Assembly (NCBI RefSeq): GCF_001677475.2
Contig: NZ_CP015229.1
Source of the DNA: Escherichia coli
GTDB taxonomy: Bacteria > Pseudomonadota > Gammaproteobacteria > Enterobacterales > Enterobacteriaceae
DNA: 64,000 nucleotides
Direction: 5' to 3' (one strand)
In this document: positions 1 through 64,000 of the stretch, piece by piece
Numbering within the stretch: position 1 is the first letter of the stretch
How the letters are laid out: the number at the start of each line of letters is the position of its first letter
Notes under the pieces: generated by a model
What the model was told of the DNA's origin: nothing
The model's database searches: none
Seen by the model: only the letters and a program-made list of their open reading frames with translations
Translations under genes and position numbers: made by a program

Positions 1-289
1 GTGGCCACTGGCAGGATTTAATATGGCGCAACAGCCAGTCAGACAATGCACCAGCACCACCAGCAGCACGAATCACCCGTGCGTTACTGAAAAACGGCAG
101 CAATGTTTTGTCTTCCACCAGCGGCTGGCGAACGGCAGGAACGACCCCGGACGGCAGATTACGCATGCTTTTCGGTTCCGGCTCCACCAATACCCGGGTA
201 TTGTGGAATACCGGCATGGATTCACGGCCCGGCTTAACGATCACCAGCCCGAGTTCCGGTACCAGAACAGGTCGAAGTAATACCCGCAC
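1..289 (-). CDS. Partial ORF running off the left window edge (about 96 codons visible, possible GTG start near 289); hypothetical prophage protein
   Basis: Hand translation of the minus strand shows one frame open from about 289 to position 1 with protein-like composition; absent from the ORF track, probably because it is truncated. Function not recognised. Confidence 0.3.
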   Translation of the reverse strand, partial: MRVLLRPVLVPELGLVIVKPGRESMPVFHNTRVLVEPEPKSMRNLPSGVVPAVRQPLVEDKTLLPFFSNARVIRAAGGAGALSDWLLRHIKSCQWP

Positions 290-290
290 G

Positions 291-569
291 TTACCTCCAG
301 ATGCGTTGCTGGAATGTGCGAGACGGACGCGGTGGGCGCTCGGAGTACGGCAGCCTGACGTAGATTATCCAGAGACGATAATCGAGGCTGAGGGATTTCT
401 TAATCTCGTATCCACGCCTGCGGTAGTTCTGAATCAGCCATTTGGCCTGTTCTTCAGTGCATGGTTCATGCTGGAACCAGTCAGATTTGAATGTGAGAGA
501 ACGCCGCCCGTGCCTGCTGGCAAAGACGGCTGAATTATCGGAATTGTGTAGTCTGGAATTTTGCGCCAT
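291..569 (-). CDS. Hypothetical prophage protein (92 aa)
   Basis: ORF track entry; co-oriented and tightly packed with neighbouring minus-strand prophage genes; no family recognised. Confidence 0.35.
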   Translation of the reverse strand: MAQNSRLHNSDNSAVFASRHGRRSLTFKSDWFQHEPCTEEQAKWLIQNYRRRGYEIKKSLSLDYRLWIIYVRLPYSERPPRPSRTFQQRIWR

Positions 570-635
570 CGGCTTTCTCCGCTGGCACAGTGTTACTCAA
601 CAGGGGTTCAGCCCTGCGCTGAATTGTAGTTGAAT

Positions 636-899
636 TCACTCATATTCAAAAGCAGAAAAACCAGCCTTAAGCTCAGCTTCTTTCAGAGACTGCAATGATG
701 TGACAAATTCATTTTCACGCAAAATAAAACCATCCGTCACAAATCCATCCACAAAATAAATTAACGCAGCTCCACTCTTCCCTTGTTGAGACTGTAAACA
801 TTTAATACGGCAGTGACTGACAATAGCGCCATTCTCAACGCGCGCAGTGTAGAGGCCATCTTCACTAAAAATTTCACGTAATTCTTCGATTTTCATCAA
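636..899 (-). CDS. Hypothetical prophage protein (87 aa)
   Basis: ORF track entry; same orientation as the prophage late-early genes; no family recognised. Confidence 0.45.
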   Translation of the reverse strand: MMKIEELREIFSEDGLYTARVENGAIVSHCRIKCLQSQQGKSGAALIYFVDGFVTDGFILRENEFVTSLQSLKEAELKAGFSAFEYE

Positions 900-1049
900 C
901 AGAATCCTTCCAGATAAATAGCACTCCCCTGTTCGGGGTCCATCCCTCTTCTCCCTGCGCGCTAACTAAGTAATATGATTCTATTTACCCCAAACGCCCC
1001 CTCAAGAACCGCAACCAATGGAGTACACAAAAAGCTAATCAGCTACGCT

Positions 1050-1082
1050 ACGCAATAAAAAACCCGCCGAAGCGGGTTAAGT
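1050..1082 (-). terminator. Intrinsic terminator-like hairpin downstream of hok
   Basis: GC stem cccgcttcggcggg followed by a U-run when read on the minus strand. Confidence 0.5.
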
Positions 1083-1148
1083 GCGGGCGCGTTGAGGATG
1101 CCTGACACATCAGAGGTGGCGAGGGATTTCTCCCTCGCCAGGTCACTC

Positions 1149-1304
1149 TTACTCCTCAGATTCGTAAGCTGTGAAGACAGCGACCTCCGTCTGGCCGGTT
1201 CGGATTCGCACCTCGCAGAGGTCTTTCCTCGTTACCAGTGCCGTCACTATGACGGTTAAACAGATGACGATCAGGGCGATTAACATCGCCTTTTGCTGCT
1301 TCAT
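1149..1304 (-). CDS. hok: Hok/Gef-family type I toxin (51 aa membrane peptide)
   Basis: Translation MKQQKAMLIALIVICLTVIVTALVTRKDLCEVRIRTGQTEVAVFTAYESEE is near-identical in pattern to Hok/Gef proteins (single TM helix, conserved KDLCEV.IRTG..EVAVF.AYE). The 70-aa ORF track entry 1149..1361 is an upstream in-frame extension. Confidence 0.85.
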   Translation of the reverse strand: MKQQKAMLIALIVICLTVIVTALVTRKDLCEVRIRTGQTEVAVFTAYESEE

Positions 1305-1514
1305 AGCCTGCTTCTCCTTGCCTTTCGGCACGTAAGAGGCTAACCTACATGTGCAAAGCATGAAATTGGCCTCAGATTAATGTTAAGCGTCTTGCCGGAC
1401 GCGTAATGTTAACTGGGGCTTTTCTCTATCTGCCGTTGGTGTTCATGCCCGAGGCAGATAGCCTCAAGCACCCGCTGCAATTCTACTTAACTCTCCTTTT
1501 CCCGCAAACCGTTT

Positions 1515-1598
1515 TTATCCCCAGCGGCAAATCGAATACACCACCAGCGCCACCGCAAGTGCAATTCCTACCGTTGTGAATGCTTCAGGCCAGGTCAT
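1515..1598 (-). CDS. Small hydrophobic peptide (27 aa, MTWPEAFTTVGIALAVALVVYSICRWG)
   Basis: Its ATG overlaps the stop of the upstream 140-aa ORF in an ATGA arrangement; single predicted TM helix; below the ORF track size cut-off. Confidence 0.3.
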   Translation of the reverse strand: MTWPEAFTTVGIALAVALVVYSICRWG

Positions 1599-2017
1599 CG
1601 ATTCACCTCCTGCTCAATATTTTTAAGGTCATTTTCCGCATACAGTATTGCTGTCCTGGCTGCTCGTAACCGGGCTTTGGCATTTTTCTCTTCACGTTCA
1701 AGTTTTTCCACAGCTTCACGAAGAGCATCCCGCTTTGCATAGAGTGATTTAATCTCAGACACTATGTTTTCACCGTTTCTCGCACGGTCGAGAACAAGCT
1801 CGAACGGATCTAAAGCCAATCCGCATCGGTTACAGGTAATCGTACGATTCACTTCTGAAATTGTTGTACGGATATGCTGACAGCATTTTTGCTCGCCGCT
1901 TTTTCTGTCGGTTATCACAACGTTGAGAAGCCCTTCTTCCTCTGATTTTGGTTGCACAAGGGTGATAACATTGTCGATGTCATTTTTCATTAGCCCCCCA
2001 CTCTTGTGGTGATTCAT
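1595..2017 (-). CDS. Hypothetical prophage protein with a C-x2-C zinc-ribbon-like motif and a coiled-coil C-terminus
   Basis: ORF track entry; CCQH...CNRCG cysteine pairs; charged helical C-terminal half; a GGGGG Shine-Dalgarno precedes the internal MKNDIDN start. Confidence 0.5.
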   Translation of the reverse strand: MNHHKSGGLMKNDIDNVITLVQPKSEEEGLLNVVITDRKSGEQKCCQHIRTTISEVNRTITCNRCGLALDPFELVLDRARNGENIVSEIKSLYAKRDALREAVEKLEREEKNAKARLRAARTAILYAENDLKNIEQEVNR

Positions 2018-2190
2018 TCATCACCCCACTCATCACAATATGCTTCGACAGGTGTTTTTCCTGCTTCGTAGTCATCACGCCAGGCTTCAGCATCAACAGC
2101 ACTTCCACCACGTAACTCTGCATAGTCCATTAACAGTTCATGCCATTCTTCAAAACTGACGTTGTATTTAGTTGAACCAAAATCAGCCAT
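2014..2190 (-). CDS. Small hypothetical prophage protein (58 aa)
   Basis: Hand-found ORF MADFGSTKYNVSFEEWHELLMDYAELRGGSAVDAEAWRDDYEAGKTPVEAYCDEWGDE filling the gap between two track ORFs; its stop overlaps the next start. Confidence 0.3.
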   Translation of the reverse strand: MADFGSTKYNVSFEEWHELLMDYAELRGGSAVDAEAWRDDYEAGKTPVEAYCDEWGDE

Positions 2191-2365
2191 TTTGTTCTTC
2201 CTCTTCGTCTTTTATTGCGTGATATGAGTAATTGCAGTAGTTAAAGAAAATTTCTTTTGCTTCATCATGAATTTCATCAGGTGTTGCGTCATCGCCCACT
2301 TCGAATACATCCTCAAAATCTCCACCAGCTATTCCCGTTTCAATAATTATTTTGAACTTTCGCAT
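2183..2365 (-). CDS. Small acidic hypothetical prophage protein (about 60 aa from the internal start MRKFKII)
   Basis: ORF track 2183..2419; the internal start is preceded by a purine-rich Shine-Dalgarno. Confidence 0.4.
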   Translation of the reverse strand: MRKFKIIIETGIAGGDFEDVFEVGDDATPDEIHDEAKEIFFNYCNYSYHAIKDEEEEQNG

Positions 2366-2509
2366 TTCACTACCGCCCTTTCGGGCGGCCTCCTGATGAT
2401 TTGAGAGTGCAAAAATCACTCCGGTTAAGGATTAAATTTTATTTACAGAACTGAATTTAATTATTCAGATATACGTATCTGTAACCCTACGAACCTACTC
2501 ACTGGATGC

Positions 2510-2983
2510 CTATTTCATAAAAATAATCCAGTGAGTTTTATCGTTTTTTCCTGTTCGTTGACCGATAACAGGTTTTCTGTCGGTCAGTGCCAATATCTGG
2601 CGAACAGGTATTTGCGTTTCATTCCATTTGAAAATCAGAACGCCGTATGGCTGCAACACACGAAAGGCTTCTTTAAATCCCTGCCGCAAATCATCACGCC
2701 AGGTATCTTTATTTAGCCGTCCATATTTCTTTCCCATCCAGGCGTTATCACCAACACGCTCAAGATGCGGAGGGTCGAATACAACCATCGAAAAAGATGC
2801 GTCTGCAAATGGTAGTGCACGAAAATCTGCTATCAGGTCAGGGCTAATTATCAGGCGTCGTCCATCACATAATGTGTGCTCTTCTTTTCTGATATCGCTA
2901 AATATCGCCCGGTCGTCATTCTTATCGAACCAGAACATACGACTACCACAGGACATATCAAGAATGGTTGCCGATTCACTCAC
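2510..2983 (-). CDS. Small prophage DNA amino-methyltransferase (probable N6-adenine), orphan
   Basis: Motif I-like LDMSCGSR near the N-terminus and catalytic motif IV-like FDPPH about 55 residues later; no adjacent restriction endonuclease ORF. Confidence 0.7.
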   Translation of the reverse strand: MSESATILDMSCGSRMFWFDKNDDRAIFSDIRKEEHTLCDGRRLIISPDLIADFRALPFADASFSMVVFDPPHLERVGDNAWMGKKYGRLNKDTWRDDLRQGFKEAFRVLQPYGVLIFKWNETQIPVRQILALTDRKPVIGQRTGKNDKTHWIIFMK

Positions 2984-3203
2984 TGTTTACCTCCTGCAAC
3001 GCTACCCGGTACGCCTTCTTTATCCACGCTGTACTGCCATATAACTTCGTCTTCATAAAAAACACCCCTGCACGGCTCGCCGATATCCCCGGACAGGCTA
3101 ACAGCACTGCATCCACCACACGGTTATGCTTCCGGAACTCCATTACAGTACTGCTGATAACCACCTGTCCCACCGGGCCGTAATCCTGATACAGGATTTT
3201 CAC
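2976..3203 (-). CDS. Hypothetical prophage protein (75 aa)
   Basis: ORF track entry in a tightly packed minus-strand gene array. Confidence 0.35.
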   Translation of the reverse strand: MKILYQDYGPVGQVVISSTVMEFRKHNRVVDAVLLACPGISASRAGVFFMKTKLYGSTAWIKKAYRVALQEVNSE

Positions 3204-3454
3204 GCAGACACCCTCCTGTCGAAATAAACGTAGTTATTCACTGTGCGCAGCGGCATTCCAAATTTTCTGGCGATTTCTCTCCTGGACACGCCACGCTGAT
3301 GCAATTGTCGCGTCAGCTCAATATCACTCTGCGGATATTTTGCTGACTGGTGATAATCACCCCGTAACATCATACTAATACCCAGTTCCCGCGCTTTCGT
3401 TCTGACCGCCGCCTCACTACGGCCAATCAGACTGCCGATGCTTTTTACCTTCAT
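3200..3454 (-). CDS. Small helix-turn-helix protein (GcrA-like N-terminal motif), about 84 aa
   Basis: ORF track 3200..3601; probable start at the internal MKVKSIGSL; two HTH-like segments (SIGSLIGRSEAAVRTKARELGIS and SRREIARKFGMPLRTV). Confidence 0.45.
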   Translation of the reverse strand: MKVKSIGSLIGRSEAAVRTKARELGISMMLRGDYHQSAKYPQSDIELTRQLHQRGVSRREIARKFGMPLRTVNNYVYFDRRVSA

Positions 3455-3510
3455 TGTTCCCGCGCACTGCCGAAGAATAAGGATTTCAGCCCGCACCCAG
3501 CCACGCCATC

Positions 3511-4272
3511 TCACTTCACATCCTCTCTGGAACAATTCATCTGCCGTATAATATCCCGGTACTTGTTCAGCTCCCGCAGCGCGGCGCAGACACGCTCCCA
3601 CTTCTGGACATGGCTTTTCGCCCGACGCAATTCGCGGTTTGCTATATGCAGCGATGGTAAAATCAGGTCATCCCCTTGCGTTTCGGTGAGCGATGGTAAC
3701 GACTGCACCATGTCCGCCACAGTTTCTGTTTTAATATCTTCCTGTGTTGCAGCTTCCTGTACCGGTAACGCAACACCGGCTGGCTGAGGAAAGGCTTTAC
3801 CATCGGTTTCCGCTACCGATGCGGCTTTCAGCTCTGCTGGTAAATTATCTCCCGGCATGCAGTAGCGAAATTTACCGTTCTGGTTTACGCGTGCCAGCCG
3901 CCCCGTTGCGGTTACTACTGCCAGCGTGGAAGCAACCTTGCGAGTGCTGACACAGAACTTACCCGCCAGTTCCTCACACGTTTTAGCTCCCTCCTGACCG
4001 ATAAACTCAATCATCATGTCAGCGGTAACTTTTCGTTCGACCGCCCTGGTCAGCACATCCGGTACTTCAGATTGTGCTGGCTGCTCTTCGGTTACCCCGG
4101 ATTCACCTTCGCCAGCCAGAAACCAGGTGTGACCCGTTTTATCAACGACGCCATTTCTTTTCAGTTCCCACAGCTCGTTCAGCACTTCTTCACGACTGAT
4201 ATCAAGTCGCGCAGCCAGTTCTGTCGACGTGGCTTTCCCCATTGCTTTCAGTGCGTCAAAAACAGTCTCCAT
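3511..4272 (-). CDS. Hypothetical prophage protein with an N-terminal winged-helix-like domain (about 253 aa)
   Basis: ORF track 3511..4338; the probable start METVFDALK at 4272 avoids overlap with the upstream gene; N-terminal [27 protein letters not shown] resembles a wHTH. Confidence 0.5.
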
Positions 4273-4306
4273 TAAAATTTCCTCCCGGTAAAAATCACTT
4301 CTCAAC

Positions 4307-4972
4307 TCAAACAAAACCAGCCGTTTTCCGGCGTTCATACTCCTGTTTCAGCAACTCAATTGGCGTTGGTCCCGACGGGCGTTTGGGTGCCGCCAGTTGT
4401 CGCCGGACTGGCGGAATGCTCAGGCCATTACCAACATGCTTTGCCCATTTCGTCAGTTGCCGTTCTGCAAGCCGTTTTAACTCCCCTTCGGTCATCTGGC
4501 GCTCAATCCCCTTTGAACGCATCTCGAGGCAAATGTGATACAGCACAGGCTGAGACCACGGGTACTTATCACTTCCGTCGTATCGCCAGGACTCATTGCG
4601 CCAGCGGCGGTACTCCTCCATCACAGCATCCACCGTCAGACCGAATGGATTGGCTCCGCTTTCCGAAATCAGTGCCACAAACTCAGCCAGGTCCGGAGGC
4701 CATGTTTCACCCGCCCGGCAGCGGTCCATGCACTGGCGGCAGACCTGCCGGATTTGCTGCTCAGTCATCGCGCCAATCTGTGCAATCCAGAGCTTCGAAG
4801 GTGCGGCCCCGTTCTTCCGGGGCCAGCGGTTCGAATAAACCTCCCCCATGAGTTCCCACAGCTTCCAGGCCGTTTCCGTCGCTGATAAATCCGTTTTCAC
4901 GTTCCCACTGCTCACGTGCTGCCCGAATTTCCTGAACTGCCCGTGATGCGGTGCCACCTGGTGCTGCTGCAT
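4307..4972 (-). CDS. Lambda P-like replication protein (helicase loader); start uncertain
   Basis: C-terminal half aligns in pattern with lambda P ([28 protein letters not shown]) from memory. The ORF as listed overlaps the upstream gene by 212 bp; internal starts at about 4846 or 4768 are more likely. Confidence 0.55.
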
Positions 4973-5876
4973 GGTTTGCCCCCTTGCTGACTGGTTTAAC
5001 CTGTGCCCTGACGTGATTTACGTGACGGGCGAATTTCTGCTCCCACTGAACCTGCGTGAAAACTTTACCCTCCTCAGTCCAGTAATCCCTGAATGCGGCA
5101 AGTTCAGCAGGTGTAAATTCCGGCTCTGGCAGAGCCATCCCCCACAACGCAGCCCGTCGTCGAAAATCCCGTGACGGATACCAGCTATCGGTCATCGGAA
5201 ATTTTCCGATGGGTTCGTTCACGCCGTCCAGGAGCACGGGGGGGGTTGTCTGTAGCGACAAAACTCCCCGCTCACTGGTCGGAGCACTCTCACGTGCGTT
5301 ATGTGTGGGGTTTAGATCTTTGGGTTCCTTTGGGTTCCGTGATCCGTTTTTGGGTGTCTTTGATGGAAAATTTGGGTGTCTTTGGTTATTTTCCATGCAG
5401 CAAAGAGTTCCGTTTTTGGGGCTGTTTTGTGCTGAAACATAACCGTTTTCGGTACTGTTTTTATTAACAGCACCAATTTTACCCACCTTTAAAGACACCC
5501 GTTTTTGGGTGTATTCAGGCTCGGCAACACTTTCTTCTACACCGATAAGTCGGTACACCACAATTTGCTTTGTTCTGCCTTTTCTCTCACCGGTATCAAT
5601 AATTAACCCAATCTCCATCAGGTGTCGTAAGCTGTCCTGCACAGTCTTTTTGTTCAGTTCCGTTACTTCTGCCAGTGCAGATACAGACGGGTATGCACAC
5701 AAATCGGCACCGCACATATCAGCAAGCCAGGTCAATACTGACTTACTGGATGAACTGCCGGTTTTCACCTTTTTAGCCCACCGTAGTGCATCGATACTCA
5801 TACGAACCTCTGGCAGACATTTGTTTATCTGCAAAGTAATAATGATATTGCTGACGATACGCATGCTTGAAAGCAA
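4761..5876 (-). CDS. Prophage replication initiation protein (N-terminal HTH, C-terminal DnaT-like domain)
   Basis: N-terminal winged-helix-like region (SVSALAEVTELNKKTVQDSLRHLMEIGLI), low-complexity linker, C-terminal WYPSRDFRRR...ELAAFRDYW...WEQKF resembling DnaT/DUF1376-type phage replication proteins; probable true start near 5801 (MSIDALRW). Confidence 0.6.
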   Translation of the reverse strand: MLSSMRIVSNIIITLQINKCLPEVRMSIDALRWAKKVKTGSSSSKSVLTWLADMCGADLCAYPSVSALAEVTELNKKTVQDSLRHLMEIGLIIDTGERKGRTKQIVVYRLIGVEESVAEPEYTQKRVSLKVGKIGAVNKNSTENGYVSAQNSPKNGTLCCMENNQRHPNFPSKTPKNGSRNPKEPKDLNPTHNARESAPTSERGVLSLQTTPPVLLDGVNEPIGKFPMTDSWYPSRDFRRRAALWGMALPEPEFTPAELAAFRDYWTEEGKVFTQVQWEQKFARHVNHVRAQVKPVSKGANHAAAPGGTASRAVQEIRAAREQWERENGFISDGNGLEAVGTHGGGLFEPLAPEERGRTFEALDCTDWRDD

Positions 5877-6324
5877 TAGCTTTTTCTATAAGCTCGTCAG
5901 TCTCACGTTCCACAACAGATGGATCCGCAAAAAGCAGCCCGGACTCCACCACATCGCCATATTCTTTGTTTAACCCGGCGATCATGTACGTAATGCTTTT
6001 TCCGTCAGTAATTTCACAATACAACCTGAAATCGCTGATCCGGATAGCCTCCATAATTGCCGGAATCAGCGCCGTGAATTTTTCCCGCTTATCCCTGGTG
6101 TCGATAGCTTTCCAGCGTTCGAATATCTTCACCCGGTTAACGCCCAGCGCCCGTTGATCAACCTCGCCATCATTAAACGTGACGCGTTGAACATCGATGT
6201 TCGGGCGTTCTTTCAGAGCCCAGAATGCTTCCGTGATTAAAATAGTCGCCTGCTCCTGTGTCATTCCTGGTCGGCATACCCAGGCATCCAGAGCCTCACA
6301 AACCTGTTCAGGGGTGATTTTCAT
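5773..6324 (-). CDS. YdaT-like prophage regulatory protein (CII-position gene)
   Basis: Lies directly downstream of the cro-like gene; central segment REKFTALIPAIMEAIRISDFRL resembles the YdaT-family helix; call is by position and weak motif only. Confidence 0.45.
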   Translation of the reverse strand: MKITPEQVCEALDAWVCRPGMTQEQATILITEAFWALKERPNIDVQRVTFNDGEVDQRALGVNRVKIFERWKAIDTRDKREKFTALIPAIMEAIRISDFRLYCEITDGKSITYMIAGLNKEYGDVVESGLLFADPSVVERETDELIEKAIAFKHAYRQQYHYYFADKQMSARGSYEYRCTTVG

Positions 6325-6535
6325 TGTTCAACCGCCCCGCCCGCTTTGCCTTACGATATTCGTCATAAACTTTGGGGTCGTACTGAAGTTCCCCGCCGGA
6401 TGCCTCTTGCAGGCGCATCGCGCGACCTTCAGGAACCAGTTCCCCCCATGCAGCAATGCTTGCCAGCCTAACTCCTGCGGCATTGGCAAGCTTTGTTTTG
6501 CTGCCAAAAAACGCTATAGCATCAATTTTCAACAT
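6308..6535 (-). CDS. dicC: DicC-like Cro-type regulator
   Basis: 75-aa protein divergent from the DicA-like repressor across a 76-bp operator region; sequence pattern MLKIDAIAFFGSKTKLANAAGVRLASIAAWGE...EGRAMRLQEASGGELQYDPKVYDEY matches my recollection of DicC. Confidence 0.7.
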   Translation of the reverse strand: MLKIDAIAFFGSKTKLANAAGVRLASIAAWGELVPEGRAMRLQEASGGELQYDPKVYDEYRKAKRAGRLNNENHP

Positions 6536-6611
6536 ATCGAGTTCCTTAGATTTTCCTAAGGAAACTAGATCGTAGAGAAACCTAAGTCAATAAAAATTAG
6601 AATTCCCTAAT
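6536..6611. promoter_or_regulatory. Divergent operator/promoter region between the dicC-like and dicA-like genes
   Basis: Contains the inverted repeat CCTTAG-N6-CTAAGG and a further CCTAAG half-site; expected location of the immunity switch. Confidence 0.5.
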
Positions 6612-7019
6612 ATGAAAAACGAAACCTTCGGTGCTCGCCTCTTACATAGGCGTAAAAAATTAAAACTGTCTCAGGCCGCATTAGGTAAGCTGGTCAAAGT
6701 GGCTCACGTAACAATTTCTCAATGGGAAAGAGATGAAACACAGCCGGCGGGGAAAAGATTATTCGCACTGAGCCAAGCGCTTCAGTGCTCACCGACTTGG
6801 CTTCTTTTTGGGGATGAAGATAAACAACCAGGCGAACCGATCCCGGATAATCAGCCAGCCATTCTGACAGAAGATCAAAAAGAGTTACTTCAACTGTTCG
6901 ACGCACTGCCTGAGTCAGAGCAAAAGGCCCTGTTGTCAGAGATGCGTGCTCGAGTTGAAAATTTCAACAAACTTTTTGAAGAACTACTCAAAGCTCGCAA
7001 AAGAAGCGCAAACAAATAA
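6612..7019 (+). CDS. dicA: DicA-like prophage repressor (XRE-family HTH)
   Basis: 135 aa; strong pattern match to DicA as I recall it (LFALSQALQCSPTWLLFGDEDKQP, LFDALPESEQ, MRARVENFNKLFEELLKAR). Confidence 0.85.
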   Translation: MKNETFGARLLHRRKKLKLSQAALGKLVKVAHVTISQWERDETQPAGKRLFALSQALQCSPTWLLFGDEDKQPGEPIPDNQPAILTEDQKELLQLFDALPESEQKALLSEMRARVENFNKLFEELLKARKRSANK

Positions 7020-7029
7020 CCCCCTTTTT

Positions 7030-7150
7030 TCTCCACACCCTGTAATAAAAAGCACAAAATTTCAAACAATTGTGTTTTTTACATCAAAAAACTTAGGTTT
7101 TTCTACATAAACAGCTTGACCACATACCTTAGGTTATTCTAAATTTCATT
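7030..7150. promoter_or_regulatory. Putative second operator set and early promoter downstream of dicA
   Basis: Repeated motifs CTTAGGTTTTTCTAC and CCTTAGGTTATTCTAA share the CTTAGG half-site with the dicC-dicA intergenic region; AT-rich. Confidence 0.4.
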
Positions 7151-7221
7151 CATCAAGACACCGCACGGTGTTCTCAGCAAACAGTTCCGCTACCCCAGCG
7201 TTAAGGGGAAATGAGGTCAGC

Positions 7222-7377
7222 ATGGATACTATCGATCTTGGTAACAACGAATCTCTGGTGTGCGGCGTGTTCCCAAACCAGGACGGCACATTCACCGCGA
7301 TGACGTATACCAGAAGCAAAACGTTTAAAACCGAAGCTGGCGCGCGTCGCTGGCTGGAAAGAAATTCAGGTGAGTGA
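7222..7377 (+). CDS. ydfA: YdfA-like small protein (51 aa)
   Basis: Size and position (first gene of the dicB operon) match Qin ydfA; the ORF track 7168..7377 includes an upstream extension. Confidence 0.65.
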   Translation: MDTIDLGNNESLVCGVFPNQDGTFTAMTYTRSKTFKTEAGARRWLERNSGE

Positions 7378-7378
7378 T

Positions 7379-7507
7379 ATGGATTTCGACGCAATCATGG
7401 AAAAGGCTTACGAAGAATACTTCGAAGGCCTTGCCGAAGGCGAAGAAGCTCTCAGCTTCAGTGAGTTTAAACAGACGCTTTCCAGTTCGGCAAAATCTAA
7501 CGACTGA
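7379..7507 (+). CDS. ydfB: YdfB-like small acidic protein (42 aa)
   Basis: Hand-translated MDFDAIMEKAYEEYFEGLAEGEEALSFSEFKQTLSSSAKSND; the ATG lies 1 nt after the ydfA stop; size and position match Qin ydfB. Confidence 0.55.
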   Translation: MDFDAIMEKAYEEYFEGLAEGEEALSFSEFKQTLSSSAKSND

Positions 7508-7536
7508 TAAGAGAAGCGGCACCGCGAGGAATCAGT

Positions 7537-7752
7537 ATGCAGAAACGAGAACCCGTCATCATCGCACCAGACTATACCGAGGATGAAATTTACGAATGGA
7601 TGTGCGGAAAGATACGCGCCATTAATTACCTGAAGCAGGCCGCTGACTACAAAGAGCGCCTCTCTAAAGAACTGGTGTCAGCGGAGCAGGATATTACCAC
7701 TCTGGCAAAAAGCGCGGCATTAAACGTTTCGCGAGTGACTGAAAACTACTGA
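7537..7752 (+). CDS. ydfC: YdfC-like protein (71 aa)
   Basis: ORF track; size and position match Qin ydfC. Confidence 0.6.
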   Translation: MQKREPVIIAPDYTEDEIYEWMCGKIRAINYLKQAADYKERLSKELVSAEQDITTLAKSAALNVSRVTENY

Positions 7753-7841
7753 CCACTGAGCTCAAGTAGTTCTCCACAGATGAAGTGCGTGCGCCGGACA
7801 CGGATAAACCTCCGGCATGCTCTTTAACAATCTGGATATTC

Positions 7842-8288
7842 CTAACCACAAAGAAATCGCATCAATTTGGATTTTGTGGGCAACTTCTCTTGTTGTTCGA
7901 TGGAGACGCCCATTTTGATCTGTGTTTTTAAGATCGCAATATCTTTAAGTGATGACCAAATATGACCATCTGTTTTTTCCAGAATTTTTAACTGAATTTT
8001 CAATTCCGAATCAGAATATTTTTCTGCATCATCAAAAAGCTGCAAATATTCTGCGGATTTTCTCATGGCATTACCTGACTTTTGTCCGAATCCATAAATC
8101 GTTTGGACGGTTGCGATCACAACAATAAAAACGCCAGAAATTTCCGGAATGAATCCGCCAATGACAGATGAACCGAGGATAACACTCACTACTGAGAGAA
8201 GTTTATCGAGACGACCAGTCGCTACAGAAAATAGTTGCTCAAGAAAATAGCCATATAAAATTCTGTCAAGAATATCATCCCGGTCCAT
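7842..8288 (-). CDS. Two-TM membrane protein encoded antisense inside the dicBF operon (148 aa); candidate superinfection-exclusion or abortive-infection protein
   Basis: ORF track; AT-rich codon usage distinct from its flanks; AGGTGA Shine-Dalgarno 7 nt upstream of the ATG; two adjacent hydrophobic helices (about residues 35 to 75) and a charged C-terminal domain; sits in extra DNA absent from the K-12 Qin ydfC-dicF interval as I recall it. Confidence 0.6.
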   Translation of the reverse strand: MDRDDILDRILYGYFLEQLFSVATGRLDKLLSVVSVILGSSVIGGFIPEISGVFIVVIATVQTIYGFGQKSGNAMRKSAEYLQLFDDAEKYSDSELKIQLKILEKTDGHIWSSLKDIAILKTQIKMGVSIEQQEKLPTKSKLMRFLCG

Positions 8289-8746
8289 ACATCATCACCT
8301 GCTTGTTTGGTTGTTGCTGTTCCCCCTCTCCTCCGAAGGAGTTGGAGATGGTTTTGGTCGAATGTTTTTCTCTGGTATGTGATCCCAGACTGTTTTATGC
8401 GTCGAATTGCCACCACCTGCTTGTGCTCTTTGCTCTGTCATATGATTTCCTTGGATCGTTGGGGATATCCAGATTATACAGATTTCCTGTCGTTGGGGAA
8501 TGACGGAAACCACCTCGCCTGACGTGGTTAAAAGCAGGCACACAACACGAAAGCGCACGGCGAAGTTCGTCTCACTGTACGGTGTCGGTAAATTTAATTC
8601 GACCGTGCGCTTCCGGTTGTGGCACTCCGCGAAATGACGCGGCGGTAAGTATGGCGGGGTTATTCTTTCCCCGTTGAGGACACCGGGTTGTCAGGTTGAC
8701 CATACGCTTAAGTGACAACCCCGCTGCAACGCCCTCTGTTATCAAT

Positions 8747-8799
8747 ATTCTGGTGACATTTGGCGGTATCAGTTTTACTCCGTGACTGCTCTGCCGCCC
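8747..8799 (+). ncRNA. dicF: DicF small RNA
   Basis: The sequence tTCTGGTGACaTTTGGCGGTATCAGTTTTACTCCGTGACTGCTCTGCCGCCCTTTTT matches the 53-nt DicF sequence from memory with about two substitutions, ends in a GC hairpin plus U-run, and lies about 185 bp upstream of dicB as in Qin. Confidence 0.65.
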
Positions 8800-8983
8800 T
8801 TTTTAAAAGTGAATTTTGTGATGCGGTGAATGCGGCTCAGCGCACGCGGAACAGTTAAATCGGTAAAGAGGTCATTTGCTGAGTAACGGGAATGCTCTGT
8901 ATCCGGCGTTAATTGTTAACTGGTTAACGTCACCTGGAGGCACCAGGCACTGCATCACAAAATTCATTGTTGAGGACGCGATA

Positions 8984-9172
8984 ATGGAAAAGTTATCATG
9001 CAATGCCAGTACGTCTGAACTTCGTTTCGAAATTGGCGTTATCACTGGAGAAAAAACATTTATTGAAGACGCCATTAAGCAGAGAAAACTCGAGCAGGAC
9101 CTGTTAAATGAAGTATGCATTCCTTCAATGCTGGCTCGTCTGGACCTGCTGCAAAAAGGATATAAACAATGA
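8984..9172 (+). CDS. dicB: DicB-like cell division inhibitor (62 aa)
   Basis: Internal start MEKLSCNASTSELRFEIGVITGEKTFIEDAIKQRKLEQDLLNEVCIPSMLARLDLLQKGYKQ aligns along its length with K-12 DicB (FEIGV, EDAI.KRK, SMLARL); the ORF track 8876..9172 is an upstream extension. Confidence 0.85.
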   Translation: MEKLSCNASTSELRFEIGVITGEKTFIEDAIKQRKLEQDLLNEVCIPSMLARLDLLQKGYKQ

Positions 9173-9360
9173 ATACAACATTTGCACTCGTTCTGACAGT
9201 TTATCTTGTTTCCGGCGAATCTCTTGAGCTGGTGACTGGCTTATACGGTTCAATGAAAGAATGCATGGCTGCCGCAGCAGAACAAAAAATTCCCGGTAAC
9301 TGTTATCCGGTAGATAAAGCTACTCACACTAATAATAACGAAATACCGGCGGGACTTTAA
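9169..9360 (+). CDS. ydfD: YdfD-like small protein (63 aa) with an N-terminal hydrophobic segment
   Basis: Immediately follows dicB with a 4-bp overlap, as ydfD does in Qin; 63 aa with a signal/TM-like N-terminus. Confidence 0.6.
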   Translation: MNTTFALVLTVYLVSGESLELVTGLYGSMKECMAAAAEQKIPGNCYPVDKATHTNNNEIPAGL

Positions 9361-9453
9361 AACAGCACCGAAATAAACATCCGGTTTCATTTTTATATGC
9401 CAGCAATGGCAGGGATTTGTTCACCCTTAAATCTGTAATGAGGTTAAAACAAA

Positions 9454-11925
9454 ATGAATAAAGTCTTTATTTGCGCAGCTATTCCGGACGAACAGGCAAT
9501 AAAGGAAGAAGGTGCAGTCGCTGTGGCCTCTGCCATTGAAGCCGGTGACGAGCGCCGCGCCCGTGCCAAATTTACCTGGCAATTCCTGGAGCAATATCCG
9601 GCTGCTCAGGACTGCGCTTATAAATTTCTTGTCTGTGAGGATAAACCCGGCATGCCCCGCCCTGCCATTGACTCCTGGGATACCGAATATATGCAGGAAA
9701 ACCGCTGGGATGAGGAATGCGCTTCCTTTGTTCCGGTCGAACCAGAATCCGATCCGATGAACGTCAATTTTGACAAGCTGTCCCCTGAAGTACAGAACGC
9801 GGTCCTGATTAAGTTCGGTACATGTGAAAACATCACCGTTGATATGGCGATTGACGCTCAGGAATTACTGCAGGAAGACGTGGCTACCTTTGACGGGCAT
9901 ATCGTTGAAGCACTGATGAAAACGCCTGAAATTAACGCTATGTATCCGGAACGCAAACTGTTCGCTATCGGATGGGTTAAACACAAATGTAAGCCGGGTA
10001 CCAAATGGACCGAAATTCAGGCTGAATTACGTAACTGGAAAAAACGGCAGGACGCAGAGCGCAAAGAGACTGGAAAATACACGTCTGTTGTTGATCTTGC
10101 CCGCGCCAGAGTCAACCGACATAGCACTGAAAACTCAGCAGAAAAAATCAATTCTGTCACTGCCGCCATTCGTCGCGAATACAAGCAGACCTGGAAAACA
10201 CTGGATAAAGAACTGGCCTATGCTCTCTGGCCTGGTGACATTGATGTCCGGAACATTGACGGCAGCATCCATAGATGGGCAAAAAATGAAGTTATCGACA
10301 AGGATCGCGAAGACTGGAAACGCATCTCCGCATCAATGCGCAAACAGCCTGATGCGATTCGCTACAGCCGTCAGACGATTTTTGGCCTTGTTCGTGAACG
10401 TCCGGTCGACATTCACAAAGACCCCGTGGCACTGAATAAATACATCACTGAATACCTTGCGACAAAGGGCGTGTTTGAAGATGAAGAAGAAGATCAGAGC
10501 GTTGTTGATGTTCTCCAGTCGTCAGCATCACAAACTGATGCAGTGGAAACTGAAGTACCTGATACCCAAAAAAATGAAAGCGCGCTGGAAGATGAATCAT
10601 CTGTAGAGCGTGAGGGGCCGTTCTACTTCCTCTTCAGCGATAAGGATGGAGAAAAATACGGTCGCGCAAACAAACTTTCAGGTCTGAATAAGGCGCTCGC
10701 TGCAGGGGCTACTGAAATCACGAAAGAAGAATATTTTGCTCGAAAAAACGGTACATACTCAGGTTCACAACAAAATACTGGTGCATCTGACACGACCGCA
10801 CAACCAGAGCCGGTAAAAGTTACTGCTGACGAAGTGAACAAAATTATGCAGGCAGCCAATATCAGCCTGCCTGACGCCAGTCAGTTGCTCGCTGCATCAC
10901 GTGGTGAATTTGTTGCAGGGATTAGCGACCCGAATGATCTGAAATGGATTAAAGGGATCCAGACCCGCGATTCTATGAACCAAAACCAGCAAGAAACGGA
11001 ACAGAACGACCAGAAAGCGGAACAAAGCAGCCCAAATGCGCAACAAAACGAGCCAGAAACGAAACAATCCGAACCAGTAGTGCAACAGGAACCGGAAAAA
11101 GTCTGCACCGCCTGCGGTCAGAGCGGTGGCGGCAACTGCCCCGATTGTGGCGCGGTCATGGGCAACGCAACATACCAGGAAACATTCGATGAAGAGAATC
11201 AGGTTGAAGCTCAGGAGAATGATCCGGAGGAAATGGAAGGCGCTGAACATCCACACAAGGAGAACACTGGCGGCAATCAGCATCACGCCAGCGATAGTGA
11301 AACTGGCGAGACGGCAGATCCCTTAATTACGGTGAACAGTCATCACGTTATCACATCCACCAGCAGGACGTGTGACCATCTAATGATCGACCTTGAAGCC
11401 ATGGGAATAAATCCTGATGCCCCGATTATCTCAATAGGTGCAATATTTTTCGATCCGCAAACCGGAGATATGGGACCGGAATTTAGTAAGACTGTCGATC
11501 TGGAAACTGCTGGCGGAGTCATTGATCGGGACGCCATTAAATGGTGGCTTAAGCAATCACGCGAAGCGCAATCTGCCATTATGACCGATGAAATCCCGTT
11601 AGATGATGCACTGTTACAATTGCGGGAATTTATCGACGAAAACTCCGGTGAATTTTTTGTTCAGGTCTGGGGAAATGGAGCAAACTTCGACAACACGATT
11701 TTGCGCCGTTCATACGAACGGCAGGGGATCCCCTGCCCGTGGCGTTACTACAACGATCGCGATGTGCGCACAATCGTTGAGCTGGGGAAAGCCATAGACT
11801 TCGATGCCAGAACTGCTATCCCATTCGAAGGTGAGCGCCATAATGCACTTGATGACGCTCGTTACCAGGCAAAATACGTTTCAGCTATCTGGCAAAAACT
11901 GATCCCGAGTCAGGCTGATTTTTAA
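9454..11925 (+). CDS. Large prophage exonuclease in the RecE position (823 aa) with a C-terminal DEDDh-type 3-prime-5-prime exonuclease domain
   Basis: C-terminal motifs MIDLEAMG (Exo I), WGNGANFDNTIL (Exo II) and HNALDDARYQAKY (Exo III); central low-complexity Q/E-rich linker with C-x2-C...C-x2-C; occupies the ydfE/recE position between dicB-ydfD and xis-int. Confidence 0.75.
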   Translation: MNKVFICAAIPDEQAIKEEGAVAVASAIEAGDERRARAKFTWQFLEQYPAAQDCAYKFLVCEDKPGMPRPAIDSWDTEYMQENRWDEECASFVPVEPESDPMNVNFDKLSPEVQNAVLIKFGTCENITVDMAIDAQELLQEDVATFDGHIVEALMKTPEINAMYPERKLFAIGWVKHKCKPGTKWTEIQAELRNWKKRQDAERKETGKYTSVVDLARARVNRHSTENSAEKINSVTAAIRREYKQTWKTLDKELAYALWPGDIDVRNIDGSIHRWAKNEVIDKDREDWKRISASMRKQPDAIRYSRQTIFGLVRERPVDIHKDPVALNKYITEYLATKGVFEDEEEDQSVVDVLQSSASQTDAVETEVPDTQKNESALEDESSVEREGPFYFLFSDKDGEKYGRANKLSGLNKALAAGATEITKEEYFARKNGTYSGSQQNTGASDTTAQPEPVKVTADEVNKIMQAANISLPDASQLLAASRGEFVAGISDPNDLKWIKGIQTRDSMNQNQQETEQNDQKAEQSSPNAQQNEPETKQSEPVVQQEPEKVCTACGQSGGGNCPDCGAVMGNATYQETFDEENQVEAQENDPEEMEGAEHPHKENTGGNQHHASDSETGETADPLITVNSHHVITSTSRTCDHLMIDLEAMGINPDAPIISIGAIFFDPQTGDMGPEFSKTVDLETAGGVIDRDAIKWWLKQSREAQSAIMTDEIPLDDALLQLREFIDENSGEFFVQVWGNGANFDNTILRRSYERQGIPCPWRYYNDRDVRTIVELGKAIDFDARTAIPFEGERHNALDDARYQAKYVSAIWQKLIPSQADF

Positions 11926-11977
11926 TGTTCAACCCTAATTGCCGCTAACCGTATATAGTTAGCGGCGGTTATGAGAT

Positions 11978-12187
11978 ATGGCTATGAGCAGCTTATTTTT
12001 AACCGAAGATGAATTGCTAATATTAACGGGCTGCAAATATGCAAGCCACCAGCGAAAATGGTTAATGGAAAACGGGCTTCCGTTCTATACCAATCGTAGT
12101 GGCAAACCGATTGTCAGCCGGGATCTATTTACCTGCAATAAAACTTTACCACCACGCGAGGTAGAGCCGAATTTTGGTGCAATCTGA
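11978..12187 (+). CDS. Excisionase-like small DNA-binding protein
   Basis: 69-aa ORF immediately upstream of and overlapping the integrase start; the position is typical of xis. Confidence 0.5.
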   Translation: MAMSSLFLTEDELLILTGCKYASHQRKWLMENGLPFYTNRSGKPIVSRDLFTCNKTLPPREVEPNFGAI

Positions 12188-13212
12188 TGGGAAGACGAAG
12201 GAAAAATCCTGAACACGAAAAATTACCTCCAAATGTATACCCAAATAAATATAGTTATGTATGGAAACCAACATCCAGAGAATCTGTCACACTAACCGCC
12301 ATCAAGGATGGTTTAGCTGCTTTATGGAAAAAGTATGAGGAAACTGTAAATAATCGCGATCGCGCAATGACATTCGGTCGCTTGTGGGAAAAATTCCTCG
12401 CCAGCGCCTATTACAGTGACCTCAGTCCAAGAACACAAAAAGATTATCTGCAACATCAAAAAAAGTTGCTTGCCGTATTCGGTAAGGTGCCGGCAGATTC
12501 CATAAAACCAGAACACATCCGTCGATACATGGACAAGAGAGGGGAACAGAGTAAAACGCAAGCCAACCATGAAAAAAGCAGTATGTCCCGCGTTTACAAT
12601 TGGGGGTATGAGCGAGGGTACGTGAAGGGTAACCCATGTGCAGGTGTAAGTAAATTCAAGGCCAAAAACCGCGAACGATATGTAACCGACAAAGAATACC
12701 AGGCAGTATTAAGTGTTGCACCTCTTCCTGTTTTTATCGCAATGGAAATTGCCTATCTGTGTGCAGCGAGGGTTTCCGATGTGTTATCACTGAAATGGGA
12801 GCAGATTGGAAACGACGGGATCTTTATCCAGCAAGGGAAAACAGGGAAAAAACAGATAAAAGCATGGAGTCCACGATTACAGGCGGCGATCGAAAAAGCA
12901 AAACAGTTACCAACATCTGCCTATGTAATCAGCAATCAATATGGCAACCGATATATGTACAAAGGTTTTAACGAAATGTGGGTAGAAGCAAGAAATCACG
13001 CAGGCAAAATTTCAGGTATTTTAACCGACTTCACCTTTCATGATCTGAAGGCGAAAGGAATTTCAGACTATGAAGGAAGCAGCCGGGATAAGCAACTTTT
13101 CTCTGGTCACAAAACCGAAGGGCAAGTGCTAATCTATGACAGAAAGGTTAAAGTTTCACCAACACTTGATGTCCCGTTACCTGATAATATTCCAAGAAAA
13201 TATTCCAAGTAA
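12187..13212 (+). CDS. int: Tyrosine-type phage integrase
   Basis: 341 aa; C-terminal catalytic region with H-x-x-R (FTFHDLKAKG) and the tyrosine motif (VLIYDRK); ends about 50 bp from the 3-prime end of tRNA-Ser. Confidence 0.9.
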   Translation: MGRRRKNPEHEKLPPNVYPNKYSYVWKPTSRESVTLTAIKDGLAALWKKYEETVNNRDRAMTFGRLWEKFLASAYYSDLSPRTQKDYLQHQKKLLAVFGKVPADSIKPEHIRRYMDKRGEQSKTQANHEKSSMSRVYNWGYERGYVKGNPCAGVSKFKAKNRERYVTDKEYQAVLSVAPLPVFIAMEIAYLCAARVSDVLSLKWEQIGNDGIFIQQGKTGKKQIKAWSPRLQAAIEKAKQLPTSAYVISNQYGNRYMYKGFNEMWVEARNHAGKISGILTDFTFHDLKAKGISDYEGSSRDKQLFSGHKTEGQVLIYDRKVKVSPTLDVPLPDNIPRKYSK

Positions 13213-13264
13213 TTCCAAGTGTGATTTTTGTCACTGACTTAATGATGTGTAAGTGATTGAATTT

Positions 13265-13354
13265 TGGCGGAGAGAGGGGGATTTGAACCCCCGGTGGAGT
13301 TGCCCCCACTCCGGTTTTCGAGACCGGTCCGTTCAGCCGCTCCGGCATCTCTCC
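13265..13354 (-). tRNA. serU: tRNA-Ser (anticodon CGA), serU-like
   Basis: Reverse complement reads GGAGAGATGCCGGAGCGGCTGAACGGACCGGTCTCGAAAACCGGAGTGGGGGCAACTCCACCGGGGGTTCAAATCCCCCTCTCTCCGCCA, a 90-nt class II tRNA with a CGA anticodon and long variable arm. Confidence 0.9.
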
Positions 13355-13447
13355 GTTCAGATGGTTGCCATGATGCCAGGAAATTTGGCATTTTAACAGT
13401 CCCTGTCCGTGCAATTTTGTTCAAGTGACGAGTTTGCGAGCAAAACG

Positions 13448-14245
13448 ATGATTAAGTGGCCCTGGAAAGTACAAGAATCAGCACATCAAACTGCCCTTCC
13501 CTGGCAGGAAGCACTATCGATCCCCCTTTTAACGTGTCTGACGGAACAGGAACAAAGCAAATTAGTCACTCTTGCCGAACGTTTTTTACAGCAAAAACGG
13601 CTTGTTCCTTTACAGGGCTTTGAACTGGATTCATTAAGAAGCTGCCGGATAGCACTTCTATTTTGCCTGCCCGTTCTGGAGTTAGGACTGGAATGGCTGG
13701 ATGGTTTTCATGAAGTCTTAATTTATCCTGCGCCATTTGTGGTCGATGATGAATGGGAAGACGATATCGGTCTGGTGCATAACCAACGTATTGTTCAGTC
13801 AGGTCAGAGCTGGCAGCAAGGGCCTATCGTTTTGAACTGGTTGGATATACAAGATTCTTTTGATGCTTCTGGTTTTAACCTGATTATTCATGAAGTCGCT
13901 CATAAGCTGGACACCCGTAACGGCGATCGCGCCAGTGGAGTTCCCTTTATTCCGTTGCGTGAGGTTGCTGGCTGGGAACACGATCTTCATGCTGCAATGA
14001 ACAACATTCAGGAAGAAATCGAATTAGTTGGCGAGAATGCGGCGAGCATTGATGCTTATGCTGCCAGTGATCCTGCTGAATGTTTTGCCGTACTTTCTGA
14101 ATATTTCTTTAACGCCCCAGAACTTTTTGCTCCTCGTTTCCCTTCATTGTGGCAACGTTTCTGCCAATTTTATCAACAAGATCCTTTGCAGAGACTGCAT
14201 CACGCTAATGATACAGACTCGTTTTCGGCGACGAATGTTCATTAA
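13448..14245 (+). CDS. mtfA: MtfA (Mlc titration factor A) zinc-dependent peptidase
   Basis: Internal start MIKWPWK within ORF 13409..14245; HEVAH zinc-binding motif; matches E. coli MtfA/YeeI in sequence and position next to asnT. Confidence 0.85.
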
Positions 14246-14345
14246 TTAACAACTTTGCAGATTAATTAACCAATTGAAATGACTTATGAAATTTAGTGTT
14301 GACAGACAAGGTACCGCTAAGTAATATGCGCCCCGTTCACACGAT

Positions 14346-14421
14346 TCCTCTGTAGTTCAGTCGGTAGAACGGCGGACTGTTAATCCGTATGTCACTGGTT
14401 CGAGTCCAGTCAGAGGAGCCA
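14346..14421 (+). tRNA. asnT: tRNA-Asn (GUU)
   Basis: TCCTCTGTAGTTCAGTCGGTAGAACGGCGGACTGTTAATCCGTATGTCACTGGTTCGAGTCCAGTCAGAGGAGCCA; canonical E. coli tRNA-Asn with encoded CCA; preceded by the GC-rich discriminator taatatgcgccccgttcac. Confidence 0.95.
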
Positions 14422-14509
14422 AATTCTAAAAATTCGCTTTTTTAGCGCAATGTCACTGACCTTAGTTGAACATTGTTTTTTAACGGATAGCGGTTTTTTA
14501 ACATCTTAA

Positions 14510-14543
14510 GCGCCCTCGACCTTTATGGTTGAGGGCGTTTTGC
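14510..14543 (+). terminator. Intrinsic terminator downstream of asnT
   Basis: Hairpin gccctcgacc/ggttgagggc followed by TTTTG. Confidence 0.6.
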
Positions 14544-14734
14544 TATGAACGCCATCACCATTTTCCCCTCGATTATAAAACTTGAGTTATTCAGTAGTCT
14601 CCCCTCTTGCAACTCACACCCAAAACTGCCTAACGAAAAGTTATTAATTTTCAATCATATTGCTATCAGGATTTACATTTTTTCGCTGTGCTAGAAAGGG
14701 CGCATTTATGTTAGCTCGTTCAGGGAAGGTCAGC

Positions 14735-22738
<8,004 letters not shown>

Positions 22739-23319
22739 TTTTTCGTTATAATTTCTTACAGAGTGCTCCATTCGGGGCGCTCTGCTTTTACATTCGTTTA
22801 CTGTCAAACGCTCTATTAATATACCTGCATTTCCCATACCCCCCTGTTAGTTTGAAGATAGTCGAGCCTCCTTACTTTTTTTATAAAAGCTTTCACACAC
22901 GATATAACCACCTGTTCCACGCCAGCAGGAAACGAAGTACATGAGCTATTTTTGATAGCTATGATTGTTGCTATGTAGTCAAATTACGTTAATGTTTAGC
23001 TAATTACATCAAGAAGGAAGATATGTTAGGACGTACAAACAACATTAATTCATATTTCAATATTACAAATTACATCAGTACCACTCATAATAATGTATGC
23101 CTGTTAACGGAGATTTAAGTTCAGGTTGTCTTATTTATGATGGTGAAATACATTACAATGTTTTAGTTCCACCTGAATCGCGTTCGGTGTGACTATGATC
23201 ATTTTCGGTGAGTACTGCTTTGATCCAAAGGCTGGTTTTCTGTGATGATTAACCAGCCTCAGGGTATTGATGACACCACCGTTCATAACAGATCGGCATT
23301 ACTTTGCATACGTACTGCT

Positions 23320-24372
23320 TCATATTCTTGCCAAAACACTTTTTAATGCCTTTGCGAATTCATCCAGACTTATATTGTCAATTTTTTGCCCAACGACGAC
23401 TGACTCCGAGACATCGGCCATTGCGGGCCATCGCGTTTTGTAATCAGCATAAATTGCAACAACGGGGGTATTATAGGCACTTGCCATATGTAATATTGAG
23501 GTGTCAGGAGTTATTGCGATATAAGCATCTTTTATGATTGCTGCCGAACGTTTAATCGAGGGTGATAAGGATAAACGGAAGACATTATTATAACAATCCA
23601 CTAATACCCTGGCTTTATCTTCCCCTTTTGGTCCATGAACGATCACTATTGGCATATCTGTTTCATTTTTAATTTTTGCTATTAGATTTTCTGCTATCGA
23701 TAATGAAAATGTACGTTCCTGTGCACTACCTTCTAAATTGAGCGCAATGTAAGCTCCTAACGATCGCATTTCCTCGCGCACCTCATCGAGTACATCCTCG
23801 CTTAATGGCAATTCATATATTGGCCTGACTGCAGGAAAACCCGCTTCACGCATCATAAACGCCCATGTCATGGGTACGGGAGCCCTGAGATTCTGATCCA
23901 TCCGGGACGCGTTCTTACACAAAGGGGAATAGCACTTCATGGTTAAACCGACAACCTGAAAATTCGTTTTTGCTTTCAACTGACTGATAAATAACATCGT
24001 TTTCAGGTTCTTTTTACGCATCGCCTCTATACAAAGATCCGGCGTACCGTATTGCTGTGTTATGTTCTTCGCTAAATCTTTTATTTCTTTTAATGTTGCG
24101 TGATCCTGCATAGTCATTGTGACTAATGTTAATTTAGTCTGTTCAAGTTTGAGCGCATTAAAGACTTCTAAATTAATAGTCGAAGTAACAATTAAAAGAT
24201 GCTTTATTTTATGCATTTCAATCGCCCGAATAACTGGAAAGATGGCCATCGCATCGCCAATTTGATCGGGAATATGGATGACAACAAAGTCTGTTTTTCC
24301 AATATTGAAATTATTAGCTTTATAATCGTAGTAACTAAATGCAATACGTCTCAACAATGATGCTAAAAACAT
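23320..24372 (-). CDS. yeeL: YeeL-like glycosyltransferase family 9 (heptosyltransferase-like) protein, apparently intact
   Basis: 350-aa ORF between yeeJ and shiA, the K-12 position of the yeeL pseudogene; GT9-like composition. Confidence 0.6.
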   Translation of the reverse strand: MFLASLLRRIAFSYYDYKANNFNIGKTDFVVIHIPDQIGDAMAIFPVIRAIEMHKIKHLLIVTSTINLEVFNALKLEQTKLTLVTMTMQDHATLKEIKDLAKNITQQYGTPDLCIEAMRKKNLKTMLFISQLKAKTNFQVVGLTMKCYSPLCKNASRMDQNLRAPVPMTWAFMMREAGFPAVRPIYELPLSEDVLDEVREEMRSLGAYIALNLEGSAQERTFSLSIAENLIAKIKNETDMPIVIVHGPKGEDKARVLVDCYNNVFRLSLSPSIKRSAAIIKDAYIAITPDTSILHMASAYNTPVVAIYADYKTRWPAMADVSESVVVGQKIDNISLDEFAKALKSVLARI

Positions 24373-24686
24373 ACCTAACCTCGCCTCCCTACTGGTTATA
24401 ATGCAATGCAGTCTATCAGACTCATCAGGGTGCTATTTTGTACATATGCGGACTTTTATGTTTCATATCTCGAACCTGTGGGTGCTCTGCTTAATCCTTA
24501 AACAACACCAGCAACACCTGCGCTTTCATCTTCCATCGAATTTTTCATGTTGCCGTTAATCAGCTATAAAATCATTTGCAGATGCGCTCTGTCGAGGTAG
24601 TCTCATAAGGTTCGTTTATAGATCGACGGCAATGTGAGTTACCTTTTCCATACTAATTATAAAAAGACAGTACAAACAGGATCATT

Positions 24687-26003
24687 ATGGACTCCACGCT
24701 CATCTCCACTCGTCCCGATGAAGGGACGCTTTCGTTAAGTCGCGCCCGACGAGCTGCGTTAGGCAGTTTTGCCGGTGCCGTCGTCGACTGGTATGATTTT
24801 TTACTCTATGGCATTACCGCCGCACTGGTGTTTAATCGCGAGTTTTTCCCGCAAGTAAGCCCGGCTATGGGAACGCTCGCCGCATTTGCTACCTTTGGCG
24901 TCGGATTCCTTTTCCGTCCGCTCGGCGGTGTCATTTTCGGTCACTTTGGCGACCGACTGGGACGTAAGCGCATGTTAATGCTGACCGTCTGGATGATGGG
25001 CATCGCGACAGCCTTGATTGGTATTCTTCCTTCCTTCTCGACCATTGGGTGGTGGGCACCTATTTTGCTGGTGACACTGCGTGCCATTCAGGGATTTGCC
25101 GTCGGCGGCGAATGGGGAGGCGCAGCGTTGCTTTCCGTTGAAAGTGCGCCGGAAAATAAAAAAGCCTTTTACAGTAGCGGTGTACAAGTTGGCTACGGTG
25201 TAGGTTTACTGCTTTCAACCGGACTGGTTTCATTGATCAGTATGATGACGACCGACGAACAATTTTTAAGCTGGGGCTGGCGCATTCCTTTCCTGTTTAG
25301 CATCGTACTGGTACTGGGAGCATTGTGGGTGCGCAATGGCATGGAGGAGTCCGCGGAATTTGAACAACAGCAACATAATCAAGCGGCCGCGAAAAAACGC
25401 ATCCCGGTTATCGAAGCACTATTACGACATCCCGGTGCTTTCCTGAAGATTATTGCGCTACGACTGTGCGAGTTGCTGACGATGTACATCGTTACCGCCT
25501 TTGCACTTAATTATTCAACCCAGAATATGGGTTTACCGCGCGAACTTTTCCTTAATATAGGTTTGCTGGTCGGTGGATTAAGCTGCCTGACAATTCCCTG
25601 TTTTGCCTGGCTTGCCGATCGTTTTGGTCGCCGCAGGGTTTATATCACAGGCGCGTTGATCGGAACGTTGAGCGCATTTCCTTTCTTTATGGCGCTTGAA
25701 GCACAATCTATTTTCTGGATAGTTTTCTTCTCCATAATGCTGGCAAACATTGCGCATGACATGGTGGTGTGTGTACAACAACCGATGTTTACCGAAATGT
25801 TTGGTGCCAGTTATCGCTATAGTGGCGCTGGAGTCGGTTATCAGGTTGCCAGTGTGGTTGGTGGTGGATTTACACCTTTTATTGCCGCTGCACTCATCAC
25901 TTACTTTGCCGGGAACTGGCATAGCGTCGCCATTTATTTGCTGGCTGGATGCCTGATTTCCGCAATAACCGCTTCGTTGATGAAAGACAATCAACGCGCT
26001 TGA
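24687..26003 (+). CDS. shiA: Shikimate/dehydroshikimate MFS transporter
   Basis: 438-aa 12-TM MFS protein with the sugar-transporter signature GHFGDRLGRKRM; matches E. coli ShiA and its position upstream of amn. Confidence 0.85.
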   Translation: MDSTLISTRPDEGTLSLSRARRAALGSFAGAVVDWYDFLLYGITAALVFNREFFPQVSPAMGTLAAFATFGVGFLFRPLGGVIFGHFGDRLGRKRMLMLTVWMMGIATALIGILPSFSTIGWWAPILLVTLRAIQGFAVGGEWGGAALLSVESAPENKKAFYSSGVQVGYGVGLLLSTGLVSLISMMTTDEQFLSWGWRIPFLFSIVLVLGALWVRNGMEESAEFEQQQHNQAAAKKRIPVIEALLRHPGAFLKIIALRLCELLTMYIVTAFALNYSTQNMGLPRELFLNIGLLVGGLSCLTIPCFAWLADRFGRRRVYITGALIGTLSAFPFFMALEAQSIFWIVFFSIMLANIAHDMVVCVQQPMFTEMFGASYRYSGAGVGYQVASVVGGGFTPFIAAALITYFAGNWHSVAIYLLAGCLISAITASLMKDNQRA

Positions 26004-26104
26004 TAGTCTGGCGAAGATCATCCGATCTTCGCCTTACACTTTTGTTTCACATTCCTGTGACATACTATCGGATGTGCGGTAATTGTATGGAACAGGAGAC
26101 ACAC

Positions 26105-27559
26105 ATGAATAATAAGGGCTCCGGTCTGACCCCAGCTCAGGCACTGGATAAACTCGACGCGCTGTATGAGCAATCTGTAGTCGCTTTACGCAACGCCATT
26201 GGCAAATATATTACAAGTGGCGAATTACCTGATGAAAACGCCCGCAAACAAGGTCTTTTTGTCTATCCATCACTGACCGTAACCTGGGACGGTAGCACAA
26301 CCAATCCCCCCAAAACGCGCGCATTTGGTCGTTTTACTCACGCAGGCAGCTACACCACCACGATTACTCGCCCTACTCTCTTTCGTTCGTATCTCAATGA
26401 ACAACTTACGTTGCTGTATCAGGATTATGGTGCGCATATCTCTGTGCAACCCTCGCAGCATGAAATCCCTTATCCTTATGTCATCGATGGCTCTGAATTG
26501 ACACTTGATCGCTCAATGAGCGCTGGGTTAACTCGCTATTTCCCGACAACAGAACTGGCGCAAATTGGCGATGAAACTGCAGACGGCATTTATCATCCAA
26601 CTGAATTCTCCCCGCTATCGCATTTTGATGCGCGCCGCGTCGATTTTTCCCTCGCGCGGTTGCGCCATTATACCGGTACGCCGGTTGAACATTTTCAGCC
26701 GTTCGTCTTGTTTACCAACTACACACGTTATGTGGATGAATTCGTTCGTTGGGGATGCAACCAGATCCTCGATCCTGATAGTCCCTACATTGCCCTTTCT
26801 TGTGCTGGCGGGAACTGGATCACCGCCGAAACCGAAGCGCCAGAAGAAGCCATTTCCGACCTTGCATGGAAAAAACACCAGATGCCCGCATGGCATTTAA
26901 TTACCGCCGATGGTCAGGGTATTACTCTGGTGAATATTGGCGTGGGACCGTCAAATGCTAAAACCATCTGCGATCATCTGGCGGTGCTACGCCCGGATGT
27001 CTGGTTGATGATTGGTCACTGTGGTGGCTTACGTGAAAGCCAGGCCATTGGAGATTATGTACTTGCACACGCTTATTTACGCGATGACCACGTTCTTGAT
27101 GCGGTACTGCCGCCCGATATTCCTATTCCGAGCATTGCTGAAGTGCAACGTGCGCTTTATGACGCTACCAAGTTAGTCAGCGGCAGGCCAGGTGAGGAAG
27201 TTAAACAGCGGCTACGTACTGGCACTGTGGTAACCACAGATGACAGGAACTGGGAATTACGTTACTCAGCTTCTGCACTTCGTTTTAACTTAAGCCGGGC
27301 CGTAGCAATTGATATGGAAAGTGCAACCATTGCCGCGCAAGGATATCGTTTCCGCGTGCCATACGGGACACTACTGTGTGTTTCAGATAAACCGTTGCAT
27401 GGTGAGATTAAACTTCCCGGTCAGGCTAACCGTTTTTATGAAGGCGCTATTTCCGAACACCTGCAAATTGGCATTCGGGCGATCGATTTGCTGCGCGCAG
27501 AAGGCGACCGACTGCATTCGCGTAAATTACGAACCTTTAATGAGCCGCCGTTCCGATAA
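26105..27559 (+). CDS. amn: AMP nucleosidase
   Basis: 484-aa product from the internal ATG (MNNKGSGLTPAQALDKL...); the ORF track 25949..27559 is an upstream extension overlapping the shiA end; matches E. coli Amn. Confidence 0.9.
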   Translation: MNNKGSGLTPAQALDKLDALYEQSVVALRNAIGKYITSGELPDENARKQGLFVYPSLTVTWDGSTTNPPKTRAFGRFTHAGSYTTTITRPTLFRSYLNEQLTLLYQDYGAHISVQPSQHEIPYPYVIDGSELTLDRSMSAGLTRYFPTTELAQIGDETADGIYHPTEFSPLSHFDARRVDFSLARLRHYTGTPVEHFQPFVLFTNYTRYVDEFVRWGCNQILDPDSPYIALSCAGGNWITAETEAPEEAISDLAWKKHQMPAWHLITADGQGITLVNIGVGPSNAKTICDHLAVLRPDVWLMIGHCGGLRESQAIGDYVLAHAYLRDDHVLDAVLPPDIPIPSIAEVQRALYDATKLVSGRPGEEVKQRLRTGTVVTTDDRNWELRYSASALRFNLSRAVAIDMESATIAAQGYRFRVPYGTLLCVSDKPLHGEIKLPGQANRFYEGAISEHLQIGIRAIDLLRAEGDRLHSRKLRTFNEPPFR

Positions 27560-27619
27560 TAAGTTCTGAACCTTCTTATCAAAAATAGATGTGAAGGATT
27601 AAGTAAGACATCTGGCAAA

Positions 27620-27648
27620 TAGCCCGCAATAAACGCGGGCTGTTTGCT
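27620..27648 (+). terminator. Terminator-like hairpin after amn
   Basis: agcccgc-aataaac-gcgggct followed by a T-rich run. Confidence 0.5.
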
Positions 27649-27901
27649 TCCTTGGGCGGATACGAGTTTTATTATCGTCTTAATGATTTCCACATATTAA
27701 AAGCAAGTATGCTTTCAAAACACAATTATAAAAAATTCCGCCAACAATATAAGTTTTTATAAAATTAAATATAAGATTATGGCTTTAGAATATTTTTATT
27801 TCTAATAGACGAGATTTTTCCTGTTATGATATAATATGCCGAATTAACACATGTTAACGATTTACCAGTAATGTAAATAAATTTTCGAGGAGATCATTCC
27901 A

Positions 27902-28618
27902 GTGGGACGTAAATGGGCCAATATTGTTGCTAAAAAAACGGCTAAAGACGGTGCAACGTCTAAAATTTATGCAAAATTCGGTGTAGAAATCTATGCCGCT
28001 GCCAAACAAGGTGAACCCGATCCAGAATTAAACACATCTTTAAAATTCGTTATTGAACGAGCAAAGCAGGCACAAGTTCCAAAGCATGTTATTGATAAAG
28101 CAATTGATAAAGCCAAAGGCGGCGGAGATGAAACGTTCGTGCAGGGCCGTTATGAAGGCTTTGGTCCTAATGGCTCAATGATTATCGCTGAGACCTTGAC
28201 TTCCAATGTTAACCGTACGATTGCTAACGTTCGCACAATTTTCAATAAAAAAGGCGGCAATATCGGAGCGGCAGGTTCTGTCAGCTATATGTTTGACAAT
28301 ACGGGTGTGATTGTATTTAAAGGAACAGACCCTGACCATATTTTTGAAATTTTACTTGAAGCTGAAGTTGATGTTCGTGATGTAACTGAAGAAGAAGGTA
28401 ATATTGTTATTTATACTGAACCTACTGACCTTCATAAAGAAATCGCGGCTCTAAAAGCAGCTGGAATCACTGAGTTCTCAACAACAGAATTAGAAATGAT
28501 TGCTCAATCTGAAGTTGAGCTTTCCCCAGAAGATTTAGAAATCTTTGAAGGGCTTGTTGATGCCCTTGAAGATGACGACGATGTTCAAAAAGTTTATCAT
28601 AACGTCGCAAATCTCTAA
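27902..28618 (+). CDS. yeeN: YebC/PmpR-family probable transcriptional regulator
   Basis: 238 aa, GTG start, N-terminal [11 protein letters not shown] typical of the YebC family; position matches yeeN. Confidence 0.85.
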
Positions 28619-29071
28619 TTATATTTTAAAGAAATCTGTCTTTATGGCAGATTTCTTTAATCTCATATAATTCTTATAAAAAATATAATATTCAACTCGT
28701 CATATTGATTATAAAAATACCGGTCCCAGAGAAATAATATTTATTAAATTTCCAGGTTTTCTTTTTCTGATTACAGAAGACAAAGTGGCAATTACGTTTA
28801 GTTTCCCGATAAAAACGCGACAGCAACATCCCGCATAAGGCATTTTTCTCTTTATCTTTGTACGATACTTCATGGAACAGAGTTTTTGACCTTGTGAATC
28901 GTGATGTCTGTTGGGGAGGGGCAATTTGCTCACTGAAGCGTGAGACTCGATTAAGCGCACGAAACACAGAAATCAAAAAACCCGGTCACTTTTTTACAAG
29001 GTAACCGGGTAAAAATAATTTTTATTTTTTAATTGTTTTGAGACTCATAGAGATGTCTCAAAACTAAAATT

Positions 29072-29147
29072 TGGCTCCTCTGACTGGACTCGAACCAGTG
29101 ACATACGGATTAACAGTCCGCCGTTCTACCGACTGAACTACAGAGGA
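29072..29147 (-). tRNA. asnW: tRNA-Asn (GUU)
   Basis: Exact reverse complement of the 76-nt asnT sequence. Confidence 0.95.
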
Positions 29148-29247
29148 ATCGTGAGAACGAGGCGAATATTAGCGATGCCCATCCACAATGTCAAAGCCTG
29201 TTTTTTAAATTTGAAATCGTTTGCTGAAATAATCTGCATTTTGTCGT

Positions 29248-30888
29248 TTATTCCGACACAACTGGCTTTTTTTCACACTTTTGCGGCTCGGGTCGAGGGT
29301 ATTTCCATAGCCAACGTCCAGTAACCATTCGCCAGTAAAACAGCACGGCCCGCACAGCCCAGTCGGCAAACATTCCCATCCAGACACCAACCACACCCCA
29401 GCCAAGCATGATTCCCAGCACATAACCGACTACAACCCGGCAACCCCACATGCTCAACATAGAAACCCACATGGCGTAACGGGCATCACGAGCACCTTTA
29501 AATCCAGCGGGTAGCACCCATGAGGCGGACCAAATAGGCATAAATAAAGCATTTAGCCAAATCAGAATCACAACGACATGTTTAACCTGTGGATCCTGGG
29601 TGTAAAACGATGCCATAAGCCCGGCAAAGGGAGCCGTTAGCCAGGCGATGGCCGTTAACCCAAGAGTGGACAGCCAGAACACATGCCGCAACTGAATCTC
29701 TGCTTGCGCTATCTGCCCTACCCCCAACCTTCGGCCTGTAATGATCGTAGAAGCAGAGCCGAGCGCACTTCCGGGTAAGTTGATAAGAGCCGCAATTGAA
29801 AACGCGATAAAATTTCCGGCAATAACACTGGTCCCCATCCCGGCAACGAACATTTGGGTTAATAACCGACCACTGGTAAATAACACTGATTCGACACTCG
29901 CGGGAATACCAATCCCCATGACTTCCCAGATAATGCTAAAATTCAGCGGTTTAAAATAGCTCTTTAACGAAATCCTTAGCGCAGGATTAAAACCAATCGC
30001 CAGCACCCACAAAATTGCAACTGCGCCAATATAACGAGAAATGGTTAAACCCAACCCAGCCCCGACAAATCCCAGTCCCGGCCAGGAGAAAAGGCCGTAA
30101 ATCAATATGCCGCTAATAATAATATTAAGAATATTCAGGCTACCGTTAATCAGTAGCGGTATTTTCGTATTCCCTGCACCACGAAGTGCCCCGCTACCAA
30201 TTAGAGTGATGGCAGCTGCTGGATAACTGAGTACCGTCAGCTCCAGATAAGTCAACGCCAGTGCTTTAACTTCTGTCGTGGCATCACCCGCGACGAAATC
30301 AATAATTTGCTCGCCAAAATGATGAATAAGCGTTGCCAACAGTACGGCAAACAACGTCATGATCACCAATGACTGCCGCGTCGCCACCCTCGCTCGTCGT
30401 CGATCCCGCTTACCGAGACTAAATGCCACAACGACAGTAGTACCAAGATCGATAGCAGCAAAAAAAGCCATAATGACCATATTGAAGCTGTCCGCCAATC
30501 CCACGCCGGCCATCGCATCTTTTCCCAGCCAGCTGACCAGAAAAGTGCTCAGGACCCCCATCAGCAGGACACAGGCATTCTCCATGAAGATAGGAACAGC
30601 AAGCGGGGTTATCTCGCGCCAGAACAACACTTTGTAGCTCTTGCGTTTAGCGTGCCAGCGAGTGCCGTGAACAACCTGGCGTAAAGCAGAGGAGATATTC
30701 AAAGCCGACCTTAATTGCAGAAAGTGAAACCACATTTCAAATGATGAGGGAGAATCAGCAAAGCTGCAAAGATTTTCGCCAACAAATTGTCTGCAAATGC
30801 AACAAACTGTTGATAGAAACGGCAAACAGTTGGGGAATTTAAAAATCGGGTTTGACAAAAGATTTTTCGCCGTTAAGATGTGCCTCAA
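29248..30888 (-). CDS. yeeO: MATE-family multidrug/flavin efflux transporter
   Basis: 546-aa polytopic membrane protein, 12 TM helices, MATE-like; position between asnW and asnU as in E. coli; the true start may be an internal Met. Confidence 0.8.
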   Translation of the reverse strand: MRHILTAKNLLSNPIFKFPNCLPFLSTVCCICRQFVGENLCSFADSPSSFEMWFHFLQLRSALNISSALRQVVHGTRWHAKRKSYKVLFWREITPLAVPIFMENACVLLMGVLSTFLVSWLGKDAMAGVGLADSFNMVIMAFFAAIDLGTTVVVAFSLGKRDRRRARVATRQSLVIMTLFAVLLATLIHHFGEQIIDFVAGDATTEVKALALTYLELTVLSYPAAAITLIGSGALRGAGNTKIPLLINGSLNILNIIISGILIYGLFSWPGLGFVGAGLGLTISRYIGAVAILWVLAIGFNPALRISLKSYFKPLNFSIIWEVMGIGIPASVESVLFTSGRLLTQMFVAGMGTSVIAGNFIAFSIAALINLPGSALGSASTIITGRRLGVGQIAQAEIQLRHVFWLSTLGLTAIAWLTAPFAGLMASFYTQDPQVKHVVVILIWLNALFMPIWSASWVLPAGFKGARDARYAMWVSMLSMWGCRVVVGYVLGIMLGWGVVGVWMGMFADWAVRAVLFYWRMVTGRWLWKYPRPEPQKCEKKPVVSE

Positions 30889-30895
30889 CAGCGAT

Positions 30896-30971
30896 TCCTC
30901 TGTAGTTCAGTCGGTAGAACGGCGGACTGTTAATCCGTATGTCACTGGTTCGAGTCCAGTCAGAGGAGCCA
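30896..30971 (+). tRNA. asnU: tRNA-Asn (GUU)
   Basis: Identical 76-nt tRNA-Asn sequence. Confidence 0.95.
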
Positions 30972-30979
30972 AATTTCTA

Positions 30980-31009
30980 AAAAGCCCGCTTTTTTAGCGG
31001 GCTTTTTGC
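30980..31009 (+). terminator. Intrinsic terminator after asnU (probably bidirectional, abuts the cbl stop)
   Basis: aaagcccgc-ttttttag-cgggcttttt. Confidence 0.7.
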
Positions 31010-31429
31010 TATATCTGATAATCAATTTCCTCTTCACTGTTTTCCATCACCTGCCGCTTAATATCCTCAACTGACAGTCCTGCATTACAAAGTTCCAGAA
31101 AGCGCCAGACATAGTTACGCTGAAGTTGTCCTCGCTTGAGTCCCAACCAGACAGTATTAGCATCAAAAAGATGCCGCGTATCCAGGCGGATTAGATTCTC
31201 TTCCTCTTGTTCGCCGCTGGATTGTTCGGCAACTAATCCGATCCCAAGCCCAAGAGCAACATAGGTTTTAATGACATCAGAATCCTGCGCACTTAATACA
31301 ATATCTGCCAGCAAACCTTTGCGGGCAAATGCGTCATCAATACGTGAGCGCCCCGTAATCCCCTGTCGGTAAGTGATTAACGGCCACTTCGCTATTGATT
31401 CCAGCGTCAATGGTGAAATTTGCGTCAAG
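31009..31429 (-). pseudogene. cbl: cbl 3-prime fragment (C-terminal about 135 codons of the LysR-family sulfonate-utilisation regulator Cbl), separated from its 5-prime part by an IS insertion
   Basis: Translation TQISPLTLESIAKWPLITYRQGITGRSRIDDAFARKGLLADIVLSAQDSDVIKTYVALGLGIGLVAEQ... continues the reading frame of the 5-prime fragment at 33840..34375 exactly across the IS. Confidence 0.85.
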
Positions 31430-31522
31430 TATGAGACGACAATAACTCAGTCCGCCTGGCGCCGATTATTCTGGCCGGTTTTGTAACCTGAGTGTCATTT
31501 ACATGATCCAACAGGAAATGGC

Positions 31523-33022
31523 GTGACGCTCAATACTTCTCAGGTCAGTTACTATATGACTCAGCGTAAGAAAGGTATAACTCAGCATATCTCGGCCATG
31601 AAGGCTGGTATCTCAGTCCGTTCTGGTCGTCGGATCGAAAAAGGAGAGTGGGCAAAAAACAGTGTTCGGCACTGGCGCACACGCAAAGATCCTCTGGAAG
31701 CTGTGTGGGACAGCATGCTTGTTCCTCTGTTGAAAGAGAGGCCGGCTCTGACACCAACAACTCTACTGGAGATGCTACAGGATAAATATCCCGGCCAGTA
31801 CCCCAACAGCCTTCGAAGAACAATGCAACGGCGGGTTCGCGAATGGAAACTACAGTATGGTACAGAGCAGGAGGTCATGTTCCGCCAGCAACATCAGCCC
31901 GGCCTGCGAGGCCTGTCGGACTTTACTGAACTGAAAGGTGTAGTTGTCACCATCGCCGGTAAGTTGTTGGCGCATAAGTTGTATCACTTCCGTCTGGAAT
32001 GGAGCCACTGGAGCTGGATGCGGGTTGTTCTGGGTGGTGAGAGCTTCTCTGCTCTGGCTGAAGGCCTGCAGGAAGCCCTCGGACAACTGGGCGGAGTGCC
32101 GGTAGAACATAAAACGGACAGCCTGAGGGCAGCATGGAAACAACAGGGCGAAGATGGACGCCGCGAGCTGACTGAGCGTTATGCTACTCTCTGTCAGCAC
32201 TACGGAATGCAGGGCGTACACAATAATGCCGGTCGGGGCCACGAAAATGGCTCGGTTGAAAGTGCCCACGGACATCTGAAAAGGCGTATCTGTCAGGCGC
32301 TGATACTGCGGGGCAGTAACGACTTCAGCACCATAGAAGAATATCAGGCCTTCATCACTCAGCAGGTTATGCGGCACAACCGTAACAATCAGGATCTGGT
32401 CAAGGAAGAACGTCTTCATCTGAAACCGCTGCCGCTTCGTCGCAGTGCTGACTATGATGAGCTGACTGTGAGGGTTAGTCGCAGCAGTACCATCAATGTG
32501 AAGCACGTCGTCTACAGCGTACCTTCCCGGCTTGTAGGTCAACTGTTACGGGTCAGGTTATGGGACGATCGTCTGAGCTGTTACGTTGGCAGCAGCGAGG
32601 TCATGAGCTGCCCTCGCGTCAGACCAGAAAAAGGGAAGACGCGGGCCCGTCGTATCGACTTCCGACATGTGATCGACAGTCTGGCAAAAAAGCCCGGTGC
32701 GTTCTGCCATGCAACGCTGAGAAATGACATCCTGCCGGACGATGAATGGCGGAGGCTGTGGCGTCGCTTATGTAATCATCTGGAGCCCGATATGGCAGGA
32801 AGGCTGATGGTACATGCCCTGAAACTGGCTGCAGGATACGACGATATCTCAGTCGTGGCAAAAGGTATGGAGCAGATGCTGAATACCCCGGGAAACGTGG
32901 ATCTGCACCGGCTGATGCGCTTCCTGGGTATAAAAGAAAAGGCGTTGCCGGTAGTCAATGTGATACAGCATAACCTGAGCAGTTATGAGCAACTACTGCG
33001 TGGCAAGGGAGGTTCGCAGTGA
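31523..33022 (+). CDS. istA: IS21-family transposase IstA
   Basis: 499 aa; N-terminal HTH, central DDE-type integrase core; overlaps the downstream istB by 4 bp as in IS21-family elements. Confidence 0.85.
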   Translation: MTLNTSQVSYYMTQRKKGITQHISAMKAGISVRSGRRIEKGEWAKNSVRHWRTRKDPLEAVWDSMLVPLLKERPALTPTTLLEMLQDKYPGQYPNSLRRTMQRRVREWKLQYGTEQEVMFRQQHQPGLRGLSDFTELKGVVVTIAGKLLAHKLYHFRLEWSHWSWMRVVLGGESFSALAEGLQEALGQLGGVPVEHKTDSLRAAWKQQGEDGRRELTERYATLCQHYGMQGVHNNAGRGHENGSVESAHGHLKRRICQALILRGSNDFSTIEEYQAFITQQVMRHNRNNQDLVKEERLHLKPLPLRRSADYDELTVRVSRSSTINVKHVVYSVPSRLVGQLLRVRLWDDRLSCYVGSSEVMSCPRVRPEKGKTRARRIDFRHVIDSLAKKPGAFCHATLRNDILPDDEWRRLWRRLCNHLEPDMAGRLMVHALKLAAGYDDISVVAKGMEQMLNTPGNVDLHRLMRFLGIKEKALPVVNVIQHNLSSYEQLLRGKGGSQ

Positions 33023-33774
33023 GCAATATCCATCACCTTGAACATAGCCTGCGTAAACTACGCCTGACACGAGTTGGAGCTGAATGGCACGCTCTGGAAA
33101 AACGAGCGCTGGCAGAAGGCTGGACACCATCGCGCTATCTTCTGACGCTATGCAATGAAGAACTCCTGTGGCGCGAGAGTGAAAAACTGCGTCGTTATAA
33201 AAAGGAGGCCCGGTTGCCAGTTGCCAAAACGCTGAGCGAATACGACTTCAGTCAGGTGCCGGAACTGAATGGAGCTCAGTTCCGGCAACTCTGTGAAACG
33301 ACAGACTGGGTTGATGCAGGAGAAAACGTTCTGCTGTTCGGAGCCAGCGGGTTGGGGAAAAGCCATCTGGCGGCAGCGATCGTGGATGGCGTAGTAGGTC
33401 AGGGCTACCGGGCCCGGTTCTACAGCGCAGGAGAGCTGTTGCAGGAACTACGTAAAGCCAGAGCTCAGTTGAAACTGAATGAGCTGCTACTGAAACTGGA
33501 TCGCTACCGGGTGATAGTGGTGGATGATCTTGGCTATGTCAAACGCGATAGTGCCGAAACGGGTGTGCTGTTCGAGTTAATAGCGCATCGCTATGAACGT
33601 GGGAGCCTGGTGATAACCAGTAACCATCCGTTCAGCATGTGGGGCAGCATCTTCGTGGATGAGACTATGGCGGTGGCTGCGGCAGACAGGCTGATCCATC
33701 ACGGATATATGTTCGAACTGAAAGGGGAAAGCTACAGGAAAAAGACAGCGAAGGCAGTAACAAGCGCGACTTGA
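33019..33774 (+). CDS. istB: IS21-family helper ATPase IstB
   Basis: 251 aa; Walker A GASGLGKSH and Walker B VIVVDDLGY; DnaC-like AAA+ fold typical of IstB. Confidence 0.9.
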   Translation: MSNIHHLEHSLRKLRLTRVGAEWHALEKRALAEGWTPSRYLLTLCNEELLWRESEKLRRYKKEARLPVAKTLSEYDFSQVPELNGAQFRQLCETTDWVDAGENVLLFGASGLGKSHLAAAIVDGVVGQGYRARFYSAGELLQELRKARAQLKLNELLLKLDRYRVIVVDDLGYVKRDSAETGVLFELIAHRYERGSLVITSNHPFSMWGSIFVDETMAVAAADRLIHHGYMFELKGESYRKKTAKAVTSAT

Positions 33775-33839
33775 TGTCGCCCTGAAGGGTGCGGCCAGTA
33801 TAGTTGGCGCGAGTCGGCAAAACTAGTTGACGTCTAATA

Positions 33840-34375
33840 GTCAAGGGATGATCGTGTGGAACAAGCAAACTATGGTGCCAACGAAACCACGGGAAGGCGA
33901 CGAGCTGCGGGTCATTACTCAAACGCTCGCTGGCGATACCAATATCAGCTTCACCATTTTGCAACAACGTCGCAATTTCCTGTGGCGTCCCCTGGATTAG
34001 CTCGAGCCGAACCTCCGGGAAAAGTTCGCGAAAAGCTTTAATGACCTCTGGCAAGCTATAACGTGCCTGAGTATGCGTCGTTGCAATAGTGAGAACGCCA
34101 GACGTATCGTTGGTAAACAGGTCTGCAAGCCGACGAACATTACTGGCTTCATTCAGAATACGTTCTGCAATGACCAGTAATGCTTTGCCCGGTTCAGTCA
34201 TGCCCAGCAGTCTCTTACCTCGTCGAACAAATATTTCGATGCCAAGTTCATCCTCCAGTTCCCGAATATGACGGCTGACGCCTGACTGTGAGGTAAAAAG
34301 CATATTCGCAACCTCTGTCAGGTTGTAATCCTGACGTGCAGCTTCGCGGATTATCTTTAGTTGTTGGAAATTCAC
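33840..34375 (-). pseudogene. cbl: cbl 5-prime fragment (N-terminal about 178 codons, LysR HTH and start of the substrate-binding domain)
   Basis: MNFQQLKIIREAARQDYNLTEVANMLFTSQSGVSRHIRELEDELGIEIFVRRGKRLLGMTEPGKALL... up to ...LLVPHDHPL, then the frame runs into IS sequence; the ORF track entry 33665..34375 is the artefactual read-through. Confidence 0.85.
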
Positions 34376-34476
34376 GGTAAACTCCGGGCAGTTCAGATAT
34401 CCCGTTATTGTTAAAGTCTAATGCCCGGCATAACAAATAATAAAAACCCGCATCTTATTCCATCCCGATATAACGC

Positions 34477-35394
34477 TTAGCTCACCAATTGCCACTGCCT
34501 TTTTTCCATCACTGGAGAACTAATCACTGACATTAACAACTCTTTCACTGCTTGCGCCTGTGGTGATAAGTTCGCTCTGGCGGGTAAATTTAATGACAAA
34601 GAGAGACTCATGGAAGGTGTGGTAATGCGTGACATCCACCCGTTTACTGCGCCACATAACGAACGCGCGGCCGATTCGGGTAATACTGCAACGCCCATGC
34701 CGCTGGCAATCGCTGCGGTAAGCGTGGCAATAGACTCAATTTCACCAATGACTTTTGCCGTGAGCCGCCGTAGGGAAAAAGCCTCATCAACACGAAGTCT
34801 AATAGCACTGTAATCACTGGGGAGAAAGAGGTTCATTTGCGCAATAGCATTAACATCAACGCTTTGCCCCGGGCAATCTTGAGTTCCTACCAGGAAAAGA
34901 TCTTCTTTCAGCAAAGCCTGACTGGATACACCAGCCACAGGGGAATGCTCATAAATCACCGCCATATCGAGTTGATGATTTATCAGTTTTTCGTTAAGTA
35001 CTGCACCGCTATTTTCATGAAGATAGATAACGATCTCCGGGAATTCAGCGCGAACCGCCTGTAATAAGGGCATGGTGATGGATGACGCTGCGGTTCCTGG
35101 CGCAAAGCCAATCGAGACTTGCCCCGATAATGCCTGACCAACGTTATGCACCGCCAGTTGGGCCTGCTCACACTGACGTAAAATGGCCCGCGCATGGGTA
35201 TAGAGAATTTTTCCGGCGTCTGTTGGCGTAACGCCCCGTTTTGTGCGAATCAAAAGTTGTTGATTTAACTCACCTTCCAGTGTGGCAACCTGCTGACTGA
35301 GCGCTGGTTGTGCGATATGCAATACTTCAGCAGCCTGGGTCAGGCTACCAATATCTACAATTTTTACGAAGTATTTCAGGCGTCTGAAGTTCAT
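34477..35394 (-). CDS. nac: Nitrogen assimilation control protein Nac (LysR family)
   Basis: 305 aa from MNFRRLKYFVKIVDIGSLTQAAEVLHIAQPALSQQV...; position between cbl and asnV as in E. coli. Confidence 0.85.
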   Translation of the reverse strand: MNFRRLKYFVKIVDIGSLTQAAEVLHIAQPALSQQVATLEGELNQQLLIRTKRGVTPTDAGKILYTHARAILRQCEQAQLAVHNVGQALSGQVSIGFAPGTAASSITMPLLQAVRAEFPEIVIYLHENSGAVLNEKLINHQLDMAVIYEHSPVAGVSSQALLKEDLFLVGTQDCPGQSVDVNAIAQMNLFLPSDYSAIRLRVDEAFSLRRLTAKVIGEIESIATLTAAIASGMGVAVLPESAARSLCGAVNGWMSRITTPSMSLSLSLNLPARANLSPQAQAVKELLMSVISSPVMEKRQWQLVS

Positions 35395-35448
35395 GTTGCC
35401 TCCGGTGTTTAAGAATCGGCACAAGTGCCGCCATTACTTACAACCAGA

Positions 35449-35465
35449 GTGCAAGATGCTTGCCA
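35449..35465 (-). promoter_or_regulatory. Sigma-54 (-24/-12) promoter element for nac
   Basis: Minus-strand sequence CTGGCAAGCATCTTGCA fits TGGCAC-N5-TTGCA and lies about 55 to 70 bp upstream of the nac ATG; nac is known to be NtrC/sigma-54 dependent. Confidence 0.55.
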
Positions 35466-35720
35466 GTTTTATTTTGGCGTTGATGTACAAGCTAACCAGC
35501 TGTCAAATAAGAGATTATGATAGATTCGTCATTGGCTCCTTTAATCAGCTGTCGCGTTCCCCTGCCCTATAAAAGGAGGGTATGCACCACGATGGTTCAT
35601 TACCCAATAAGATTGAAAGCTCACCACTTTGTTGAAATTGACAGCAAACAAACAAAAAAATGCATTTCACCCTTTGACATCACCATGCACTGCCATTAAT
35701 ATGCGCCCCGTTCACACGAT

Positions 35721-35796
35721 TCCTCTGTAGTTCAGTCGGTAGAACGGCGGACTGTTAATCCGTATGTCACTGGTTCGAGTCCAGTCAGAGGAGCCA
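35721..35796 (+). tRNA. asnV: tRNA-Asn (GUU)
   Basis: Identical 76-nt tRNA-Asn sequence; same upstream discriminator as asnT. Confidence 0.95.
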
Positions 35797-35802
35797 AATT
35801 CA

Positions 35803-35832
35803 AAAAAGCCTGCTTTTAAGCAGGCTTTTTGC
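35803..35832 (+). terminator. Intrinsic terminator after asnV
   Basis: aaaaaagcctgc-tttta-agcaggcttttt. Confidence 0.7.
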
Positions 35833-35851
35833 TTTGTAATTACCAACGCTC

Positions 35852-36787
35852 TTAAAACATCTGTCTTGAACCAGAACTAATTTGCACAGGCATTCCCGAT
35901 CGTCGTTGCAACGCAGCATTTGCGCGATTTACATCAACTTCTTGCCCGTTGATAAACGCCCGCAAAGATGGGGTTACCGGCAATGGTACTTTTCGGTCAG
36001 ACTCATATTCTGCACGATTGCGCGACAGCGGCTCATGAACTTCCAGCCACTTTGAACCATCCGGTTCCGTTGTGTATTTCACTGGCTGATCAATAATTTG
36101 AACACGAGTACCTACAGGAACATTATCAAACAGATATTTGATATCGTCATTGCGCAGACGAATACAGCCCTGACTTACCCGGAGCCCAATACCAAAATTG
36201 GCATTGGTACCGTGGATGGCATACAACCTGCCAATATAAATCGCGTACAGCCCCATGGGATTATCGGGACCCGCAGGAACAAATGCGGGCAAACTCTCCC
36301 CTCGTTTCGCATATTCGCGCCGAGTGTTCGGCGTTGGCGTCCAGGTTGGAGCTTCTTGTTTACGTTCAACGGTAGTCACCCAGTTACGCGGGGTTTCTCG
36401 CCCAGCCTGGCCGATACCAATAGGAAAGACTTCCACAGTATTACTGTCTGGCGGGTAGTAATAAAGACGCATCTCAGCGACGTTAACCACAATCCCTTTA
36501 CGAACAGTGGCGGGCAAAATCAGTTGCTGCGGAATGGTGAGTTGTGAGCCAGACTTCGGTAAAAAAACATCAGCGCCCGGATTCGCTTCCAGCATATTAC
36601 TTAACCCTTGCCCGTATTGTGCGGCAAAAGTCTCCAGCGGCTGAGTATTGTGATTAGGAACAGTTACAGTAAGCGACTGCCCCACTAAACGGCTACCCTC
36701 TGGAGGTAATGGATAAGTTACCGCCAGGCTATTTTGGCTGGCAAAAAGCAGAGCAAATGAGCAAAGAATATTTACACGACGCATCAT
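35852..36787 (-). CDS. ldtA: L,D-transpeptidase (ErfK/YbiS family)
   Basis: 311 aa with signal peptide and YkuD catalytic domain (conserved H...GC motif: [22 protein letters not shown]). Confidence 0.85.
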
Positions 36788-36848
36788 GTCCCTTTCCTAA
36801 GTCGCGAATACTATCCGATAAGTATAGCTTTTATCAGAATTTTCGTTT

Positions 36849-37928
36849 TTAGCTGTTCAAATCAGAAGTCGTATTCCCCGGTAGAACAATATTACTGGCA
36901 GCAAGTTCGCCCATGTTGTTGTATATCGCACAAGCAGCTTCGATGATGGGCATCGCCAGAGCTGCACCACTCCCCTCACCTAAACGCATATCCATATTGA
37001 GATAAGGCTCCAGCCCCAAATGCGACAGCGCTATACGCGCGCCTTTTTCTGCCGACAAGTGAGAAGGAATGAGATACGGTTTGATTGCAGGAGACATCTG
37101 GTAGGCTGCGAGCGCAGCAGCATAAGAAAGAAATCCATCCAGCAACACAGGTAAACCGCAGGAAGCAGCGCCTAACATCACGCCAGCCATTCCGACCAAA
37201 TCAAATCCACCCACTTTTGCCAGGACATCAACGCCATCCTGAGGATTTGGTTTATTCAACGTAATCGCCCGGCGCACAACATCAATTTTATTAGCCAGTT
37301 TATCTGTCGGCAGGTTTGCGCCAATCCCAACCACTTCTTCAGGATCCCGGCCAGTGATTGTGCTGACTATTGCCGCTGCCGGTGTCGTGTTTGCCATCCC
37401 CAGTTCACCTACACCAAACAGCGTGACACCGTTTTTTGCCAGCTCCCGCGTATAACATATGACGTCCAAAAGCAACTTTTCAGCCTGACGGCGACTCATT
37501 GCCGGAGCTGAAGCAATATTGCCGCTACCTCGTGCGACACGCATGTTGATAAGCCCGGGGATAGGCTTAGCAGTATCAATACCAACATCAATTACGTGGA
37601 CGTTAGCGCCCGCTTGTGCTGCCAGCACACACACGCCGGTTGTTCCGCGGGTCATATTTTCAGCCTGAATGGCTGTCACTTCTTTTGGGGAAATAGCGAC
37701 CCCTTCCTCCCAGACGCCGTGATCGGCACACATAACCAGTACTGCTTTTTTGCCCACATGCGGTATGCCATTCAACCCCGGCATTCCCGCCAGTTGTATG
37801 GCAAGCGCCTCCAGCCTTCCCAGGCTACCAACAGGTTTGAGTAACCCGTCGATATGCCGTTGTGCACGCGACATAGCGGCAGGATCGATGGCAGGGATCG
37901 TATTCAGTAAATCGGCAAGTGTTTGCAT
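36849..37928 (-). CDS. cobT: Nicotinate-nucleotide--dimethylbenzimidazole phosphoribosyltransferase
   Basis: 359 aa; matches CobT in length and sequence pattern; first gene in the cobUST order read on the minus strand. Confidence 0.9.
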
Positions 37929-37939
37929 GTCACGTCTCT

Positions 37940-38683
37940 TTATAGCATTGCCAGCAGGAAGACCAGTTCACCTAGCTCTATGGCTGCTCCCAGCGTATCG
38001 CCGGTTTGCCCGCCCAGCGTACGTTTGAGAAGCTGACCGAGAATGAAAATCGCAGCCATCGTCAACACCATAGCAGCCACACCATGCATACCCGGCAATA
38101 ATACGGCAGCAAAAATAGCGGCTAAGCCGAGTGTGACGCAGGTTTGTCGCCCATCAATTTTGCCAATGAACACATTGCCAAGCCCTTCTTCCCGGGCATA
38201 ACGATGACGATACATCAATAATGTGGCAGTCCCGCGGCTGACCGCACATGCTGCCGCCAGCGATGCAAGGATCGGTTCGCCACGCAGAGCCAACTCGCTT
38301 AACACCAGAATCTTTGCCAGTACAACAAAAATCAAGGCCAGACCGCCGTGGGTGCCTAACCGGCTATCCCGCATGATTTCCAACATGCGTTCGCGACTAC
38401 GTGCAGAAAATACGCCATCACAGGTATCGGCGAGGCCGTCCAGGTGGAATCCCCCGGTCATCAGCGCCAGCACAAGTACGCTAAACAGTGCCGCCAGTGG
38501 TACGCCACACCATGCCTGCAGCACCATGAAGACCAGCCCGCTGATCGCGCCAAGCAATAATCCAATCAAAGGAAAAGTAATAATACCGCGAGAATAATGC
38601 TCGAAATCCAGTCCCTGGGACCAGCGACGCGGTACAGGCAGACGCGTAATAAAAGAGAGCATCGCCCAAAATAATTTACTCAT
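37940..38683 (-). CDS. cobS: Adenosylcobinamide-GDP ribazoletransferase (cobalamin synthase)
   Basis: 247-aa polytopic membrane protein from [20 protein letters not shown] overlap with the cobU stop; the ORF track 37940..38719 is an upstream extension. Confidence 0.9.
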
Positions 38684-39225
38684 TTGATTTTTACTCCAAT
38701 ACCCGAAACCACCAGCCATACTTCATTTGCCGCAGCGGCCAGCTGCTGATTTACCCGCCCGGCAATATCACGAAAATGTCGTGCCAGACGACTCTCCGGC
38801 ACAATCCCCATACCCACTTCGTTAGTCACTAATACAACCTTTGCGGGGCAACGTTGGCAGGCAGTAATCAACGACTGAATCTCAGCATTAATCGCCTGTT
38901 CCATCACCTGATAATCCCATTCATCAGGGTCTTTATCGCCGCCATAATCAAACAACAGATTAGTCACCATTGTGGTAACGCATTCCAGCAACACAGCCTC
39001 ATTCGGGTTAATGTCTGCATGAATTAATTCATCAAGATGTTGCCAGCGCTCCACTGTGCGCCAGTGCGCCGGGCGGCCTTGCCGATGATGTTCTATCCGT
39101 GCAGCCATCTCATCATCAAGGATTTGCGAGGTGGCGATATACAGAACCTGTGAAGAGTCCCCAATAAGCGCCTCTGCGTGGCGACTCTTCCCGCTCCGTG
39201 CGCCCCCCGTCACCAAAATCATCAT
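38680..39225 (-). CDS. cobU: Bifunctional adenosylcobinamide kinase / adenosylcobinamide-phosphate guanylyltransferase
   Basis: 181 aa with P-loop GGARSGKS; matches CobU. Confidence 0.9.
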
Positions 39226-39358
39226 ACCGACTCCTGATTCATTTGTATGATGGTATTCATTGAACAGAACAATGGATCCCCCACCGTTGCTGACCGCAAA
39301 ACATTTACGCGATTAATACTGCGCGTAATATAATTAAAAATCCAGTATTCTCAATCCA

Positions 39359-39865
39359 TTACGAAAGAAGATGGCATTGCGGGATAGCCAGACTTCCTCG
39401 TGTTAACGTCCGACAAAATGCGTCATTGACAGCGGTTTCTCTGGCATGACAGATTTCATTCAGATAATGGATTAATGCTGCAGCCCCACCAGCCGGACCA
39501 GTCAGCAAACGGGCATTGTGTTCTGCAATCAAAATTACCGTCGTTCCCTCAGAATGAGCGAGCCATTCTGGTACAGATATCTCGCTTTCAGCTGCTATCA
39601 ATAGCAGCACTGAATAATCGCTATATGCATCTGATAACGATTGCACAGGCCCACCGTCAAAAGGCTGGAAATCTTGCTGCCAGTCCTCACCAACAAAACA
39701 GGTTATTGGCAATATTTCAGCCAGATGTTTCGCCAGGTCCACATCTCCAGATAAGAGGCAAAAAAGAGCTATCGATTCGGGTTTTATCGTTTTCATGCCC
39801 CTCGCCCTCCACTTAATTTCCTGTAATGGCGGTCTGGTTGATAAGCCATGAAACAAGATTGCCAC
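39359..39865 (-). CDS. Orphan ORF (145 to 168 aa) occupying the slot of the cbi genes, immediately downstream of the cobalamin riboswitch; possible remnant or fusion of cbi genes
   Basis: ORF track; first ORF after the riboswitch on the cob-operon strand; no family recognised; the corresponding interval in Salmonella holds 17 cbi genes. Confidence 0.4.
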   Translation of the reverse strand: MAILFHGLSTRPPLQEIKWRARGMKTIKPESIALFCLLSGDVDLAKHLAEILPITCFVGEDWQQDFQPFDGGPVQSLSDAYSDYSVLLLIAAESEISVPEWLAHSEGTTVILIAEHNARLLTGPAGGAAALIHYLNEICHARETAVNDAFCRTLTRGSLAIPQCHLLS

Positions 39866-39959
39866 ACCTTAAGTGCAGCCCTGGTGCCTGTCGGCACTGC
39901 GATGAAAGAACTAAATGATGCCGCCATACCCTGATCCTTTCAGGGTGGTAGGGGTATAA

Positions 39960-40190
39960 AGACGCGCCTGTACTCTACCTGACGCTTCCGGGCAACCCAC
40001 TTCCCACCGAAGTTGTTGGTATTGACTGACTGGCTGGTCTTCTGGCTTAGCGTCATCCTCACCCGACCTTCCCAATCTCGCGATCAGTGGCATTTTCGGG
40101 TTTGTCAGCATTACAGCAGCGGGGGCTGCGAGGGATTTTCACCCTCTTCCCAGGCACAAATGTGCCACACCTGTCAGCGTATGTTATGAG
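39960..40190 (-). promoter_or_regulatory. Cobalamin (B12) riboswitch in the cob operon leader
   Basis: The minus strand reads ...GGGAAGAGGGTGAAAATCCCTCGCAGCCCCCGCTGCTGTAATG...GCCACTG...GGGAAGGTCGGGTGAGG..., matching the conserved core and the B12 box (GCCACTG) of the cobalamin riboswitch; located between pocR and the first cob-strand ORF as in Salmonella. Confidence 0.8.
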
Positions 40191-40277
40191 CTGATTTCAC
40201 TTTTCCCATAACAGGTAAATAACGTTAATTATTCATTCCAGCGTTTATTTAAACCTTCCCTTTTTTTAGCATTTACT

Positions 40278-41192
40278 CTATACCGTTTCCATCGCCGCAT
40301 TTTCACTCACTTGCTGTCGATACACCTGCGGCGTAACCTGATAAGTCTGACGAAAAACTTTGCAAAAATAACTGGTTTGTGAAAAACCTAAATTACGCGC
40401 AATGCTGGCGATGCTCCAGTCGCTATGGCACAGTAACTCACGAGCGCTGGCCATCCGTTGTTGGTTTACCCACGCATTAAACCCGATTCCATGGTATTTC
40501 TTGAATAACTTACTGAAATAATAAGGGCTTAGATAAACATGCGAGGCGACATCTTCCAGACGCAAATCGTCTGATAAATGCGCATCAATATAGCGTAAAG
40601 CTTTTTTCATTTTATTGTCGTGGGGACCAGGCGCACGAGTCTGGCGCACCGAATCTGACTGAGATTTGTTCTCTTTAATAACCACAAAATTGAGTTGTTT
40701 TTTGAGGCAATTTTCTACAATCAACTTCAACAAATCAGCAGAGGCCATAACTCTTGAGTAATCCATCTCAGGGACTTTGCGAAATTCATTAAGTAATTCG
40801 GGATCTGCCTGCCAGCAATCATCGACATTCAGAATATCGACCAAATCGACATCATCATTACGCAGACGAACTTGCCCGCACAATACAAAACCGACTAAAT
40901 GCCCGGCGATTACCAGTGGAATAGAGAAATCGGTTAATCCGGCATGACAGCGATAAATACAAGGCTGATCGGATTTAGAGGCTTCCAGGCCCCCACAACG
41001 ATCGCTCATGCGACATCGAGTGCTTAGCTGAGGGTGTTGCCGCATCAACTGACAAAATGGAGTGAAGTTAAACAGCTCGGAAATTTCATCGCCGTGAATA
41101 TTGACCACGACAACCGCAAGGCTGGTCGCCTGCGCAAAATCCTGCGCGATTTTATTAATGAGTTCTGAATTAAGTGTCGCCGCAGAAATCAT
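40278..41192 (-). CDS. pocR: AraC-family regulator PocR (activator of pdu and cob operons)
   Basis: 304 aa; C-terminal AraC-type HTH (DVASHVYLSPYYFSKLFKKYHGIGFNAWVNQQRMASARELL); position between pduF and the cob leader. Confidence 0.85.
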   Translation of the reverse strand: MISAATLNSELINKIAQDFAQATSLAVVVVNIHGDEISELFNFTPFCQLMRQHPQLSTRCRMSDRCGGLEASKSDQPCIYRCHAGLTDFSIPLVIAGHLVGFVLCGQVRLRNDDVDLVDILNVDDCWQADPELLNEFRKVPEMDYSRVMASADLLKLIVENCLKKQLNFVVIKENKSQSDSVRQTRAPGPHDNKMKKALRYIDAHLSDDLRLEDVASHVYLSPYYFSKLFKKYHGIGFNAWVNQQRMASARELLCHSDWSIASIARNLGFSQTSYFCKVFRQTYQVTPQVYRQQVSENAAMETV

Positions 41193-41394
41193 GATAAAAC
41201 CTCCCAGTTAATTTATTGTTATAGCAAAACAATTGTTTTACATTTAATCTTCACATCATCCTTGATGATTTACTGACGAGAAGCACAAAGGACAATAACA
41301 AAAGCCTCCGTGAAGCGGGAGACTTTTTAATAAGTTCGGAAAGCAGATCACAAACAGTAAAAAAATAAACGTTTATAACTGCCAGATTATTTCG

Positions 41395-42204
41395 TTATTC
41401 GCTGATTTCTTTAGGCGTTACACTATTGACAGGTAAATTCTTTGCAATGAGATAGCGATAAATCGCCGCACCAACACATGCGCCAATGATCGGTGCAATA
41501 ATGGGTACAATGAAATAAGGAATATTGCGTCCACCAGTCATCGCAATTTCCCCCCAACCCGCAAGCCAGGTGAAAAATTTAGGTCCAAAATCACGCGCTG
41601 GATTCATGGCAAAACCGGTTAATGGTCCGGTAGAAGCACCAATAACAGCAACCAGAATACCAATTAGTAAAGGCGCAAGCGGTCCTTTGGGTACGCCATT
41701 ACCGTCATCGGTCAACGCCATAATCAACCCCATTAACATGGACGTTATGACCACTTCGACCAACGCAGCTTGCCATACATTAATCGCCGCTGCCGGATAA
41801 GTACTGAAGATACTGGCGAGTTGTAAACTTTCTGCACTACCACGCACCATATTGTGAGCAGATTCAAAATCGGTAAACAAACTGCTGTATAGAGAATATG
41901 CCAGAACCGCACCACCAAAGGCACCCGCTAATTGCGCCACACAAAATGGCAGCACTTTACGGGCTGGGAAAGAGGCAAACAGCCACAGAGCAATGGTAAC
42001 TGCCGGGTTGAGATGAGCGCCGGAAATACCTGCCGTAAGGTAAACAGCAAGCGAAATCCCTAACCCCCAAATGATACAAATTTCCCACAGTCCCAGACTT
42101 GCCCCGGCAACTTTCAGGGCGCACAAACAACCAATGCCAAAAAAGAGGAACAGTCCGGTGCCTAAAAACTCGGCAACGCATTGCGCCTTGAGTGAATCAT
42201 TCAT
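41395..42204 (-). CDS. pduF: Propanediol diffusion facilitator (MIP/aquaporin family)
   Basis: Two NPA motifs (HLNPAVT and NPARDFGPK), six TM helices; start taken at MNDSLKAQC within ORF 41395..42243. Confidence 0.85.
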   Translation of the reverse strand: MNDSLKAQCVAEFLGTGLFLFFGIGCLCALKVAGASLGLWEICIIWGLGISLAVYLTAGISGAHLNPAVTIALWLFASFPARKVLPFCVAQLAGAFGGAVLAYSLYSSLFTDFESAHNMVRGSAESLQLASIFSTYPAAAINVWQAALVEVVITSMLMGLIMALTDDGNGVPKGPLAPLLIGILVAVIGASTGPLTGFAMNPARDFGPKFFTWLAGWGEIAMTGGRNIPYFIVPIIAPIIGACVGAAIYRYLIAKNLPVNSVTPKEISE

Positions 42205-42243
42205 AGTGACACCTTCTTTACGGAGTTTTTCTTTATCAGCCAA

Positions 42244-42716
42244 CTATGCGCTGATTGTTGTGTATATCGAGCGCAACTATAAAAAATTGCTCTGCAGAAA
42301 ATATTGCCAACATGCATGACAGACTCGTGTAAAAATCGTTCTAACATAGCAAATTATTGTCATTGCCGAAGCATGCAACACAGCGTTAATCAGTGTTGAA
42401 AGTAATAATTACTGTCAAACTTTCACAATAAAAAATTGTCATCATGATATAATAAAATTTAAACAAATATCACAATTCCCTTCCGCCAACCAAACCCAAC
42501 GAAATTTTATCCGCGATTAACCCCCTCAACCAACGCAATTAATTCACATTGAAACATCCACAAAATAACCAAGAAATTAATAACATATAGTTTATAAAAG
42601 CAATTTTATAATATTTGCCCTCTATTAATTTTTCTCATTAGCCGATTAAGTCAGCCATTCTTTTTCCTCGCTTTTTTTTATAGTCATATCGTCAAAAAAA
42701 TCCAGGCGAGGTCTTT
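42244..42716. promoter_or_regulatory. Divergent pduF/pocR - pduA control region
   Basis: 473-bp AT-rich intergenic region between divergently transcribed pduF and pduA; expected site of the pdu promoters and PocR binding. Confidence 0.5.
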
Positions 42717-43001
42717 ATGCAACAAGAAGCGTTAGGAATGGTAGAAACCAAAGGCTTAACTGCCGCCATAGAGGCCGCAGACGCCATGGTGAAGTCGGCA
42801 AATGTTTTGCTGGTCGGCTACGAAAAAATAGGTTCCGGGCTGGTGACAGTCATCGTTCGTGGTGATGTCGGGGCGGTAAAAGCGGCAACAGACGCAGGTG
42901 CCGCAGCTGCGCGTAACGTCGGCGAAGTAAAAGCCGTACACGTTATTCCCCGCCCACATACCGATGTCGAAAAAATCTTACCAAAGGGAATTAACCCATG
43001 A
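42717..43001 (+). CDS. pduA: BMC-H shell protein PduA
   Basis: 94 aa with a single BMC domain ([30 protein letters not shown]...). Confidence 0.9.
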
Positions 43002-43810
43002 GCAGCAATGAACTGGTCAAACAGATCATGGCGCAGGTCATCGCTCGCGTAGCGACGCCAGAGCATGAGGTTCTCCCGAAAACCACTCATCAAATACGAG
43101 AGACGGCTATGGCAGAAAAAAGCTGCACGTTAACAGAATTTGTTGGCACCGCTATTGGCGACACTGTAGGTCTGGTCATTGCGAACGTTGATAGCGCCCT
43201 GTTGGACGCGATGAAACTTGAAAAACGCTATCGTTCCATTGGCATTCTGGGTGCGCGTATTGGCGCAGGGCCACACATTATGGCCGCTGATGAAGCGGTA
43301 AAAGCCACCAACACTGAAGTTATTAGCATTGAACTTCCTCGGGATACTAAAGGCGGTGCCGGACATGGCTCATTGATCCTCTTAGGTGGCAACGATGTTT
43401 CCGACGTGAAACGCGGTATTGAAGTCGCCCTGAAAGAACTCGATCGGACCTTTGGCGATGTCTATGCCAACGAAGCCGGACATCTTGAGCTGCAATATAC
43501 CGCCCGCGCCAGCTATGCACTGGAAAAAGCGTTTGGAGCACCATTGGGACGGGCTTGCGGCGTTATTGTCGGCGCTCCGGCTGCGGTGGGTGTTCTGATG
43601 GCCGACACCGCGCTGAAGTCCGCCAATGTGGATGTCGTGGCATACAGCTCCCCCGCTCAAGGCACCAGCTACAGCAACGAAGTCATTCTGATTATCTCGG
43701 GTGACTCCGGCGCAGTCCGCCAGGCGGTCATCTCCGCACGCGAAATCGGTAAAACCGTGCTTTCGACTCTCGGCGATACACCGAAAAACGATCGCCCTTC
43801 CTACATCTGA
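42998..43810 (+). CDS. pduB: Tandem-BMC shell protein PduB (an internal start would give PduB-prime)
   Basis: 270 aa; ATGA overlap with pduA; internal Met at [11 protein letters not shown] corresponds to the known PduB-prime start. Confidence 0.85.
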
Positions 43811-43828
43811 ATTCTCTGAGGCAGATTT

Positions 43829-45493
43829 ATGAGATCGAAAAGATTTGAAGCACTGGCAAAACGCCCGGTCAACCAGGACGGTTTCGTTAAAGAGTGGATT
43901 GAAGAAGGCTTCATTGCGATGGAAAGCCCGAACGATCCTAAACCGTCAATCAAAATTGTTAACGGCGTCGTTACCGAACTGGATGGAAAACCCGCCAGTC
44001 AGTTTGACCTGATCGACCACTTTATCGCCCGCTACGGCATCAATCTCGCGCGCGCAGAGGAAGTCATCGCGATGGATTCGGTAAAACTGGCCAATATGTT
44101 GTGCGATCCAAATGTCAAACGTAGCAATATCGTTCCCCTTACCACAGCAATGACGCCTGCAAAAATAGTCGAAGTAGTTTCGCAGATGAACGTGGTAGAG
44201 ATGATGATGGCGATGCAGAAAATGCGCGCCCGTCGAACACCATCACAACAGGCTCACGTCACCAACGTCAAAGATAACCCGGTACAAATTGCCGCCGACG
44301 CAGCTGAAGGCGCATGGCGCGGGTTTGATGAACAGGAAACCACCGTTGCCGTTGCTCGCTATGCCCCGTTCAACGCCATCGCCCTGCTGGTCGGCTCACA
44401 GGTGGGACGCCCGGGCGTCTTGACCCAGTGTTCACTGGAAGAAGCCACCGAACTGAAACTCGGTATGTTAGGCCACACCTGTTACGCCGAAACAATTTCT
44501 GTCTATGGTACAGAACCTGTTTTCACCGATGGCGATGACACCCCGTGGTCAAAAGGATTTCTCGCGTCATCCTATGCTTCTCGCGGCTTAAAAATGCGCT
44601 TTACTTCCGGCTCTGGCTCTGAAGTACAGATGGGTTACGCGGAAGGTAAATCAATGCTTTATCTCGAGGCTCGTTGCATTTACATCACCAAAGCCGCAGG
44701 CGTTCAGGGCCTGCAGAGTGGTTCGGTAAGCTGCATCGGTGTTCCATCAGCTGTGCCATCAGGCATCCGCGCGGTATTAGCGGAAAACTTAATTTGCTCA
44801 TCGCTGGACCTGGAATGCGCCTCCAGTAATGACCAGACCTTTACCCACTCGGATATGCGCCGTACAGCACGTTTCCTGATGCAGTTTCTGCCAGGTACCG
44901 ACTTTATCTCTTCCGGTTTTTCCGCTGTGCCGAACTACGACAACATGTTTGCTGGTTCAAACGAAGATGCTGAAGACTTCGATGATTACAACGTCATTCA
45001 GCGTGACCTGAAGGTTGATGGCGGGCTGCGACCAGTACGCGAAGAAGATGTTATCGCTATCCGCAATAAAGCCGCTCGCGCTTTACAGGCTGTCTTTGCC
45101 GGTATGGGACTACCGCCTATTACCGATGAAGAAGTCGAAGCGGCAACCTATGCCCACGGTTCGAAAGATATGCCTGAGCGCAATATTGTGGAAGACATTA
45201 AGTTCGCCCAGGAGATTATCAATAAAAACCGTAACAGCCTGGAAGTGGTGAAAGCCCTGGCGCAAGGCGGTTTTACCGATGTCGCCCAGGCCATGCTCAA
45301 CATGCAAAAAGCAAAACTGACCGGCGATTATCTCCATACCTCAGCCATCATCGTCGATGACGGACAAGTGCTCTCTGCGGTCAATGACATCAATGATTAC
45401 GCCGGACCGGCTACAGGTTACCGCCTGCAAGGGGAACGCTGGGAAGAGATCAAAAATATTCCCGGTGCACTTGATCCCAACGAAATTGACTAA
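43829..45493 (+). CDS. pduC: B12-dependent diol dehydratase large subunit
   Basis: 554 aa; MRSKRFEALAKRPVNQDGFVKEWIEEG... matches PduC/PddA. Confidence 0.9.
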   Translation: MRSKRFEALAKRPVNQDGFVKEWIEEGFIAMESPNDPKPSIKIVNGVVTELDGKPASQFDLIDHFIARYGINLARAEEVIAMDSVKLANMLCDPNVKRSNIVPLTTAMTPAKIVEVVSQMNVVEMMMAMQKMRARRTPSQQAHVTNVKDNPVQIAADAAEGAWRGFDEQETTVAVARYAPFNAIALLVGSQVGRPGVLTQCSLEEATELKLGMLGHTCYAETISVYGTEPVFTDGDDTPWSKGFLASSYASRGLKMRFTSGSGSEVQMGYAEGKSMLYLEARCIYITKAAGVQGLQSGSVSCIGVPSAVPSGIRAVLAENLICSSLDLECASSNDQTFTHSDMRRTARFLMQFLPGTDFISSGFSAVPNYDNMFAGSNEDAEDFDDYNVIQRDLKVDGGLRPVREEDVIAIRNKAARALQAVFAGMGLPPITDEEVEAATYAHGSKDMPERNIVEDIKFAQEIINKNRNSLEVVKALAQGGFTDVAQAMLNMQKAKLTGDYLHTSAIIVDDGQVLSAVNDINDYAGPATGYRLQGERWEEIKNIPGALDPNEID

Positions 45494-45502
45494 GGGTGAG
45501 AA

Positions 45503-46171
45503 ATGGAAATTAACGAAAAATTACTGCGTCAGATTATCGAAGACGTGCTGGCAGAAATGCAAACCAGCGACAAGTCCGTTTCATTTCGCGCACCTGTCTC
45601 TGCAACTGCCTTTTCCGCGCCAGATACCGGAAATTTTCTGACCGAAATTGGCGAAGCACAACAAGGCACTCAGCAAGATGAAGTCATTATTGCTGTAGGC
45701 CCGGCGTTCGGCCTGGCGCAAACCGTCAATATCATCGGTATTCCGCATAAAAACATCTTGTGCGAAGTGATTGCCGGTATCGAAGAAGAAGGCATTAAAG
45801 CCCGTGTGATTCGCTGCTTTAAATCGTCCGATGTCGCATTCGTAGCAGTCGAAGGCGATCGTCTTAGTGGTTCAGGTATTGCTATCGGTATTCAGTCGAA
45901 AGGTACAACGGTTATCCACCAGCAAGGTCTTCCTCCCTTGTCTAACCTGGAACTTTTCCCACAAGCGCCTTTGTTGACGCTGGATACTTATCGTCAGATT
46001 GGCAAAAACGCCGCGCGTTATGCGAAGCGTGAGTCTCCACAACCGGTGCCGACCCTCAACGATCAAATGGCGCGGCCGAAATACCAGGCCAAATCTGCCA
46101 TTTTGCATATTAAAGAGACGAAGTACGTGGTCACTGGCAAAAAACCGCAAGAACTGCGCGTGACGTTTTAA
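45503..46171 (+). CDS. pduD: Diol dehydratase medium subunit
   Basis: 222 aa; position and size match PduD. Confidence 0.85.
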
Positions 46172-46185
46172 CAAAGGAAACCTTC

Positions 46186-46704
46186 ATGAATACCGATGCA
46201 ATTGAGTCGATGGTCAGGGACGTGTTGAATCGCATGAACAGTTTACAGGATGCAGCTCCTGTTTCTGCGGTCCCCAACGCGTCAATACAGAGCGCCAAAG
46301 TGACGGATTACCCGCTGGCAAATAAACATCCGGAATGGGTTAAAACAGCGACCAATAAAACGCTCGACGATTTCACCCTGGAAAATGTGCTAAGCGATAA
46401 CGTCACCGCCCAGGATATGCGCATTACCCCTGAAACATTGCGTATTCAGGCTGCGATTGCCAGAGATGCTGGTCGCGATCGTCTGGCGATGAATTTTGAA
46501 CGCGCCGCTGAGCTTACCTCAGTACCGGATGATCGCATCCTCGAAATCTACAATGCGTTACGCCCTTATCGTTCAACTAAGCAAGAACTTATTGCCATTG
46601 CTGACGATCTTGAACGGCGTTATCAGGCCCAAATTTGTGCTGCATTTGTCCGTGAAGCTGCGGAACTTTATGTCGAGCGCAAAAAACTGAAAGGCGACGA
46701 TTAA
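46186..46704 (+). CDS. pduE: Diol dehydratase small subunit
   Basis: 172 aa; position and size match PduE. Confidence 0.85.
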   Translation: MNTDAIESMVRDVLNRMNSLQDAAPVSAVPNASIQSAKVTDYPLANKHPEWVKTATNKTLDDFTLENVLSDNVTAQDMRITPETLRIQAAIARDAGRDRLAMNFERAAELTSVPDDRILEIYNALRPYRSTKQELIAIADDLERRYQAQICAAFVREAAELYVERKKLKGDD

Positions 46705-46713
46705 GGACGAACT

Positions 46714-48546
46714 ATGCGATATGTAGCAGGCATTGATATCGGCAACTCATCAACAGAGGTTGCGCTGGCAACGCTCAGTGCAACTGGAGAGTTGTCGTTC
46801 GTGAGTAGCGCCCTGGCGGAAACCACAGGAATTAAAGGTACGTTGCGTAACGTCCATGGTATTCAGGAGGCGCTCGCACAGGCAACGAAAAAAGTCGGCA
46901 TCAATGTTAGCGATATTTCGCTTATTCGTATCAATGAAGCAACCCCGGTCATTGGTGATGTGGCGATGGAAACCATCACTGAAACTATCATCACCGAATC
47001 AACCATGATCGGTCACAACCCGAAAACTCCGGGCGGAGTGGGGCTGGGCGTAGGGCTCACCATCACTCCGCAAGAGTTATTAACACGCCCGGCGGACACA
47101 CCTTACATTCTGGTGGTGTCATCGGCATTTGATTTTGCCGATATCGCGAAGATGATAAACGCCTCCGTACGAGCCGGATATCAGCTGACTGGCGTTATTC
47201 TACAACGCGACGATGGTGTGCTGGTCAATAACCGCCTGGAAATTCCTTTACCTATTGTGGATGAAGTCCTCTACATCGATCGTATTCCGCTCGGCATGCT
47301 GGCTGCAATTGAAGTTGCCGTTCCCGGGAAAGTTATCGAAACCCTGTCTAACCCGTATGGGATTGCCACCGTTTTCGCCCTCAATGCTGAAGAGACTAAA
47401 AATATTGTTCCTGTCGCGCGGGCGCTAATCGGCAACCGTTCAGCAGTGGTAGTGAAAACGCCCTCTGGCGACGTTAAAGCCCGTTCGATACCCGCCGGAA
47501 ATATCGAACTGCTTTCTGCCGGGCGCACAACGCGGGTTGATGTAGCTGCTGGTGCCGATGCCATTATGAAAGCGGTCGGTGAGTGCCCAAAACTGGAAAA
47601 CGTGACAGGAGAACCAGGCACCAACATCGGCGGAATGCTGGAACATGTTCGCCAGACCATGGCGGAACTGACCAACAAACCCAGCAACGAAATTTTTATT
47701 CAGGATTTGCTGGCGATAGATACCTCTGTCCCCGTCAGCGTAACCGGCGGTCTGGCAGGTGAATTTTCACTGGAACAGGCTGTGGGTATTGCTTCTATGG
47801 TGAAATCCGACCGTCTGCAAATGGCGATGATCGCCAGTGAAATTAAGCAAAAACTGCATGTTGATGTTCAGGTCGGAGGCGCAGAAGCAGAAGCCGCCAT
47901 TCAGGGGGCCTTGACTACCCCAGGAACCACACGTCCACTGGCAATTCTGGACTTAGGTGCAGGCTCTACCGATGCCTCCATCATCAATCAGAAAGGGGAA
48001 ATCGTTGCCACTCACCTTGCGGGAGCGGGCGACATGGTAACGATGATTATCGCTCGTGAGCTGGGCTTAAATGATCGTTATCTGGCAGAAGAAATCAAAA
48101 AGTACCCGTTGGCAAAAGTAGAAAGCCTGTTCCACTTACGCCATGAAGATGGCAGCGTTCAGTTCTTCCCTACTCCCCTATCCCCTCATGTATTCGCCCG
48201 CGTTTGTGTGGTGAAACCTGACGAACTGGTGCCTATTCCCGGTGATTTGACGCTGGAAAAAGTACGCGCTGTTCGTCGCAGTGCGAAAGAACGTGTCTTC
48301 GTAACCAATGCCCTGCGCGCGCTACGTCAGGTAAGCCCTGCCGGAAATATTCGCGACATTCCGTTCGTCGTTCTGGTGGGTGGTTCTTCGCTGGATTTCG
48401 AAGTACCGCAATTGGTCACCGACGCGCTGGCACATTATCGACTGGTCGCCGGGCGGGGGAATATCCGTGGTAGCGAAGGTCCGCGCAACGCGGTAGCTAC
48501 TGGGCTACTCATCGCCTGGCACAAGGAGTCGATTCATGGAAAGTAA
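46714..48546 (+). CDS. pduG: Diol dehydratase reactivase large subunit
   Basis: 610 aa; MRYVAGIDIGNSSTEVALA... actin/Hsp70-like ATPase fold typical of PduG/DdrA. Confidence 0.85.
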   Translation: MRYVAGIDIGNSSTEVALATLSATGELSFVSSALAETTGIKGTLRNVHGIQEALAQATKKVGINVSDISLIRINEATPVIGDVAMETITETIITESTMIGHNPKTPGGVGLGVGLTITPQELLTRPADTPYILVVSSAFDFADIAKMINASVRAGYQLTGVILQRDDGVLVNNRLEIPLPIVDEVLYIDRIPLGMLAAIEVAVPGKVIETLSNPYGIATVFALNAEETKNIVPVARALIGNRSAVVVKTPSGDVKARSIPAGNIELLSAGRTTRVDVAAGADAIMKAVGECPKLENVTGEPGTNIGGMLEHVRQTMAELTNKPSNEIFIQDLLAIDTSVPVSVTGGLAGEFSLEQAVGIASMVKSDRLQMAMIASEIKQKLHVDVQVGGAEAEAAIQGALTTPGTTRPLAILDLGAGSTDASIINQKGEIVATHLAGAGDMVTMIIARELGLNDRYLAEEIKKYPLAKVESLFHLRHEDGSVQFFPTPLSPHVFARVCVVKPDELVPIPGDLTLEKVRAVRRSAKERVFVTNALRALRQVSPAGNIRDIPFVVLVGGSSLDFEVPQLVTDALAHYRLVAGRGNIRGSEGPRNAVATGLLIAWHKESIHGK

Positions 48547-48886
48547 AGAGCGTGCACCAGCCATCGTCGTCATGGAGATCGGTGACTGTATCACTACATG
48601 GGATGAAGTGCTTCTTGGCATTGAAGAGGAAGGTATTCCCTTTCGCATTCAACACATTCCGTCAGGTGAAGTTATCGATAGCGCCTGGCTGGCTGCTCGT
48701 CAATCTCCCCTGTTGGTTGGCATTGCCTGCGATCAGGAAAAACTGATTGTACATTACAAAAACTTACCGGCATCAGCGCCACTGTTTACGCTGATGTATC
48801 AACAAGATAACCATGCCCGGCGCAGCATCGGCACTAACGCTGCCCGCCTGGTAAAAGGGATTCCCTTCCGGGAACTCCACTCATAA
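48536..48886 (+). CDS. pduH: Diol dehydratase reactivase small subunit
   Basis: 116 aa; overlaps the pduG end; position and size match PduH. Confidence 0.8.
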
Positions 48887-48905
48887 TCCACAGGAGAAAC
48901 GCAGT

Positions 48906-49181
48906 ATGAACAACGCACTAGGACTGGTTGAAACAAAAGGGTTAGTTGGCGCAATTGAAGCTGCAGATGCCATGGTTAAATCCGCCAACGTGCAACTGGT
49001 TGGCTATGAAAAGATTGGTTCGGGTCTGATTACGGTGATGGTCCGCGGTGATGTTGGTGCAGTAAAGGCCGCCGTGGATGCGGGGAGCGCTGCGGCAAGC
49101 GCAGTTGGCGAAGTGAAATCCTGCCATGTCATCCCGCGCCCACACAGTGATGTTGAGGCTATTTTACCTAAATCGGCATAA
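48906..49181 (+). CDS. pduJ: BMC-H shell protein PduJ
   Basis: 91 aa; single BMC domain, PduA paralogue. Confidence 0.9.
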
Positions 49182-49204
49182 CCCCATTTGCTAAGGAGCA
49201 CAGC

Positions 49205-49627
49205 GTGAAGCAATCACTGGGATTACTTGAAGTCAGTGGTCTGGCTCTCGCCATCAGTTGCGCAGACGCTATGGCAAAAGCCGCGTCCATCACGCTGGTT
49301 GGCCTTGAGAAGACCAATGGCTCAGGCTGGACGCTCATCAAAATCACCGGTGACGTCGCCTCGGTTAATGCGGCGATCGCGACGGGAGCCAGTTTCGCCG
49401 GACAGCGAAATGGCCTTGTCGCACACAAAGTGATTGCCCGCCCGGGAGACGGCATTCTGCCCCACACAACTGAAGCATTGACCGTGACGGTTGAAACAAG
49501 CAAAACACCAGCAACAACCGTCACCTCAGAGATTATCAGTTGTAATTTGTGTCTTGACCCGGCATGTCAGCGGCAAAAAGGTGAGCCCCGCTCACTTTGC
49601 CTGTACGCCAATAAGCGAGGGGAGTAG
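49205..49627 (+). CDS. pduK: BMC shell protein PduK
   Basis: 140 aa; N-terminal BMC domain with C-terminal extension containing cysteines (CNLCLDPAC). Confidence 0.8.
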   Translation: MKQSLGLLEVSGLALAISCADAMAKAASITLVGLEKTNGSGWTLIKITGDVASVNAAIATGASFAGQRNGLVAHKVIARPGDGILPHTTEALTVTVETSKTPATTVTSEIISCNLCLDPACQRQKGEPRSLCLYANKRGE

Positions 49628-49629
49628 CA

Positions 49630-50262
49630 GTGGATAAACAAACCCTGCAGGAAACAGTGAGCCAGATTCTGGATGAGATGCGCGAGCGCCCTATCCCACT
49701 GGGCGTTTCCAGTCGCCATATTCATCTTTCAACAGCGGATTATTTGCGTCTTTTTCCTGAACAACCGATTAGCGAGAAAAAGCCGTTAATGCAACCTGGC
49801 CAATTCGCTGCTGAACAGGTTGTTACGCTGGAGGGACCAAAAGGCAAATTGCACAACGTTCGCTTGTTGGGGCCGCTACGCAATGCAAGCCAGGTGGAAA
49901 TTTCCCGGACGGACGCCAGAACGTTAGGGATCACCGCCCCGCTACGCATGTCAGGCGATCTCAGCGGCACTCCGGGGATTCGTTTGATAAGCCCATTTGC
50001 GGAACTGGAGATCACATCTGGCGTCATTGTCGCGCAACGGCATATTCATATGTCTCCGCTGGATGCCCTGATTTATGGCGTTACGCATGGCGATAAATTG
50101 GCGGTTGCCATTGAAGGTGATGAGCGAGGACTGATATTCGAAAACGTCGCTGTTCGCGTCTCTCCGGATATGCGTCTTGAAATGCATATTGATACCGATG
50201 AGGCCAACGCCGCAGGCGCTGATAGCCCTGACGTTTTTGCCACACTGGTGTCAGTGCCATGA
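49630..50262 (+). CDS. pduL: Phosphate propanoyltransferase
   Basis: 210 aa; PduL/EutD-like; position matches. Confidence 0.8.
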   Translation: MDKQTLQETVSQILDEMRERPIPLGVSSRHIHLSTADYLRLFPEQPISEKKPLMQPGQFAAEQVVTLEGPKGKLHNVRLLGPLRNASQVEISRTDARTLGITAPLRMSGDLSGTPGIRLISPFAELEITSGVIVAQRHIHMSPLDALIYGVTHGDKLAVAIEGDERGLIFENVAVRVSPDMRLEMHIDTDEANAAGADSPDVFATLVSVP

Positions 50263-50750
50263 ATAACATGCTGATGCAACGTATTGTTGACGAAGTGGTT
50301 TTTCGCCTTAAACAACGTGCGGGAAAAGCACTCGTGCTGACTGTTTTTCAACTGCGAGACGCCAGCGTTCAAGAGAGCGTTCATCAGTATGCGTCATTAC
50401 AAATCCGATATGTCGATCTGCCGTTGTTACGACAACTTGCGGAGAACAAAACGTCAGATCGAGCAGCAATTCAGATACACGAAGCGTTAGCCTGGGGATT
50501 GCACATTCAATTGTCGTTGCAGCGTCATTTCCTGAACGCCATTGAATTGAAGACTCTCGCCCGTCTACCGCTAAGCTGGTGCGACGAGCAAGGGCAACCG
50601 ATCTACCTTCATCGTGATCGACTTTTAAGTTATGCCGATATTGCACAGTTAAGCTCGGGAATACTGGTGTTACAGCGAAAATGTTGTGTGACCGCACTGG
50701 CTCGTGAAGCGGCAATTACCCGAAATATTCAGTTAATCAGGCAGGAGTAA
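50259..50750 (+). CDS. pduM: Microcompartment structural protein PduM
   Basis: 163 aa; position and size match PduM. Confidence 0.75.
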   Translation: MNNMLMQRIVDEVVFRLKQRAGKALVLTVFQLRDASVQESVHQYASLQIRYVDLPLLRQLAENKTSDRAAIQIHEALAWGLHIQLSLQRHFLNAIELKTLARLPLSWCDEQGQPIYLHRDRLLSYADIAQLSSGILVLQRKCCVTALAREAAITRNIQLIRQE

Positions 50751-50753
50751 CCT

Positions 50754-51029
50754 ATGCATCTGGCTCGAGTCACTGGCGCGGTAGTATCCACGCAAAAATC
50801 ACCTTCTCTGATCGGGAAAAAACTGCTGCTGGTTCGCCGGGTCAGTGCTGACGGCGAACTGCCTCTCACGCCATTAACCGGCGACGAAGTTGCCGTTGAT
50901 TCCGTCGGCGCAGGCGTTGGTGAGTTGGTACTCCTCAGCAGTGGTTCCAGTGCCAGACATGTGTTTTCAGGCCCTAACGAGGCCATCGACCTGGCAGTGG
51001 TCGGCATTGTCGATACGCTTTCGCGCTAA
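50754..51029 (+). CDS. pduN: BMC vertex (pentamer) protein PduN
   Basis: 91 aa; EutN/CcmL-family pattern. Confidence 0.85.
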
Positions 51030-51040
51030 GGAGCTGAAAG

Positions 51041-52048
51041 ATGGCAATTTATACCCGAACAGGTGATTCAGGAAGTACGTCTTTATTTACCGGACAGCGC
51101 GTCAGCAAAACTCATCTACGTGTCGAAACCTATGGCACGCTGGATGAACTGAACGCGACACTCAGTCTGTGTTATTGCGCCACCGCCATCGAAAGCCATC
51201 GCATCTTACTGGAAGCTATTCAACAACAGATATTTTGGTTTAGCGCCGAACTCGCCAGTGAAAGCGAACAGCCGTCAGCGCAGCAGCGTTACATCGGTAC
51301 GGAAGAAATTGCCGCGCTGGAAAACGCGATCGATAGCGCAATGAACGCCGTCCCCCCAGTTCACAGCTTCATTCTGCCTGGTCGATGTGAAGCCGCGAGC
51401 CGCATGCATTTCGCCCGCACAGTGGCTCGACGGGCTGAAAGACGTCTGGTTGAACTGACAACGGAAACCACCGTCCGGAAGGTTTTGCTGCACTATATCA
51501 ACCGACTTTCCGATTGTCTGTATGCCCTCGCCCGCGTGGAAGACAACGTTGCTCATCAAAACCTGATGATTCAGGAAATCACAAAACGTTATCACGAAGC
51601 CAACCATACACCAGCATTGAAGGAACGCACAATGCCGCTCACTTTTCAGGATCTTCACCAGCTCATTCGTAGTGCGGCAATGCGCGCAGATGAACTGCAT
51701 ATTCCCGTTGTCATCAGCATTGTTGATGCCAACGGAACAGAAAGTGTTACCTGGCGGATGCCTGATGCCCTGTTGGTCAGCAGTGAACTGGCACCGAAAA
51801 AAGCCTGGACCGCCGTGGCGATGAAAACGGCAACCCACAAACTTGCTGATACCGTGCAACCCGGCGCGCCGCTTTACGGGCTCGAAAGCCATATGCAAGG
51901 CAAAGTCGTCACTTTTGGTGGCGGCTTCCCCCTCTGGCGTGACGGAATATTGCTTGGCGGGCTTGGCATCAGCGGCGGTAGCGTTGAACAAGACATGGAT
52001 ATTGCTCAAAGCGCAATGGCGGCAATTAACGTGGGAGTAAACCAATGA
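51041..52048 (+). CDS. pduO: ATP:cob(I)alamin adenosyltransferase (PduO type) with C-terminal DUF336 domain
   Basis: 335 aa; N-terminal MAIYTRTGDSGSTSLFTG is the PduO-type ATR signature. Confidence 0.85.
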   Translation: MAIYTRTGDSGSTSLFTGQRVSKTHLRVETYGTLDELNATLSLCYCATAIESHRILLEAIQQQIFWFSAELASESEQPSAQQRYIGTEEIAALENAIDSAMNAVPPVHSFILPGRCEAASRMHFARTVARRAERRLVELTTETTVRKVLLHYINRLSDCLYALARVEDNVAHQNLMIQEITKRYHEANHTPALKERTMPLTFQDLHQLIRSAAMRADELHIPVVISIVDANGTESVTWRMPDALLVSSELAPKKAWTAVAMKTATHKLADTVQPGAPLYGLESHMQGKVVTFGGGFPLWRDGILLGGLGISGGSVEQDMDIAQSAMAAINVGVNQ

Positions 52049-53430
52049 ATAACTCTGAATTAGAAACACTGATCCGCAATATTCTGCGCGAGCAACTTGT
52101 CCCCGCTACACCACGAACGCAAAGAAACGCTATTTTCCAGACTGTTGATGAAGCGGTCTGCGCAGCACACCAGGCCTTTTTACGCTTTCAACAGTGCCCG
52201 CTGAAAACCCGTAGCGCCATTATCAGCGCCATTCGCGAAGAATTAATGCCCCGCCTTACCGAACTGGCAGAAGAAAGCGCCAAAGAAACGGGGATGGGAA
52301 ATAAAGAAGATAAGTACCTAAAAAACAAAGCGGCACTCGATAACACGCCAGGAATTGAAGATTTAACCACCACTGCACTAACCGGTGATGGTGGCATGGT
52401 TTTGTTTGAATACTCCCCGTTTGGGGTTATTGGCTCGGTCACGCCGAGCACCAACCCCACGGAAACCATCATTAACAACAGCATCAGCATGCTGGCAGCA
52501 GGTAATAGCGTCTACTTCAGTCCACACCCGGGAGCCAAATACGTTTCGTTAAAACTGATTACCACAATCGAAGACATCGCGTTTCGCTGTAGTGGCATTC
52601 ATAACCTGATCGTTACCGTATCTGAACCGACCTTTGCTGCTACCGAACAGATGATGGCGCACCCTAAAATCAGCGTTCTGGCGATTACCGGCGGTCCGGG
52701 GATCGTCGCCATGGGAATGAAAAGTGGCAAGAAAGTGATTGGTGCCGGAGCGGGTAACCCTCCGTGTATCGTCGATGAAACGGCGGATATTGTGAAAGCC
52801 GTCGAAGATATCATCAACGGCGCTTCATTTGATTACAACCTGCCGTGTATCGCTGAAAAAAGCCTGATTGTCGTAGCATCAGTGGCAGAGTATTTAATTC
52901 AGCAGATGCAAAGTTTTGGCGCGCTTCTTCTTAACTATGAGCAAACGGAGAAATTGCGTGCAATTTGCCTGCCAGACGGTAGCGCCAACAAAAAACTGGT
53001 TGGGAAAAGCCCATCAGCCTTGCTGGAAGCGGCAGGCCTCCCTTTGCCCGCAAAAGCGCCGCGCCTACTGATTGCTGTTGTCGACGCCAATGATAGTTGG
53101 GTTACTTGTGAACAACTGATGCCAATGCTGCCCATTGTGAAGGTCAACGATTTTGATAGCGCTCTCGCCCTGGCGCTGAAAGTGGAAGACGGCTTGCACC
53201 ACACGGCAATTATGCACTCGCAGAACGTCTCACGGCTCAACCTTGCCGCACGCGTTATGCAAACCTCAATCTTTGTCAAAAACGGCCCCTCCTGGGCGGG
53301 TATTGGCGTCGGCGGCGAAGGCTTTACGACCTTTACCATTGCAACACCGACCGGAGAAGGGACAACGTCAGCACGGACTTTTGCCCGCTCACGACGCTGC
53401 GTGTTAACCAGCGGCTTTTCAATTCGCTAG
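52045..53430 (+). CDS. pduP: CoA-acylating propionaldehyde dehydrogenase
   Basis: 461 aa; aldehyde dehydrogenase fold with catalytic Cys region (NPPCIVDE...); position matches PduP. Confidence 0.85.
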   Translation: MNNSELETLIRNILREQLVPATPRTQRNAIFQTVDEAVCAAHQAFLRFQQCPLKTRSAIISAIREELMPRLTELAEESAKETGMGNKEDKYLKNKAALDNTPGIEDLTTTALTGDGGMVLFEYSPFGVIGSVTPSTNPTETIINNSISMLAAGNSVYFSPHPGAKYVSLKLITTIEDIAFRCSGIHNLIVTVSEPTFAATEQMMAHPKISVLAITGGPGIVAMGMKSGKKVIGAGAGNPPCIVDETADIVKAVEDIINGASFDYNLPCIAEKSLIVVASVAEYLIQQMQSFGALLLNYEQTEKLRAICLPDGSANKKLVGKSPSALLEAAGLPLPAKAPRLLIAVVDANDSWVTCEQLMPMLPIVKVNDFDSALALALKVEDGLHHTAIMHSQNVSRLNLAARVMQTSIFVKNGPSWAGIGVGGEGFTTFTIATPTGEGTTSARTFARSRRCVLTSGFSIR

Positions 53431-53440
53431 AGAAACGGAA

Positions 53441-54553
53441 ATGAATACTTTTTCACTGCAGACGCGTTTATACAGCGGACCGGGAAGTCTCAAGGTACTT
53501 AGCCGTTTCTCTCATAAACACATCTGGATTGTTTGCGACGTCTTTCTGGCACGTTCACCACTCATTGACACGTTGCATCAGGCGCTGCCCGACAGTAATC
53601 GTCTTAGTATTTTTAGCGAAATAACGCCCGACCCAACTATCCAGACCGTGGTGAAAGGCATTGCGCAAATGCAGACTTTACGCCCGGATGTGGTTATCGG
53701 TTTTGGCGGCGGTTCTGCCCTGGACGCCGCAAAAGCGATTGTCTGGTTCGGTCGCCAGTGTGGCATTGAAATTGAAACCTGCGTAGCCATTCCTACCACC
53801 AGCGGTACCGGTTCCGAAGTGACCAGTGCTTGTGTCATCAGCGATCCTGAGAAAGGGATTAAATATCCCCTTTTCGATAATGCACTTTATCCGGATATCG
53901 CGATCCTTGATCCATCTCTGATCGTCAGCGTGCCACCGGCGATAACGGCCAATACCGGGATGGATGTTTTAACCCATGCGCTTGAAGCTTATGTTTCTCC
54001 TCGCGCCAGCGACTTCACGGATGCACTGGTCGAAAAAGCCGTGCAAATTGTTTTTCAATACCTGCCCACTGCAGTGAAAAAAGGCGATTGTCTTGCCACC
54101 CGTGGCAAAATGCATAATGCATCGACGCTTGCAGGAATGGCCTTTAGCCAGGCCGGACTCGGTTTAAACCATGCAATTGCTCATCAACTCGGCGGACAGT
54201 TTCATCTGCCGCACGGACTGGCGAATGCGCTCCTGCTCACGGCAGTTATCCGCTTTAATGCTGGCGATCCGCGCACAGCCAAACGCTATGCCCGGCTGGC
54301 GAAAACGTGCCATTTATGCCCGGACAACGCCAATGACACCGCCAGCCTGAATGCACTTATTCAACATATTGAGCAGCTTAAAACAACCTGTACGCTGCCG
54401 ACTCTTACCAATGCGCTGAAAGAAAAAAAAGCAGAATGGTCAATACGCATACCAGATATGGTTCAGGCGGCACTGGCGGATGCAACGTTGCGTACCAACC
54501 CGCGTGCGGCTGATGCCTCCGCTATTGCAGAACTGCTCGAGGAGTTGTTATGA
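53441..54553 (+). CDS. pduQ: Iron-containing 1-propanol dehydrogenase
   Basis: 370 aa; Fe-ADH family GGGS glycine-rich motif; position matches PduQ. Confidence 0.85.
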   Translation: MNTFSLQTRLYSGPGSLKVLSRFSHKHIWIVCDVFLARSPLIDTLHQALPDSNRLSIFSEITPDPTIQTVVKGIAQMQTLRPDVVIGFGGGSALDAAKAIVWFGRQCGIEIETCVAIPTTSGTGSEVTSACVISDPEKGIKYPLFDNALYPDIAILDPSLIVSVPPAITANTGMDVLTHALEAYVSPRASDFTDALVEKAVQIVFQYLPTAVKKGDCLATRGKMHNASTLAGMAFSQAGLGLNHAIAHQLGGQFHLPHGLANALLLTAVIRFNAGDPRTAKRYARLAKTCHLCPDNANDTASLNALIQHIEQLKTTCTLPTLTNALKEKKAEWSIRIPDMVQAALADATLRTNPRAADASAIAELLEELL

Positions 54554-55893
54554 ACGTCGAGTTAACCTCCTGCGACGACCAGACCATCCGCGAGCGAGTA
54601 CAGGCAGCAGGTGTCGTGGGTGCAGGCGGCGCAGGTTTTCCAACCCATATTAAGCTACAAGCGCGTGTTGACACTTTCCTGGTGAATGCGGCGGAATGCG
54701 AACCAATGTTGAACGTGGATCAACAGTTAATGGCGCAGCAAGCCAGTCGCCTGCTTCGCGGTGTTCACTATGCGATGAAAGCCACCGGGGCCAGTAGCGG
54801 AATCATCGCGCTGAAAGAGAAATATCAACTGGCAATAAACGCACTCACACCACTGTTACCACCGGATATCCGCCTGCATATTTTGCCCGACGTTTACCCC
54901 GCAGGAGACGAAGTGCTGACCATCTGGATGGCAACTGGTCGCCGCGTTCCACCCGCTGCATTACCCGTTAGCGTCGGTGTGGTGGTCAATAATGTTCAAA
55001 CCGTACTTAATATTGCCAGAGCCGTCGAGCAACAGTATCCAGTGACGCGCCGCACACTCACCGTTAATGGTGCAGTGGCGAAACCAATAACGGTAACCGT
55101 CCCCATCGGCATGTCTTTACGTGAAGTCCTGGCGCTGGCGGGCGGCGCAACAGTGGATGCTCCTGGTTTTATCAATGGCGGACCGATGATGGGAAGTTTG
55201 ATCACATCGCTCGACACACCAGTCAGCAAAACCACTGGCGGCTTGCTGGTTTTACCCAACTCTCATTCACTGATCCAACGTCGAATGCAGAATGACCGCA
55301 GCGTACTTGCCGTCGCGAAAACTGTTTGTGAGCAATGCCGCTTGTGTACCGATCTCTGCCCACGTCATTTAATCGGTCACGAACTGGCACCCCATTTGTT
55401 AGTACGTGCGGTTAACTACCAACAGCTCGCTACGCCGCAACTGTTACTGACGGCGCTCACCTGTTCAGAGTGCAACGTCTGCGCCAGCGTCGCCTGTCCG
55501 GTAGGAATTTCACCAATGCGCATAAACCGCCTGCTTAAGCAGGAATTACGCGCACAAAATCTCCGTTACGAAGGTACCTTAAATCCTGCAGATCCCATGG
55601 CAAATTATCGACTGATTCCCGTAAAACGGCTGGTAACCAGACTTGGCTTAACCCCGTGGTATCAGGATGCGCCATTGTCTGAACAGGTGCCTCAGACCGA
55701 AAAAGTGACGTTATTGTTACGCCAGCACATCGGTGCCAGCGCAATTGCGTGTGTACAAAAAGGCGATCGCGTCGTTCATGGGCAATGTGTAGGTCAAATT
55801 CCACACGGCACATTAGGTGCCCCCATTCATGCCAGTATTGATGGCATGGTCAGCGATGTGACAGAAAACGCAATTACGCTTGTGAGAGGTTAA
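54550..55893 (+). CDS. pduS: Cobalamin reductase (Fe-S flavoprotein, RnfC-like)
   Basis: 447 aa; two Cys clusters ([12 protein letters not shown] and [13 protein letters not shown]); position matches PduS. Confidence 0.85.
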
Positions 55894-55895
55894 CC

Positions 55896-56450
55896 ATGTC
55901 GAAAGCGGTAGGTATTTTAGAACTTAGCAGTATCGCGAAAGGGATGGAAACCGGCGACGCCATGCTGAAAAGCGCCAACGTTGAGTTACTGGTCAGCAAA
56001 ACGCTATGCCCCGGAAAATTTCTGCTGATGCTCGGTGGCGATGTGGGCGCGGTGCAACAGGCCATCAATAGCGGATCTTCCCTTGCTGGTGAAATGCTGG
56101 TCGACAGTCTTGTCCTGCCGAATATTCATCCCAGCCTCCTTTCTGCAATCAGCGGACTTAACCATGTTGAACAGCACCGGGCTGTCGGCGTAGTCGAAAC
56201 CTGGAGTGTCGCCGCCTGCATTGACGCAGCCGATTGTGCTGTCAAAGCTGCGAATGTCATTCTCGTTCGCGTACATATGGCTTTTGGCATTGGTGGTAAA
56301 TGCTACATGGTGGTTGCTGGCGATATTTCAGATGTTAATAACGCGGTCTCTGTTGCCAGCGAGCGTGCGGGGGAAAAAGGTTTGTTGGTCTATCGGTCAG
56401 TGATTGCCCGTCCACATGAAGCCATGTGGCGTCAGATGGTGGAGGGATAA
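55896..56450 (+). CDS. pduT: Tandem-BMC shell protein PduT
   Basis: 184 aa; two BMC-like repeats. Confidence 0.85.
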
Positions 56451-56800
56451 TGACAACTCAGCACACAACTGAACGGATGATTCAGGAATATGTCCCTGGT
56501 AAGCAGGTCACGCTGGCACATGTCATCGCCAATCCAGGGAAGGATCTGTTTAAGAAATTGGGTTTACCAGACACCGTTTCTGCTATTGGCATTCTGACGA
56601 TTACCCCCAGCGAAGCATCTATCATCGCATGTGATATCGCCACAAAATCAGGCGCTGTAGAGATCGGTTTTCTTGATCGTTTTACCGGTGCCGTAGTGCT
56701 GACTGGTGATGTTTCTGCGATTGAATATGCACTTAGCCAGGTTACCCGTACGCTGGGTGAAATGATGCGCTTTACCGCTTGCCCCATTACGCGGACCTGA
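56450..56800 (+). CDS. pduU: BMC shell protein PduU (permuted BMC)
   Basis: About 116 aa from [18 protein letters not shown]...; its start overlaps the pduT stop; the ORF track 56426..56800 is an upstream extension. Confidence 0.85.
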
Positions 56801-56804
56801 CGTT

Positions 56805-57248
56805 ATGCAACGTATGATGCTCATCGGCCCCAGCCAGTGCGGAAAAACGTCGCTCACGCAATGTCTGCGTGGCGAAAATATTCATTATCAGAAAACGCAG
56901 GCAATCGTCTGGTCCCCGACCACCATTGATACACCAGGCGAATACCTCGAAAACCGCAGCCTCTACAGTGCTCTGTTGGTCAGCGCCTGCGAAGCGGACA
57001 TTATCGCCCTGGTGCTTAATGCGGACGCACCGTGGTCCCCTTTTTCGCCAGGCTTTACCTCGTCAATGAATCGCCCGGTCATTGGAGTAGTAACCAAAGC
57101 AGATTTAGCCAGCATGGAACAAATATCTTTGGTGAAATGTTGGTTACGGGAAGCTGGAGCGCACAACGTGTTAGTAACCAGTGCGGTTAATAACAATGGA
57201 GTTACAGAACTTTTTGCCTTGCTGCATACAGAAGATGTCTGTCGCTAA
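56805..57248 (+). CDS. pduV: Small GTPase-like protein PduV
   Basis: 147 aa; P-loop GPSQCGKTS; last gene of the operon in this window. Confidence 0.85.
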
Positions 57249-57307
57249 TTTCGATAGGTTATCAGATGGGAATGATGACTTTGATACACAGAAAAGAATC
57301 AATGAGC

Positions 57308-57336
57308 AATGAGGGTTGCCGGGCAACCCTCATTGA
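57308..57336. terminator. Perfect inverted repeat between convergent pduV and yeeX (terminator-like)
   Basis: tgagggttgcc-g-ggcaaccctca. Confidence 0.5.
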
Positions 57337-57348
57337 ATAAAACAGGAA

Positions 57349-57678
57349 TTACTTCGCTTCGCCGTTTTTCATTTCGCCCATAGCTTTCAGCTTTTTGGAG
57401 ATATCGCGGCGTTCTTTGGAGAGCTCGGCATTTTTGATGATGTAATCGTCAACACGATCTTCATAGTCACCTTTCATGCTGGCGATGATGCCCTGGATTG
57501 CTTCAACGCTCATCCCCGGCTTGATGTAATCGCTCAGGTTGTCCAGCAGCAGGACGCGCTTCTGGTTGTCACGGATCTTTTTCTCAACGTCCTGAATTTC
57601 ACGTTGCAGTTTGTTCTTACGACGGAACAGACGAACAAATTCCAGTACGTCCTGGAATGAAGGCTTGGTAGTTTCCAT
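57349..57678 (-). CDS. yeeX: DUF496 family protein YeeX
   Basis: 109 aa from [11 protein letters not shown]...; matches E. coli YeeX. Confidence 0.85.
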
Positions 57679-57849
57679 TTTTATACCCCTGATAATGTGA
57701 GAGTCGGATTCGTTTAAGCAACCGCTATTCGTTAGGGCCAACATTACTCATAGCTGCCGCAGATGACAATGCTTTTATCCCTTTTCACTATCATACCCTT
57801 TATCCTTGCTGAATCGAAGCAGCAGCAAGATGATTCTGAAGTTCAGGAA

Positions 57850-58908
57850 TTATTTGCGCAAGGCCCGGCAAATCAGATTCGATAGCAACTCAAGCTGATG
57901 TGCCGTTTCCATGTTCAGCCACACATAACCATAGATTGGTGTTTCCACAACCTTCAGGTCATGGTGGTTATTGAGCAACTGACGCAGCTCTTCCACAGCA
58001 TCGTTCAATTTTTCCGTATTGGCAAAAACCGGCTGCGGATTACCTTCGTACAACGCATGAACAAGGCTCAGCAGTATTTGCTGCATCATGTGCTGGGTAT
58101 CACGAAGTTTTTGCGCGTTCAATAACACGAAATGGCTGGGGCGCGTGGCCCAGTACGCATTGATTTGCAACTCCAGCATACAAACCAGATTGCGGTTAAT
58201 GGTCTGGATACCTTCATATATCGATTTTGGAATACGGGTTTCTTTGCTAGCGGGCGCAATCAGCCCACGCATTTTCACAGCATCGGTCAGGAGTTTTTGT
58301 AGATGGCTTTCCAGACGTGGGCGTTCGAGTAAGTTCGGTGAGAATGCTGATTGATAGACCCGATTATACTCGGTCAGACTTTTCGCCAGTTGAATGCGCC
58401 AGTGGATGAACGCCCGTTGTGGCCAGATACCGGTAAATAACATTGCCAGTAAAGAGCCGAGGATCACATCGCCGCTTCGCCATAACGCCGTATCAATTTC
58501 ACCTGTCGGCGAACCCACAACAATTGCTAGCGTCACCCCAATCAATAATCCTTGATACGGTTTCTTGCCCAGCGCCATCCAACCGCAAAGAAACATAGCC
58601 GCCGCGCACCAGACTAACATCAGCGGTAACGAAATTAACTCCAGTTGCAGAGCGATAAGACCTAAAATCGACCCCAACACCGTACCGCCAATACGTTCGA
58701 AGGCGCGAGGGACTACGTTACCCCAGAACGAGATTGGCCCCATAATCACCACCATGGTGACCAGCGGCCAGGTGCTTTCAGGGATAGTAAACAGGCGGAT
58801 AATGAGAAAAGTGAGCAGGAATGCCAGCGCGACCCGAGTACCATGCACAATGCGGTAATGGCGGTATACCCGGATTTCAAACGGGCTTAATGACTTATCG
58901 GCACGCAC
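57850..58908 (-). CDS. yeeA: FUSC-family inner membrane protein YeeA
   Basis: 352 aa, multiple TM helices; position between yeeX and sbmC as in E. coli. Confidence 0.8.
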   Translation of the reverse strand: MRADKSLSPFEIRVYRHYRIVHGTRVALAFLLTFLIIRLFTIPESTWPLVTMVVIMGPISFWGNVVPRAFERIGGTVLGSILGLIALQLELISLPLMLVWCAAAMFLCGWMALGKKPYQGLLIGVTLAIVVGSPTGEIDTALWRSGDVILGSLLAMLFTGIWPQRAFIHWRIQLAKSLTEYNRVYQSAFSPNLLERPRLESHLQKLLTDAVKMRGLIAPASKETRIPKSIYEGIQTINRNLVCMLELQINAYWATRPSHFVLLNAQKLRDTQHMMQQILLSLVHALYEGNPQPVFANTEKLNDAVEELRQLLNNHHDLKVVETPIYGYVWLNMETAHQLELLSNLICRALRK

Positions 58909-59105
58909 GCAGAAACTCCGTAATGAAAATTAAAAGCGCTCATAACACATCTGTCGGCCAGAAGGCGCGCCTCTGAGTTATCCGACGGACATACCGGGAA
59001 CAGTGTAATTTCCCGGCAGGAGCGAAAAAATTGAAAGGCGCATCTTACTCTTTTCGCTTTCAAAAAAAGAGTGGTCATCGCGTTAACACACCGCCCTAAG
59101 ATGAA

Positions 59106-59579
59106 TTAGTGATGTTTTGGCTGCACCGCAACATACATTTCGATATCCCAGTACCCATCTTCCGCGCCATTGTTCAAATAAACCTCAAAACAGGGCTTTG
59201 GTAACATTTCATAAGCACTGTCTTGCAAGAGGCTATTAAAGAACTGATACCAGGGTTTAGCAAAATCATCACCGACTACACGAGCTACCGCCACCGCATA
59301 CTGACCACCTGAAATTTCTGTCAGAATGACGCCCTCACTGTTTTCGGGGAGCGTGAAGTAACCCGGCACCGTCACGACGGTGTCGCAGCGTAATTTTTCG
59401 GCGGGTGTTTCGTCTGGATTGTCGTAATAGACAGCAACCCACTCCTTCGGCACAATATTTTGGCTATCTACCCACATCATCAACTGCTCAAAACCTTTCT
59501 TTACCGTCTGCTCCCACGGGCCAACGAGATGGAAACCTGCAACGGTACGTTTATCTTCCTGCTTAATCTCGTAGTTCAT
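59106..59579 (-). CDS. sbmC: DNA gyrase inhibitor SbmC (GyrI)
   Basis: 157 aa; [39 protein letters not shown]... matches SbmC. Confidence 0.9.
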
Positions 59580-59723
59580 GAAGCCTCCATTAATACTGTT
59601 TTTATATACAGTATAGTTGCAATATTAAAACCACAAGGAATGAGTGTTGATTATGCGAGCAGACTCGCACTCCTGCCAGTCTGCTGCAAAAGAAAGGTCA
59701 GGCCTTATGGTGGAAATAATCAC

Positions 59724-60869
59724 TCAGGCGAGAAAACATGCTGCCTCCCCGACAGATTCCAGGGTAACCAGCGGCCAGTGCGCCACCTGTTTATCACGGT
59801 CGTAAAGTTCAATTTCCCCTACCCGCTGATGGGCGCTAATTGGCGCGGTGAGCTCTTTACCATCAAGGGTATATTTGGCTTTGATATGTGGAATTTCAGC
59901 TTTCGGTAGCACCATCCAGAACTCTTGTTCCGTTCCCAAGGCGATATTTTCTTTATCGCCATACCAGATGCGTTCCGTACCGACCTTTTTCCCACGGTGC
60001 AAAATTTGCACCGTAGTAAAGTTTTGTTGCCCCCAACGCAGTAATTTTCTTGCCTCTTCCTCACGACCTTTTGCACTGTCAGCCCCCATTACCACTGCAA
60101 TGAGACGACGCTGCCCATCTACAGCCGAAGCAATGAGGTTAAACCCGGCACCAGAAGTATGACCCGTTTTCAGGCCGTCAACATTCATGGTTTTATCCCA
60201 CAATAACCCGTTACGGTTTTGCTGGGTGATACCGTTCCAGGTGAGGCTTTTCTCACTGTACATATGATAAAACTCGGGCTCGCCGTGGATGATAGCGCGA
60301 GAAAGCACAGCTAAATCATAAGCCGAGCTATGCTGGCCTGGTGCATCCAGACCATGCACTGTTTCAAAATGTGTATCCTTGAGATGCAGCTTCTCGGCAT
60401 AGTTGTTCATCATTGCAACAAACTGCCGTTGCCCGCCGGCAATATAGTCAGCCAGTGCAACACAAGCGTCATTTCCGGAATCCACAATTAAACCACGGCT
60501 TAAATCACGTACCGATACGCGATCGCCCTCTTTCAAAAACATCAGTGAAGAACCGACAAACACTGGATTATCTTTCGCCCACGCATCGCGCCCTACGGTG
60601 ACAATATCGTCTGGCGTAATGCGATGACTATCGATAGCGCGATCCACGACATAACCCGTCATCAGCTTTGTCAGGCTGGCGGGATTGCGCTGTTGATGCT
60701 CATTACCCGCGGTGAGGATCTGTCCGGTGGTGTAATCCATCAGTACCCAGGACCCGGCTTGAATCTGTGGAGGCTGAGGTGAAAAAGGAATGTTTTCCGC
60801 CGCAAAACCAGACGATAAGTTAAAAACGAACAAAGAAGCAGCAATAATAAGACGGCGTTTCAACAGCAA
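59724..60869 (-). CDS. dacD: D-alanyl-D-alanine carboxypeptidase DacD (PBP6b)
   Basis: 381 aa; signal peptide; SxxK (ASLTK), SGN and KTG motifs of class C PBPs. Confidence 0.85.
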   Translation of the reverse strand: MLLKRRLIIAASLFVFNLSSGFAAENIPFSPQPPQIQAGSWVLMDYTTGQILTAGNEHQQRNPASLTKLMTGYVVDRAIDSHRITPDDIVTVGRDAWAKDNPVFVGSSLMFLKEGDRVSVRDLSRGLIVDSGNDACVALADYIAGGQRQFVAMMNNYAEKLHLKDTHFETVHGLDAPGQHSSAYDLAVLSRAIIHGEPEFYHMYSEKSLTWNGITQQNRNGLLWDKTMNVDGLKTGHTSGAGFNLIASAVDGQRRLIAVVMGADSAKGREEEARKLLRWGQQNFTTVQILHRGKKVGTERIWYGDKENIALGTEQEFWMVLPKAEIPHIKAKYTLDGKELTAPISAHQRVGEIELYDRDKQVAHWPLVTLESVGEAACFLA

Positions 60870-61071
60870 ACCCTCAGGAGTTTCAAATAGCTGTTCTTTT
60901 TACGGAAATACTTATGAACTGGCTGGAATAAAGTGCAAGAAAATGTGACTACCCTCGCATTTTTATCTGACATGATCTGTTGCCACTCGCTGTCAAATTG
61001 TTGCGCTAAAGCTGATTAGCAAGGTGATATTTGATACTCTGGCAGACAGCAGTAATAACGGATTTAACCTA

Positions 61072-62499
61072 ATGATGAATGATGGTAAGCAACAATCTAC
61101 CTTTTTGTTTCACGATTACGAAACCTTTGGCACGCACCCCGCGTTAGATCGCCCTGCACAGTTCGCAGCCATTCGCACCGATAGCGAATTCAATGTCATC
61201 GGCGAACCCGAAGTCTTTTACTGCAAGCCCGCGGATGACTATTTACCCCAGCCAGGAGCAGTATTAATTACCGGTATTACCCCGCAGGAAGCACGGGCGA
61301 AAGGAGAAAACGAAGCCGCGTTTGCCGCTCGTATTCACTCACTTTTTACCGTACCGAAGACCTGTATTCTCGGCTACAACAATGTGCGTTTCGACGACGA
61401 AGTCACACGCAACGTTTTTTATCGTAATTTCTACGATCCTTACGCCTGGAGCTGGCAGCATGATAACTCGCGCTGGGATTTACTGGATGTTATGCGTGCC
61501 TGTTATGCCCTGCGCCCGGAAGGAATAAACTGGCCTGAAAATGATGACGGTCTACCGAGCTTTCGCCTTGAGCATTTAACCAAAGCGAATGGTATTGAAC
61601 ATAGCAACGCCCACGATGCAATGGCTGATGTGTACGCCACTATTGCGATGGCGAAACTGGTAAAAACGCGTCAGCCACGCCTGTTTGATTATCTCTTTAC
61701 CCATCGCAATAAACACAAACTAATGGCGTTGATTGATGTTCCGCAGATGAAACCCCTGGTTCACGTTTCCGGAATGTTTGGGGCATGGCGCGGCAATACC
61801 AGCTGGGTAGCACCGCTGGCGTGGCATCCTGAAAATCGCAATGCCGTAATTATGGTGGATTTGGCAGGAGACATTTCGCCATTACTGGAACTGGATAGCG
61901 ACACATTGCGCGAGCGTCTATATACCGCAAAAGCCGATCTTGGCGATAACGCCGCCGTTCCGGTTAAACTGGTGCATATCAATAAATGTCCGGTGCTGGC
62001 CCAGGCGAATACGCTACGCCCGGAAGATGCCGACCGACTGGGAATTAATCGTCAGCATTGCCTCGAAAACCTGAAAATTCTGCGTGAAAATCCGCAAGTG
62101 CGCGAAAAAGTGGTGGCGATATTCGCGGAAGCCGAACCGTTTACGCCTTCAGATAACGTGGATGCACAGCTTTATAACGGCTTTTTCAGTGACGCCGATC
62201 GTGCAGCGATGAAAATTGTGCTGGAAACCGAGCCGCGTAATTTACCGGCACTGGATATCACTTTTGTTGATAAACGGATTGAAAAGCTGTTGTTCAATTA
62301 TCGGGCACGCAACTTCCCGGGGACGCTGGATTATGCCGAGCAGCAACGTTGGCTGGAGCACCGCCGCCAGGTATTCACACCCGAGTTTTTACAAGGCTAT
62401 GCAGAAGAGATTCAGATGCTGGCGCAGCAGTATGCCGACGATAAAGAAAAAGTGGCGCTGTTAAAAGCGCTTTGGCAGTACGCGGAAGAGATTGTCTAA
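61072..62499 (+). CDS. sbcB: Exodeoxyribonuclease I
   Basis: 475 aa from MMNDGKQQSTFLFHDYETFGT (DEDDh exonuclease motif I); the ORF track 61024..62499 is an upstream extension. Confidence 0.9.
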   Translation: MMNDGKQQSTFLFHDYETFGTHPALDRPAQFAAIRTDSEFNVIGEPEVFYCKPADDYLPQPGAVLITGITPQEARAKGENEAAFAARIHSLFTVPKTCILGYNNVRFDDEVTRNVFYRNFYDPYAWSWQHDNSRWDLLDVMRACYALRPEGINWPENDDGLPSFRLEHLTKANGIEHSNAHDAMADVYATIAMAKLVKTRQPRLFDYLFTHRNKHKLMALIDVPQMKPLVHVSGMFGAWRGNTSWVAPLAWHPENRNAVIMVDLAGDISPLLELDSDTLRERLYTAKADLGDNAAVPVKLVHINKCPVLAQANTLRPEDADRLGINRQHCLENLKILRENPQVREKVVAIFAEAEPFTPSDNVDAQLYNGFFSDADRAAMKIVLETEPRNLPALDITFVDKRIEKLLFNYRARNFPGTLDYAEQQRWLEHRRQVFTPEFLQGYAEEIQMLAQQYADDKEKVALLKALWQYAEEIV

Positions 62500-62541
62500 T
62501 GTGAAGCCTCCGCCGCTGGTACGGCGGAGGACAATGTTGAG

Positions 62542-62769
62542 TCAGGCTTTTTGAACGGTGATGCTCCACGCTGCATCGCCAATCTGCTGATAATCGGTGA
62601 TGGCATGTCCTTCTTCTGCCGCCCACTGTGGGATTGCTTCAGTTGCCTGGGTGCAATCAAACTCAATTACCAACTCGTCGCCGCTGGCCATTTCTGCCAG
62701 TGCTGCTTTTGCTTCTATGAGTGGAAACGGACAGACCTGCGTCACCACATCCAGCTTTTTAATCGCCAT
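62542..62769 (-). CDS. yeeD: TusA-like sulfurtransferase YeeD
   Basis: 75 aa with conserved CPFP motif (VTQVCPFPLIEAK). Confidence 0.85.
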   Translation of the reverse strand: MAIKKLDVVTQVCPFPLIEAKAALAEMASGDELVIEFDCTQATEAIPQWAAEEGHAITDYQQIGDAAWSITVQKA

Positions 62770-62782
62770 CTTTACACCTTAC

Positions 62783-63841
62783 TTAATTTGCCGCAGCAGT
62801 TGCCAGTCGCGCCTTACGCTGCGGTCGAACATACATAAGCCAGGACGCAGTCCAGACTCCGAGAATCATAAATACAAGGCCAACCCAGCCCTGCCAGGTC
62901 ATCATTGCAGTCATAACCAATCCATTACCAATAGAGCAACCACCTGCAATACTGGCACCGAAGCCCATCAGTACACCACCTAACCCGCTACGTAATGTTG
63001 TTTGTGCATCAGCTGCGCGAACGCGGAACTCACGGCTCGCTTTGGCTGCAATAAATGACCCCACGAAGATCCCTAACACCAGGAAAACGCCCCAGTTAAT
63101 GTATTTCACATCACCCGCGACCAGAAATTGCAGAATATTGGCCGTTGGGGAAGTGATTCCTAACCCAAACATGCGTCCGGTTGCTTCACTCAGGGGCCAG
63201 GCTAAAAGCGCAATCAAACCGATGAGTACAGCAGTGACAAAGGGATGCCAGCGTTTTTCAAACAGAATATGAGCGATCCCGGTTCGGCGCGGCGGTAAGG
63301 TCGCGACTTTCAGTTTTGGCTTCTTCAACTCTTTCATCACCACCCAGAGCGTTATCACCAGCAAAACGGCAACCAACGGCCACACAGACAAATTAAAAGT
63401 ATCAGCAATAGAGTTATGTTCAGTAGTGTAGTGCTGCAAGGTTTGATTTAAACCACTGGCGTGTGGAGAACGCATCACCGCACTCATCACCATATAAGTG
63501 AAAAGCGCGATCCAACTGCCGATCAATCCCTCACCCGCGCGATACCAGGTACCGGTGGCACATCCACCCGCCAGAACAATTCCCAGCCCGAAGATATACC
63601 CACCTATAACAGTACCAAGCCACGGGAACGCCCCGGCTTCGTAAGTCAGTAGGCCCGCCTGAATTAACGCAAAAACCCCCACGCTTTGTACCGAAATTGC
63701 AATCAGCAGGGCATAAAACATGCGATTATTTTTCGCGATATACATATCGCGAAAACCACCTGTCAGGCAAAAACGCCCACGCTGCATGACAAATCCCAGC
63801 AGAGCACCACAAATTAGCCCGCTTAATATCATTGAAAACAT
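62783..63841 (-). CDS. yeeE: Thiosulfate transporter YeeE/TsuA
   Basis: 352-aa polytopic membrane protein immediately upstream of yeeD on the same strand. Confidence 0.85.
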   Translation of the reverse strand: MFSMILSGLICGALLGFVMQRGRFCLTGGFRDMYIAKNNRMFYALLIAISVQSVGVFALIQAGLLTYEAGAFPWLGTVIGGYIFGLGIVLAGGCATGTWYRAGEGLIGSWIALFTYMVMSAVMRSPHASGLNQTLQHYTTEHNSIADTFNLSVWPLVAVLLVITLWVVMKELKKPKLKVATLPPRRTGIAHILFEKRWHPFVTAVLIGLIALLAWPLSEATGRMFGLGITSPTANILQFLVAGDVKYINWGVFLVLGIFVGSFIAAKASREFRVRAADAQTTLRSGLGGVLMGFGASIAGGCSIGNGLVMTAMMTWQGWVGLVFMILGVWTASWLMYVRPQRKARLATAAAN

Positions 63842-64000
63842 AAATTAATTAACCAGATGAATGTTAATGGGGAAATTATTCATGACTGGTGGAATGCAGA
63901 CCAATAACCAAATTCTCTAAATTAGAACAAATGGTTATTAATGAGGATGTCGATAAGAAAGAATAAAAAAACCGGAGCCAAATGTTCATTCGACTCCGGT

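Follow-up and report, generated by a model that had tools for sequence, protein, structure and literature searches.

Among the known units closest to the locus reported here are the sieB-esc-sas region of phages P22 and lambda and the SLATT effectors. sieB lies antisense in the early-left operon. It is expressed from the prophage, and its product halts the macromolecular synthesis of superinfecting phages in the middle of their lytic cycle, while P22 itself is spared (PMC10883804). The antisense RNA sas switches the translation of sieB, giving the phage self-immunity (PMC12197685). SLATT domains were defined by Burroughs et al. (2015) and are represented by the Pfam models SLATT_1-6 and SLATT_fungal and the NCBIfam models SLATT_1-5; the proteins that contain them are predicted to serve defence systems as suicide-pore effectors. 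In DRT10, a SLATT protein is a required effector and a predicted pore former, and the way in which SLATT effectors are activated is described as a still open question (DRT10 preprint). [quoted passage not shown]

In the window (the whole 64-kb stretch of E. coli DNA that was analysed), a two-gene unit was found between ydfC and dicF, in which a control region of the sieB type precedes a proline-rich micro-ORF and the gene of a 148-aa SLATT-like protein. No description of a SLATT cassette between ydfC and dicF was found in the searchable literature. GiPD474 from Gifsy-1 is an unrelated ATPase.

The interval between ydfC and dicF

The ydfC-like gene (7537-7752, plus strand; from the ORF list) and the dicF sRNA (8748-8799, plus strand; Rfam RF00039, 77 bits) were separated by 995 bp in the window, compared with 340 bp in the Qin prophage of K-12. 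Pairwise and multiple alignment with K-12 (L003) showed homology ending at 7803 and restarting at 8541, which left a block of 737 bp (7804-8540, minus strand) without a counterpart in K-12, where 55 bp occupy the corresponding position; examined as a possible remnant of a deleted cassette, these 55 bp showed similarity for only about 12 nt past the clear boundary. The first-pass annotation had proposed that extra DNA of low GC content, carrying an antisense membrane-protein gene, had entered the operon here as a moron, and the comparison bore this out. K-12 Qin does not have the block, and about 98% of complete E. coli genomes lack it too. It has a GC fraction of 0.36-0.40 (over 7850-8300) relative to 0.48-0.52 in the flanks, runs antisense within the dicBF early operon, and has a promoter-like -10 hexamer of its own. 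The antisense gene (7842-8288, minus strand; 148 aa), labelled 'hypothetical protein' in RefSeq, was present as described, together with its Shine-Dalgarno sequence AGGTGA (8295-8300, minus strand; read from the sequence) 6 nt from the ATG. Its presence in most Qin-like prophages with a known housekeeping phage function had been named there as counter-evidence; most Qin-like prophages lack the gene, and it has no housekeeping role.

Measured against the definition of a classical moron derived from HK97 and HK022, the block is similar in being additional DNA that separates two genes of a phage operon and is missing in relatives, with a distinct composition and its own promoter. It differs in the antisense-strand boxA and the antisense-RNA module that it carries, and in that no intrinsic terminator follows the SLATT gene in the window or in the E. 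coli type, whereas relatives of the Providencia type possess such a terminator (GCCCACCCGTGGGC and a run of T's).

A 1.8-kb query spanning ydfB to dicB (window positions 7400-9200) produced matches in 4,644 of 5,426 complete E. coli genomes. Some part of the 148-aa gene was detected in 88 of the 5,426 (approximately 1.6%), and at least 80% of the gene in 71. Strains with the cassette include GB089, RM9088 and O103:H2 PV16-126. Prophages with unrelated backbones, both P2-like and lambdoid, also carried the cassette, in every case added in antisense orientation, and its two-gene layout persisted across orders of Proteobacteria at identities as low as about 25%. For the SLATT gene, dN/dS was 0.09-0.11; in the micro-ORF, substitutions fell mostly at third codon positions and dN was far below dS. 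Judged by these substitution patterns, both cassette genes are under purifying selection. The micro-ORF had been lost next to an intact SLATT gene in 8 of 46 viral loci (L015-17, L021-24 and L046) and in at least three E. coli genomes, and strains of serogroup O145 contained a copy truncated by IS3, so the cassette is dispensable and in some cases decaying. A self-contained, horizontally exchanged prophage cassette is what the interval suggests.

Several sequence elements surround the two genes. On the sense strand of the early operon, just before its transcript enters the far end of the antisense cassette, lies the 13-mer TGCTCTTTAACAA (7818-7830, plus strand). It is identical to a 13-mer in the K-12 rrnB leader (L077, 316-328), which we take to be the rrn boxA, and is present as a single exact copy in the 64-kb window. 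The 13-mer travels with the cassette in L002, L004, L005, L006 and L025 and is missing from the K-12 interval. This exact rrn-type boxA on the operon-sense strand is a candidate Nus-factor antitermination site. A hairpin read from the sequence (GCCGGA-N12-TCCGGC; 7793-7816, plus strand) is located directly upstream of it, and K-12 has a similar one. The micro-ORF and the SLATT gene are bracketed by an 18-nt inverted repeat, I1 (arms 7829-7846 and 8458-8475, 89% complementary), in which a compensating change was observed in L004 (GGATACCC with GGGTATCC). Phase-variable inversion through I1 was rejected, as neither the 46 viral loci nor the E. coli genomes sampled contained an allele inverted between its arms. 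The two copies of a direct repeat of family D2, CA(C/T)CACCTGCTTGT (8411-8424 and 8293-8306), coincide with the end points of a natural deletion that removes the micro-ORF. Rfam searches with relaxed thresholds over 7700-8760 gave chance snoRNA-like matches only; sok RNA was found by Rfam elsewhere in the 64-kb window.

A control region homologous to that of sieB

A blastn search of window positions 8441-8545 against phages matched P22-pbi at its annotated 'sieB: promoter' and also hit a further 121 phage records, the match being to the sieB promoter region of P22 and of lambda-type phages. In alignments, a TATAAT -10 hexamer (8473-8478, minus strand) falls at the P sieB promoter of P22, which is annotated in P22-pbi as the feature 'P sieB' (L198, 1541-1571). 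The -35 element of the cassette is weak, and its -10/-35 pair was missed by a consensus promoter scan. By homology to the sieB region of P22 and lambda, the promoter and leader of the sense unit are of the sieB type. Sites for LexA, CRP, sigma-54 and IHF were looked for by eye in the conserved 5' element, and none was seen.

The opposite strand of the same segment contains a homologue of the P22 antisense RNA sas (8444-8542, plus strand), aligned to sas nt 10-113 (P22 sequence from Table 2 of PMC13397905), with 76 of 97 aligned bases identical (78%). The putative ends of the sas-like RNA are at about 8437 and about 8557. Neither a promoter nor a terminator for this RNA was identified within the window, where the consensus scan likewise found no promoter on the sas strand. 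Conservation extends to fine structure. Two copies of a repeat (family D3 of the repeat search) lie in the 5' leader (R2, TCCCCAACGA; 8456-8465, minus strand) and upstream of the -10 hexamer (R1; 8490-8499, minus strand), and the two change in concert across loci (CCCCAACGA, CCACAACG, CCCCAACATAA and CCCCAATGTAAT, with CCCCTACAG in P22 and lambda). The interleaved stems S2 (AACCAC/GGTGGTT) and S1 (GCCTG/CAGGC), at 8508-8540, lie at the 3' end of sas and are kept in 55 distinct versions. Both sides of a stem had changed in 5 of 12 pairs, compared with 1.5 in shuffles (0/500), and 82% of cells were paired, as against at most 50% when the partners were slid.

The cassette shares with sieB-esc-sas its antisense position in the early-left operon, a homologous promoter and leader in which the S1/S2 stems and the jointly varying R1/R2 repeats recur, DNA homologous to sas, and a cargo protein composed of an N-terminal two-helix membrane hairpin and a cytoplasmic domain. 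It differs in having two ORFs (micro-ORF and SLATT), whereas sieB is a single ORF with a nested Esc start, and in the rrn-type boxA beside it, where P22 has an N-type nutL and gene 24 upstream. Homology of the 148-aa protein to SieB itself was rejected (hhalign probability of 0.3% against lambda SieB; no match to the Pfam SieB model). The only internal methionine after the second transmembrane helix, M75, is not conserved, which argues against a nested start of the Esc type.

The sieB/sas module was found in front of many unrelated cargo genes, and a sample of 120 viral contigs yielded 76 distinct first ORFs; a phmmer search found no SieB among the cargo proteins. This variety behind a single promoter/sas module indicates that the sieB slot may be a hotspot for cargo or exclusion genes. 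No description of the slot as a general cargo hotspot was found in the searchable literature.

The SLATT-like protein and the proline-rich micro-ORF

The two adjacent transmembrane helices and charged C-terminal part ascribed to the 148-aa protein in the first-pass annotation were recovered both in an AF2 model and by hydropathy. The hydrophobic helices comprise approximately residues 30-47 and 50-67, and the C-terminal part that comes after them is charged and helical; hydropathy maxima lie within residues 31-67, and basic residues occur on each cytoplasmic side. The AF2 model (pLDDT 90.8) contains helices at 3-44, 48-65 and 67-86 and three others. The predicted topology is a two-helix membrane hairpin with both termini inside (N-in/C-in) and a cytoplasmic helical domain, in which the periplasmic loop would be about 3 residues long and nearly the whole protein would lie on the cytoplasmic face. 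A Foldseek search of this model against AFDB50 gave 102 matches at E<=1e-3, many of them named SLATT (E 1e-7 to 1e-5, TM 0.90-0.96, over 147-156 columns, that is, full length); none of the solved structures matched. The strong profile-level members of the family also bear a SLATT-type UniRef name.

Profile searches placed the protein in no named family of Pfam, NCBIfam or PADLOC above threshold, in agreement with the first reading, which had left it unassigned. Pfam gave no match for the protein or for 62 relatives, save one to SLATT_fungal at E=0.095, and NCBIfam none for the window protein. Among relatives, SLATT_4 reached 24 bits (cut-off 55) and SLATT_1 15 bits (cut-off 41). From the defence-system models of PADLOC-DB 2.0, the sole, weak match was RTasSLATT (E=0.019 for the window protein; 2.7e-4 for the best relative). 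These sub-threshold matches to SLATT_4, SLATT_1 and RTasSLATT recur in the same register among relatives. According to the structural model, the 148-aa protein has the fold of annotated SLATT two-transmembrane effector proteins.

The full-length Foldseek matches, the recurrent remote HMM similarity in one register, and the occurrence in mobile-element and defence contexts are all in common with known SLATT effectors, although the cassette protein scores below every curated SLATT threshold. A further difference is the lack of a signalling or sensing partner, which belongs to the usual picture of how SLATT effectors work: no SMODS/CD-NTase, SLOG, TIR, RT or cyclase gene was adjacent in the more than 10 contexts examined (in E. 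coli, Salmonella, Providencia, Vreelandella, Chromobacterium and Pseudaeromonas). The gene is instead paired with a micro-ORF, and is located downstream of a sas-homologous strand, not of an RT template ncRNA.

The first reading had also suspected a second gene upstream, making up a two-gene cassette. A second gene does exist, but its size was revised: an 87-aa ORF (8295-8558) is present mechanically, and no hit for it in Pfam, NCBIfam or PADLOC passed the threshold, whereas the conserved coding part, recognised by its conservation ahead of SLATT homologues in every lineage examined and by its codon-position bias, is an ATG-started ORF of 48 codons (8295-8441, minus strand; MTEQRAQAGGGNSTHKTVWDHIPEKNIRPKPSPTPSEERGNSNNQTSR) preceded by a Shine-Dalgarno sequence read as AAGGA (8448-8452, minus strand). 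Its TGA stop codon (8295-8297) lies within the Shine-Dalgarno sequence of the SLATT gene, and the same stop-in-Shine-Dalgarno layout was seen at other loci (TAAGGA, TGAGG and TAGGA). In nearly all relatives examined, including those of about 25% identity, the micro-ORF ends 6-18 nt ahead of the SLATT gene. Of 46 close loci, 38 contained it, and it also occurred in the distant loci of Vreelandella, Chromobacterium, Pseudaeromonas and Providencia. Downstream of the module, the next gene belonged to the SLATT family for 17 of 18 distinct motif-bearing micro-ORFs, the exception being L111, a hydrophobic ORF of 54 aa; the micro-ORF accompanied none of the other cargo families listed behind the module. 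PADLOC-DB 2.0 gave no match for it.

The micro-protein family is characterised by a variable N-terminus and a conserved, proline-rich C-terminal motif (H-x-P...R-P-x-P-P) with a basic residue before it, and most members contain runs of PPP to PPPPPPPP. Leader and arrest peptides, of which mgtP/mgtL, SecM and TnaC are examples, are similar in several respects: a short ORF right upstream of the regulated gene, a variable N-terminus, a conserved proline-rich C-terminal motif following a basic residue and, in most relatives of the micro-ORF, polyproline runs. The micro-ORF of the window differs in having no consecutive prolines (RPKPSPTP), and no conserved RNA structure was found that joins proline codons to the ribosome-binding site of the SLATT gene. 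Sequestration of the SLATT Shine-Dalgarno sequence by the proline codons was rejected, as MFE folds of 15 loci gave no consistent structure tying the two together. In the same folds the proline codons paired locally with G-rich codons further downstream, possibly an effect of base composition. EF-P-dependent effects of polyproline on coupling are documented in the literature. It is a long shot that the micro-ORF encodes a ribosome-arrest or EF-P-dependent sensor peptide whose translation decides the use of the overlapping SLATT ribosome-binding site.

Proposed role of the cassette and alternative explanations

We judge it somewhat better than an even bet that the cassette is a prophage-expressed exclusion or abortive-infection device that occupies the sieB slot with non-homologous cargo, because its 5' control region is homologous to the sieB promoter, leader and sas, and its cargo has the SLATT fold. 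In a lysogen, the sieB-type promoter would provide a low level of micro-ORF-SLATT mRNA, with translation of SLATT coupled to that of the micro-ORF. The SLATT protein would reside in the inner membrane, and development of a superinfecting phage would lead to permeabilisation or depolarisation of the membrane and abort the infection, an outcome resembling the SieB phenotype but made by a different protein. On prophage induction, or on infection by a sibling phage, early-operon transcription would produce the sas-like antisense RNA, which would pair with the leader and the start of the micro-ORF and switch the cassette off, conferring self-immunity. The boxA would recruit Nus factors, allowing the early transcript to escape Rho across about 700 nt of untranslated antisense DNA and then to reach dicF, dicB, the exonuclease and the integrase. 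The micro-protein would act positively, as a coupling leader or as a cofactor, and would not be an antitoxin. Several results count against this reading: the sub-threshold profile matches, the lack of a signalling partner nearby, the loss or truncation of cassette genes in some copies, the weak -35 element missed by the promoter scan, the failure to identify a promoter or terminator for the sas-like RNA, the lack of an intrinsic terminator behind the SLATT gene, and an AF2 fusion model in which the peptide was not confidently docked.

A superinfection exclusion protein that blocks entry, like SieA or gp15 of HK97, would also be a small inner-membrane protein encoded by a prophage moron, and the neighbouring gene dicB is reported to protect against phages through inner-membrane proteins. 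This explanation is unlikely, since the protein has a fold shared with SLATT effectors of the suicide type, the control module is of the sieB type (SieB acting late and abortively, not at entry), and nearly all of the protein is cytoplasmic, with the very short periplasmic loop described above.

Another explanation is an addiction module of the toxin-antitoxin kind, in which SLATT would be a membrane toxin and the proline-rich peptide an unstable antitoxin, stabilising the prophage or killing when translation stops. Two small genes are tightly coupled, the second with a membrane-damaging fold, and the layout recalls hok/mok/sok, with a putative membrane-damaging product whose translation would be coupled to a leader ORF, a predicted cis-antisense RNA directed at the start of the leader, and a 5' leader complementary (through I1) to the stretch that follows the stop codon of the toxin gene; sok RNA itself occurs elsewhere in the window. 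The differences from hok/mok/sok are that SLATT is three times larger than the toxin and has a different fold, and that a sas-type RNA gives phage self-immunity, not post-segregational killing. At 148 aa and with a SLATT fold, the protein also falls outside the type I toxins as delimited by a length below 60 aa and an unstable, constitutive antisense RNA. Alleles without the peptide but with intact SLATT are common (8 of 46), whereas loss of an antitoxin should not be tolerated, and the peptide as antitoxin is disfavoured by these natural deletions. A sas-like RNA that blocked translation of the antitoxin would, moreover, kill the host of the inducing phage, and an AF2 model of a SLATT-(GGGGS)6-peptide fusion (17 paired rows) showed no confident contact between peptide and SLATT (peptide pLDDT 33-59, not docked with confidence). 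An addiction module is accordingly considered improbable.

A role in the phage's own cycle or in host physiology (lysis timing, a holin- or antiholin-like activity, a stress response, or division control together with dicF and dicB) would fit the location within the dicBF operon next to division inhibitors, and class II holins likewise have a two-helix membrane hairpin. Such a role is highly improbable in view of a lysogen-type promoter that directs transcription opposite to the early operon, the absence of the cassette from most related prophages, and its presence in unrelated backbones, always as an antisense add-on; furthermore, PHROG 6315, the SLATT-like family, has no known function and its gene never lies within a lysis cassette. 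That the cassette is a decaying, non-functional remnant persisting by hitch-hiking is barely credible, rare as it is and with some copies disrupted by IS elements or devoid of the micro-ORF, given a dN/dS of about 0.1 for SLATT, a dN far below dS in the micro-ORF core, and a two-gene layout maintained across orders of Proteobacteria.

If the exclusion or abortive-infection reading is true, the cassette would represent a minimal SLATT system, namely a predicted suicide-pore effector without a nucleotide-signalling or RT partner, paired with a conserved micro-protein. As a two-gene system of 0.7 kb it is easy to clone, which makes the question of SLATT activation directly testable. Should the micro-ORF act as an arrest or sensor peptide after all, the cassette would fire when a phage perturbs host translation, constituting a minimal 'translation-surveillance' immune trigger that needs no special sensor protein; the off-switch of the phage itself would be the sas-like antisense RNA. 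More generally, the sieB slot may be an exclusion-gene hotspot in lambdoid prophages with a built-in self-immunity switch, in which case boxA would, in N-less backbones, prevent polarity on the host operon. For E. coli itself, the dicBF operon has often been studied only in K-12, while about 1.6% of complete genomes of the species carry the antisense unit between ydfC and dicF, where it could affect the expression of dicF and dicB.

An antisense cassette between ydfC and dicF

The DNA between the ydfC-like ORF (7537-7752, +) and the DicF RNA (8748-8799, +) contained a 148-codon ORF on the opposite strand (7842-8288, -), preceded by an AGGTGA Shine-Dalgarno sequence 6 nt 5' of its ATG and with a GC content of 0.36-0.40, compared to 0.48-0.52 in both flanks. 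The ydfC-dicF spacing was 995 bp, versus 340 bp in the Qin prophage of K-12. By alignment, homology to K-12 stopped at 7803 and restarted at 8541, and 737 bp (hereafter the cassette) therefore stand in place of 55 bp in K-12. The first-pass annotation, which had described an antisense gene of 148 aa with a strong Shine-Dalgarno, in DNA of lower GC and in an interval widened to about 1 kb by an insertion relative to Qin, was therefore correct. Out of 5,426 complete E. coli genomes, 4,644 gave matches to a 1.8-kb query from ydfB to dicB (7400-9200), and any part of the antisense gene was found in only 88 (at least 80% of the gene in 71). It was chromosomal in every E. coli carrier in this survey, and RefSeq labels its product a hypothetical protein. 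Strain RM11911 carried the gene at the same site, but with another gene upstream, while in O145:H28 strains it was cut to a 92-bp stump by an adjoining IS3-family element (for example at 1245-2592 of locus L060, from E. coli O145 strain 95-3192).

A sok antitoxin RNA was matched at 1299-1473 (-; Rfam RF01794, 113 bits), so that the prophage region of the cassette also has a hok/sok-type module, some 6 kb away. The early operon also encoded an 823-aa 'exonuclease' (9454-11925, +), the middle of which is interrupted by a long low-complexity insert that is acidic and rich in Gln and Glu. Repeated identical tRNA genes were spread across 20 kb, with four Rfam matches (14346-14418, 29075-29147, 30896-30968 and 35721-35793) that each scored 72.6 bits; another tRNA match was at 13268-13354. 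A cobalamin riboswitch (40015-40189, -; 110 bits) and the sRNA STnc230 (41253-41336, +; 76 bits) were chromosomal and located outside the prophage.

The SLATT-like protein and its upstream micro-ORF

The 148-aa protein matched nothing above threshold in Pfam, NCBIfam or PADLOC, in agreement with the earlier failure to assign it to a named family, and no Pfam domain was found in any of 62 aligned relatives. It belongs to phrog_6315 (a PHROGs group without known function), and an exhaustive HMMER search produced about 80 cluster representatives, almost all of 145-180 aa. The AlphaFold2 model built from the alignment of relatives was confident (pLDDT 90.8) and all-helical, with a long N-terminal helix leading into TM1, a tight Ile-Pro-Glu turn, TM2 and four cytoplasmic helices. 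Hydropathy and flanking basic residues were consistent with an N-in/C-in hairpin, and the two adjacent TM helices noted previously were thereby recovered by both hydropathy and modelling. Foldseek gave 102 matches in AFDB50 at E≤1e-3, the best of which were full length with a TM-score of at least 0.9; many matches were to proteins named SLATT, and no similar solved structure was found. Two profile-level family members (P0105 and P0109) bear a SLATT UniRef name, and relatives repeatedly matched the NCBIfam models SLATT_4 and SLATT_1 and the PADLOC model RTasSLATT below threshold, always in one register. From the model and these matches we place the protein in the SLATT fold class, as a distant, stand-alone member that no curated model covers.

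A second ORF of 87 aa had also been proposed upstream. There is a real gene in this position, but the 87-aa extent was not retained, as it begins at a non-conserved GTG; instead, 48 codons from an ATG at 8441 (8295-8441, -) encode the proline-rich peptide MTEQRAQAGGGNSTHKTVWDHIPEKNIRPKPSPTPSEERGNSNNQTSR. A similar ORF of 23-52 aa, with its stop 6-18 nt before the SLATT start, was present in every lineage examined: in E. coli, Salmonella and other enterobacterial contigs, in one Providencia phage and one phage deposited under Elizabethkingia, in prophages of Vreelandella, Chromobacterium and Pseudaeromonas (the SLATT proteins of which are only about 25% identical), and in additional metagenomic loci. 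It preceded the SLATT gene in 38 of 46 IMG/VR loci, and its stop codon usually fell within the SLATT Shine-Dalgarno (TGAGG, TAAGGA, AGGTGA). The common motif was H-[IVML]-P, followed by a basic residue and then R/K-P-x-P-P; many family members had four to eight consecutive prolines, and the window copy alternating prolines only. Substitutions were found chiefly at third codon positions, with dN far below dS, and selection therefore acts on the peptide sequence itself.

The linkage of the two genes was assessed in at least 120 viral contigs selected solely by the DNA element upstream of the micro-ORF. Among the matches listed, at least 18 distinct first ORFs passed an H-[MVIL]-[PS] test, and 17 of these 18 were followed by a gene matching the family HMM (E 1e-52 to 1e-58), the lone exception being a hydrophobic 54-aa ORF (L111). 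None of the other cargo families among the matches listed had a motif-bearing micro-ORF, which makes the micro-ORF a specific partner of this SLATT family. Two E. coli versions, seen in E. coli genomes and L025-type loci, shared their C-terminal 28 residues and had unrelated N-terminal halves (MTEQRAQAGGGNSTHKTVWD versus MVVQKNCSGTGKPADRxDIPNTRK), which points to probable mosaic recombination within this 150-nt gene.

Both genes were bracketed by an 18-nt inverted repeat (7829-7846 and 8458-8475; 89% complementary), in which locus L004 carried a compensating change. The repeat may serve in pairing of the mRNA 5' and 3' ends or as a recombination site; an inversion switch was not supported by the 46 loci.

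The sieB/sas control region and boxA

The best conserved DNA of the cassette was the approximately 100 nt upstream of the micro-ORF, which was 86-89% identical where the SLATT proteins were only 44% identical. It contained two stems that interleave, S1 with GCCTG/CAGGC and S2 with AACCAC/GGTGGTT, as well as a repeat R1 (8490-8499), a TATAAT and a leader copy R2 (8456-8465), with R1 and R2 varying in concert between loci. By blastn against annotated phages, this element was the region of the sieB promoter in P22, lambda and related phages, and the match in P22-pbi spanned the annotated feature 'P sieB'. Precisely this module, in reverse complement, makes up the P22 antisense RNA sas, which is described as switching sieB translation (PMC12197685) and was sequenced in 2026 as a 127-nt RNA (PMC13397905); sas starts opposite the sieB start codon and runs through R2, the -10 and R1 to the S2/S1 stems at its end. 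In the alignment of window 8444-8542 (+) with sas nt 10-113, 76 of 97 bases were identical. A need for both repeat copies of the antisense RNA to pair with the one R2 of the mRNA leader would account for the way in which R1 and R2 evolve in concert. Across 36 aligned versions, both-side changes occurred in 5 of 12 stem pairs (1.5 in shuffles) and 82% of alignment cells in the stems were paired, compared to at most 50% with partners slid; S1 was fixed by the search pattern, so the stem evidence comes mainly from S2.

A pattern scan of IMG/VR showed that the module was not specific to SieB or SLATT. At least 76 distinct first ORFs stood behind it in at least 120 contigs (L078-L197; for example L082, L083, L090 and L136), including a 144-aa family in at least 24 contigs and, among the matches listed, proteins of 70-80 aa, lipoprotein-like proteins and a large family of coiled-coil proteins that have zinc ribbons and are approximately 163 aa long. 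Loci L071 (956-2280) and L072 also had the module with other cargo, the former with a boxA at its far end too. That so many unrelated genes lie behind one module suggests that the sieB slot may be a hotspot for cargo exchange with a shared control frame. No description of such a hotspot, or of the SLATT/micro-ORF pair, was found in the literature covered, which largely excluded older phage work.

The sole exact copy in the 64-kb window of the 13-mer TGCTCTTTAACAA was located at 7818-7830 (+), on the sense strand of the early operon, where the early transcript enters the antisense cassette. It matches exactly a 13-mer in the rrnB leader of K-12, which we take to be the rrn boxA. Near-identical copies (TGCTCTTTAACAT, TGCTCTTTAATAA, CGCTCTTTAACAA) travel with the cassette in other backbones, and no boxA copy was found in the ydfC-dicF interval of K-12 Qin. 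In P22, nutL and the N-like gene 24 stand upstream of the sieB slot; the prophage in the window had no N-like gene near the cassette. It is reasonable to suppose that the cassette-borne boxA may keep Rho from terminating untranslated antisense read-through, as an anti-polarity device.

Predicted function of the cassette

SieB is expressed from the prophage and halts macromolecular synthesis when superinfecting phages are midway through their lytic cycle, whereas P22 itself is spared (PMC10883804). SLATT proteins are predicted to act as suicide effectors by forming pores, and DRT10 has a genetic requirement for one of them. Because of these roles taken together, we somewhat favour a reading in which the prophage expresses the cassette for abortive infection or exclusion, and in which the sieB control frame would serve a different effector. 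An addiction-type toxin-antitoxin pair is a rival, disfavoured by the clean loss of the micro-ORF from 8 of 46 viral loci (L015-L017, L021-L024, L046) and at least three E. coli genomes (N96, OkiPb01678, 08-00022), where the SLATT gene was intact at 95-98% identity and the deletion end points were 14-nt direct repeats (8293-8306 and 8411-8424). Further rivals are an exclusion protein that blocks entry, a function in the cycle of the prophage itself and, finally, decay of the cassette, against which the dN/dS of 0.09-0.11 for the SLATT gene speaks. As far as computation reaches, the anti-phage moron proposed in the first-pass annotation was upheld, as a predicted function; the make-up of the cassette, with its two genes, SLATT fold, sieB/sas homology and boxA sequence, is much firmer than this functional reading. 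As an abortive-infection or exclusion device, the cassette would be a variant on two kinds of system that are already known, SLATT effectors and exclusion loci of the sieB type.

Follow-up and report, generated by a model that had tools for sequence, protein, structure and literature searches.

A dicF-dicB-ydfD operon in a lambda-like prophage at serU of Escherichia coli, and the helices of its non-coding RNA

The window studied here (the whole 64,000-nucleotide stretch of E. coli DNA that was analysed) carries what is, by its sequence, a genuine and apparently intact dicF-dicB-ydfD operon, in a lambda-like prophage at serU (Table 1). The locus is already known: such copies are common and have been described, and a near-identical serU locus is present in RefSeq with dicB annotated. 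An earlier, sequence-only reading of this DNA had noticed the module and had proposed that the whole arrangement of the Qin prophage was present and intact at a different attachment site, and that a stem just upstream of DicF could be its RNase III processing site. Below we report how the RNA and protein genes compare with those of K-12, which helix fits the RNase III cuts reported for DicF, and how the non-coding part of the operon is conserved.

Table 1. Features of the dic region and of the serU end of the prophage (positions in the window)
Feature	Position	Strand	Basis
dicC (Cro-like, 75 aa)	6308-6535	-	NCBIfam DicC 167.9 bits vs 130; Pfam P22_Cro; 84% to K-12
dicA (CI-like repressor, 135 aa)	6612-7019	+	NCBIfam DicA 237 bits vs 101, profile 1-135/135; 62% to K-12
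dicBp-like promoter, TTGACC-18 nt-TAAATT	7116-7145	+	Promoter scan; overlapped by TTAGGTTnTTCTA operator-like repeats
ydfA (51 aa, DUF1391)	7222-7377	+	Pfam 100.8 bits; 94% to K-12 YdfA
ydfB (42 aa)	7379-7507	+	95% to K-12 YdfB; phrog_2061
ydfC (71 aa)	7537-7752	+	57% to K-12 YdfC; phrog_1744
148-aa gene	7842-8288	-	ORF; phrog_6315 (function unknown)
Leader of 190-nt DicF precursor	8610-8746	+	~97% identical to K-12; 5' limit inferred from the 190-nt species
DicF sRNA (53 nt)	8747-8799; U-run 8800-8804	+	Rfam RF00039, K-12 alignment, fold
Structured dicF-dicB spacer	8809-8967	+	Closing helix, inverted repeat I1, RNAalifold
dicB (62 aa)	8984-9172	+	Pfam DicB PF05358, NCBIfam NF049927
ydfD-like (63 aa, DUF1482)	9169-9360	+	Pfam PF07358, K-12 YdfD comparison
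YdfE-type exonuclease, full-length (823 aa)	9454-11925	+	K-12 ydfE, Pfam domain, phrog_2082 exonuclease
xis (DUF4224)	11978-12187	+	Pfam
Tyrosine integrase (341 aa)	12187-13212	+	Pfam
tRNA-Ser(CGA), serU	13265-13354	-	ARAGORN, Rfam tRNA

DicF sits between ydfC and dicB, inside the dicB operon. When the whole window was scanned with Rfam cmscan at gathering thresholds, which is the check that the sequence-only reading had suggested, RF00039 was called on the + strand at 8748-8799; its 77.0 bits exceed the gathering score of 48 (E 2.9e-15), and the covariance-model alignment is full-length (model positions 1-52/52). That reading had described about two substitutions relative to DicF and a terminal hairpin with a U-run, and both details were correct: the alignment with K-12 Qin that places the 53-nt RNA shows exactly two substitutions with respect to K-12 dicF, T1A and G12A, and the 3' end consists of a hairpin (8762-8768/8793-8799) followed by TTTTT, identical to K-12. 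The predicted fold has an energy of -15.9 kcal/mol, equal to that of the K-12 fold. The ftsZ-pairing part of the RNA, which is its 3' half, is also unchanged from K-12, and the DicF-ftsZ duplex predicted by RNAduplex has an energy of -36.6 kcal/mol here vs -38.5 kcal/mol for the K-12 allele, both computed with the K-12 ftsZ leader, the host ftsZ lying outside the window. A12 recurs as a minority allele, in 15 of the 125 DicF copies among the fetched loci; the Rfam consensus base at this position is A. We considered a pairing between the DicF 5' segment GGUGACGUU and the spacer segment AACGUCACC (I5), which has no mismatch when position 12 is the common G, but set it aside as position 12 does not covary, A12 standing opposite a spacer C in 14 loci.

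The two proteins encoded downstream of DicF also turned out as first read, namely a DicB homologue at the expected spacing followed by a YdfD-like small protein. DicB matches its Pfam family over the full profile (1-62/62) with 130.4 bits vs a cut-off of 27, and the NCBIfam family with 123 bits vs a cut-off of 100; compared with K-12 DicB, as had been proposed for this 62-aa product, it is 55% identical. The gap between dicF and dicB measures 184 nt here vs 174 nt in K-12, and dicB is preceded by a GAGGA Shine-Dalgarno sequence at 8972-8976. The YdfD-like protein scores 69 bits vs a cut-off of 25 for DUF1482 and has 63% identity to K-12 YdfD, the hydrophobic N-terminal segment FALVLTVYLV being part of the match; the start codon of its gene and the stop codon of dicB overlap (ATGA, 9169-9172), in K-12 as well as here. 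At 55% and 63% identity to the characterized K-12 proteins, an activity equal to theirs is an assumption for both products. The K-12 ydfD annotation reads "lysis protein"; a published paper describes YdfD in the same terms (PMC8835842).

On the other side of the operon, dicA and dicC form a divergent pair of a CI-like and a Cro-like gene, both scoring above their NCBIfam cut-offs. Past dicA lies a promoter-like site that can be aligned, with its -35 hexamer kept, to the intergenic region between dicA and ydfA of K-12, and by this homology we infer that it corresponds to dicBp. The flanking TTAG...CTAA operator-like repeats, in turn, differ both from those of K-12 and from those of the E. coli GB089 prophage. 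Together with the 62% identity of DicA to its K-12 counterpart, these different repeats suggest a different immunity specificity. Downstream of the ydfD-like gene, the 823-aa protein is 82% identical over residues 1-257 to what the ydfE pseudogene of K-12 encodes, and its C-terminal part holds an Rv2179c-like 3'-5' exoribonuclease domain (221 bits); on this comparison, the gene is the form of ydfE that lacks the IS2 insertion of Qin. Directly past int, the end of the prophage abuts the 3' end of tRNA-Ser(CGA). At the GB089 locus, mtfA and tRNA-Asn come next, which is the serU neighbourhood. The prophage runs past the left end of the window, with replication genes and hok/sok at 1-6000.

How far this region reproduces Qin can be judged gene by gene. 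Gene order, strands and overlaps are shared with K-12 Qin (dicC/dicA/ydfABC-dicF-dicB-ydfD-ydfE), and identity runs at about 93-97% both across the region of the 190-nt precursor and in the 5' UTR of dicB. The prophage described here, however, is attached at serU, whereas the end of Qin adjoins ynfP/rspB, and its integrase is unrelated to that of Qin (22% identity in a partial alignment). DicA, YdfC, DicB and YdfD are diverged to the extent given above and in Table 1, the operators at dicBp differ, Qin lacks the 148-aa gene found here between ydfC and dicF, and ydfE encodes an intact 823-aa protein in place of the IS2-truncated pseudogene of Qin. The claim that the whole Qin arrangement is present, intact, at another site thus stands as to gene order, intact reading frames and serU, but not as to an insert of about 800 bp, the divergent DicA and operators, and the full-length ydfE.

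Much closer relatives are available. The serU prophages of E. coli GB089, 09-00049, RM9088 and OkiPb01715 (RefSeq) are 99.0-99.5% identical to the window over 92-93% of 6200-13400 (99.5% over 92% for GB089), and share the same genes, the 148-aa insert and the tRNA-Ser junction. They differ in a few respects: the dicA/dicBp segment of the GB089-type prophages is not that of the window, and the GB089 record marks its integrase gene as carrying a frameshift, in contrast to the 341-aa reading frame here. In the GB089 record dicB is annotated but DicF is not. More broadly, dicBF was reported in several prophage contexts, with multiple copies in E. coli O157:H7 (CP-933M/O/P) (PMC5069750), and phages such as Tritos and mEp460 carry dicBF in other backbones, with phage matches 91-92% identical and no difference in kind; in our comparison the phage genomes Tritos and mEp460_ev081 carry dicB, and the Tritos record annotates DicF as well. 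Of 5426 complete E. coli genomes, 4743 have a dicF region; the median number of places in a genome is 2 and the maximum 10. A scan of genome contigs for the DicF core returned 2 contigs, both of them metagenome bins, and so yielded no diversity across species.

Two doubts about whether this operon could work at all were weighed. That the region is a chance resemblance, or a decayed and non-functional remnant, has no argument in its favour beyond the frequent decay of prophage genes in general, and we give it practically no credence: the E-value of the DicF match rules out chance for the RNA, every protein matches its family over its full length, and no frameshifts or internal stops were found. 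The second doubt concerns the segment 7724-8529 (~800 bp), which has no K-12 counterpart by BLAST and holds the 148-aa gene, convergent with ydfC and opposite to the operon. The product of this gene has no Pfam or NCBIfam match and only a weak SLATT-type hint from PADLOC (E 0.019). An insert of this length with a convergent gene could reduce read-through from dicBp, and in a stronger form of this argument the module would be uncoupled from dicBp altogether, with transcription blocked or dampened by the insert and DicF, DicB and YdfD either silent or expressed from another start. The rarity of the insert (91 of the 5426 complete E. coli genomes), the orientation of the gene against the operon, and two weak terminator-like hairpins on the + strand of the insert (8040-8056 and 8331-8347) all speak in favour of such uncoupling. 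The terminator-like sites of the region, however, number 7 against a shuffled expectation of 4.0 +/- 1.9, which is not above it, and none lies in the gap between ydfC and the 148-aa gene; the scan for promoters and terminators found no convincing terminator from ydfC to dicF and no promoter-like site on the + strand at 8289-8600 from which another start could be made. The downstream reading frames are moreover intact, and the dicF block is ~97% conserved. We therefore regard uncoupling as unlikely, and read-through from dicBp as plausible given the lack of a convincing terminator and of a + strand promoter just upstream of dicF.

The stem proposed as the RNase III site has to be weighed against the ends that were mapped for DicF. 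RNase III is needed for the 5' end of the 190-nt species, and RNase E for that of the 53-nt species (Ragunathan et al. 2023, PMC10448788), and read-through transcripts are cut by RNase III to give the 3' end of a 72-nt DicF (Balasubramanian et al. 2016, PMC5069750; 2022 review, PMC9438474). We transferred these ends to the window by species length and K-12 alignment, which puts the RNase III 5' end at ~8610, the RNase E cut at 8746/8747 and the RNase III 3' end at ~8818; the first of these positions derives solely from the 190-nt length (~137 nt upstream of mature DicF), and a local hairpin near it folds no better than shuffled sequence (z -0.5). A long-range pairing, 8604-8611 with 8839-8846 (I3), was tried as the 5' RNase III site and rejected: it has 8 bp only, which is the chance expectation, and both arms are invariant. 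The I3 elements lie 1.4 kb apart in P7.

The stem-loop at 8683-8723 itself is real. Its two arms, GGGTTGTCA at 8685-8693 and TGACAACCC at 8713-8721, are perfect inverted repeats of 9 bp, and 4 inner pairs bring the total to 13. The hairpin has a folding energy of -14.9 kcal/mol (z -2.0) and is placed inside the 190-nt species, 25 nt before the RNase E site at the 5' end of DicF. A lone 9-bp stem is within chance expectation for 64 kb; this one stands out by being identical in K-12 and nearly invariant across 66 distinct versions, with 96.8% of cells paired. Its perfect pairing, position and conservation are what would recommend it as the RNase III site releasing DicF. That role is nonetheless very unlikely: the RNase III products imply ends at ~8610 and ~8818, both outside the stem, so that no mapped RNase III end matches it, and the mature 5' end of DicF is a product of RNase E. 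Substrates of RNase III in E. coli typically span about two helical turns (a duplex of about 20 bp), and a stem of 9 perfect and 4 inner pairs is far shorter than that. A single pair is changed at both of its positions, from T-A to C-G in P1 and P7, and this count was reached by 256 of 500 shuffles of an alignment in which most leader copies are 96-98% identical. We regard it as a structural element kept within the 190-nt precursor: its sequence is conserved, the hairpin probably folds in the RNA, and it may serve in stabilizing the 190-nt species or in positioning RNase E. The leader has a second hairpin, 8656-8659 with 8669-8672. We also asked for a leader of the C4 antisense type (as in P1 c4-icd-ant), but found no C4 match in 7700-9500 even at E up to 10; C4/isrK matches do occur in an Stx2c locus, elsewhere and on the other strand.

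A better candidate for an RNase III substrate than the upstream stem is found on the other side of DicF. The arms 8805-8828 and 8948-8971 of the dicF-dicB spacer are 88% complementary over 24 nt, and RNAalifold on 45 distinct spacer versions retains a 19-pair helix, 8809-8828/8948-8967, with 99.2% of cells paired in that alignment. Three of its pairs are changed on both sides, a number reached by only 3 of 500 shuffles, and sliding the partners by 1-3 columns leaves at most 56% of cells paired. The 3' end inferred for the 72-nt species (8818) lies midway along the 5' arm, and the dicB Shine-Dalgarno sequence begins a few bases past the 3' arm. On these comparative grounds, RNase III probably cuts the 19-bp helix to form the 3' end of the 72-nt DicF, and, given where 8818 and the Shine-Dalgarno sequence lie, a cut there would both make the longer DicF and trim the dicB leader. 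The spacer shares an outer helix and a CACCUGGAGGCACCAGG hairpin with the STnc100 family (RF02076); sub-threshold matches to that family in the spacers of P7 and of the window score 43, 37.8 and 31.7 bits vs a gathering score of 47, the last being the value for the window, which is not a member.

The sequence features, family memberships, conservation and long helix described here are all seen directly in the window and its relatives. For conservation we compared 127 loci, made up of K-12, GB089, IMG/VR contigs with a DicF core and three phages. Across these, identity to the window is mostly 96-98% for the leader, 95-100% for DicF and 85-89% for the spacer, as compared with ~72-78% in most loci for the DNA of dicB and ydfD, and in several loci the sequence diverges fully just past the 3' arm of the long helix, where another gene comes next. 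Given the higher identity of leader, DicF and spacer and this divergence past the 3' arm, no unit of the operon is more strongly conserved than the non-coding block.

Parts of the block also recur in other settings. In Stx2c-converting phages the leader core (~8616-8738) is 89% identical and is followed by a hairpin and U-run that resemble the DicF terminator, with a different 5' single-stranded part (L126:2501-2675); Rfam did not call this hairpin DicF at E up to 0.01. In P1 and P7 a leader core 75-80% identical to that of the window stands at the opening of the dam-ban operon, directly after dam and, in P7, also directly after the Op(ban) operators of the annotation; a GCCCA...TGGGC terminator comes next, and the spacer element stands upstream of tciA/terB in both phages. 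We take the recurrences in the Stx2c phages and in P1/P7 as leads, not as results, for the idea that the ~380-nt block (8596-8976: leader, DicF and spacer) is a self-contained and mobile RNA cassette, conserved above the flanking protein genes and with sub-modules reused in phage early operons, an idea that we put forward tentatively and would at present sooner doubt than accept. If true, it would point to a family of small-RNA cassettes in phages that share one processing scaffold and into which different targeting segments can be exchanged.

The account that we favour, and hold to be very probable, is that a lambdoid prophage at serU has here its early-left ("PL-like") operon, repressed by DicA, with DicF processed from polycistronic RNA. 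In it, the promoter, the DicA repression, the processing sites and all activities are taken by homology from K-12 Qin, and the position of the operon would be analogous to that of the lambda PL operon with kil. In the lysogen, DicA, as the CI analogue, would repress dicBp and dicC. Upon derepression, a polycistronic RNA would be made that runs through ydfA, ydfB, ydfC, the antisense of the 148-aa gene, dicF, dicB, ydfD and the exonuclease gene. Transcripts that end at the DicF terminator (8799-8804) would be trimmed by RNase III at ~8610 to a stable 190-nt species, from which an RNase E cut at 8746/8747 would release the 53-nt DicF, while in read-through RNA the spacer helix would be cut by RNase III to give the 72-nt DicF and leave a short leader on the dicB mRNA. 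By analogy with K-12, DicF is predicted to pair, via Hfq, with the ribosome-binding region of ftsZ and thus block its translation, and with other mRNAs; DicB would bind MinC, so that Z-ring formation is blocked. The ydfD-like gene would be translationally coupled to dicB and encode a small membrane lysis protein. The activities of DicF, DicB and YdfD are drawn from work in K-12 (PMC10448788, PMC5069750, PMC6832061).

With a locus that is already known, the finding is of use in two ways. One is annotation, DicF being unmarked in the GB089-type RefSeq record. The other is the anatomy of the RNA, that is, which helix fits the RNase III cuts that were reported, and the place of the non-coding block as the most conserved part of the operon.

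Across the loci compared, the non-coding block at 8596-8976 retains about 85-98% identity, and the ends of this RNA block are the places where mosaic boundaries fall. The adjoining dicB and ydfD genes (8984-9360) show about 72-78% DNA identity across loci, and their products share 55-63% protein identity with those of K-12. The spacer between dicF and dicB is closed by a 19-bp helix, in which 8809-8828 pairs with 8948-8967, and this pairing is backed by covariation. The 5' arm of the helix lies at the expected place of the reported 72-nt DicF 3' end, the dicB Shine-Dalgarno sequence comes after the 3' arm, and the element enclosed by the helix gives a sub-threshold match to STnc100.

Both the core of the leader, the non-coding stretch 5' of DicF, and the spacer element recur in the dam-ban operon of phages P1 and P7, where the leader core sits directly 3' of dam and is followed by a terminator, while the spacer element is found immediately upstream of terB/tciA. 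In P7, annotated Op(ban) operators immediately precede the leader core. The DicF leader is also present, at 89% identity, in the Stx2c-converting phage Stx2c_PV98-693 (L126:2501-2675); the small hairpin and U-run that come after it there, GGCGGTACCAG...CTGGTACCGC TATTTTT, differ from those of DicF. The 5' segment of this small hairpin RNA is other than that of DicF, and Rfam does not call it DicF; it could be a DicF-like sRNA whose targeting part differs.

Between ydfC and dicF, the dicB operon contains an insert of ~800 bp (7724-8529) that is rare among E. coli genomes (91 of 5426). Its 148-aa gene had no match in either Pfam or NCBIfam and belongs to the family phrog_6315, with no more than a weak SLATT-type hint (E 0.019).

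Features of the window and of the P1 and P7 dam-ban operons
Feature	Coordinates	Strand	Remarks
148-aa gene of insert	7842-8288	minus	ORF, oriented opposite to dicB operon
ydfE-type protein, 823 aa	9454-11925		intact
tRNA-Asn(GTT), four copies	14346-14421, 29072-29147, 30896-30971, 35721-35796
Cobalamin riboswitch	40015-40189	minus	109.5 bits; host part of window
sRNA STnc230	41253-41336		76.3 bits; host part of window
Leader core/spacer element, P1	L125:2501-2595
Leader core/spacer element, P7	L127:1092-1189, L127:2501-2616

The same prophage also carries a hok/sok type I toxin-antitoxin locus on the minus strand (1152-1473), whose sok scores 112.8 bits in Rfam and whose HokD is 98% identical to that of K-12. 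In the host DNA past serU, the four tRNA-Asn(GTT) genes are identical to one another.

The 823-aa protein shows ydfE in its undisrupted form: the product of the K-12 ydfE pseudogene is an 82% match to its N-terminal 257 residues, and the intact protein carries an Rv2179c-like 3'-5' exoribonuclease domain at its C-terminus. At 7040-7150, a dicBp-like promoter is surrounded by operator-like repeats, TTAGGTTnTTCTA, which are unlike those at dicBp of K-12, and unlike those of the GB089 prophage as well, even though the latter is otherwise 99.5% identical. The DicA proteins of the window and of K-12 are 62% identical. Judging from these repeats and from the DicA identity, the prophage is probably of a different immunity type.

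Follow-up and report, generated by a model that had tools for sequence, protein, structure and literature searches.

A predicted DEDDh 3'-5' exonuclease domain on a RecE-type scaffold in a Qin-type prophage of Escherichia coli, the probable intact form of YdfE

The window, by which we mean the whole stretch of 64,000 nucleotides from Escherichia coli contig NZ_CP015229.1 analysed here, contains on its plus strand an open reading frame at 9454-11925 that starts with ATG, is free of internal stop codons and has a Shine-Dalgarno sequence (GAGG) 9-10 nt 5' of the start. It encodes a protein of 823 aa. Upstream on the same strand lie the gene of a DicA-like repressor of 135 aa (6612-7019), an ORF in the position of K-12 dicA and of the HTH gene in strain GB089; the ydfA, ydfB and ydfC homologues (7222-7752), ORFs matching the annotation of both GB089 and K-12; the small RNA DicF (8748-8799), recognised by Rfam RF00039 at 77 bits, above its gathering score of 48 (E = 3.8e-16); dicB (8984-9172), assigned from a full-length match to PHROG 1251 and from the GB089 annotation; and, directly upstream of the exonuclease gene, a ydfD-like DUF1482 gene (9169-9360) annotated as such in GB089. 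A xis-like DUF4224 gene (11978-12187, plus strand) begins 52 nt past the exonuclease stop codon, and the tyrosine integrase gene follows (12187-13212, plus strand); both are ORFs annotated in GB089, and a stable hairpin lies between the exonuclease gene and xis. The prophage attachment site by mtfA is a tRNA-Ser(CGA) gene on the minus strand (13265-13354), found with ARAGORN and with the Rfam tRNA model. The exonuclease gene is the last of a Qin-type, repressor-controlled early-left operon, dicA-ydfABC-dicF-dicB-ydfD, before xis-int.

The gene family is already known, being annotated by PGAP, PHROGs and Pfam and present in thousands of genomes. PHROG 2082 ('exonuclease') matches the protein over its full length (1-823 of 823), and a RefSeq gene of strain GB089 annotated 'exonuclease' is 99.8% identical to the gene in the window. 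Of 5426 complete E. coli genomes, 3510 (65%) have the gene in full length, and carrier genomes have a median of 2 matching places. The protein is among the most widespread prophage proteins of E. coli, being encoded by roughly two in three complete genomes, often in several copies and beside the well-studied dicBF, while in the searchable literature we found no biochemical or genetic data on it, and no functional study of ydfE or of DEDDh nucleases in prophages. The first-pass annotation of this DNA had described an 823-aa prophage exonuclease in the RecE slot, with a DEDDh domain and a cysteine element and lacking an adjacent annealase gene, possibly the intact form of ydfE. All four parts of that reading hold; one correction is that databases and literature already know this architecture.

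In the Qin prophage of K-12, ydfE is annotated as a 768-nt 'exonuclease' pseudogene interrupted by IS2. The K-12 fragment is 83% identical to the first 256 aa of the 823-aa protein, and dicB and ydfD are neighbours at both loci. The difference is that the K-12 copy ends after codon 256, at IS2, with the nuclease and everything else lost. A representative 85-87% identical to our protein (P0121) has precomputed Pfam matches to YdfE_N (PF27430), YdfE_C (PF27432) and the Rv2179c-like family. The identity over 256 aa, the dicB-ydfD synteny and the families matched by P0121 all point in the same direction, and we conclude that the 823-aa protein is in all probability the intact orthologue of the Qin pseudogene, as had been suggested. 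This would settle the former identity of K-12 ydfE.

The C-terminal head (aa 642-816; 11377-11901, plus strand) was assigned as a DEDDh domain, DnaQ-like and Rv2179c-like, from Pfam, a sequence match in the PDB, Foldseek and conserved residues. The Rv2179c-like model PF16473 covers aa 642-813 (E = 3.7e-65; model positions 2-177 of 177), and the RNase_T Pfam model gives a weak match. The three motifs that had been pointed out are all present, Exo I with D646 and E648, Exo II with D746 (in GANFD) and Exo III with H796-x4-D801, and these catalytic residues are 95-100% conserved across 98 complete homologous domains. The AlphaFold2 model of aa 642-816 is confident (pLDDT about 90), and its best Foldseek matches in the PDB are T4 DexA (E = 5e-10), RNase T and oligoribonuclease, with a probability of 1.00 for DexA, RNase T, Orn, REXO2 and ERI, which corresponds to an RNase H-like fold of DnaQ type. 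Because the Pfam match, the conserved residues and the predicted fold agree, the DEDD motifs are not coincidental. The head is also distinct from the PD-(D/E)XK nuclease of RecE, since the Pfam assignment is DEDDh, DUF3799 was not matched in the Pfam search of the 823-aa protein, and the alignment with RecE stops at aa 626. Overall, the C-terminal head is a predicted DEDDh 3'-5' exonuclease with intact catalytic residues.

Among solved structures T4 DexA (PDB 8kel/8ken) is similar in sequence (phmmer E = 7.5e-5 for 8kel), in predicted fold (Foldseek target TM-score 0.66-0.73) and in its DEDDh catalytic set, but the identity is only about 20%, and DexA is a stand-alone protein of 227 aa with no scaffold and in another genomic setting. 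The match to the Rv2179c-like family is full-length and high-scoring; the difference is that the domain here makes up the last fifth of a protein of 823 aa, and that the enzyme after which the family is named, an exoribonuclease, has an RNA substrate. Stand-alone versions of 180-190 aa, 58-86% identical, are found in E. coli, Salmonella and Klebsiella, and those in temperate phages also adjoin xis/int.

The placement in the RecE slot proved to be more than a matter of position. By BLASTP, aa 262-626 align with residues 278-592 of Rac RecE (E = 1e-64). The similarity is remote in the N-terminal domain, moderate in aa 262-345 and about 80% identity in aa 470-626, a stretch that takes in the CxxC..CxxC element and an acidic linker. 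For the N-terminal domain, hhalign of aa 14-205 against RecE_N, with non-overlapping alignment sets for YdfE_N and RecE_N, gave a probability of 95% (E = 2.6e-8). The NCBIfam model of exonuclease VIII (NF007259) is matched below its cut-off (282.7 bits against 1269) and only by aa 444-626, at positions 437-603 of the 877 in the model. Together these comparisons indicate that residues 1-626 are homologous to RecE 1-592. As to the fold of this scaffold, the 50 PDB matches listed by Foldseek for the full-length model were all to the DEDDh domain, and a PDB sequence search with a 48-member family profile gave no match for the scaffold. The two proteins are of similar length (823 aa, and 866 aa in RecE) and differ in their heads, RecE having a 5'-3' PD-(D/E)XK nuclease and the present protein a DEDDh domain of predicted 3'-5' polarity; RecE also has an overlapping recT gene, which is absent at this locus. 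Since the nuclease polarity is predicted to be opposite and an annealase partner is lacking, the label 'exodeoxyribonuclease VIII', still carried by many phage copies, appears to be wrong for the YdfE-type, DEDDh-headed family.

Along the protein (all coordinates on the plus strand) the scaffold begins with a domain of YdfE_N type, D1 (aa 1-221; 9454-10116), a folded alpha/beta and helical unit with pLDDT mostly above 90 and the remote homologue of the RecE N-terminus. The second domain, D2 (aa 247-340; 10192-10473), has a helical core with pLDDT 94-98, corresponds to RecE aa ~278-360 and is common to nearly all RecE/YdfE scaffold proteins sampled; most scaffold relatives, whichever head they carry, have a recognisable counterpart of aa 262-345. 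An acidic, predicted disordered linker (aa 341-388; 10474-10617; pLDDT below 50, 22% E and 12% D) leads to a mini-domain of beta-hairpins and two helices (aa 389-437; 10618-10764; pLDDT 91-96), which is found in many YdfE-type relatives. Two helices with the SDPNDLKWIKGIQTRD motif (aa 458-506; 10825-10971) are close to Rac RecE by BLASTP and by the partial NF007259 match. Then comes a Q/E/N-rich low-complexity linker (aa 507-546; 10972-11091), assigned as disordered from its composition and a pLDDT of 32-36; the Q/E-rich linker reported earlier in front of the head is borne out by the composition of aa 497-546 (24% Q, 14% E), and aa 567-626 have 20% E. After the cysteine element, a further acidic disordered linker (aa 571-636; 11164-11361) ends at the head-swap junction, at aa ~626, equivalent to RecE aa ~592.

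The protein of phage vB_EcoS-640R1 resembles RecE 50-591 (59% identical) and continues into the same DEDDh head, an arrangement that has every appearance of a clean head swap. The N-terminal 590 residues of RecE matter for linear-linear recombineering, and a head swap on a common scaffold offers an experimental handle on this long-unexplained part of the protein. Some relatives have a Rad52-fold annealase head on the RecE/YdfE scaffold.

The C-x2-C...C-x2-C element described before the head is present as C551-x2-C554-x7-C562-x2-C565, in a zinc-ribbon-like segment at aa 547-570 (11092-11163, plus strand) that was placed from its motif positions and has a pLDDT of about 77; the Pfam DZR model matches it weakly (E = 0.3). 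The same Cys4 motif is found in Rac RecE. Among 53 diverse representatives of the scaffold family only the close relative P0121 has it, and we therefore rejected the motif as a family signature. It is a lineage-specific insert shared with Rac RecE and no family-wide feature.

No annealase gene lies between the repressor gene and int in the window, and none is annotated anywhere in the near-identical GB089 prophage. The earlier remark that a recT/bet-like gene is not adjacent also extends beyond this locus, where xis follows directly. In a sample of about 15 contexts, recT stood directly downstream of PD-(D/E)XK-headed relatives in all four cases, and it was adjacent to none of the 11 DEDDh-headed genes (the window and 10 others), which run straight into xis/int. 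The missing adjacent annealase is the rule for the DEDDh-headed relatives sampled and no accident of one locus. The 13.3 kb prophage has six Chi sites, all in a single orientation, against six in the remaining 50.7 kb; this enrichment is a property of the phage, not of the exonuclease gene. A recent paper on lambdoid phages (PMC12315714; Genome Res 2025) describes a class of phages with 'no Rec module, high Chi', into which the prophage in the window fits. The same paper reports DnaQ-like 3'-5' nucleases in lambdoid phage Rec modules, and also DnaQ-type nuclease genes that turn up sporadically 'very near int', away from any recognisable Rec module. The latter description fits the locus at 9454-11925 exactly. 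The paper leaves their role open, and its main text does not discuss a fusion to a RecE-type scaffold.

The explanation we favour, and regard as reasonably probable, is that the gene encodes a RecE-family scaffold whose PD-(D/E)XK head was exchanged for a DnaQ/DEDDh head, a protein that would trim 3' ends and is the intact ydfE orthologue. Module exchange at the disordered acidic linker would have replaced the usual 5'-3' head by the DEDDh head. The gene would be silent in the lysogen and co-transcribed with dicF, dicB and ydfD once the DicA-type repressor is relieved. The head would work by two-metal-ion hydrolysis, taking off single nucleotides at free 3'-OH ends, and H796 would be the general base. 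DNA ends are the most likely substrate, since enzymes of DNA ends are found on the same scaffold in other proteins and DexA, the nearest relative of solved structure, is a DNA exonuclease of T4. The scaffold of about 630 residues, with its long flexible linkers, may position the head or oligomerise the protein, which would not act as a RecET-like pair of exonuclease and annealase. Instead, it would trim 3' ends while the phage grows lytically, a phage rich in Chi that lacks an annealase and presumably leaves recombination to RecBCD/RecA of the host. Of all these steps, the one on the biological role is the least secure. A part as 'recombination helper' is not the obvious one, because the DnaQ-like exonucleases of the host, as PMC12315714 states, generally act against homologous recombination instead of promoting it.

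A wider proposal, which we put forward tentatively and think more doubtful than the explanation above, is that the N-terminal region of RecE and YdfE is a general delivery platform in the early-left operons of temperate phages, on which DNA-end modules are swapped at a disordered linker, the DEDDh head representing an annealase-independent, RecBCD-dependent pathway in Chi-rich phages. Four types of head were seen on the scaffold, namely PD-(D/E)XK with recT, DEDDh without an annealase, the Rad52-fold annealase and a fourth head. If the proposal is true, the DEDDh head possibly trims 3' tails to steer host recombination, and the 'RecE-2' proteins, which the literature describes as nuclease-less and without a known role, would be scaffold-tethered annealases. 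Should the scaffold turn out to be such a platform, with annealases among its heads, the way in which recombination modules of phages are identified in genome sequences would have to change.

Several other functions were weighed against 3' end-trimming in the phage. An anti-phage nuclease that benefits the host, digesting the hydroxymethylcytosine DNA of T-even phages from 3' ends as EcD ('HREX'), the DexA homologue of E. coli, does, seems unlikely to us, even though the neighbouring gene dicB confers phage resistance and no solved structure is closer than T4 DexA. E. coli cells with EcD on a plasmid are reported to be protected against T4, and Escherichia accounts for 38% of 3196 bacterial DexA homologues (PMC12153337), many of which may, we infer, belong to the YdfE-type prophage family. 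In a weak phmmer mapping at 20% identity, Y766 aligns with DexA W152 and D782/D784 lie near the expected D169, but the signature Ala of EcD at DexA D90 is replaced by D718, an Asp in 77 of 98 relatives. EcD is moreover a different, stand-alone protein. Its primers (PMC12153337 supplement) define a protein starting MIDTET, no protein of this type is among the best 120 homologues and the window does not contain the primer sequence; identity with EcD was rejected. A defence role would also leave the RecE scaffold unexplained, and the gene lies in the repressed early-left operon, where it should be silent in the lysogen. A PADLOC search for defence systems gave no significant match (E = 0.029 over 23 residues), and we rejected the protein as a component of a known defence system.

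To the same degree unlikely, in our judgement, is a 3'-5' exoribonuclease acting on the long early-left transcript, where it might mature DicF or degrade the xis-int message from the 3' end, or on host RNAs. Such a function would suit the Pfam family, named after the M. tuberculosis exoribonuclease Rv2179c, the strong structural matches to RNase T, oligoribonuclease, REXO2 and ERI-type RNases, the operon shared with the processed small RNA DicF and the stable hairpin before xis. However, RNase T and Orn cut DNA too, so their matches do not discriminate between substrates, and the top structural match is a DNA exonuclease. Elsewhere the scaffold is joined to DNA-end enzymes, the RecE nuclease and the Rad52-fold annealase. 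Processing of DicF requires RNase E and RNase III of the host, and nothing ties the protein to it.

Somewhat less probable again is a true equivalent of RecE that resects DNA and is joined in trans by an annealase from another prophage or from the host, the two forming a two-component recombinase. The genomic slot and the scaffold are those of RecE, the median of 2 matching places per carrier genome means that coexisting lambdoid prophages could supply the partner, and host exonuclease III, itself of 3'-5' polarity, supports annealing-based in vivo cloning. Yet a 3'-5' exonuclease leaves 5' tails, whereas annealases of the RecT/Beta type are loaded on 3' tails in the RecET and Red pathways. 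The contexts described above, with recT beside PD-(D/E)XK heads and never beside DEDDh heads, and the lack of an annotated annealase in the GB089 prophage also speak against it.

Compared with three E. coli copies, the gene has an overall dN/dS of 0.17-0.25, with values of 0.13-0.17 for D1 (computed for aa 1-261), 0.09-0.15 for D2, 0.05-0.07 for the mini-domain at aa 389-437 and 0.12-0.20 for the DEDDh domain. The linkers reach 0.4-1.6, the one at aa 341-388 having 0.8-1.6. The values of 0.05-0.20 in the modules indicate purifying selection on every folded part of the protein, and this analysis already largely refutes the very improbable reading of the gene as a relic without function, left over from a recombination gene and decaying in defective prophages, for which one could cite the IS2 truncation in K-12, a frameshift in one phage record and the pseudogenes in GB089 (the adjoining integrase gene and some other prophage genes), but against which also stand the 823-codon frame, open here and in three copies differing by 10-15% at the DNA level, the conserved catalytic residues and the full-length copies in 65% of complete genomes. 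Within the exonuclease gene the synonymous rate jumps from one part to another, a sign of intragenic recombination.

The exonuclease ORF (9454-11925, + strand) starts with ATG, has a GAGG ribosome-binding site 9-10 nt upstream and runs through 823 codons with zero internal stops. Residues 642-813 match the Rv2179c-like 3'-5' exoribonuclease domain PF16473 over the whole model (Pfam, E = 3.7e-65), with an overlapping weak RNase_T match. The active site is intact: Exo I is formed by D646 and E648, Exo II by D746 inside GANFD, and Exo III by H796 and D801, and all five residues are 95-100% conserved in 98 complete homologous domains, which are 53-98% identical to the domain studied here. AlphaFold2 predicts the domain with confidence (pLDDT about 90), and the solved structures nearest to the model are T4 DexA (E = 5e-10), RNase T, oligoribonuclease/REXO2 and ERI-type nucleases. 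A PD-(D/E)XK domain is absent, as DUF3799 was unmatched in the Pfam search and the BLASTP alignment with Rac RecE (exodeoxyribonuclease VIII of the Rac prophage) ends at residue 626, corresponding to RecE residue 592; the NCBIfam exonuclease VIII model reaches 283 bits versus a cut-off of 1269, over aa 444-626 alone. The first-pass annotation had read three DEDDh motifs instead of a PD-(D/E)XK fold at the C-terminus, and this is borne out by the Pfam assignment, the full catalytic set and the DnaQ-like relatives retrieved with the predicted structure. The Q/E-rich linker it placed before the catalytic domain was also seen, and its cysteine pair element is real (C551-x2-C554...C562-x2-C565).

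The full-length predicted model comprises a folded domain D1 (aa 1-221), a helical core D2 (aa 247-340), a mini-domain (aa 389-437), two helices (aa 458-482), the Cys4 element (aa 551-565) and the DEDDh domain (aa 642-816), between which lie linkers predicted to be disordered (aa 222-235, 346-383, 438-456, 500-546 and 572-636). Among 53 diverse representatives of the scaffold family the Cys4 element is restricted to the E. coli lineage. Residues 262-626 align with Rac RecE 278-592 (BLASTP), with about 80% identity over aa 470-626. In BLAST, D1 appears to have no relation to RecE; comparing profiles of YdfE-type and RecE-type N-termini, built from non-overlapping alignments, gave 95% probability (E = 2.6e-8, 185 columns). 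Because of the alignment and this profile match, the N-terminal three quarters of the protein are, judged by sequence, a RecE paralogue, and the difference is confined to the C-terminal catalytic module, or head. A protein of phage vB_EcoS-640R1 displays the head swap cleanly: it matches RecE residues 50-591 at 59% identity, after which the same DEDDh head follows. The window protein falls outside RecE proper in its nuclease domain, in its curated score and in lacking recT as a partner; it groups with the DEDDh superfamily by sequence and model, and with the YdfE family.

A search with aa 1-345 against 1.84 billion representative proteins returned 178 relatives in total. When the long ones were sorted by domain, either N-terminal type was found paired with one of four heads: DEDDh, RecE PD-(D/E)XK, a head of about 280 residues (18 representatives) and one of about 230 residues (at least 13 representatives, 13 being near-complete matches). 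The last (related proteins P0126, P0255, P0209 and others; locus L013:5001-7109) belongs to PHROG 26058, is without Pfam or PDB match, and sits on the same scaffold with xis-int directly after. Stand-alone DEDDh domains, 53-59% identical, also lie close to xis/int in other temperate phages of enterobacteria, Lys8385Vzw and Citrobacter phiNP (L005:3998-4570 and L006:4022-4495), and the nuclease therefore keeps its position with or without the scaffold. One tentative and speculative idea is that the scaffold serves generally as a platform on which DNA-end modules, a Rad52-fold annealase among them, can be exchanged for one another.

The gene is the final member of a Qin-type early-left operon, which opens with a DicA-like repressor gene (6612-7019, 135 aa) followed by ydfA, ydfB and ydfC homologues, the DicF small RNA (8748-8799, Rfam 77 bits), dicB (8984-9172) and a ydfD-like DUF1482 gene (9169-9360). 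Downstream of the exonuclease gene, a DUF4224 gene resembling excisionases (11978-12187) precedes a tyrosine integrase gene (12187-13212), after which come tRNA-Ser(CGA) (13265-13354, minus strand) and mtfA; cro/cII-like, O-like and P-like replication genes lie on the left side, on the opposite strand. From this repressor-controlled position the exonuclease would be produced upon induction, alongside DicF, DicB and YdfD, and would take nucleotides off free 3'-OH ends via two-metal catalysis. Its substrate is most probably DNA ends, given that the scaffold otherwise bears enzymes acting on DNA ends and that the nearest relative of known structure is DexA. The enzyme would work alone or with host RecBCD/RecA. 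We consider this whole reading, an induced 3'-end exonuclease, likely on DNA and not half of a RecET-like pair, to be moderately probable; its enzymatic side stands on much firmer ground than the role in biology, with substrate and polarity predicted. A defence nuclease like EcD (HREX), the E. coli DexA homologue reported as an anti-T4 exonuclease, is unlikely: EcD is a different, stand-alone protein with Ala where the window protein has D718, the operon is presumably repressed in the lysogen, and PADLOC gave no significant match. An exoribonuclease, the activity carried in the name of PF16473, has likewise a low probability beside the DNA-end enzymes of the scaffold.

Across about 15 loci in all, the partner follows the head. 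Relatives with the PD-(D/E)XK head have recT directly downstream in 4/4 loci (Rac, L017, L020 and L012, the L012 neighbour matching a RecT-like PHROG with E = 3.5e-101). DEDDh-headed relatives, in the window and ten further contexts spanning several integration sites, run straight into xis/int or a contig end without recT. The lack of an adjacent recT/bet-like gene, claimed at first pass, holds for the window, and the search extended to the near-identical prophage of strain GB089 (exonuclease gene 99.8% identical) found no annealase annotated in the whole prophage, where a RusA resolvase is present. Against this background a RecE equivalent with its annealase supplied in trans is a poor prospect. 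The prophage part of the window, 13.3 kb long, contains six Chi sites (GCTGGTGG), all on the minus strand (57, 115, 1541, 2322, 11357 and 12046), as many as the 50.7 kb outside it; 11/13 are co-oriented in the GB089 prophage. By the lambda paradigm, this orientation would suit RecBCD entry from the late-gene side. A 2025 survey (PMC12315714) describes a Chi-rich class of lambdoid phages without recombination module, which our prophage resembles, DnaQ-type nuclease genes near int outside recognisable recombination modules, i.e. genes of the present kind, and "RecE-2" proteins without nuclease domain, of unknown role.

The version of this operon in a K-12-type genome terminates in a 768-nt pseudogene labelled "exonuclease", which IS2 has truncated and after which comes a truncated integrase gene. 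The 256 residues of the pseudogene share 83% identity with window aa 1-256, and the window gene is therefore intact ydfE, as had been proposed. It is an already known entity and not new: PHROG 2082 matches it end to end, current Pfam holds the families YdfE_N and YdfE_C, and 3510/5426 complete E. coli genomes have full-length copies annotated "exonuclease" or "3'-5' exonuclease". No functional study of a YdfE-type exonuclease was found in the searchable literature. Against three E. coli copies, dN/dS amounts to 0.13-0.17 for aa 1-261 at the N-terminus, 0.09-0.15 for the core, 0.05-0.07 for the mini-domain and 0.12-0.20 for the head, with 0.4-1.6 for the linkers; every folded module is under purifying selection, and a decaying remnant is scarcely credible. 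The synonymous rate shifts abruptly along the gene, a signature of inter-module recombination.

Between the exonuclease stop and the xis start lies a near-perfect hairpin (11936-11971, + strand; GCCGCTAAC ... GTTAGCGGC) of -21 kcal/mol (z = -3.4 versus shuffles) without a following T-run; it might be a site where RNA is processed or the expression of xis-int is regulated. A 148-aa ORF between ydfC and dicF (7842-8288, minus strand; PHROG 6315, function unknown) is "hypothetical" in GB089 and missing from the K-12 Qin operon, and looks like an inserted moron. Located 3' of mtfA and tRNA-Asn, a 2692-aa ORF of Ig-like repeats (14660-22738, + strand) is intact in the window, while the annotation of the GB089 copy gives a frameshift and an internal stop.

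Follow-up and report, generated by a model that had tools for sequence, protein, structure and literature searches.

The window analysed here, a stretch of 64,000 nucleotides from Escherichia coli (contig NZ_CP015229.1), carries an intact allele of yeeL, a gene that is inactivated in the K-12 reference. The encoded protein is an orphan GT9 transferase with a predicted GT-B fold. As judged from its sequence and predicted structure, it probably serves as an accessory modifier of an LPS-type glycan and does not act on YeeJ, the adhesin encoded beside it. The finding is real but ordinary, namely a wild-type allele as against the K-12 pseudogene, as recorded in public annotation: the gene, its assignment to GT9, the exact allele and the pseudogene status in K-12 were all public already.

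The yeeL locus

An uninterrupted frame of 350 amino acids had been proposed in the preliminary description, and the open reading frame listing of the window bore this out, with an ATG start on the minus strand (Table 1). The gene is convergent with yeeJ and divergent from shiA, and a strong hairpin located just past the yeeJ stop codon is predicted to separate the yeeJ and yeeL transcription units. The Shine–Dalgarno-like segment in front of yeeL contains the elements GGGAGG and GAGG. A consensus scan identified no sigma-70 promoter for yeeL 5′ of its ATG, overall counts being lower than the shuffle expectation, and no Rfam match was obtained in the yeeL flanks (positions 22000–25000 of the window) at E-values up to 1. 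The GC content of yeeL is 38.9% versus 50–51% for yeeJ and shiA, and the outer-core genes of the K-12 waa locus range between 31% and 40% (i.e. 31% in waaU; 32% in waaL; and 34–40% in waaJ, waaO and waaB). The left 20 kb of the window is 98.9% identical to E. coli strains GB089 and 09-00049.

Table 1. Features of the yeeL region, with positions in the window.
Feature	Position	Strand	Remarks
yeeJ, inverse-autotransporter adhesin, long variant	14792..22738	+	BLAST against MG1655 mtfA-asnT-yeeJ; mapped on the MG1655 start; variants as described in PMC5595812
Strong hairpin followed by a T-run	22759..22784	+	Terminator scan; 11-bp stem with 7 GC pairs; just past the yeeJ stop
yeeL CDS, intact	23320..24372	-	350 codons plus TGA stop; predicted orphan GT9, heptosyltransferase-like, GT-B fold
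yeeL stop codon TGA	23320-23322	-	ORF listing
Codons Asp290-His295 (PDTSILH), putative donor-site motif	23488..23505	-	Equivalent to WaaC Asp261-His266; hmmsearch and hhalign
yeeL codon 235, AAA (Lys) in the window	23668..23670	-	Codon-level comparison
Codon Arg220, opposite WaaC Lys192	23713..23715	-	hhalign, MAFFT and family conservation
Codons Gly39-Asp40, HIPDQIGDAM motif	24253..24258	-	Equivalent to WaaC Gly12-Asp13
yeeL-shiA intergenic region, divergent	24373..24686	.	Presumably holds both promoters
Shine–Dalgarno-like GGGAGGCGAGG	24379..24389	-	7-17 nt 5′ of the ATG; inferred from sequence
shiA, shikimate transporter	24687..26003	+	Divergent neighbour of yeeL; amn next beyond shiA

In the MG1655 genome (NC_000913.3), yeeL (b4497) is annotated as a pseudogene of 1053 bp between yeeJ (b1978) and shiA (b1981), in line with the preliminary description, although what had been called a split gene is one nonsense codon: MG1655 yeeL is a pseudogene because of a single TAA at codon 235, and a K-12-type RefSeq record marks it 'internal stop'. 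The K-12 and window alleles share the locus order yeeJ-yeeL-shiA-amn and the length of 1053 bp, and they aligned collinearly, with no indels and 95.3% nucleotide identity. TAA at codon 235 was present only in the K-12 member of the pair, the window having AAA (Lys) at this position, and the two alleles differ by 18 more amino acids. This codon is CAA (Gln) in O157 and in most sampled strains, and TAA also in TW14425 and other carriers of the K-12 nonsense allele.

Intact and inactivated alleles among E. coli genomes

The yeeL locus was detected in 5283 of 5426 complete E. coli genomes (~97%). The exact K-12 nonsense 83-mer, centred on the TAA, was found in 765 of the 5426 (~14%); besides K-12 derivatives, its carriers include strain C and many wild isolates, which makes the K-12 nonsense allele a lineage polymorphism with a frequency of ~14%. 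Eleven genomes were sampled at intervals down the ranking of yeeL-locus matches and the state of the gene was verified by translation. Eight of them encoded an intact 350-aa protein (NCTC9040, O157:H7 FRIK2069, NC101, 2014C-3057, ET120, 98192, 'isolate 12' and FLI21), and three carried a pseudogene, i.e. the K-12 type and TW14425, both with the stop at codon 235, and ETEC1746, with a 2-bp deletion (nt 289–290). An intact yeeL is the common state in E. coli, not an unusual one. Among the 40 yeeL-locus matches listed, two were interrupted by IS1 and three were partial copies, while the homologue search returned large clusters of truncated YeeL proteins from Shigella sonnei. Given this recurrent inactivation (the K-12 stop, the ETEC1746 deletion, IS1 and the S. 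sonnei truncations), yeeL is dispensable.

The protein encoded in the window is identical to ANO89751.1, which is present on 172 contigs under the name 'glycosyltransferase family 9 protein'. It differs by three residues from WP_000477863.1 of NCTC9040 and by 15 from WP_000480501.1 of O157:H7, and its allele belongs to a minority group that is 95–96% identical to most strains.

Full length and purifying selection

Full-length homologues of 349–377 aa were found in other Escherichia, Pseudocitrobacter, Erwinia and Rosenbergiella. The preliminary description had left room for a frame that was itself truncated relative to functional homologues; in the alignment, both termini of YeeL coincide with those of full-length homologues from five genera, so the frame is not truncated. 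Identity to YeeL was 73% in Escherichia of the E. ruysiae/marmotae type, 67% in E. albertii and Pseudocitrobacter, 60–64% in Erwinia and 52–56% in Rosenbergiella, and the alignment of 19 YeeL sequences contained ~100 invariant positions. Pairwise dN/dS (Nei–Gojobori) among four E. coli yeeL alleles was 0.15–0.22, implying purifying selection on the gene. The YeeL family appears to be small: when 1.84 billion cluster representatives were searched exhaustively with phmmer, 484 matched at E-values up to 1e-3 and 28 at E-values up to 1e-30.

These data bear on the idea that yeeL is a functionless relic in the course of being lost, of which the window merely holds an allele still unhit. Such a reading would account for the independent inactivations described above (the nonsense allele in 765 of 5426 genomes, the ETEC1746 deletion, the IS1 insertions, the partial copies and the S. 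sonnei truncations), as well as for the absence of partner genes, of a known phenotype and of a recognisable promoter in the scan. We nevertheless regard it as distinctly improbable in view of the low dN/dS among E. coli alleles, the invariance of the catalytic residues, the 52–73% identity maintained across genera, and the presence of the locus in 97% of genomes, with intact copies in eight of the 11 sampled, from diverse backgrounds.

GT9 family membership and predicted fold

The GT9-like character assigned to the frame at the outset held up against Pfam, where PF01075 (Glyco_transf_9) scored 29.7 bits compared with a gathering cut-off of 22, the match spanning residues 232–321 only; remote relatives of YeeL scored 28–52 bits with the same model. 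An AlphaFold2 model built from the 19-sequence alignment (pLDDT 84.2; pTM 0.82) predicts two Rossmann-like halves forming a complete GT-B/GT9 fold, with low confidence confined to residues 142–162. In fold comparison this model scored highest with 3TOV, a GT9 protein from Veillonella (27.2; 301 of 344 residues aligned), followed by WaaF (23.7), WaaC (23.3), PnsB1, a GT9-like NDH subunit from plants (23.0), and TibC (16.4). A direct sequence search of the PDB with YeeL gave only marginal matches, to WaaF and WaaC.

We also scored YeeL with the NCBIfam equivalog models TIGR02193, TIGR02195, TIGR02201, RfaQ and RfaF, which cover HepI, HepII and HepIII. All scores fell far below the respective cut-offs, i.e. 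37.2 versus 185.3 bits for HepI, 19.6 versus 134.6 for HepII, and 16.7 versus 170.2, 15.6 versus 467 and 12 versus 569 bits for the others. By these scores, YeeL is an orthologue of none of the named HepI, HepII and HepIII equivalogs.

Catalytic residues and family-specific segments

In a MAFFT alignment of YeeL with 22 remote full-length relatives and K-12 WaaC, WaaF and WaaU, the only invariant columns, the start methionine aside, were Gly39-Asp40, Asp290 and His295. Gly39-Asp40 aligned opposite WaaC Gly12-Asp13, while Asp290 and His295, also invariant in a wider family profile, aligned opposite WaaC Asp261 and His266 (hmmsearch and hhalign). Asp13 is the proposed catalytic base of WaaC, and its replacement (D13A) cuts activity ~4700-fold, compared with ~2000-fold for D261A and ~900-fold for K192A; all three residues are conserved in every HepI–IV enzyme examined (PMC5713226). 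YeeL retains equivalents of both WaaC catalytic aspartates, in the form of Asp40 (D13) and Asp290 (D261). The canonical lysine (WaaC K192) was not found in YeeL, where hhalign placed Arg220 at this position, a conservative swap that keeps the basic charge; at least 90% of the aligned members of the YeeL family have arginine here.

Two segments of YeeL have no counterpart in WaaC or WaaF. One is a helix at the N-terminus that includes the invariant pair Asp16-Tyr17; the other is the low-confidence insertion at residues 142–162, which bears an SRMDQ motif and the cysteines Cys147 and Cys152, both invariant in the enterobacterial alignment.

These peculiarities suggest an alternative in which YeeL is an active transferase of GT9 fold that uses a different donor (e.g. 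another nucleotide sugar), a non-LPS acceptor (e.g. a soluble metabolite, a cytoplasmic protein or some other envelope glycan), or both. The helix, the insertion with its SRMDQ motif and the arginine in place of Lys192 would fit this alternative, as would the equivalog scores and the orphan location of yeeL in every Enterobacterales genome examined. To our knowledge, moreover, waa-locus enzymes account for all five E. coli core structures, leaving no LPS step without an enzyme. The orphan gene, the exchange of Lys192 for Arg, the family-specific segments and the apparent lack of a spare core step likewise tell against an LPS acceptor as such. Yet every one of the nearest solved structures and paralogues is an LPS heptosyltransferase, and the remote relatives described below lie within LPS or polysaccharide clusters or are fused to Wzy_C, so we consider a different donor or acceptor unlikely.

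Paralogues and relatives in glycan clusters

When a single YeeL-family profile was compared with each K-12 paralogue by hhalign, WaaU gave the best match (probability 97%; E = 9e-11; 310 columns), ahead of WaaQ (95.8%; 7.9e-9; 270 columns), WaaC (95%; 4.1e-8; 137 columns) and WaaF (86.6%; 4.5e-6; 268 columns). The nearest K-12 paralogue of YeeL is thus WaaU, the outer-core HepIV transferase.

Full-length relatives at 33–36% identity, one of them from Carnimonas bestiolae, are encoded inside surface-glycan clusters together with a Wzy_C ligase/polymerase, a Bac_transf initiating transferase, and GT2, GT4 and WecG-type transferases. Individual clusters also contained a flippase, a second GT9 or a small ABC1-like kinase, and one relative was a fusion of Wzy_C with GT9. 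In the Enterobacterales, no conserved glycan-synthesis neighbour was found, yeeL being an orphan in each genome examined.

The yeeL locus in other genera and the YeeJ adhesin

In Pseudocitrobacter the gene order amn-shiA-[yeeL]-mtfA corresponds to the E. coli locus without asnT-yeeJ and has the same divergent yeeL-shiA arrangement, and contigs of the E. ruysiae/marmotae type have the order hchA-[yeeL]-mtfA-shiA-amn, again without yeeJ. The ancestral neighbour of yeeL here is shiA. In E. albertii, the gene is flanked by tonB and yciA and has no adhesin neighbour, and no adhesin gene was found near the Erwinia and Rosenbergiella copies.

An MFS gene lies just upstream of the yeeL homologue in both Erwinia and Rosenbergiella, as shiA lies alongside yeeL in E. 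coli. A conserved MFS transporter partner was rejected, since the MFS proteins of the three are mutually unrelated and their adjacency is therefore a coincidence. A role as an anti-phage defence component was also discarded, there being no PADLOC match.

The preliminary description had proposed that an intact YeeL next to the YeeJ adhesin could modify a surface structure. A role on an LPS-type glycan is what we infer; the link to YeeJ did not survive. According to that link, YeeL would be a protein heptosyltransferase that glycosylates cytoplasmic YeeJ prior to its export, in the manner of Aah with AIDA-I and of TibC with TibA. There are points of likeness, as these BAHT enzymes have a GT-B-like catalytic core and use ADP-heptose, and their genes, like yeeL, adjoin an adhesin gene. 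However, aah is located directly upstream of aidA (PMC6555100), whereas yeeL and yeeJ run towards each other and are separated by a terminator, and neither the operon or upstream placement nor the co-distribution with the substrate that mark BAHT genes was found for this pair. Orthologues occur at the mtfA/shiA locus without yeeJ or, in E. albertii, Erwinia and Rosenbergiella, without any adhesin neighbour. Furthermore, five of six newly sampled strains with intact yeeL had a yeeJ pseudogene, disrupted by frameshift or truncation, and an intact yeeJ has been reported in 38 of 96 genomes (PMC5595812), compared with the 97% that have the yeeL locus. Conversely, K-12 is a natural yeeL null, and yet MG1655 YeeJ promotes biofilm formation in K-12 (PMC5595812).

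The predicted structure points in the same direction. TibC-type enzymes are characterized by an N-terminal beta-barrel, a beta-hairpin thumb and dodecameric assembly, and TibC has an iron finger formed by four cysteines (339, 342, 358 and 370; PMC4358343). The YeeL model lacks the barrel, as a helix at residues 2–13 leads into a canonical Rossmann strand at residue 29, and an iron finger is also absent: the only cysteines are at positions 114, 147, 152 and 260, the last not conserved, and none lies in the C-terminal 90 residues. Nor was a sequence match between TibC and YeeL obtained, even at E-values up to 10. Modification of YeeJ by analogy with TibC or Aah was rejected on orientation, synteny, co-distribution, fold ranking and absent motifs, and we regard it as very improbable indeed. 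The adjacency of yeeL and yeeJ looks incidental, because the genes are convergent, orthologue loci lack yeeJ, yeeJ is often degraded, and YeeL has no TibC features.

Proposed role

YeeL most likely serves as an accessory transferase for an LPS-type glycan, a role inferred from its affinity to WaaU, the location of its relatives in glycan clusters and the Wzy_C fusion, the waa-like GC content of the gene and the basic character of the protein (pI 8.8). YeeL would be a cytoplasmic protein peripherally associated with the inner membrane. Through Arg220, Asp290 and His295, its C-terminal domain would bind a nucleotide sugar, most likely ADP-L-glycero-D-manno-heptose, and Asp40 would act as the base for transfer of the sugar, with inversion, to a lipid-anchored glycan of the LPS-core type. 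The outcome, similar to that of WaaU (HepIV), would be an accessory and probably non-stoichiometric envelope modification, dispensable in the laboratory. Weighing against this reading, similarity to characterised heptosyltransferases is weak, so that the donor and acceptor of YeeL are not readable from sequence, and the scan gave no convincing promoter. No functional study of YeeL was found in the literature; in the papers checked that name yeeL, the K-12 pseudogene serves solely as an insertion site for engineering.

More tentatively, YeeL may represent a distinct small clade of orphan GT9 proteins (28 cluster representatives below E = 1e-30 among 1.84 billion proteins) that carries out a waa-independent glycosylation of the envelope in most wild E. 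coli and not in K-12. This is a possibility to which we give limited credence. Candidate modifications would be an additional heptose or a different sugar, attached in non-stoichiometric amounts either to the LPS core or to another lipid- or protein-linked acceptor. If true, such a modification would have escaped notice, K-12 being the laboratory reference and naturally null for yeeL.

Implications

K-12 engineering makes wide use of yeeL as a 'neutral' integration site. This neutrality holds only in strains with the nonsense allele, because in most other E. coli an insertion there would disrupt a gene under purifying selection. More generally, YeeL is a conserved enzyme of the LPS-heptosyltransferase type that the laboratory reference strain happens to be without. 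If it modifies the envelope of wild strains, LPS biochemistry based on K-12 would have missed its activity, with a possible bearing on phage receptors, serum resistance and core typing.

Comparison with characterised heptosyltransferases

Sequence identity of YeeL to WaaC (HepI), WaaF (HepII) and 3TOV is only 12–15%, and YeeL is unlike WaaC and WaaF in the arginine at the Lys192 position and in its extra N-terminal and 142–162 segments. Identity to WaaU is also low (~15–17%), the alignment around the Lys192 region is ambiguous, and waaU, unlike the orphan yeeL, belongs to the waa cluster. HepIV enzymes, which add heptose onto an outer-core glucose or galactose, are the most divergent class of heptosyltransferases (PMC5713226). 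WaaU nevertheless resembles YeeL in a match that extends over both domains, in an N-terminal extension that precedes strand 1, in the GD and D..H motifs and in the low GC content of its gene.

Divergence of yeeL and its neighbourhood

Compared with most E. coli, yeeL (23320-24372) displayed 95.3-96.5% identity, with dS values of 0.10-0.15, while the neighbouring shiA and amn genes (compared interval 24687-27559) were less divergent, at 97.6-98.1% identity. The yeeL of strain NCTC9040, however, was 99.3% identical to that of the window. These sequence comparisons suggest that yeeL falls into distinct allele groups or that the locus has undergone recombination.

The spacer between yeeJ and yeeL is 580 bp long in the window versus 261 bp in MG1655. 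The additional DNA is AT-rich (33.5% GC), contains no ORF longer than 51 amino acids and gave no match in Rfam. Among 5426 complete E. coli genomes, just 190 carry it; none of these copies exceeds 95% identity, and none is annotated. The adjacent yeeJ (14792-22738) is the long, UMN026-like variant and appears intact; it carries approximately 880 bp more than the MG1655 gene, roughly at 17944-18826, and its 3' half shares just 88-91% identity with K-12 and O157.

A prophage-like segment (1-13800), encoding among others a tyrosine integrase, an exonuclease and a DnaT-like protein, lies upstream of mtfA, and the first 20 kb of the window were covered to at least 80% at one single matching place in only 11 genomes. 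Directly after amn there is a low-GC stretch (27300-29100; 34-40% GC), and three further copies of an asn-tRNA-like sequence were detected in the window.

Features located in the window by comparison with MG1655, alignment or structure prediction
Feature	Position	Strand	Length	Basis
Additional spacer DNA	22796-23168		~370 bp	comparison with MG1655
YeeL residues 142-162 (family-specific insertion)	~23887-23949			alignment and predicted model
asn-tRNA-like copy	~29065-29171	-		match to MG1655 asnT region
asn-tRNA-like copy	30892-30999	+		match to MG1655 asnT region
asn-tRNA-like copy	35697-35817	+		match to MG1655 asnT region

YeeL homologues and the family-specific insertion

The E. albertii homologue (contig CP117647.1, 10001-11059; 67% identity) is flanked by tonB and yciA, away from the mtfA/shiA locus, and the gene was therefore relocated or independently acquired. 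Three big protein clusters labelled Shigella sonnei (P0042, P0051 and P0091, of hundreds to about 2000 member sequences) comprise truncated YeeL fragments of 200-297 amino acids; judged from these sequences, yeeL appears to be disrupted in this lineage. In the metagenomic sequences P0149 and P0279 (777-780 amino acids), a YeeL-like GT9 domain is naturally fused to a Wzy_C membrane domain resembling that of O-antigen ligases.

Within YeeL, the insertion was predicted with low confidence (pLDDT 33-41) and may be an acceptor-recognition loop. Its Cys147, Cys152 and SRMDQ motif are invariant across the enterobacterial family, whereas the characterised LPS heptosyltransferases WaaC and WaaF lack all of these features.

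Follow-up and report, generated by a model that had tools for sequence, protein, structure and literature searches.

Insertion sequences of the IS21 family typically end in 5'-TG...CA-3', a feature that is usual and not obligatory, generate short direct target duplications of 4-8 bp and are known to carry outward-facing -35 boxes at their ends. The reference elements IS21 and IS5376 are bounded by inverted repeats that are long and imperfect; in both, istA overlaps the start of a downstream istB, which encodes an AAA+ protein with Walker A and Walker B motifs. With regard to ISEc10, a member of this family that RefSeq annotates in E. coli, for instance in the genome of CFT073, laboratory selections in the latter strain yielded new insertions (PMC7482066), and published insertions of this element are known to enter or adjoin chromosomal genes and to change their expression (PMC7482066; PMC8764528). 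The gene that concerns us here is cbl, whose product is required for the expression of tauABCD and ssuEADCB in K-12, as described in published reviews and papers.

The window analysed in this study, a stretch of 64,000 nt of E. coli DNA, contains one copy of ISEc10, which has the same length, gene layout and gene coordinates as the annotated copies and differs from them in its insertion site only (Table 1). Whereas the published ISEc10 insertions occupy promoters or flanking sequence and come with a measured phenotype (PMC7482066; PMC8764528), the one described here lies inside a coding sequence, that of cbl; among the other genomes searched, an ISEc10 copy in cbl was found in one draft assembly only, identical to the window. 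The explanation that we favour, and hold to be very probable, is that one copy of ISEc10 transposed into cbl in a very recent simple insertion, creating what is most likely a null allele.

Table 1. Coordinates of the disrupted cbl gene, the inserted element and the neighbouring nac gene in the window.
Feature	Position	Strand	Remarks
cbl 3' fragment, stop codon at 31009-31011	31009..31429	-	NF009324 positions 178-316; includes the left duplication copy
Target-site duplication GTCAAG, left copy	31424..31429		One copy in the empty site of strain M10
Complete ISEc10 (IS21 family)	31430..33839	+	2,410 bp; orientation opposite to cbl
Left terminal inverted repeat (TATGAGACG...)	31430..31477		48-nt arm, 71% complementary to 33792-33839
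istA, transposase, 499 aa, GTG start	31523..33022	+	NF033546, IS21 family transposase
istB, AAA+ helper ATPase, 251 aa, GTG start	33019..33774	+	NF038214
Fusion ORF, 236 aa	33665..34375	-	179 native Cbl residues plus 57 from the right end of the element
Right terminal inverted repeat (...CGTCTAATA)	33792..33839		Contains outward-facing TTGACG at 33827-33832
Target-site duplication GTCAAG, right copy	33840..33845		Read from the sequence; single in the M10 empty site
cbl 5' fragment (nt 1-536 from the start codon)	33840..34375	-	NF009324 profile positions 1-178
nac, intact, 305 aa	34477..35394	-	Upstream of cbl, same strand

The name ISEc10 was taken from the RefSeq annotation of near-identical copies, which the window element matches over 100% of its length with 98.5-99.9% identity; furthermore, six other public contigs hold copies with 100% identity to it. 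One paper puts the length of an ISEc10 insertion at 2,530 bp (PMC8764528), as opposed to the 2,410 bp of the window copy. A search of the window ruled out any second or partial copy. The inverted repeats are imperfect and sit exactly at the boundaries of the element that the empty site sets. For comparison, nine further full-length copies were available, each at a different site and with 99.9-100% identity. The same termini, TATGAG...CTAATA, were observed in the window copy and in these nine, with the duplications abutting these bases, and the target duplications of the nine copies measure 6 bp in seven cases and 5 bp in one, the remaining copy having none. The 6-bp duplication of the window copy lies inside the range of the IS21 family. 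The ends of ISEc10 are 5'-TA...TA-3', in contrast to the TG...CA of IS21 and IS5376, and this deviation characterises ISEc10 in general and is not peculiar to the window copy. A different delimitation, with an 8-bp duplication and TG termini, is impossible since TA follows the repeat at one end of the element and precedes it at the other.

Membership of IstA and IstB in the IS21 family is defined here by the NCBI curated cut-offs of the corresponding NCBIfam equivalogs. IstA scores 226.4 bits against NF033546 (cut-off of 160) over residues 12-304, and IstB scores 266.7 bits against NF038214 (cut-off of 200). The sequence-only reading had proposed an IS21-family element of 2.4 kb with full-length IstA and IstB, all of which is borne out: both scores exceed their cut-offs, the proposed bounds are exact to the base, and the coordinates of istA and istB within the element match those annotated by RefSeq in the reference copies. 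As in IS21 and IS5376, the two genes overlap, with the istB start extending over the istA stop by 4 nt. IstB carries a Walker A motif (GASGLGKS, at residue 108) and a Walker B motif (VIVVDD, at residue 165), both of which are aligned in its match to the IstB of IS5376 (PDB 8q3w; E = 3.7e-45). The window IstA, in contrast, is too divergent to match the solved IstA of IS5376 by sequence: a search of solved structures returned no match, even at E = 10. Residues 55-263 of IstA match the IS481 transposase model weakly. A Pfam scan of IstA showed a C-terminal Mu-transposase-like domain only and no rve domain, another difference from the reference elements. Since neither a solved IstA nor the rve model is matched, the assignment of the DDE residues rests on inspection, which points to D133, D199 and E246 as candidate catalytic residues, with K253 seven positions past the glutamate, a spacing that fits the one expected for DDE enzymes. 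The window copy is intact and probably still able to move, given its intact genes and its 100% identity to copies elsewhere, most of which are flanked by 6-bp duplications, and given that transposition of ISEc10 has been observed in the laboratory (PMC7482066).

With regard to the target gene, the two fragments of cbl together span the whole of NF009324, the NCBIfam equivalog for Cbl. The insertion point corresponds to nt 531-536 of cbl, in codons 177-179, and joining 31009-31429 to 33846-34375 restores 951 nt in frame that encode 316 aa reading ...LVPHDHPLTQISPLTLES... The reconstructed protein is 100% identical to WP_001011007.1, a Cbl annotated in other E. coli genomes, and apart from the insertion the gene is free of lesions. 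The proposals that the fragments rejoin in frame once the element and one repeat are removed, and that this is a simple insertion with a GTCAAG duplication, were thus upheld, the latter by the single copy of the repeat in the empty site of other genomes. The placement of the insertion 100 bp from nac was mistaken: 101 bp is the distance between the nac stop codon and the cbl start codon, and 637 bp separate the former from the right end of the element. Residues 87-306 of Cbl are essentially identical to the solved cofactor-binding domain (PDB 2FYI) when the two are aligned, which shows that the insertion splits this domain mid-fold; its first half is encoded, together with the DNA-binding domain, by the 5' fragment.

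The comparison with other genomes supports a single, uncomplicated event. Of 5,426 complete E. coli genomes, 5,415 contain the reconstructed empty site as one contiguous stretch. Between 23175 and 54096 the window is colinear with strain M10, the element being the sole break; chance is therefore no explanation for the split arrangement. The blocks aligned with M10 and with GB089 overlap by exactly the six duplicated bases, and the reconstructed cbl differs from that of both strains at nine nucleotides, all of them synonymous. The element went in by simple insertion, and nothing was deleted or rearranged along with it.

The filled site was absent from all 5,426 complete genomes, when searched either with the whole locus or with a 200-bp probe of the left junction. 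Likewise, the exact 36-nt junction was found neither in species-representative genomes nor in JGI metagenomes, and the exact 236-aa fusion product has no record in the public gene collection. A search with the exact 139-aa C-terminal frame returned unrelated cbl alleles, produced by single-base deletions or a nonsense codon and not by an insertion of ISEc10. Two draft assemblies, identified by an exact match to LdtA, of which the window carries a rare allele, were more informative. GCA_002516285.1, on which no literature was found, matches the window with 100% identity over 33779-44787, stopping 61 bp into the right end of the element; it shows the same right junction, and the match covers this junction only. 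GCA_016118575.1 differs by two bases in 16.9 kb of flanking sequence and has an intact cbl. Furthermore, the 24 contigs examined that carry the exact YeeO of the window, a protein that starts at a CTG codon in the latter, show one or other of two gene arrangements, and a 316-aa cbl is present in each. Taken together, these genomes indicate that the insertion is very recent and limited to one strain, since a relative only two bases away in 16.9 kb has the empty site and the gene has been split without acquiring any other lesion. The exact Nac protein of the window is widespread, with an intact 316-aa cbl next to it in 10 of the 10 matches listed; this allele is so common that a match to it is uninformative for tracing the insertion.

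The consequences of the insertion can be predicted from what is known of both partners. In the mechanism that we propose, ISEc10 would supply IstA as a DDE-type transposase and IstB as the AAA+ helper, to which selection and delivery of the target DNA fall in this family; transposition into nt 531-536 of cbl duplicated 6 bp of the target. Halving the cofactor-binding domain would leave a fusion product with 179 native residues out of 236, most likely devoid of function. From the published work on K-12, the strain should lose the activation of tauABCD and ssuEADCB under sulfate starvation, both operons being located outside the window, so that taurine and alkanesulfonates should not support growth as sole sulfur source. 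The CysB-dependent assimilation of sulfate and cysteine should stay unaffected, and the same is expected of nac, on which no polar effect is anticipated because the two genes share a strand and nac comes before cbl. The allele is an ordinary knock-out, specific to one strain, by an already known element; its significance beyond the annotation of the strain is slight, and it addresses no open question. Nevertheless, it provides a clean natural allele, presumably null, together with a near-isogenic relative with intact cbl in public data, and it shows that this exact ISEc10 sequence is at present spreading between chromosomes, prophages and plasmids of E. coli.

Instead of being a neutral accident, the loss of Cbl might have been selected, with an advantage in some niche such as the environment outside the host, a reading that we consider unlikely. 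After 42 days in soil, survival of a K-12 cbl deletion mutant exceeded that of the wild type 5- to 10-fold, although a cbl plasmid did not complement this effect (PMC11794783). In other public contigs, cbl is interrupted by a nonsense codon or has lost a single base, at one of four positions, but the assemblies with single-base lesions are short metagenomic or automated ones, and these lesions may be errors. We found the insertion itself in one strain only and, since 5,415 of the 5,426 complete genomes and all 24 contigs examined from the same lineage have cbl intact at the site, there is no sign of recurrent selection. The proposal that the knock-out is adaptive by improving persistence outside the host, at which the K-12 screen in soil hints, and that this strain is one of several lineages that have independently inactivated cbl, seems improbable to us as well. 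A different objection to the favoured explanation concerns its null allele: the 236-aa frame keeps the native start codon, the promoter and the complete DNA-binding domain, and its 179 Cbl residues, which comprise this domain, the linker helix and half of the cofactor-binding domain, followed by 57 from the element, could in principle bind Cbl or CysB sites and act as a repressor or a competitor. This is very unlikely, as the cofactor-binding domain is cut mid-fold in the alignment with 2FYI, which usually results in an unstable protein.

The main effect of the insertion could also be regulatory, if outward transcription from the right end produced RNA antisense to the 5' fragment of cbl and to nac and thereby altered nac expression. 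The outward-facing TTGACG hexamer 7 bp inside this end would suit such a role, and the nac promoter is known to transcribe cbl under nitrogen limitation (PMC4018673). However, neither end of the element showed a promoter-like site in a consensus scan, so that strong promoters there are rejected, and in the flank no -10 candidate agrees with the consensus at more than three of six positions. Moreover, nac is upstream and 637 bp away, and in one published case the promoter next to an ISEc10 insertion became less active, not more (PMC8764528), all of which leaves an antisense effect with very little probability. Finally, an assembly or chimera artefact at the junction was considered because repeated elements often cause misassemblies. 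It found no support and is extremely improbable in view of the perfect 6-bp duplication, whose length is typical of ISEc10, and of the identical right junction present in the independent draft GCA_002516285.1.

The cbl gene is disrupted by a real, simple insertion, with no deletion or rearrangement. The sequence-only reading had described a clean insertion with target duplication, and this is borne out by the GTCAAG hexamer on both sides, by the empty site, which with a 500-bp reconstruction as query is contiguous and annotated as cbl in 5,415 of 5,426 complete E. coli genomes, and by colinearity with E. coli strains M10 and GB089. The alignment to M10 is colinear from 23175 to 54096 with the insert as its sole break, the blocks on either side overlapping by exactly the six bases of the duplication, and GB089 presents the same pattern. 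Once the insert and one hexamer are excised, the fragments join in frame as had been noted, giving a 951-nt open frame of 316 residues that contains ...LVPHDHPLTQISPLTLES....

Coordinates of the disrupted gene, the inserted element and other features of the window
Feature	Position	Strand	Remark
cbl 5' piece	34375 down to 33840	minus	start codon and first 536 nt
cbl remainder	31429 down to 31009	minus	to stop codon
Target duplication GTCAAG	31424-31429 and 33840-33845		directly abuts the insert at either end
Insert	31430-33839		2,410 bp, two + strand genes
istA	31523-33022	+	499 aa, GTG start
istB	33019-33774	+	251 aa, GTG start
Frame left by insertion	33665-34375		179 native Cbl residues and 57 from the element
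Prophage sok (of hokD/sok)	1299-1473		Rfam sok match
Prophage DicF RNA	8748-8799
Prophage integrase-like ORF	12187-13212
Cobalamin riboswitch	40015-40189		in cob/pdu block
sRNA STnc230	41253-41336		in cob/pdu block

With regard to the element, its IstA scores 226 bits against the NCBI curated IS21 transposase model (cut-off 160) and its IstB 267 bits against the helper ATPase model (cut-off 200). Both proteins thus pass, and near-identical copies are annotated as ISEc10, which upholds the proposed assignment to the IS21 family; megablast finds the element, annotated as "IS21-like element ISEc10", in 898 of the 5,426 genomes, in both chromosomes and plasmids, with as many as 14 sites in a single genome. 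Both genes had been read as full-length, in agreement with their identical positions within an annotated copy. The istB start, preceded by an AGGGAGG ribosome-binding site, overlaps the istA stop by 4 nt, and the insert is bounded by inverted repeats of 48 nt that are 71% complementary (TATGAGACG... and ...CGTCTAATA). IstB aligns with the solved IS5376 IstB (E = 3.7e-45), including Walker A (GASGLGKS) and Walker B (VIVVDD). IstA is divergent within its family: Pfam recognises only a C-terminal Mu-transposase-like domain, a sequence search returned no matching solved IstA, and inspection picked out a candidate DDE motif at D133, D199 and E246, with K253 at +7. The termini are TA...TA in every copy examined, whereas TG...CA is usual for IS21 elements.

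An exact look-up places this IstA in 145 blocks of a public collection. Nine sites among the IstA matches listed, together with a tenth from RefSeq, were compared; six contigs, from prophages, plasmids and chromosomes, carry copies that are 100% identical over the full 2,410 bp, and three further full copies reach 99.9% identity or more. The target duplication measures 6 bp in seven of these nine full copies and 5 bp in one, and is missing from one. Given the identical copies at other sites, the 6-bp duplications and the new ISEc10 insertions near lpp obtained in laboratory selections of CFT073 (PMC7482066), the cbl copy is intact, belongs to a population that is mobile at present and, judging by its sequence, is probably still able to move. 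The copy lacking a duplication (contig L004, 2908-5317) is one of those with 100% identity; the missing repeat suggests that copies later rearranged with one another or that neighbouring DNA was deleted. The copy in public contig L009 (2908-4809) is cut: identity to ISEc10 stops at nt 1902, and beyond it lies an oppositely oriented IS66-family transposase gene.

The insertion falls after Cbl residue 178, in the middle of the cofactor-binding domain solved for residues 87-306 (PDB 2FYI), and no ribosome-binding site for the downstream fragment is evident in the sequence. That the truncated protein retains function is unsupported, with nothing positive in its favour and the position of the break against it. 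In sulfate-starved cells Cbl activates tauABCD and ssuEADCB (PMC11495319; PMC11794783; PMC11748552), so that the split gene would be expected to cost the strain its sulfonate utilisation; both operons lie beyond the window. The nac gene, upstream on the same strand, is intact and should itself be unaffected. The element lies 637 bp from it and not 100 bp as first stated, the one point on which the sequence-only reading did not stand. Nitrogen limitation brings additional cbl transcription from the nac promoter (PMC4018673), and such transcripts would now read into the element. An effect of an outward promoter of the element on nac is likewise unsupported: nothing positive speaks for it, and a consensus scan called no promoter. 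An outward-facing, -35-like TTGACG (33827-33832) lies 7 bp inside the right end. IS21 forms a promoter at the junction of its abutted ends; with a 2-bp spacer, abutted ISEc10 ends would place this hexamer 17 bp from GACAAT of the left end, an arrangement that resembles the IS21 junction promoter; the scan made no call here.

The filled junction is absent from the 5,426 complete E. coli genomes, and was found neither among one genome per species from about 100,000 species nor in JGI metagenomes. No complete RefSeq E. coli genome exceeds 98.1% identity to the backbone (23175-54096), which is 99.98-100% identical to the drafts GCA_016118575.1 and GCA_002516285.1, so that this lineage seems to be missing from the complete genomes; for the same reason, close relatives were located via a rare LdtA allele. 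GCA_002516285.1, 100.000% identical to 33779-44787, carries the same right junction, its contig stopping 61 bp into the element from that end, and is the sole assembly on record with that truncated product. An assembly artefact is excluded, since this independent draft has the identical right junction and the duplication is typical of ISEc10. GCA_016118575.1, with 2 base differences in 16.9 kb, has an intact cbl, and a 316-aa cbl is present, in two gene arrangements, in each of the 24 contigs read with the exact YeeO protein of the window. As the filled junction is otherwise absent and a near-identical relative keeps the gene, the insertion is very recent and restricted to one strain. The reconstructed Cbl is identical to that of M10 and GB089, and the nine nucleotide differences are all synonymous, so that cbl was under purifying selection until the insertion. 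An adaptive loss is conceivable, as deleting cbl in K-12 improved survival in soil, but that effect was not complemented (PMC11794783) and the population data lend no support; both the element and the gene it interrupts are known, and the mechanism is ordinary.

Other cbl lesions occur in public contigs: single-base deletions at four different positions (L013, L014, L015 and L017), a split gene call with substitutions only, implying a stop codon (L012), and two alignment blocks with a 43-bp shortfall (L016). All are short metagenome or automated assemblies, and the lesions may be sequencing errors.

Elsewhere in the window, a partial lambdoid prophage (1-13354) adjoins tRNA-Ser (13265-13354) and also has dicB and an exonuclease gene. 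It is covered to at least 80% in only four of the 5,426 genomes, at about 99% identity, and two of these, GB089 and strain RM9088, have the integrase annotated as frameshifted. About 600 bp (6511-7109) do not align to the otherwise 99%-identical GB089 prophage, where the counterpart is a region of Cro/CI-family and HTH-protein genes. Four tRNA-Asn genes lie within 21 kb (14346, 29072, 30896 and 35721), none island-occupied here; in RM9088 a yersiniabactin island with an integrase sits beside the first. Downstream of that gene, an Ig-like-domain protein gene of about 8 kb, annotated as frameshifted in GB089, contains internal tandem repeats of about 690 bp (17770-19062; 87-88% identical). The stretch 36800-57250 holds cobUST, pocR, pduF and pdu microcompartment genes, ending in an EutP/PduV-family gene, and 33846-54000 is covered to at least 80% in only 638 of the 5,426 genomes.

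Follow-up and report, generated by a model that had tools for sequence, protein, structure and literature searches.

The nac promoter of Klebsiella is the original model of NtrC-activated, Nac-repressed sigma-54 control. In the Klebsiella work of Feng and colleagues from 1995 and of Bender from 2010, a weak adjacent NtrC site and anti-activation by Nac are said to form part of this control. In Escherichia coli, glnAp2 and the glnK promoter belong to the same class as the nac promoter, with NtrC and sigma-54 acting together, an upstream enhancer and induction by nitrogen limitation; work cited in PMC3870243 indicates that nac needs more NtrC than glnAp2 before it fires. The K-12 promoter was recovered as site OS19 in the sigma-54 ChIP-seq study of Bonocora et al. 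2015 (PMC4591121), in which it is flagged as experimentally confirmed in EcoCyc, served as the positive control for induction by nitrogen limitation, and has a predicted transcription start site (TSS) 45 bp from the nac start codon. Genomic SELEX peaks of both RpoN and NtrC fall in the K-12 nac/asnV spacer (PMC8743547). NtrC binding to the region upstream of nac in K-12 is described in both of these papers (PMC4066584, PMC8743547), the first of which also assigns a strong NtrC ChIP-seq peak to nac-cbl and lists the nac-cbl unit as an NtrC target (PMC4066584).

The window analysed here (64,000 nucleotides of an E. coli chromosome) carries a textbook copy of this already known promoter. The -24/-12 element that the preliminary description had called intact is indeed so: the 17-mer upstream of nac is identical to K-12 at all 17 bases, and is the OS19 site itself (PMC4591121). 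We consider it, with a probability of about 95%, to be the functional NtrC-activated, sigma-54-dependent nac promoter (nacp), its core identical to that of K-12. Identity, position and conservation can be read directly from the DNA, and binding by sigma-54 and NtrC and induction under nitrogen limitation are taken from the literature on the identical K-12 core, for which sigma-54 occupancy and initiation dependent on an activator and ATP have been documented (PMC4591121, PMC4066584, PMC8743547). The coordinates of the promoter and of the other features of the locus are collected in the table.

Features of the nac-cbl locus, in window coordinates (position 1 is the first letter of the window; centres are given relative to the predicted TSS)
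Feature	Sequence or size	Position	Strand	Details
sigma-54 -24/-12 core promoter of nac	CTGGCAAGCATCTTGCA	35450-35466	minus	GG 35463-35464, GC 35451-35452
Predicted high-affinity NtrC (enhancer) site	TGCACCACGATGGTTCA	35583-35599	none	1 mismatch to TGCACCA-N3-TGGTGCA; predicted from sequence
Second conserved element	CCTCCTTTTATAGGGCA	35563-35579	none	Block in the 80-species alignment; centre about -132
Candidate Nac auto-regulatory site	ATCATAATCTCTTAT	35507-35521	minus	ATC-N9-TAT (ATN-N9-TAT); centre -75
Predicted nac 5' leader	45 nt	35395-35439	minus	From the predicted TSS (35439) to the base preceding the ATG
nac	305 aa	34477-35394	minus	Intact LysR-type regulator; Pfam HTH_1 and LysR_substrate
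Divergent asnV unit		35674-35796	plus	sigma-70 promoter TTGACA-17-TAATAT 35674-35702; tRNA-Asn 35721-35796; K-12 annotation
nac-cbl intergenic region	101 bp	34376-34476	minus	cbl's own promoter lies here in K-12; scan and fold gave no strong intrinsic terminator
cbl 5' fragment	codons 1-178	33840-34375	minus	GTG start; K-12 alignment and translation; Pfam HTH_1 and partial LysR_substrate
ISEc10 (IS21 family)	2410 bp	31430-33839	plus	Antisense to cbl; K-12 alignment breakpoints
Target-site duplication	GTCAAG, 6 bp	31424-31429 and 33840-33845	none	Overlap of two K-12 alignment blocks (break 31429/33840)
cbl 3' fragment	last 138 codons and stop	31009-31429	minus	No start codon of its own

The surroundings of the promoter are those of K-12. 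Gene order is the same (asnW, yeeO, asnU, cbl, nac, asnV, ldtA, cobT), the Nac protein shows 100% amino-acid identity to K-12 Nac, and its reading frame carries the nac annotation in thousands of E. coli genomes. At the nucleotide level the window shares 97-99% identity with E. coli genomes, and the nac locus reaches at best 99.0% against any complete genome, so that the strain is absent from the complete-genome set. Identity falls to 95% with Escherichia sp. MOD1-EC7003 and to 89-91% with three divergent Escherichia genomes (one E. whittamii and two submitted under the name E. coli), which places the window in E. coli proper. Compared with the region upstream of K-12 nac (b1988), the 17-bp core, the 45-nt leader and the divergent asnV are the same, and there are 6 substitutions in 351 bp, all of them outside the core, the NtrC site and the -75 element. 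One of the differences is at 35449, the base directly 3' of TTGCA, which is C here and A in K-12; among 80 Enterobacteriaceae species the equivalent base is A in most, C in one Citrobacter and G in three species. The K-12 locus differs further downstream, where cbl is interrupted by ISEc10 in our strain. The Klebsiella loci are also much alike: in K. pneumoniae (locus L079) the core TGGCAAGCAAATTGCA lies 57 nt ahead of the ATG with an NtrC-like site at about -152, the spacer bases of the Klebsiella core being GCAAA rather than the GCATC found here.

The core has the layout TGGCAA-N5-TTGCA (TGGCAA-GCATC-TTGCA), with GG and GC 10 nt apart and 1 mismatch to TGGCAC-N5-TTGCW, and lies in the sense orientation, on the minus strand like nac, with the nac ATG (35394) 56 nt downstream. 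The 17-mer has one exact match in the 64-kb window, which falls within 35425-35520. The loose consensus TGGCAC-N5-TTGCW with at most 1 mismatch, on the other hand, gave 5 matches in the window against 3.5 expected, a bare motif count barely beyond chance level, and we therefore relied on position, conservation and a leave-nac-out matrix instead. For this sigma-54 matrix we took the intergenic ChIP-seq sites that Bonocora et al. 2015 list in their Table 1 and omitted that of nac, which left 41. A sigma-54 promoter prediction had been proposed as a check in the preliminary description, and the nac core came out of it as the best match on both strands of the window, at 17.5 bits compared with a median of 15.8 bits for the intergenic sites used in training.

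On these scores one could still argue that the core is a chance sigma-54-like sequence and that nac is driven from another promoter, given the 5 loose matches against 3.5 expected and the 0.24 sites scoring as high as the nac core expected per 64 kb of random sequence (taken alone, such a score arises by chance in about one in five random sequences of 64 kb). The weight for the nac core comes from its position, its conservation and its exact identity with a published site rather than from the bare motif. We estimate at about 3e-4 the chance of finding such a site in the correct orientation within 150 nt upstream of nac. The identity is with a K-12 promoter that is both ChIP-verified and confirmed in EcoCyc, and a promoter scan of the nac/asnV spacer returned no sigma-70-like promoter on the nac strand from which the gene could otherwise be read. 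The conservation speaks in the same direction. We fetched the nac loci of 80 Enterobacteriaceae species and derived a column-wise footprint from their alignment. TGGCAN-N5-TTGCA with at most 1 mismatch was present upstream of nac in all 80, at 54-60 nt from the ATG (47 nt in two Pseudocitrobacter), and was accompanied by a phased NtrC site: the best NtrC-like sequence falls between -151 and -154 for about 70 species, and Kluyvera (-131) and Pseudocitrobacter (-141) have it nearer the core. The conserved blocks of the footprint were the core with its A-rich 5' flank, the NtrC site, the second element next to it, the ribosome binding site and the surroundings of the -75 element. A chance origin of the motif is thus effectively refuted, and we leave it practically no probability.

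The core is also palindromic (GCAAG-ATG-CTTGC) and is followed on the plus strand by a T-rich run, so that it might be read as a plus-strand terminator stopping antisense transcription, such as istAB read-out through the cbl fragment and nac, ahead of the asnV promoter. There is a plus-strand terminator-like match at 35451-35463 followed by CAGTTTTATT, istAB do lie on the plus strand, and the scan found no T-run terminator after istB. The hairpin, however, would have a stem of only 5 bp with a 3-nt loop, and the region contains 8 such sites against 5.2 expected from shuffles, which is not above chance. Moreover, the -24/-12 consensus explains the palindrome fully, and the A-rich tract upstream of -24 is conserved promoter context. 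A terminator role is for these reasons extremely improbable, and we continue with the core as the nac promoter.

Upstream of the core, TGCACCACGATGGTTCA is the sole match to the NtrC consensus with fewer than 3 mismatches in the window and is centred at about -152 relative to the predicted TSS. The element CCTCCTTTTATAGGGCA lies about 20 bp closer to the promoter, and in many genera a related sequence, TTACCCCTTATGGGGCA, is found at about 20 bp from the main NtrC site, which makes it plausible that this second element is a low-affinity NtrC site. Another candidate at about -190, TTCAACAAAGTGGTGAG, was rejected: it has 4 mismatches, its distance of 37 bp from the main site puts it off-phase, and it is a poor match in other genera.

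Between these sites and the core, AT-N10-TAT centred at -74 to -76 occurs in 58 of the 80 sequences, its ends being conserved and its interior variable, and an ATN-N9-TAT element is located at -74 in the Klebsiella loci L055 and L059. Conserved ends with a variable middle at this position would fit a LysR-type site. From Klebsiella work we take the Nac consensus to be ATA-N9-TAT, and on that assumption the -75 element would be a candidate Nac auto-repression site, although the consensus is short. No mention of auto-regulation or of a Nac consensus was found in the Nac ChIP paper PMC5217608.

One further block, TTTGCTGNCAAT at 35636-35647, is strongly conserved across the 80 Enterobacteriaceae species. 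It lies upstream of both genes, at a distance of about 200 bp from the start of nac and about 60-75 bp from that of asnV. It may be either an upstream activator site of asnV or a further element of nac; of the 75 loci that include 450 nt or more of upstream sequence, 73 have a tRNA-Asn gene diverging from nac, and because this pairing is nearly constant the two roles are inseparable by comparison.

Transcription of nac probably starts near 35439, as given by the rule that the TSS lies 19 bp downstream of the motif centre (PMC4591121), which yields the same 45-bp distance to the start codon as in K-12. The resulting leader contains the ribosome binding site GGAGG at 35400-35404. Folding against shuffles detected no significant structure in the leader, and a candidate hairpin, GGCAC-UU-GUGCC, did no better than the shuffles.

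Downstream of nac, cbl is broken by an insertion sequence. The preliminary description had put the element at 2.4 kb, and the measured size is 2410 bp, within a cbl that spans 31009-34375 on the minus strand when the insertion is included. The insert carries two overlapping plus-strand genes, istA (31523-33022, 499 aa, with a Mu-transposase C-terminal domain) and istB (33019-33774, 251 aa, IstB_IS21 Pfam match at 9e-62), and ends in imperfect terminal inverted repeats of 48 nt; with a transposase gene (istA), a helper ATPase gene (istB), terminal repeats and a short target duplication it is a member of the IS21 family, ISEc10. It is present as a single copy in the window. Compared with annotated ISEc10 copies it has the same 2410 bp, overlapping istA/istB and imperfect terminal repeats at 99.9% identity, and only the insertion site, codon 178 of cbl, is distinctive.

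The 5' fragment of cbl runs into the element to give a Cbl'-IS fusion ORF of 236 aa that ends at 33665, and on the other side a 139-aa ORF (31009-31428) opens at a TTG across the IS junction and contains the C-terminal 138 residues of Cbl. Removal of the element and of one copy of the duplication restores an intact ORF of 316 aa, of which the sole change from K-12 is S307N; the insertion is therefore recent. The cbl::ISEc10 junction was found in none of 5426 complete E. coli genomes, in 5411 of which cbl is contiguous, and a literature search on IS insertions in cbl returned nothing relevant. The allele is an ordinary sort of pseudogene at strain level, though a rare one, and the function of Cbl has probably been lost through it in this strain. 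The promoter had been placed 100 bp from the disrupted cbl. That figure holds for the gap between the nac stop and the cbl start, which is 101 bp, and not for the promoter, which is separated from the cbl start codon by 1075 bp and from the IS by 1611 bp. Since all cis elements of the promoter are upstream of nac, away from the IS, they cannot be disturbed by it.

The same description took cbl to be normally Nac-dependent, which is imprecise by the sources consulted here. According to secondary citations, cbl is CysB-dependent from its own promoter, and under nitrogen limitation the nac promoter drives it as part of a nac-cbl unit; these sources tie the gene to CysB and, via the nac promoter, to NtrC and sigma-54, and none names a dependence on the Nac protein. 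In our strain the scan found no terminator-like site on the minus strand of the nac-cbl gap, and folding of the gap (z = -1.15) was not better than shuffles, with a weak AU-rich hairpin before GGGUUUUUAUUAUUU. With no strong terminator detected between nac and cbl, nitrogen-limited transcripts probably enter at least the cbl 5' fragment and the IS.

Whether such transcription goes further is a separate matter. It had been suggested that transcription from the IS, or read-through, could affect the cbl 3' fragment or the asnU terminator region. The terminator region does adjoin the 3' end of cbl, as described: asnU (30896-30971, plus) is followed by a hairpin at about 30981-31008 and then by the cbl stop at 31009. 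Reading from the nac promoter into the broken gene could be expected from the nac-cbl co-transcription reported for K-12 (PMC4066584) and from the apparent lack of a strong terminator between the two genes here. The proposed effect itself, however, is without sequence support and seems very unlikely. The IS is antisense to cbl, and past the fusion stop at 33665 a transcript would consist of more than 2 kb of untranslated antisense IS RNA with several minus-strand terminator-like hairpins (e.g. 31674-31660 with a T6 run), so that Rho-dependent or intrinsic termination before 31429 is likely. The scan found no promoter-like site facing out of the IS toward the cbl 3' fragment, which itself lacks a start codon and encodes just part of the effector domain, and asnU is equipped with a promoter of its own (30852-30879) as well as a hairpin that faces cbl already in the wild type. 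An outward hybrid promoter at the right end of the IS, with TTGACG at 33826-33831, was also considered and rejected, as no acceptable -10 was seen by eye in the flanking cbl and the scan reported none.

The asnU hairpin, AAAAAGCCCGCT-TTTT-AGCGGGCTTTTT, is bordered by an A-tract and, at its opposite side, by a T-tract, and stops 1 nt short of the cbl stop codon. The genes asnU and cbl are convergent, and the hairpin resembles a bidirectional terminator used by both; the scan missed it because the T-run was counted within the stem.

A more adventurous idea, which we regard as very unlikely, is that nitrogen limitation drives NtrC/sigma-54-dependent antisense transcription across istB/istA, which could make ISEc10 transposition nitrogen-responsive through interference or antisense RNA. 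Under the same idea, the strain would make a nitrogen- and sulfur-inducible truncated Cbl (HTH, half of the effector domain and a 58-aa IS tail) that might interfere with Cbl or CysB targets.

Taken with the literature on K-12, the elements at the locus suggest the following mechanism. In the closed complex, sigma-54 RNA polymerase would occupy the GG (-24) and GC (-12) of the core. Upon nitrogen limitation, phosphorylated NtrC would assemble on the strong site, and probably on the weak site about 20 bp closer, contact the polymerase through DNA looping and use ATP to open the promoter, giving nac mRNA from a start near 35439. Nac would probably damp its own promoter via the ATN-N9-TAT element at -75. 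In wild-type E. coli some transcripts would run on into cbl, forming the nac-cbl unit; with cbl cut at codon 178 by ISEc10, Cbl would no longer be made in response either to CysB or to nitrogen limitation.

Several other features of the window were recorded. A complete pocR-pduF / pduABCDE...V operon for the propanediol-utilisation microcompartment lies beside cobUST at 39001-57250 (pocR at about 40278-41192, minus; pduA to pduV at about 42716-57247, plus), and this pdu/cob layout is found at 80% coverage or more in only 636 of 5426 complete E. coli genomes. On the minus strand, 40015-40189 matches a full-length cobalamin riboswitch (Rfam RF00174, 109 bits), after which come only a short hypothetical ORF and then cobU; cbi biosynthetic genes are absent, and the riboswitch thus appears to be what is left of the leader of the cob operon. 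In the pocR/pduF spacer there is an Rfam match to the enterobacterial sRNA STnc230 (76 bits, 41253-41336, plus), on the opposite strand to both genes. The second-best match to the sigma-54 matrix, CTGGCAGGCAAATTGCA (52959-52975, minus, 16.4 bits), is antisense inside pduP, and could be an intragenic sigma-54 site like those of Bonocora et al. or a chance match. At the other end of the window, a sok antitoxin RNA of the hok/sok type (1299-1473, minus) and the DicF sRNA (8748-8799, plus) lie in a prophage-like segment (integrase, exonuclease and DnaT-like genes) that adjoins a tRNA-Ser gene at 13265-13354.

About twenty sigma-54 promoters of E. coli have experimental confirmation, that of nac among them, and finding it here adds very little new biology; what is useful is that the promoter, the enhancer and a likely Nac site are now annotated in window coordinates. 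For the Enterobacteriaceae, the 80-species footprint shows a rigid architecture, in which the distance of the core is fixed and the NtrC site is at -152, shifted towards the promoter by about one helical turn in Pseudocitrobacter and about two in Kluyvera. For this strain, the loss of Cbl predicts an inability to use taurine or alkanesulfonates as sulfur source and would break the nitrogen-to-sulfur cross-talk that passes through nac-cbl read-through, leaving the Ntr-to-Nac cascade intact.
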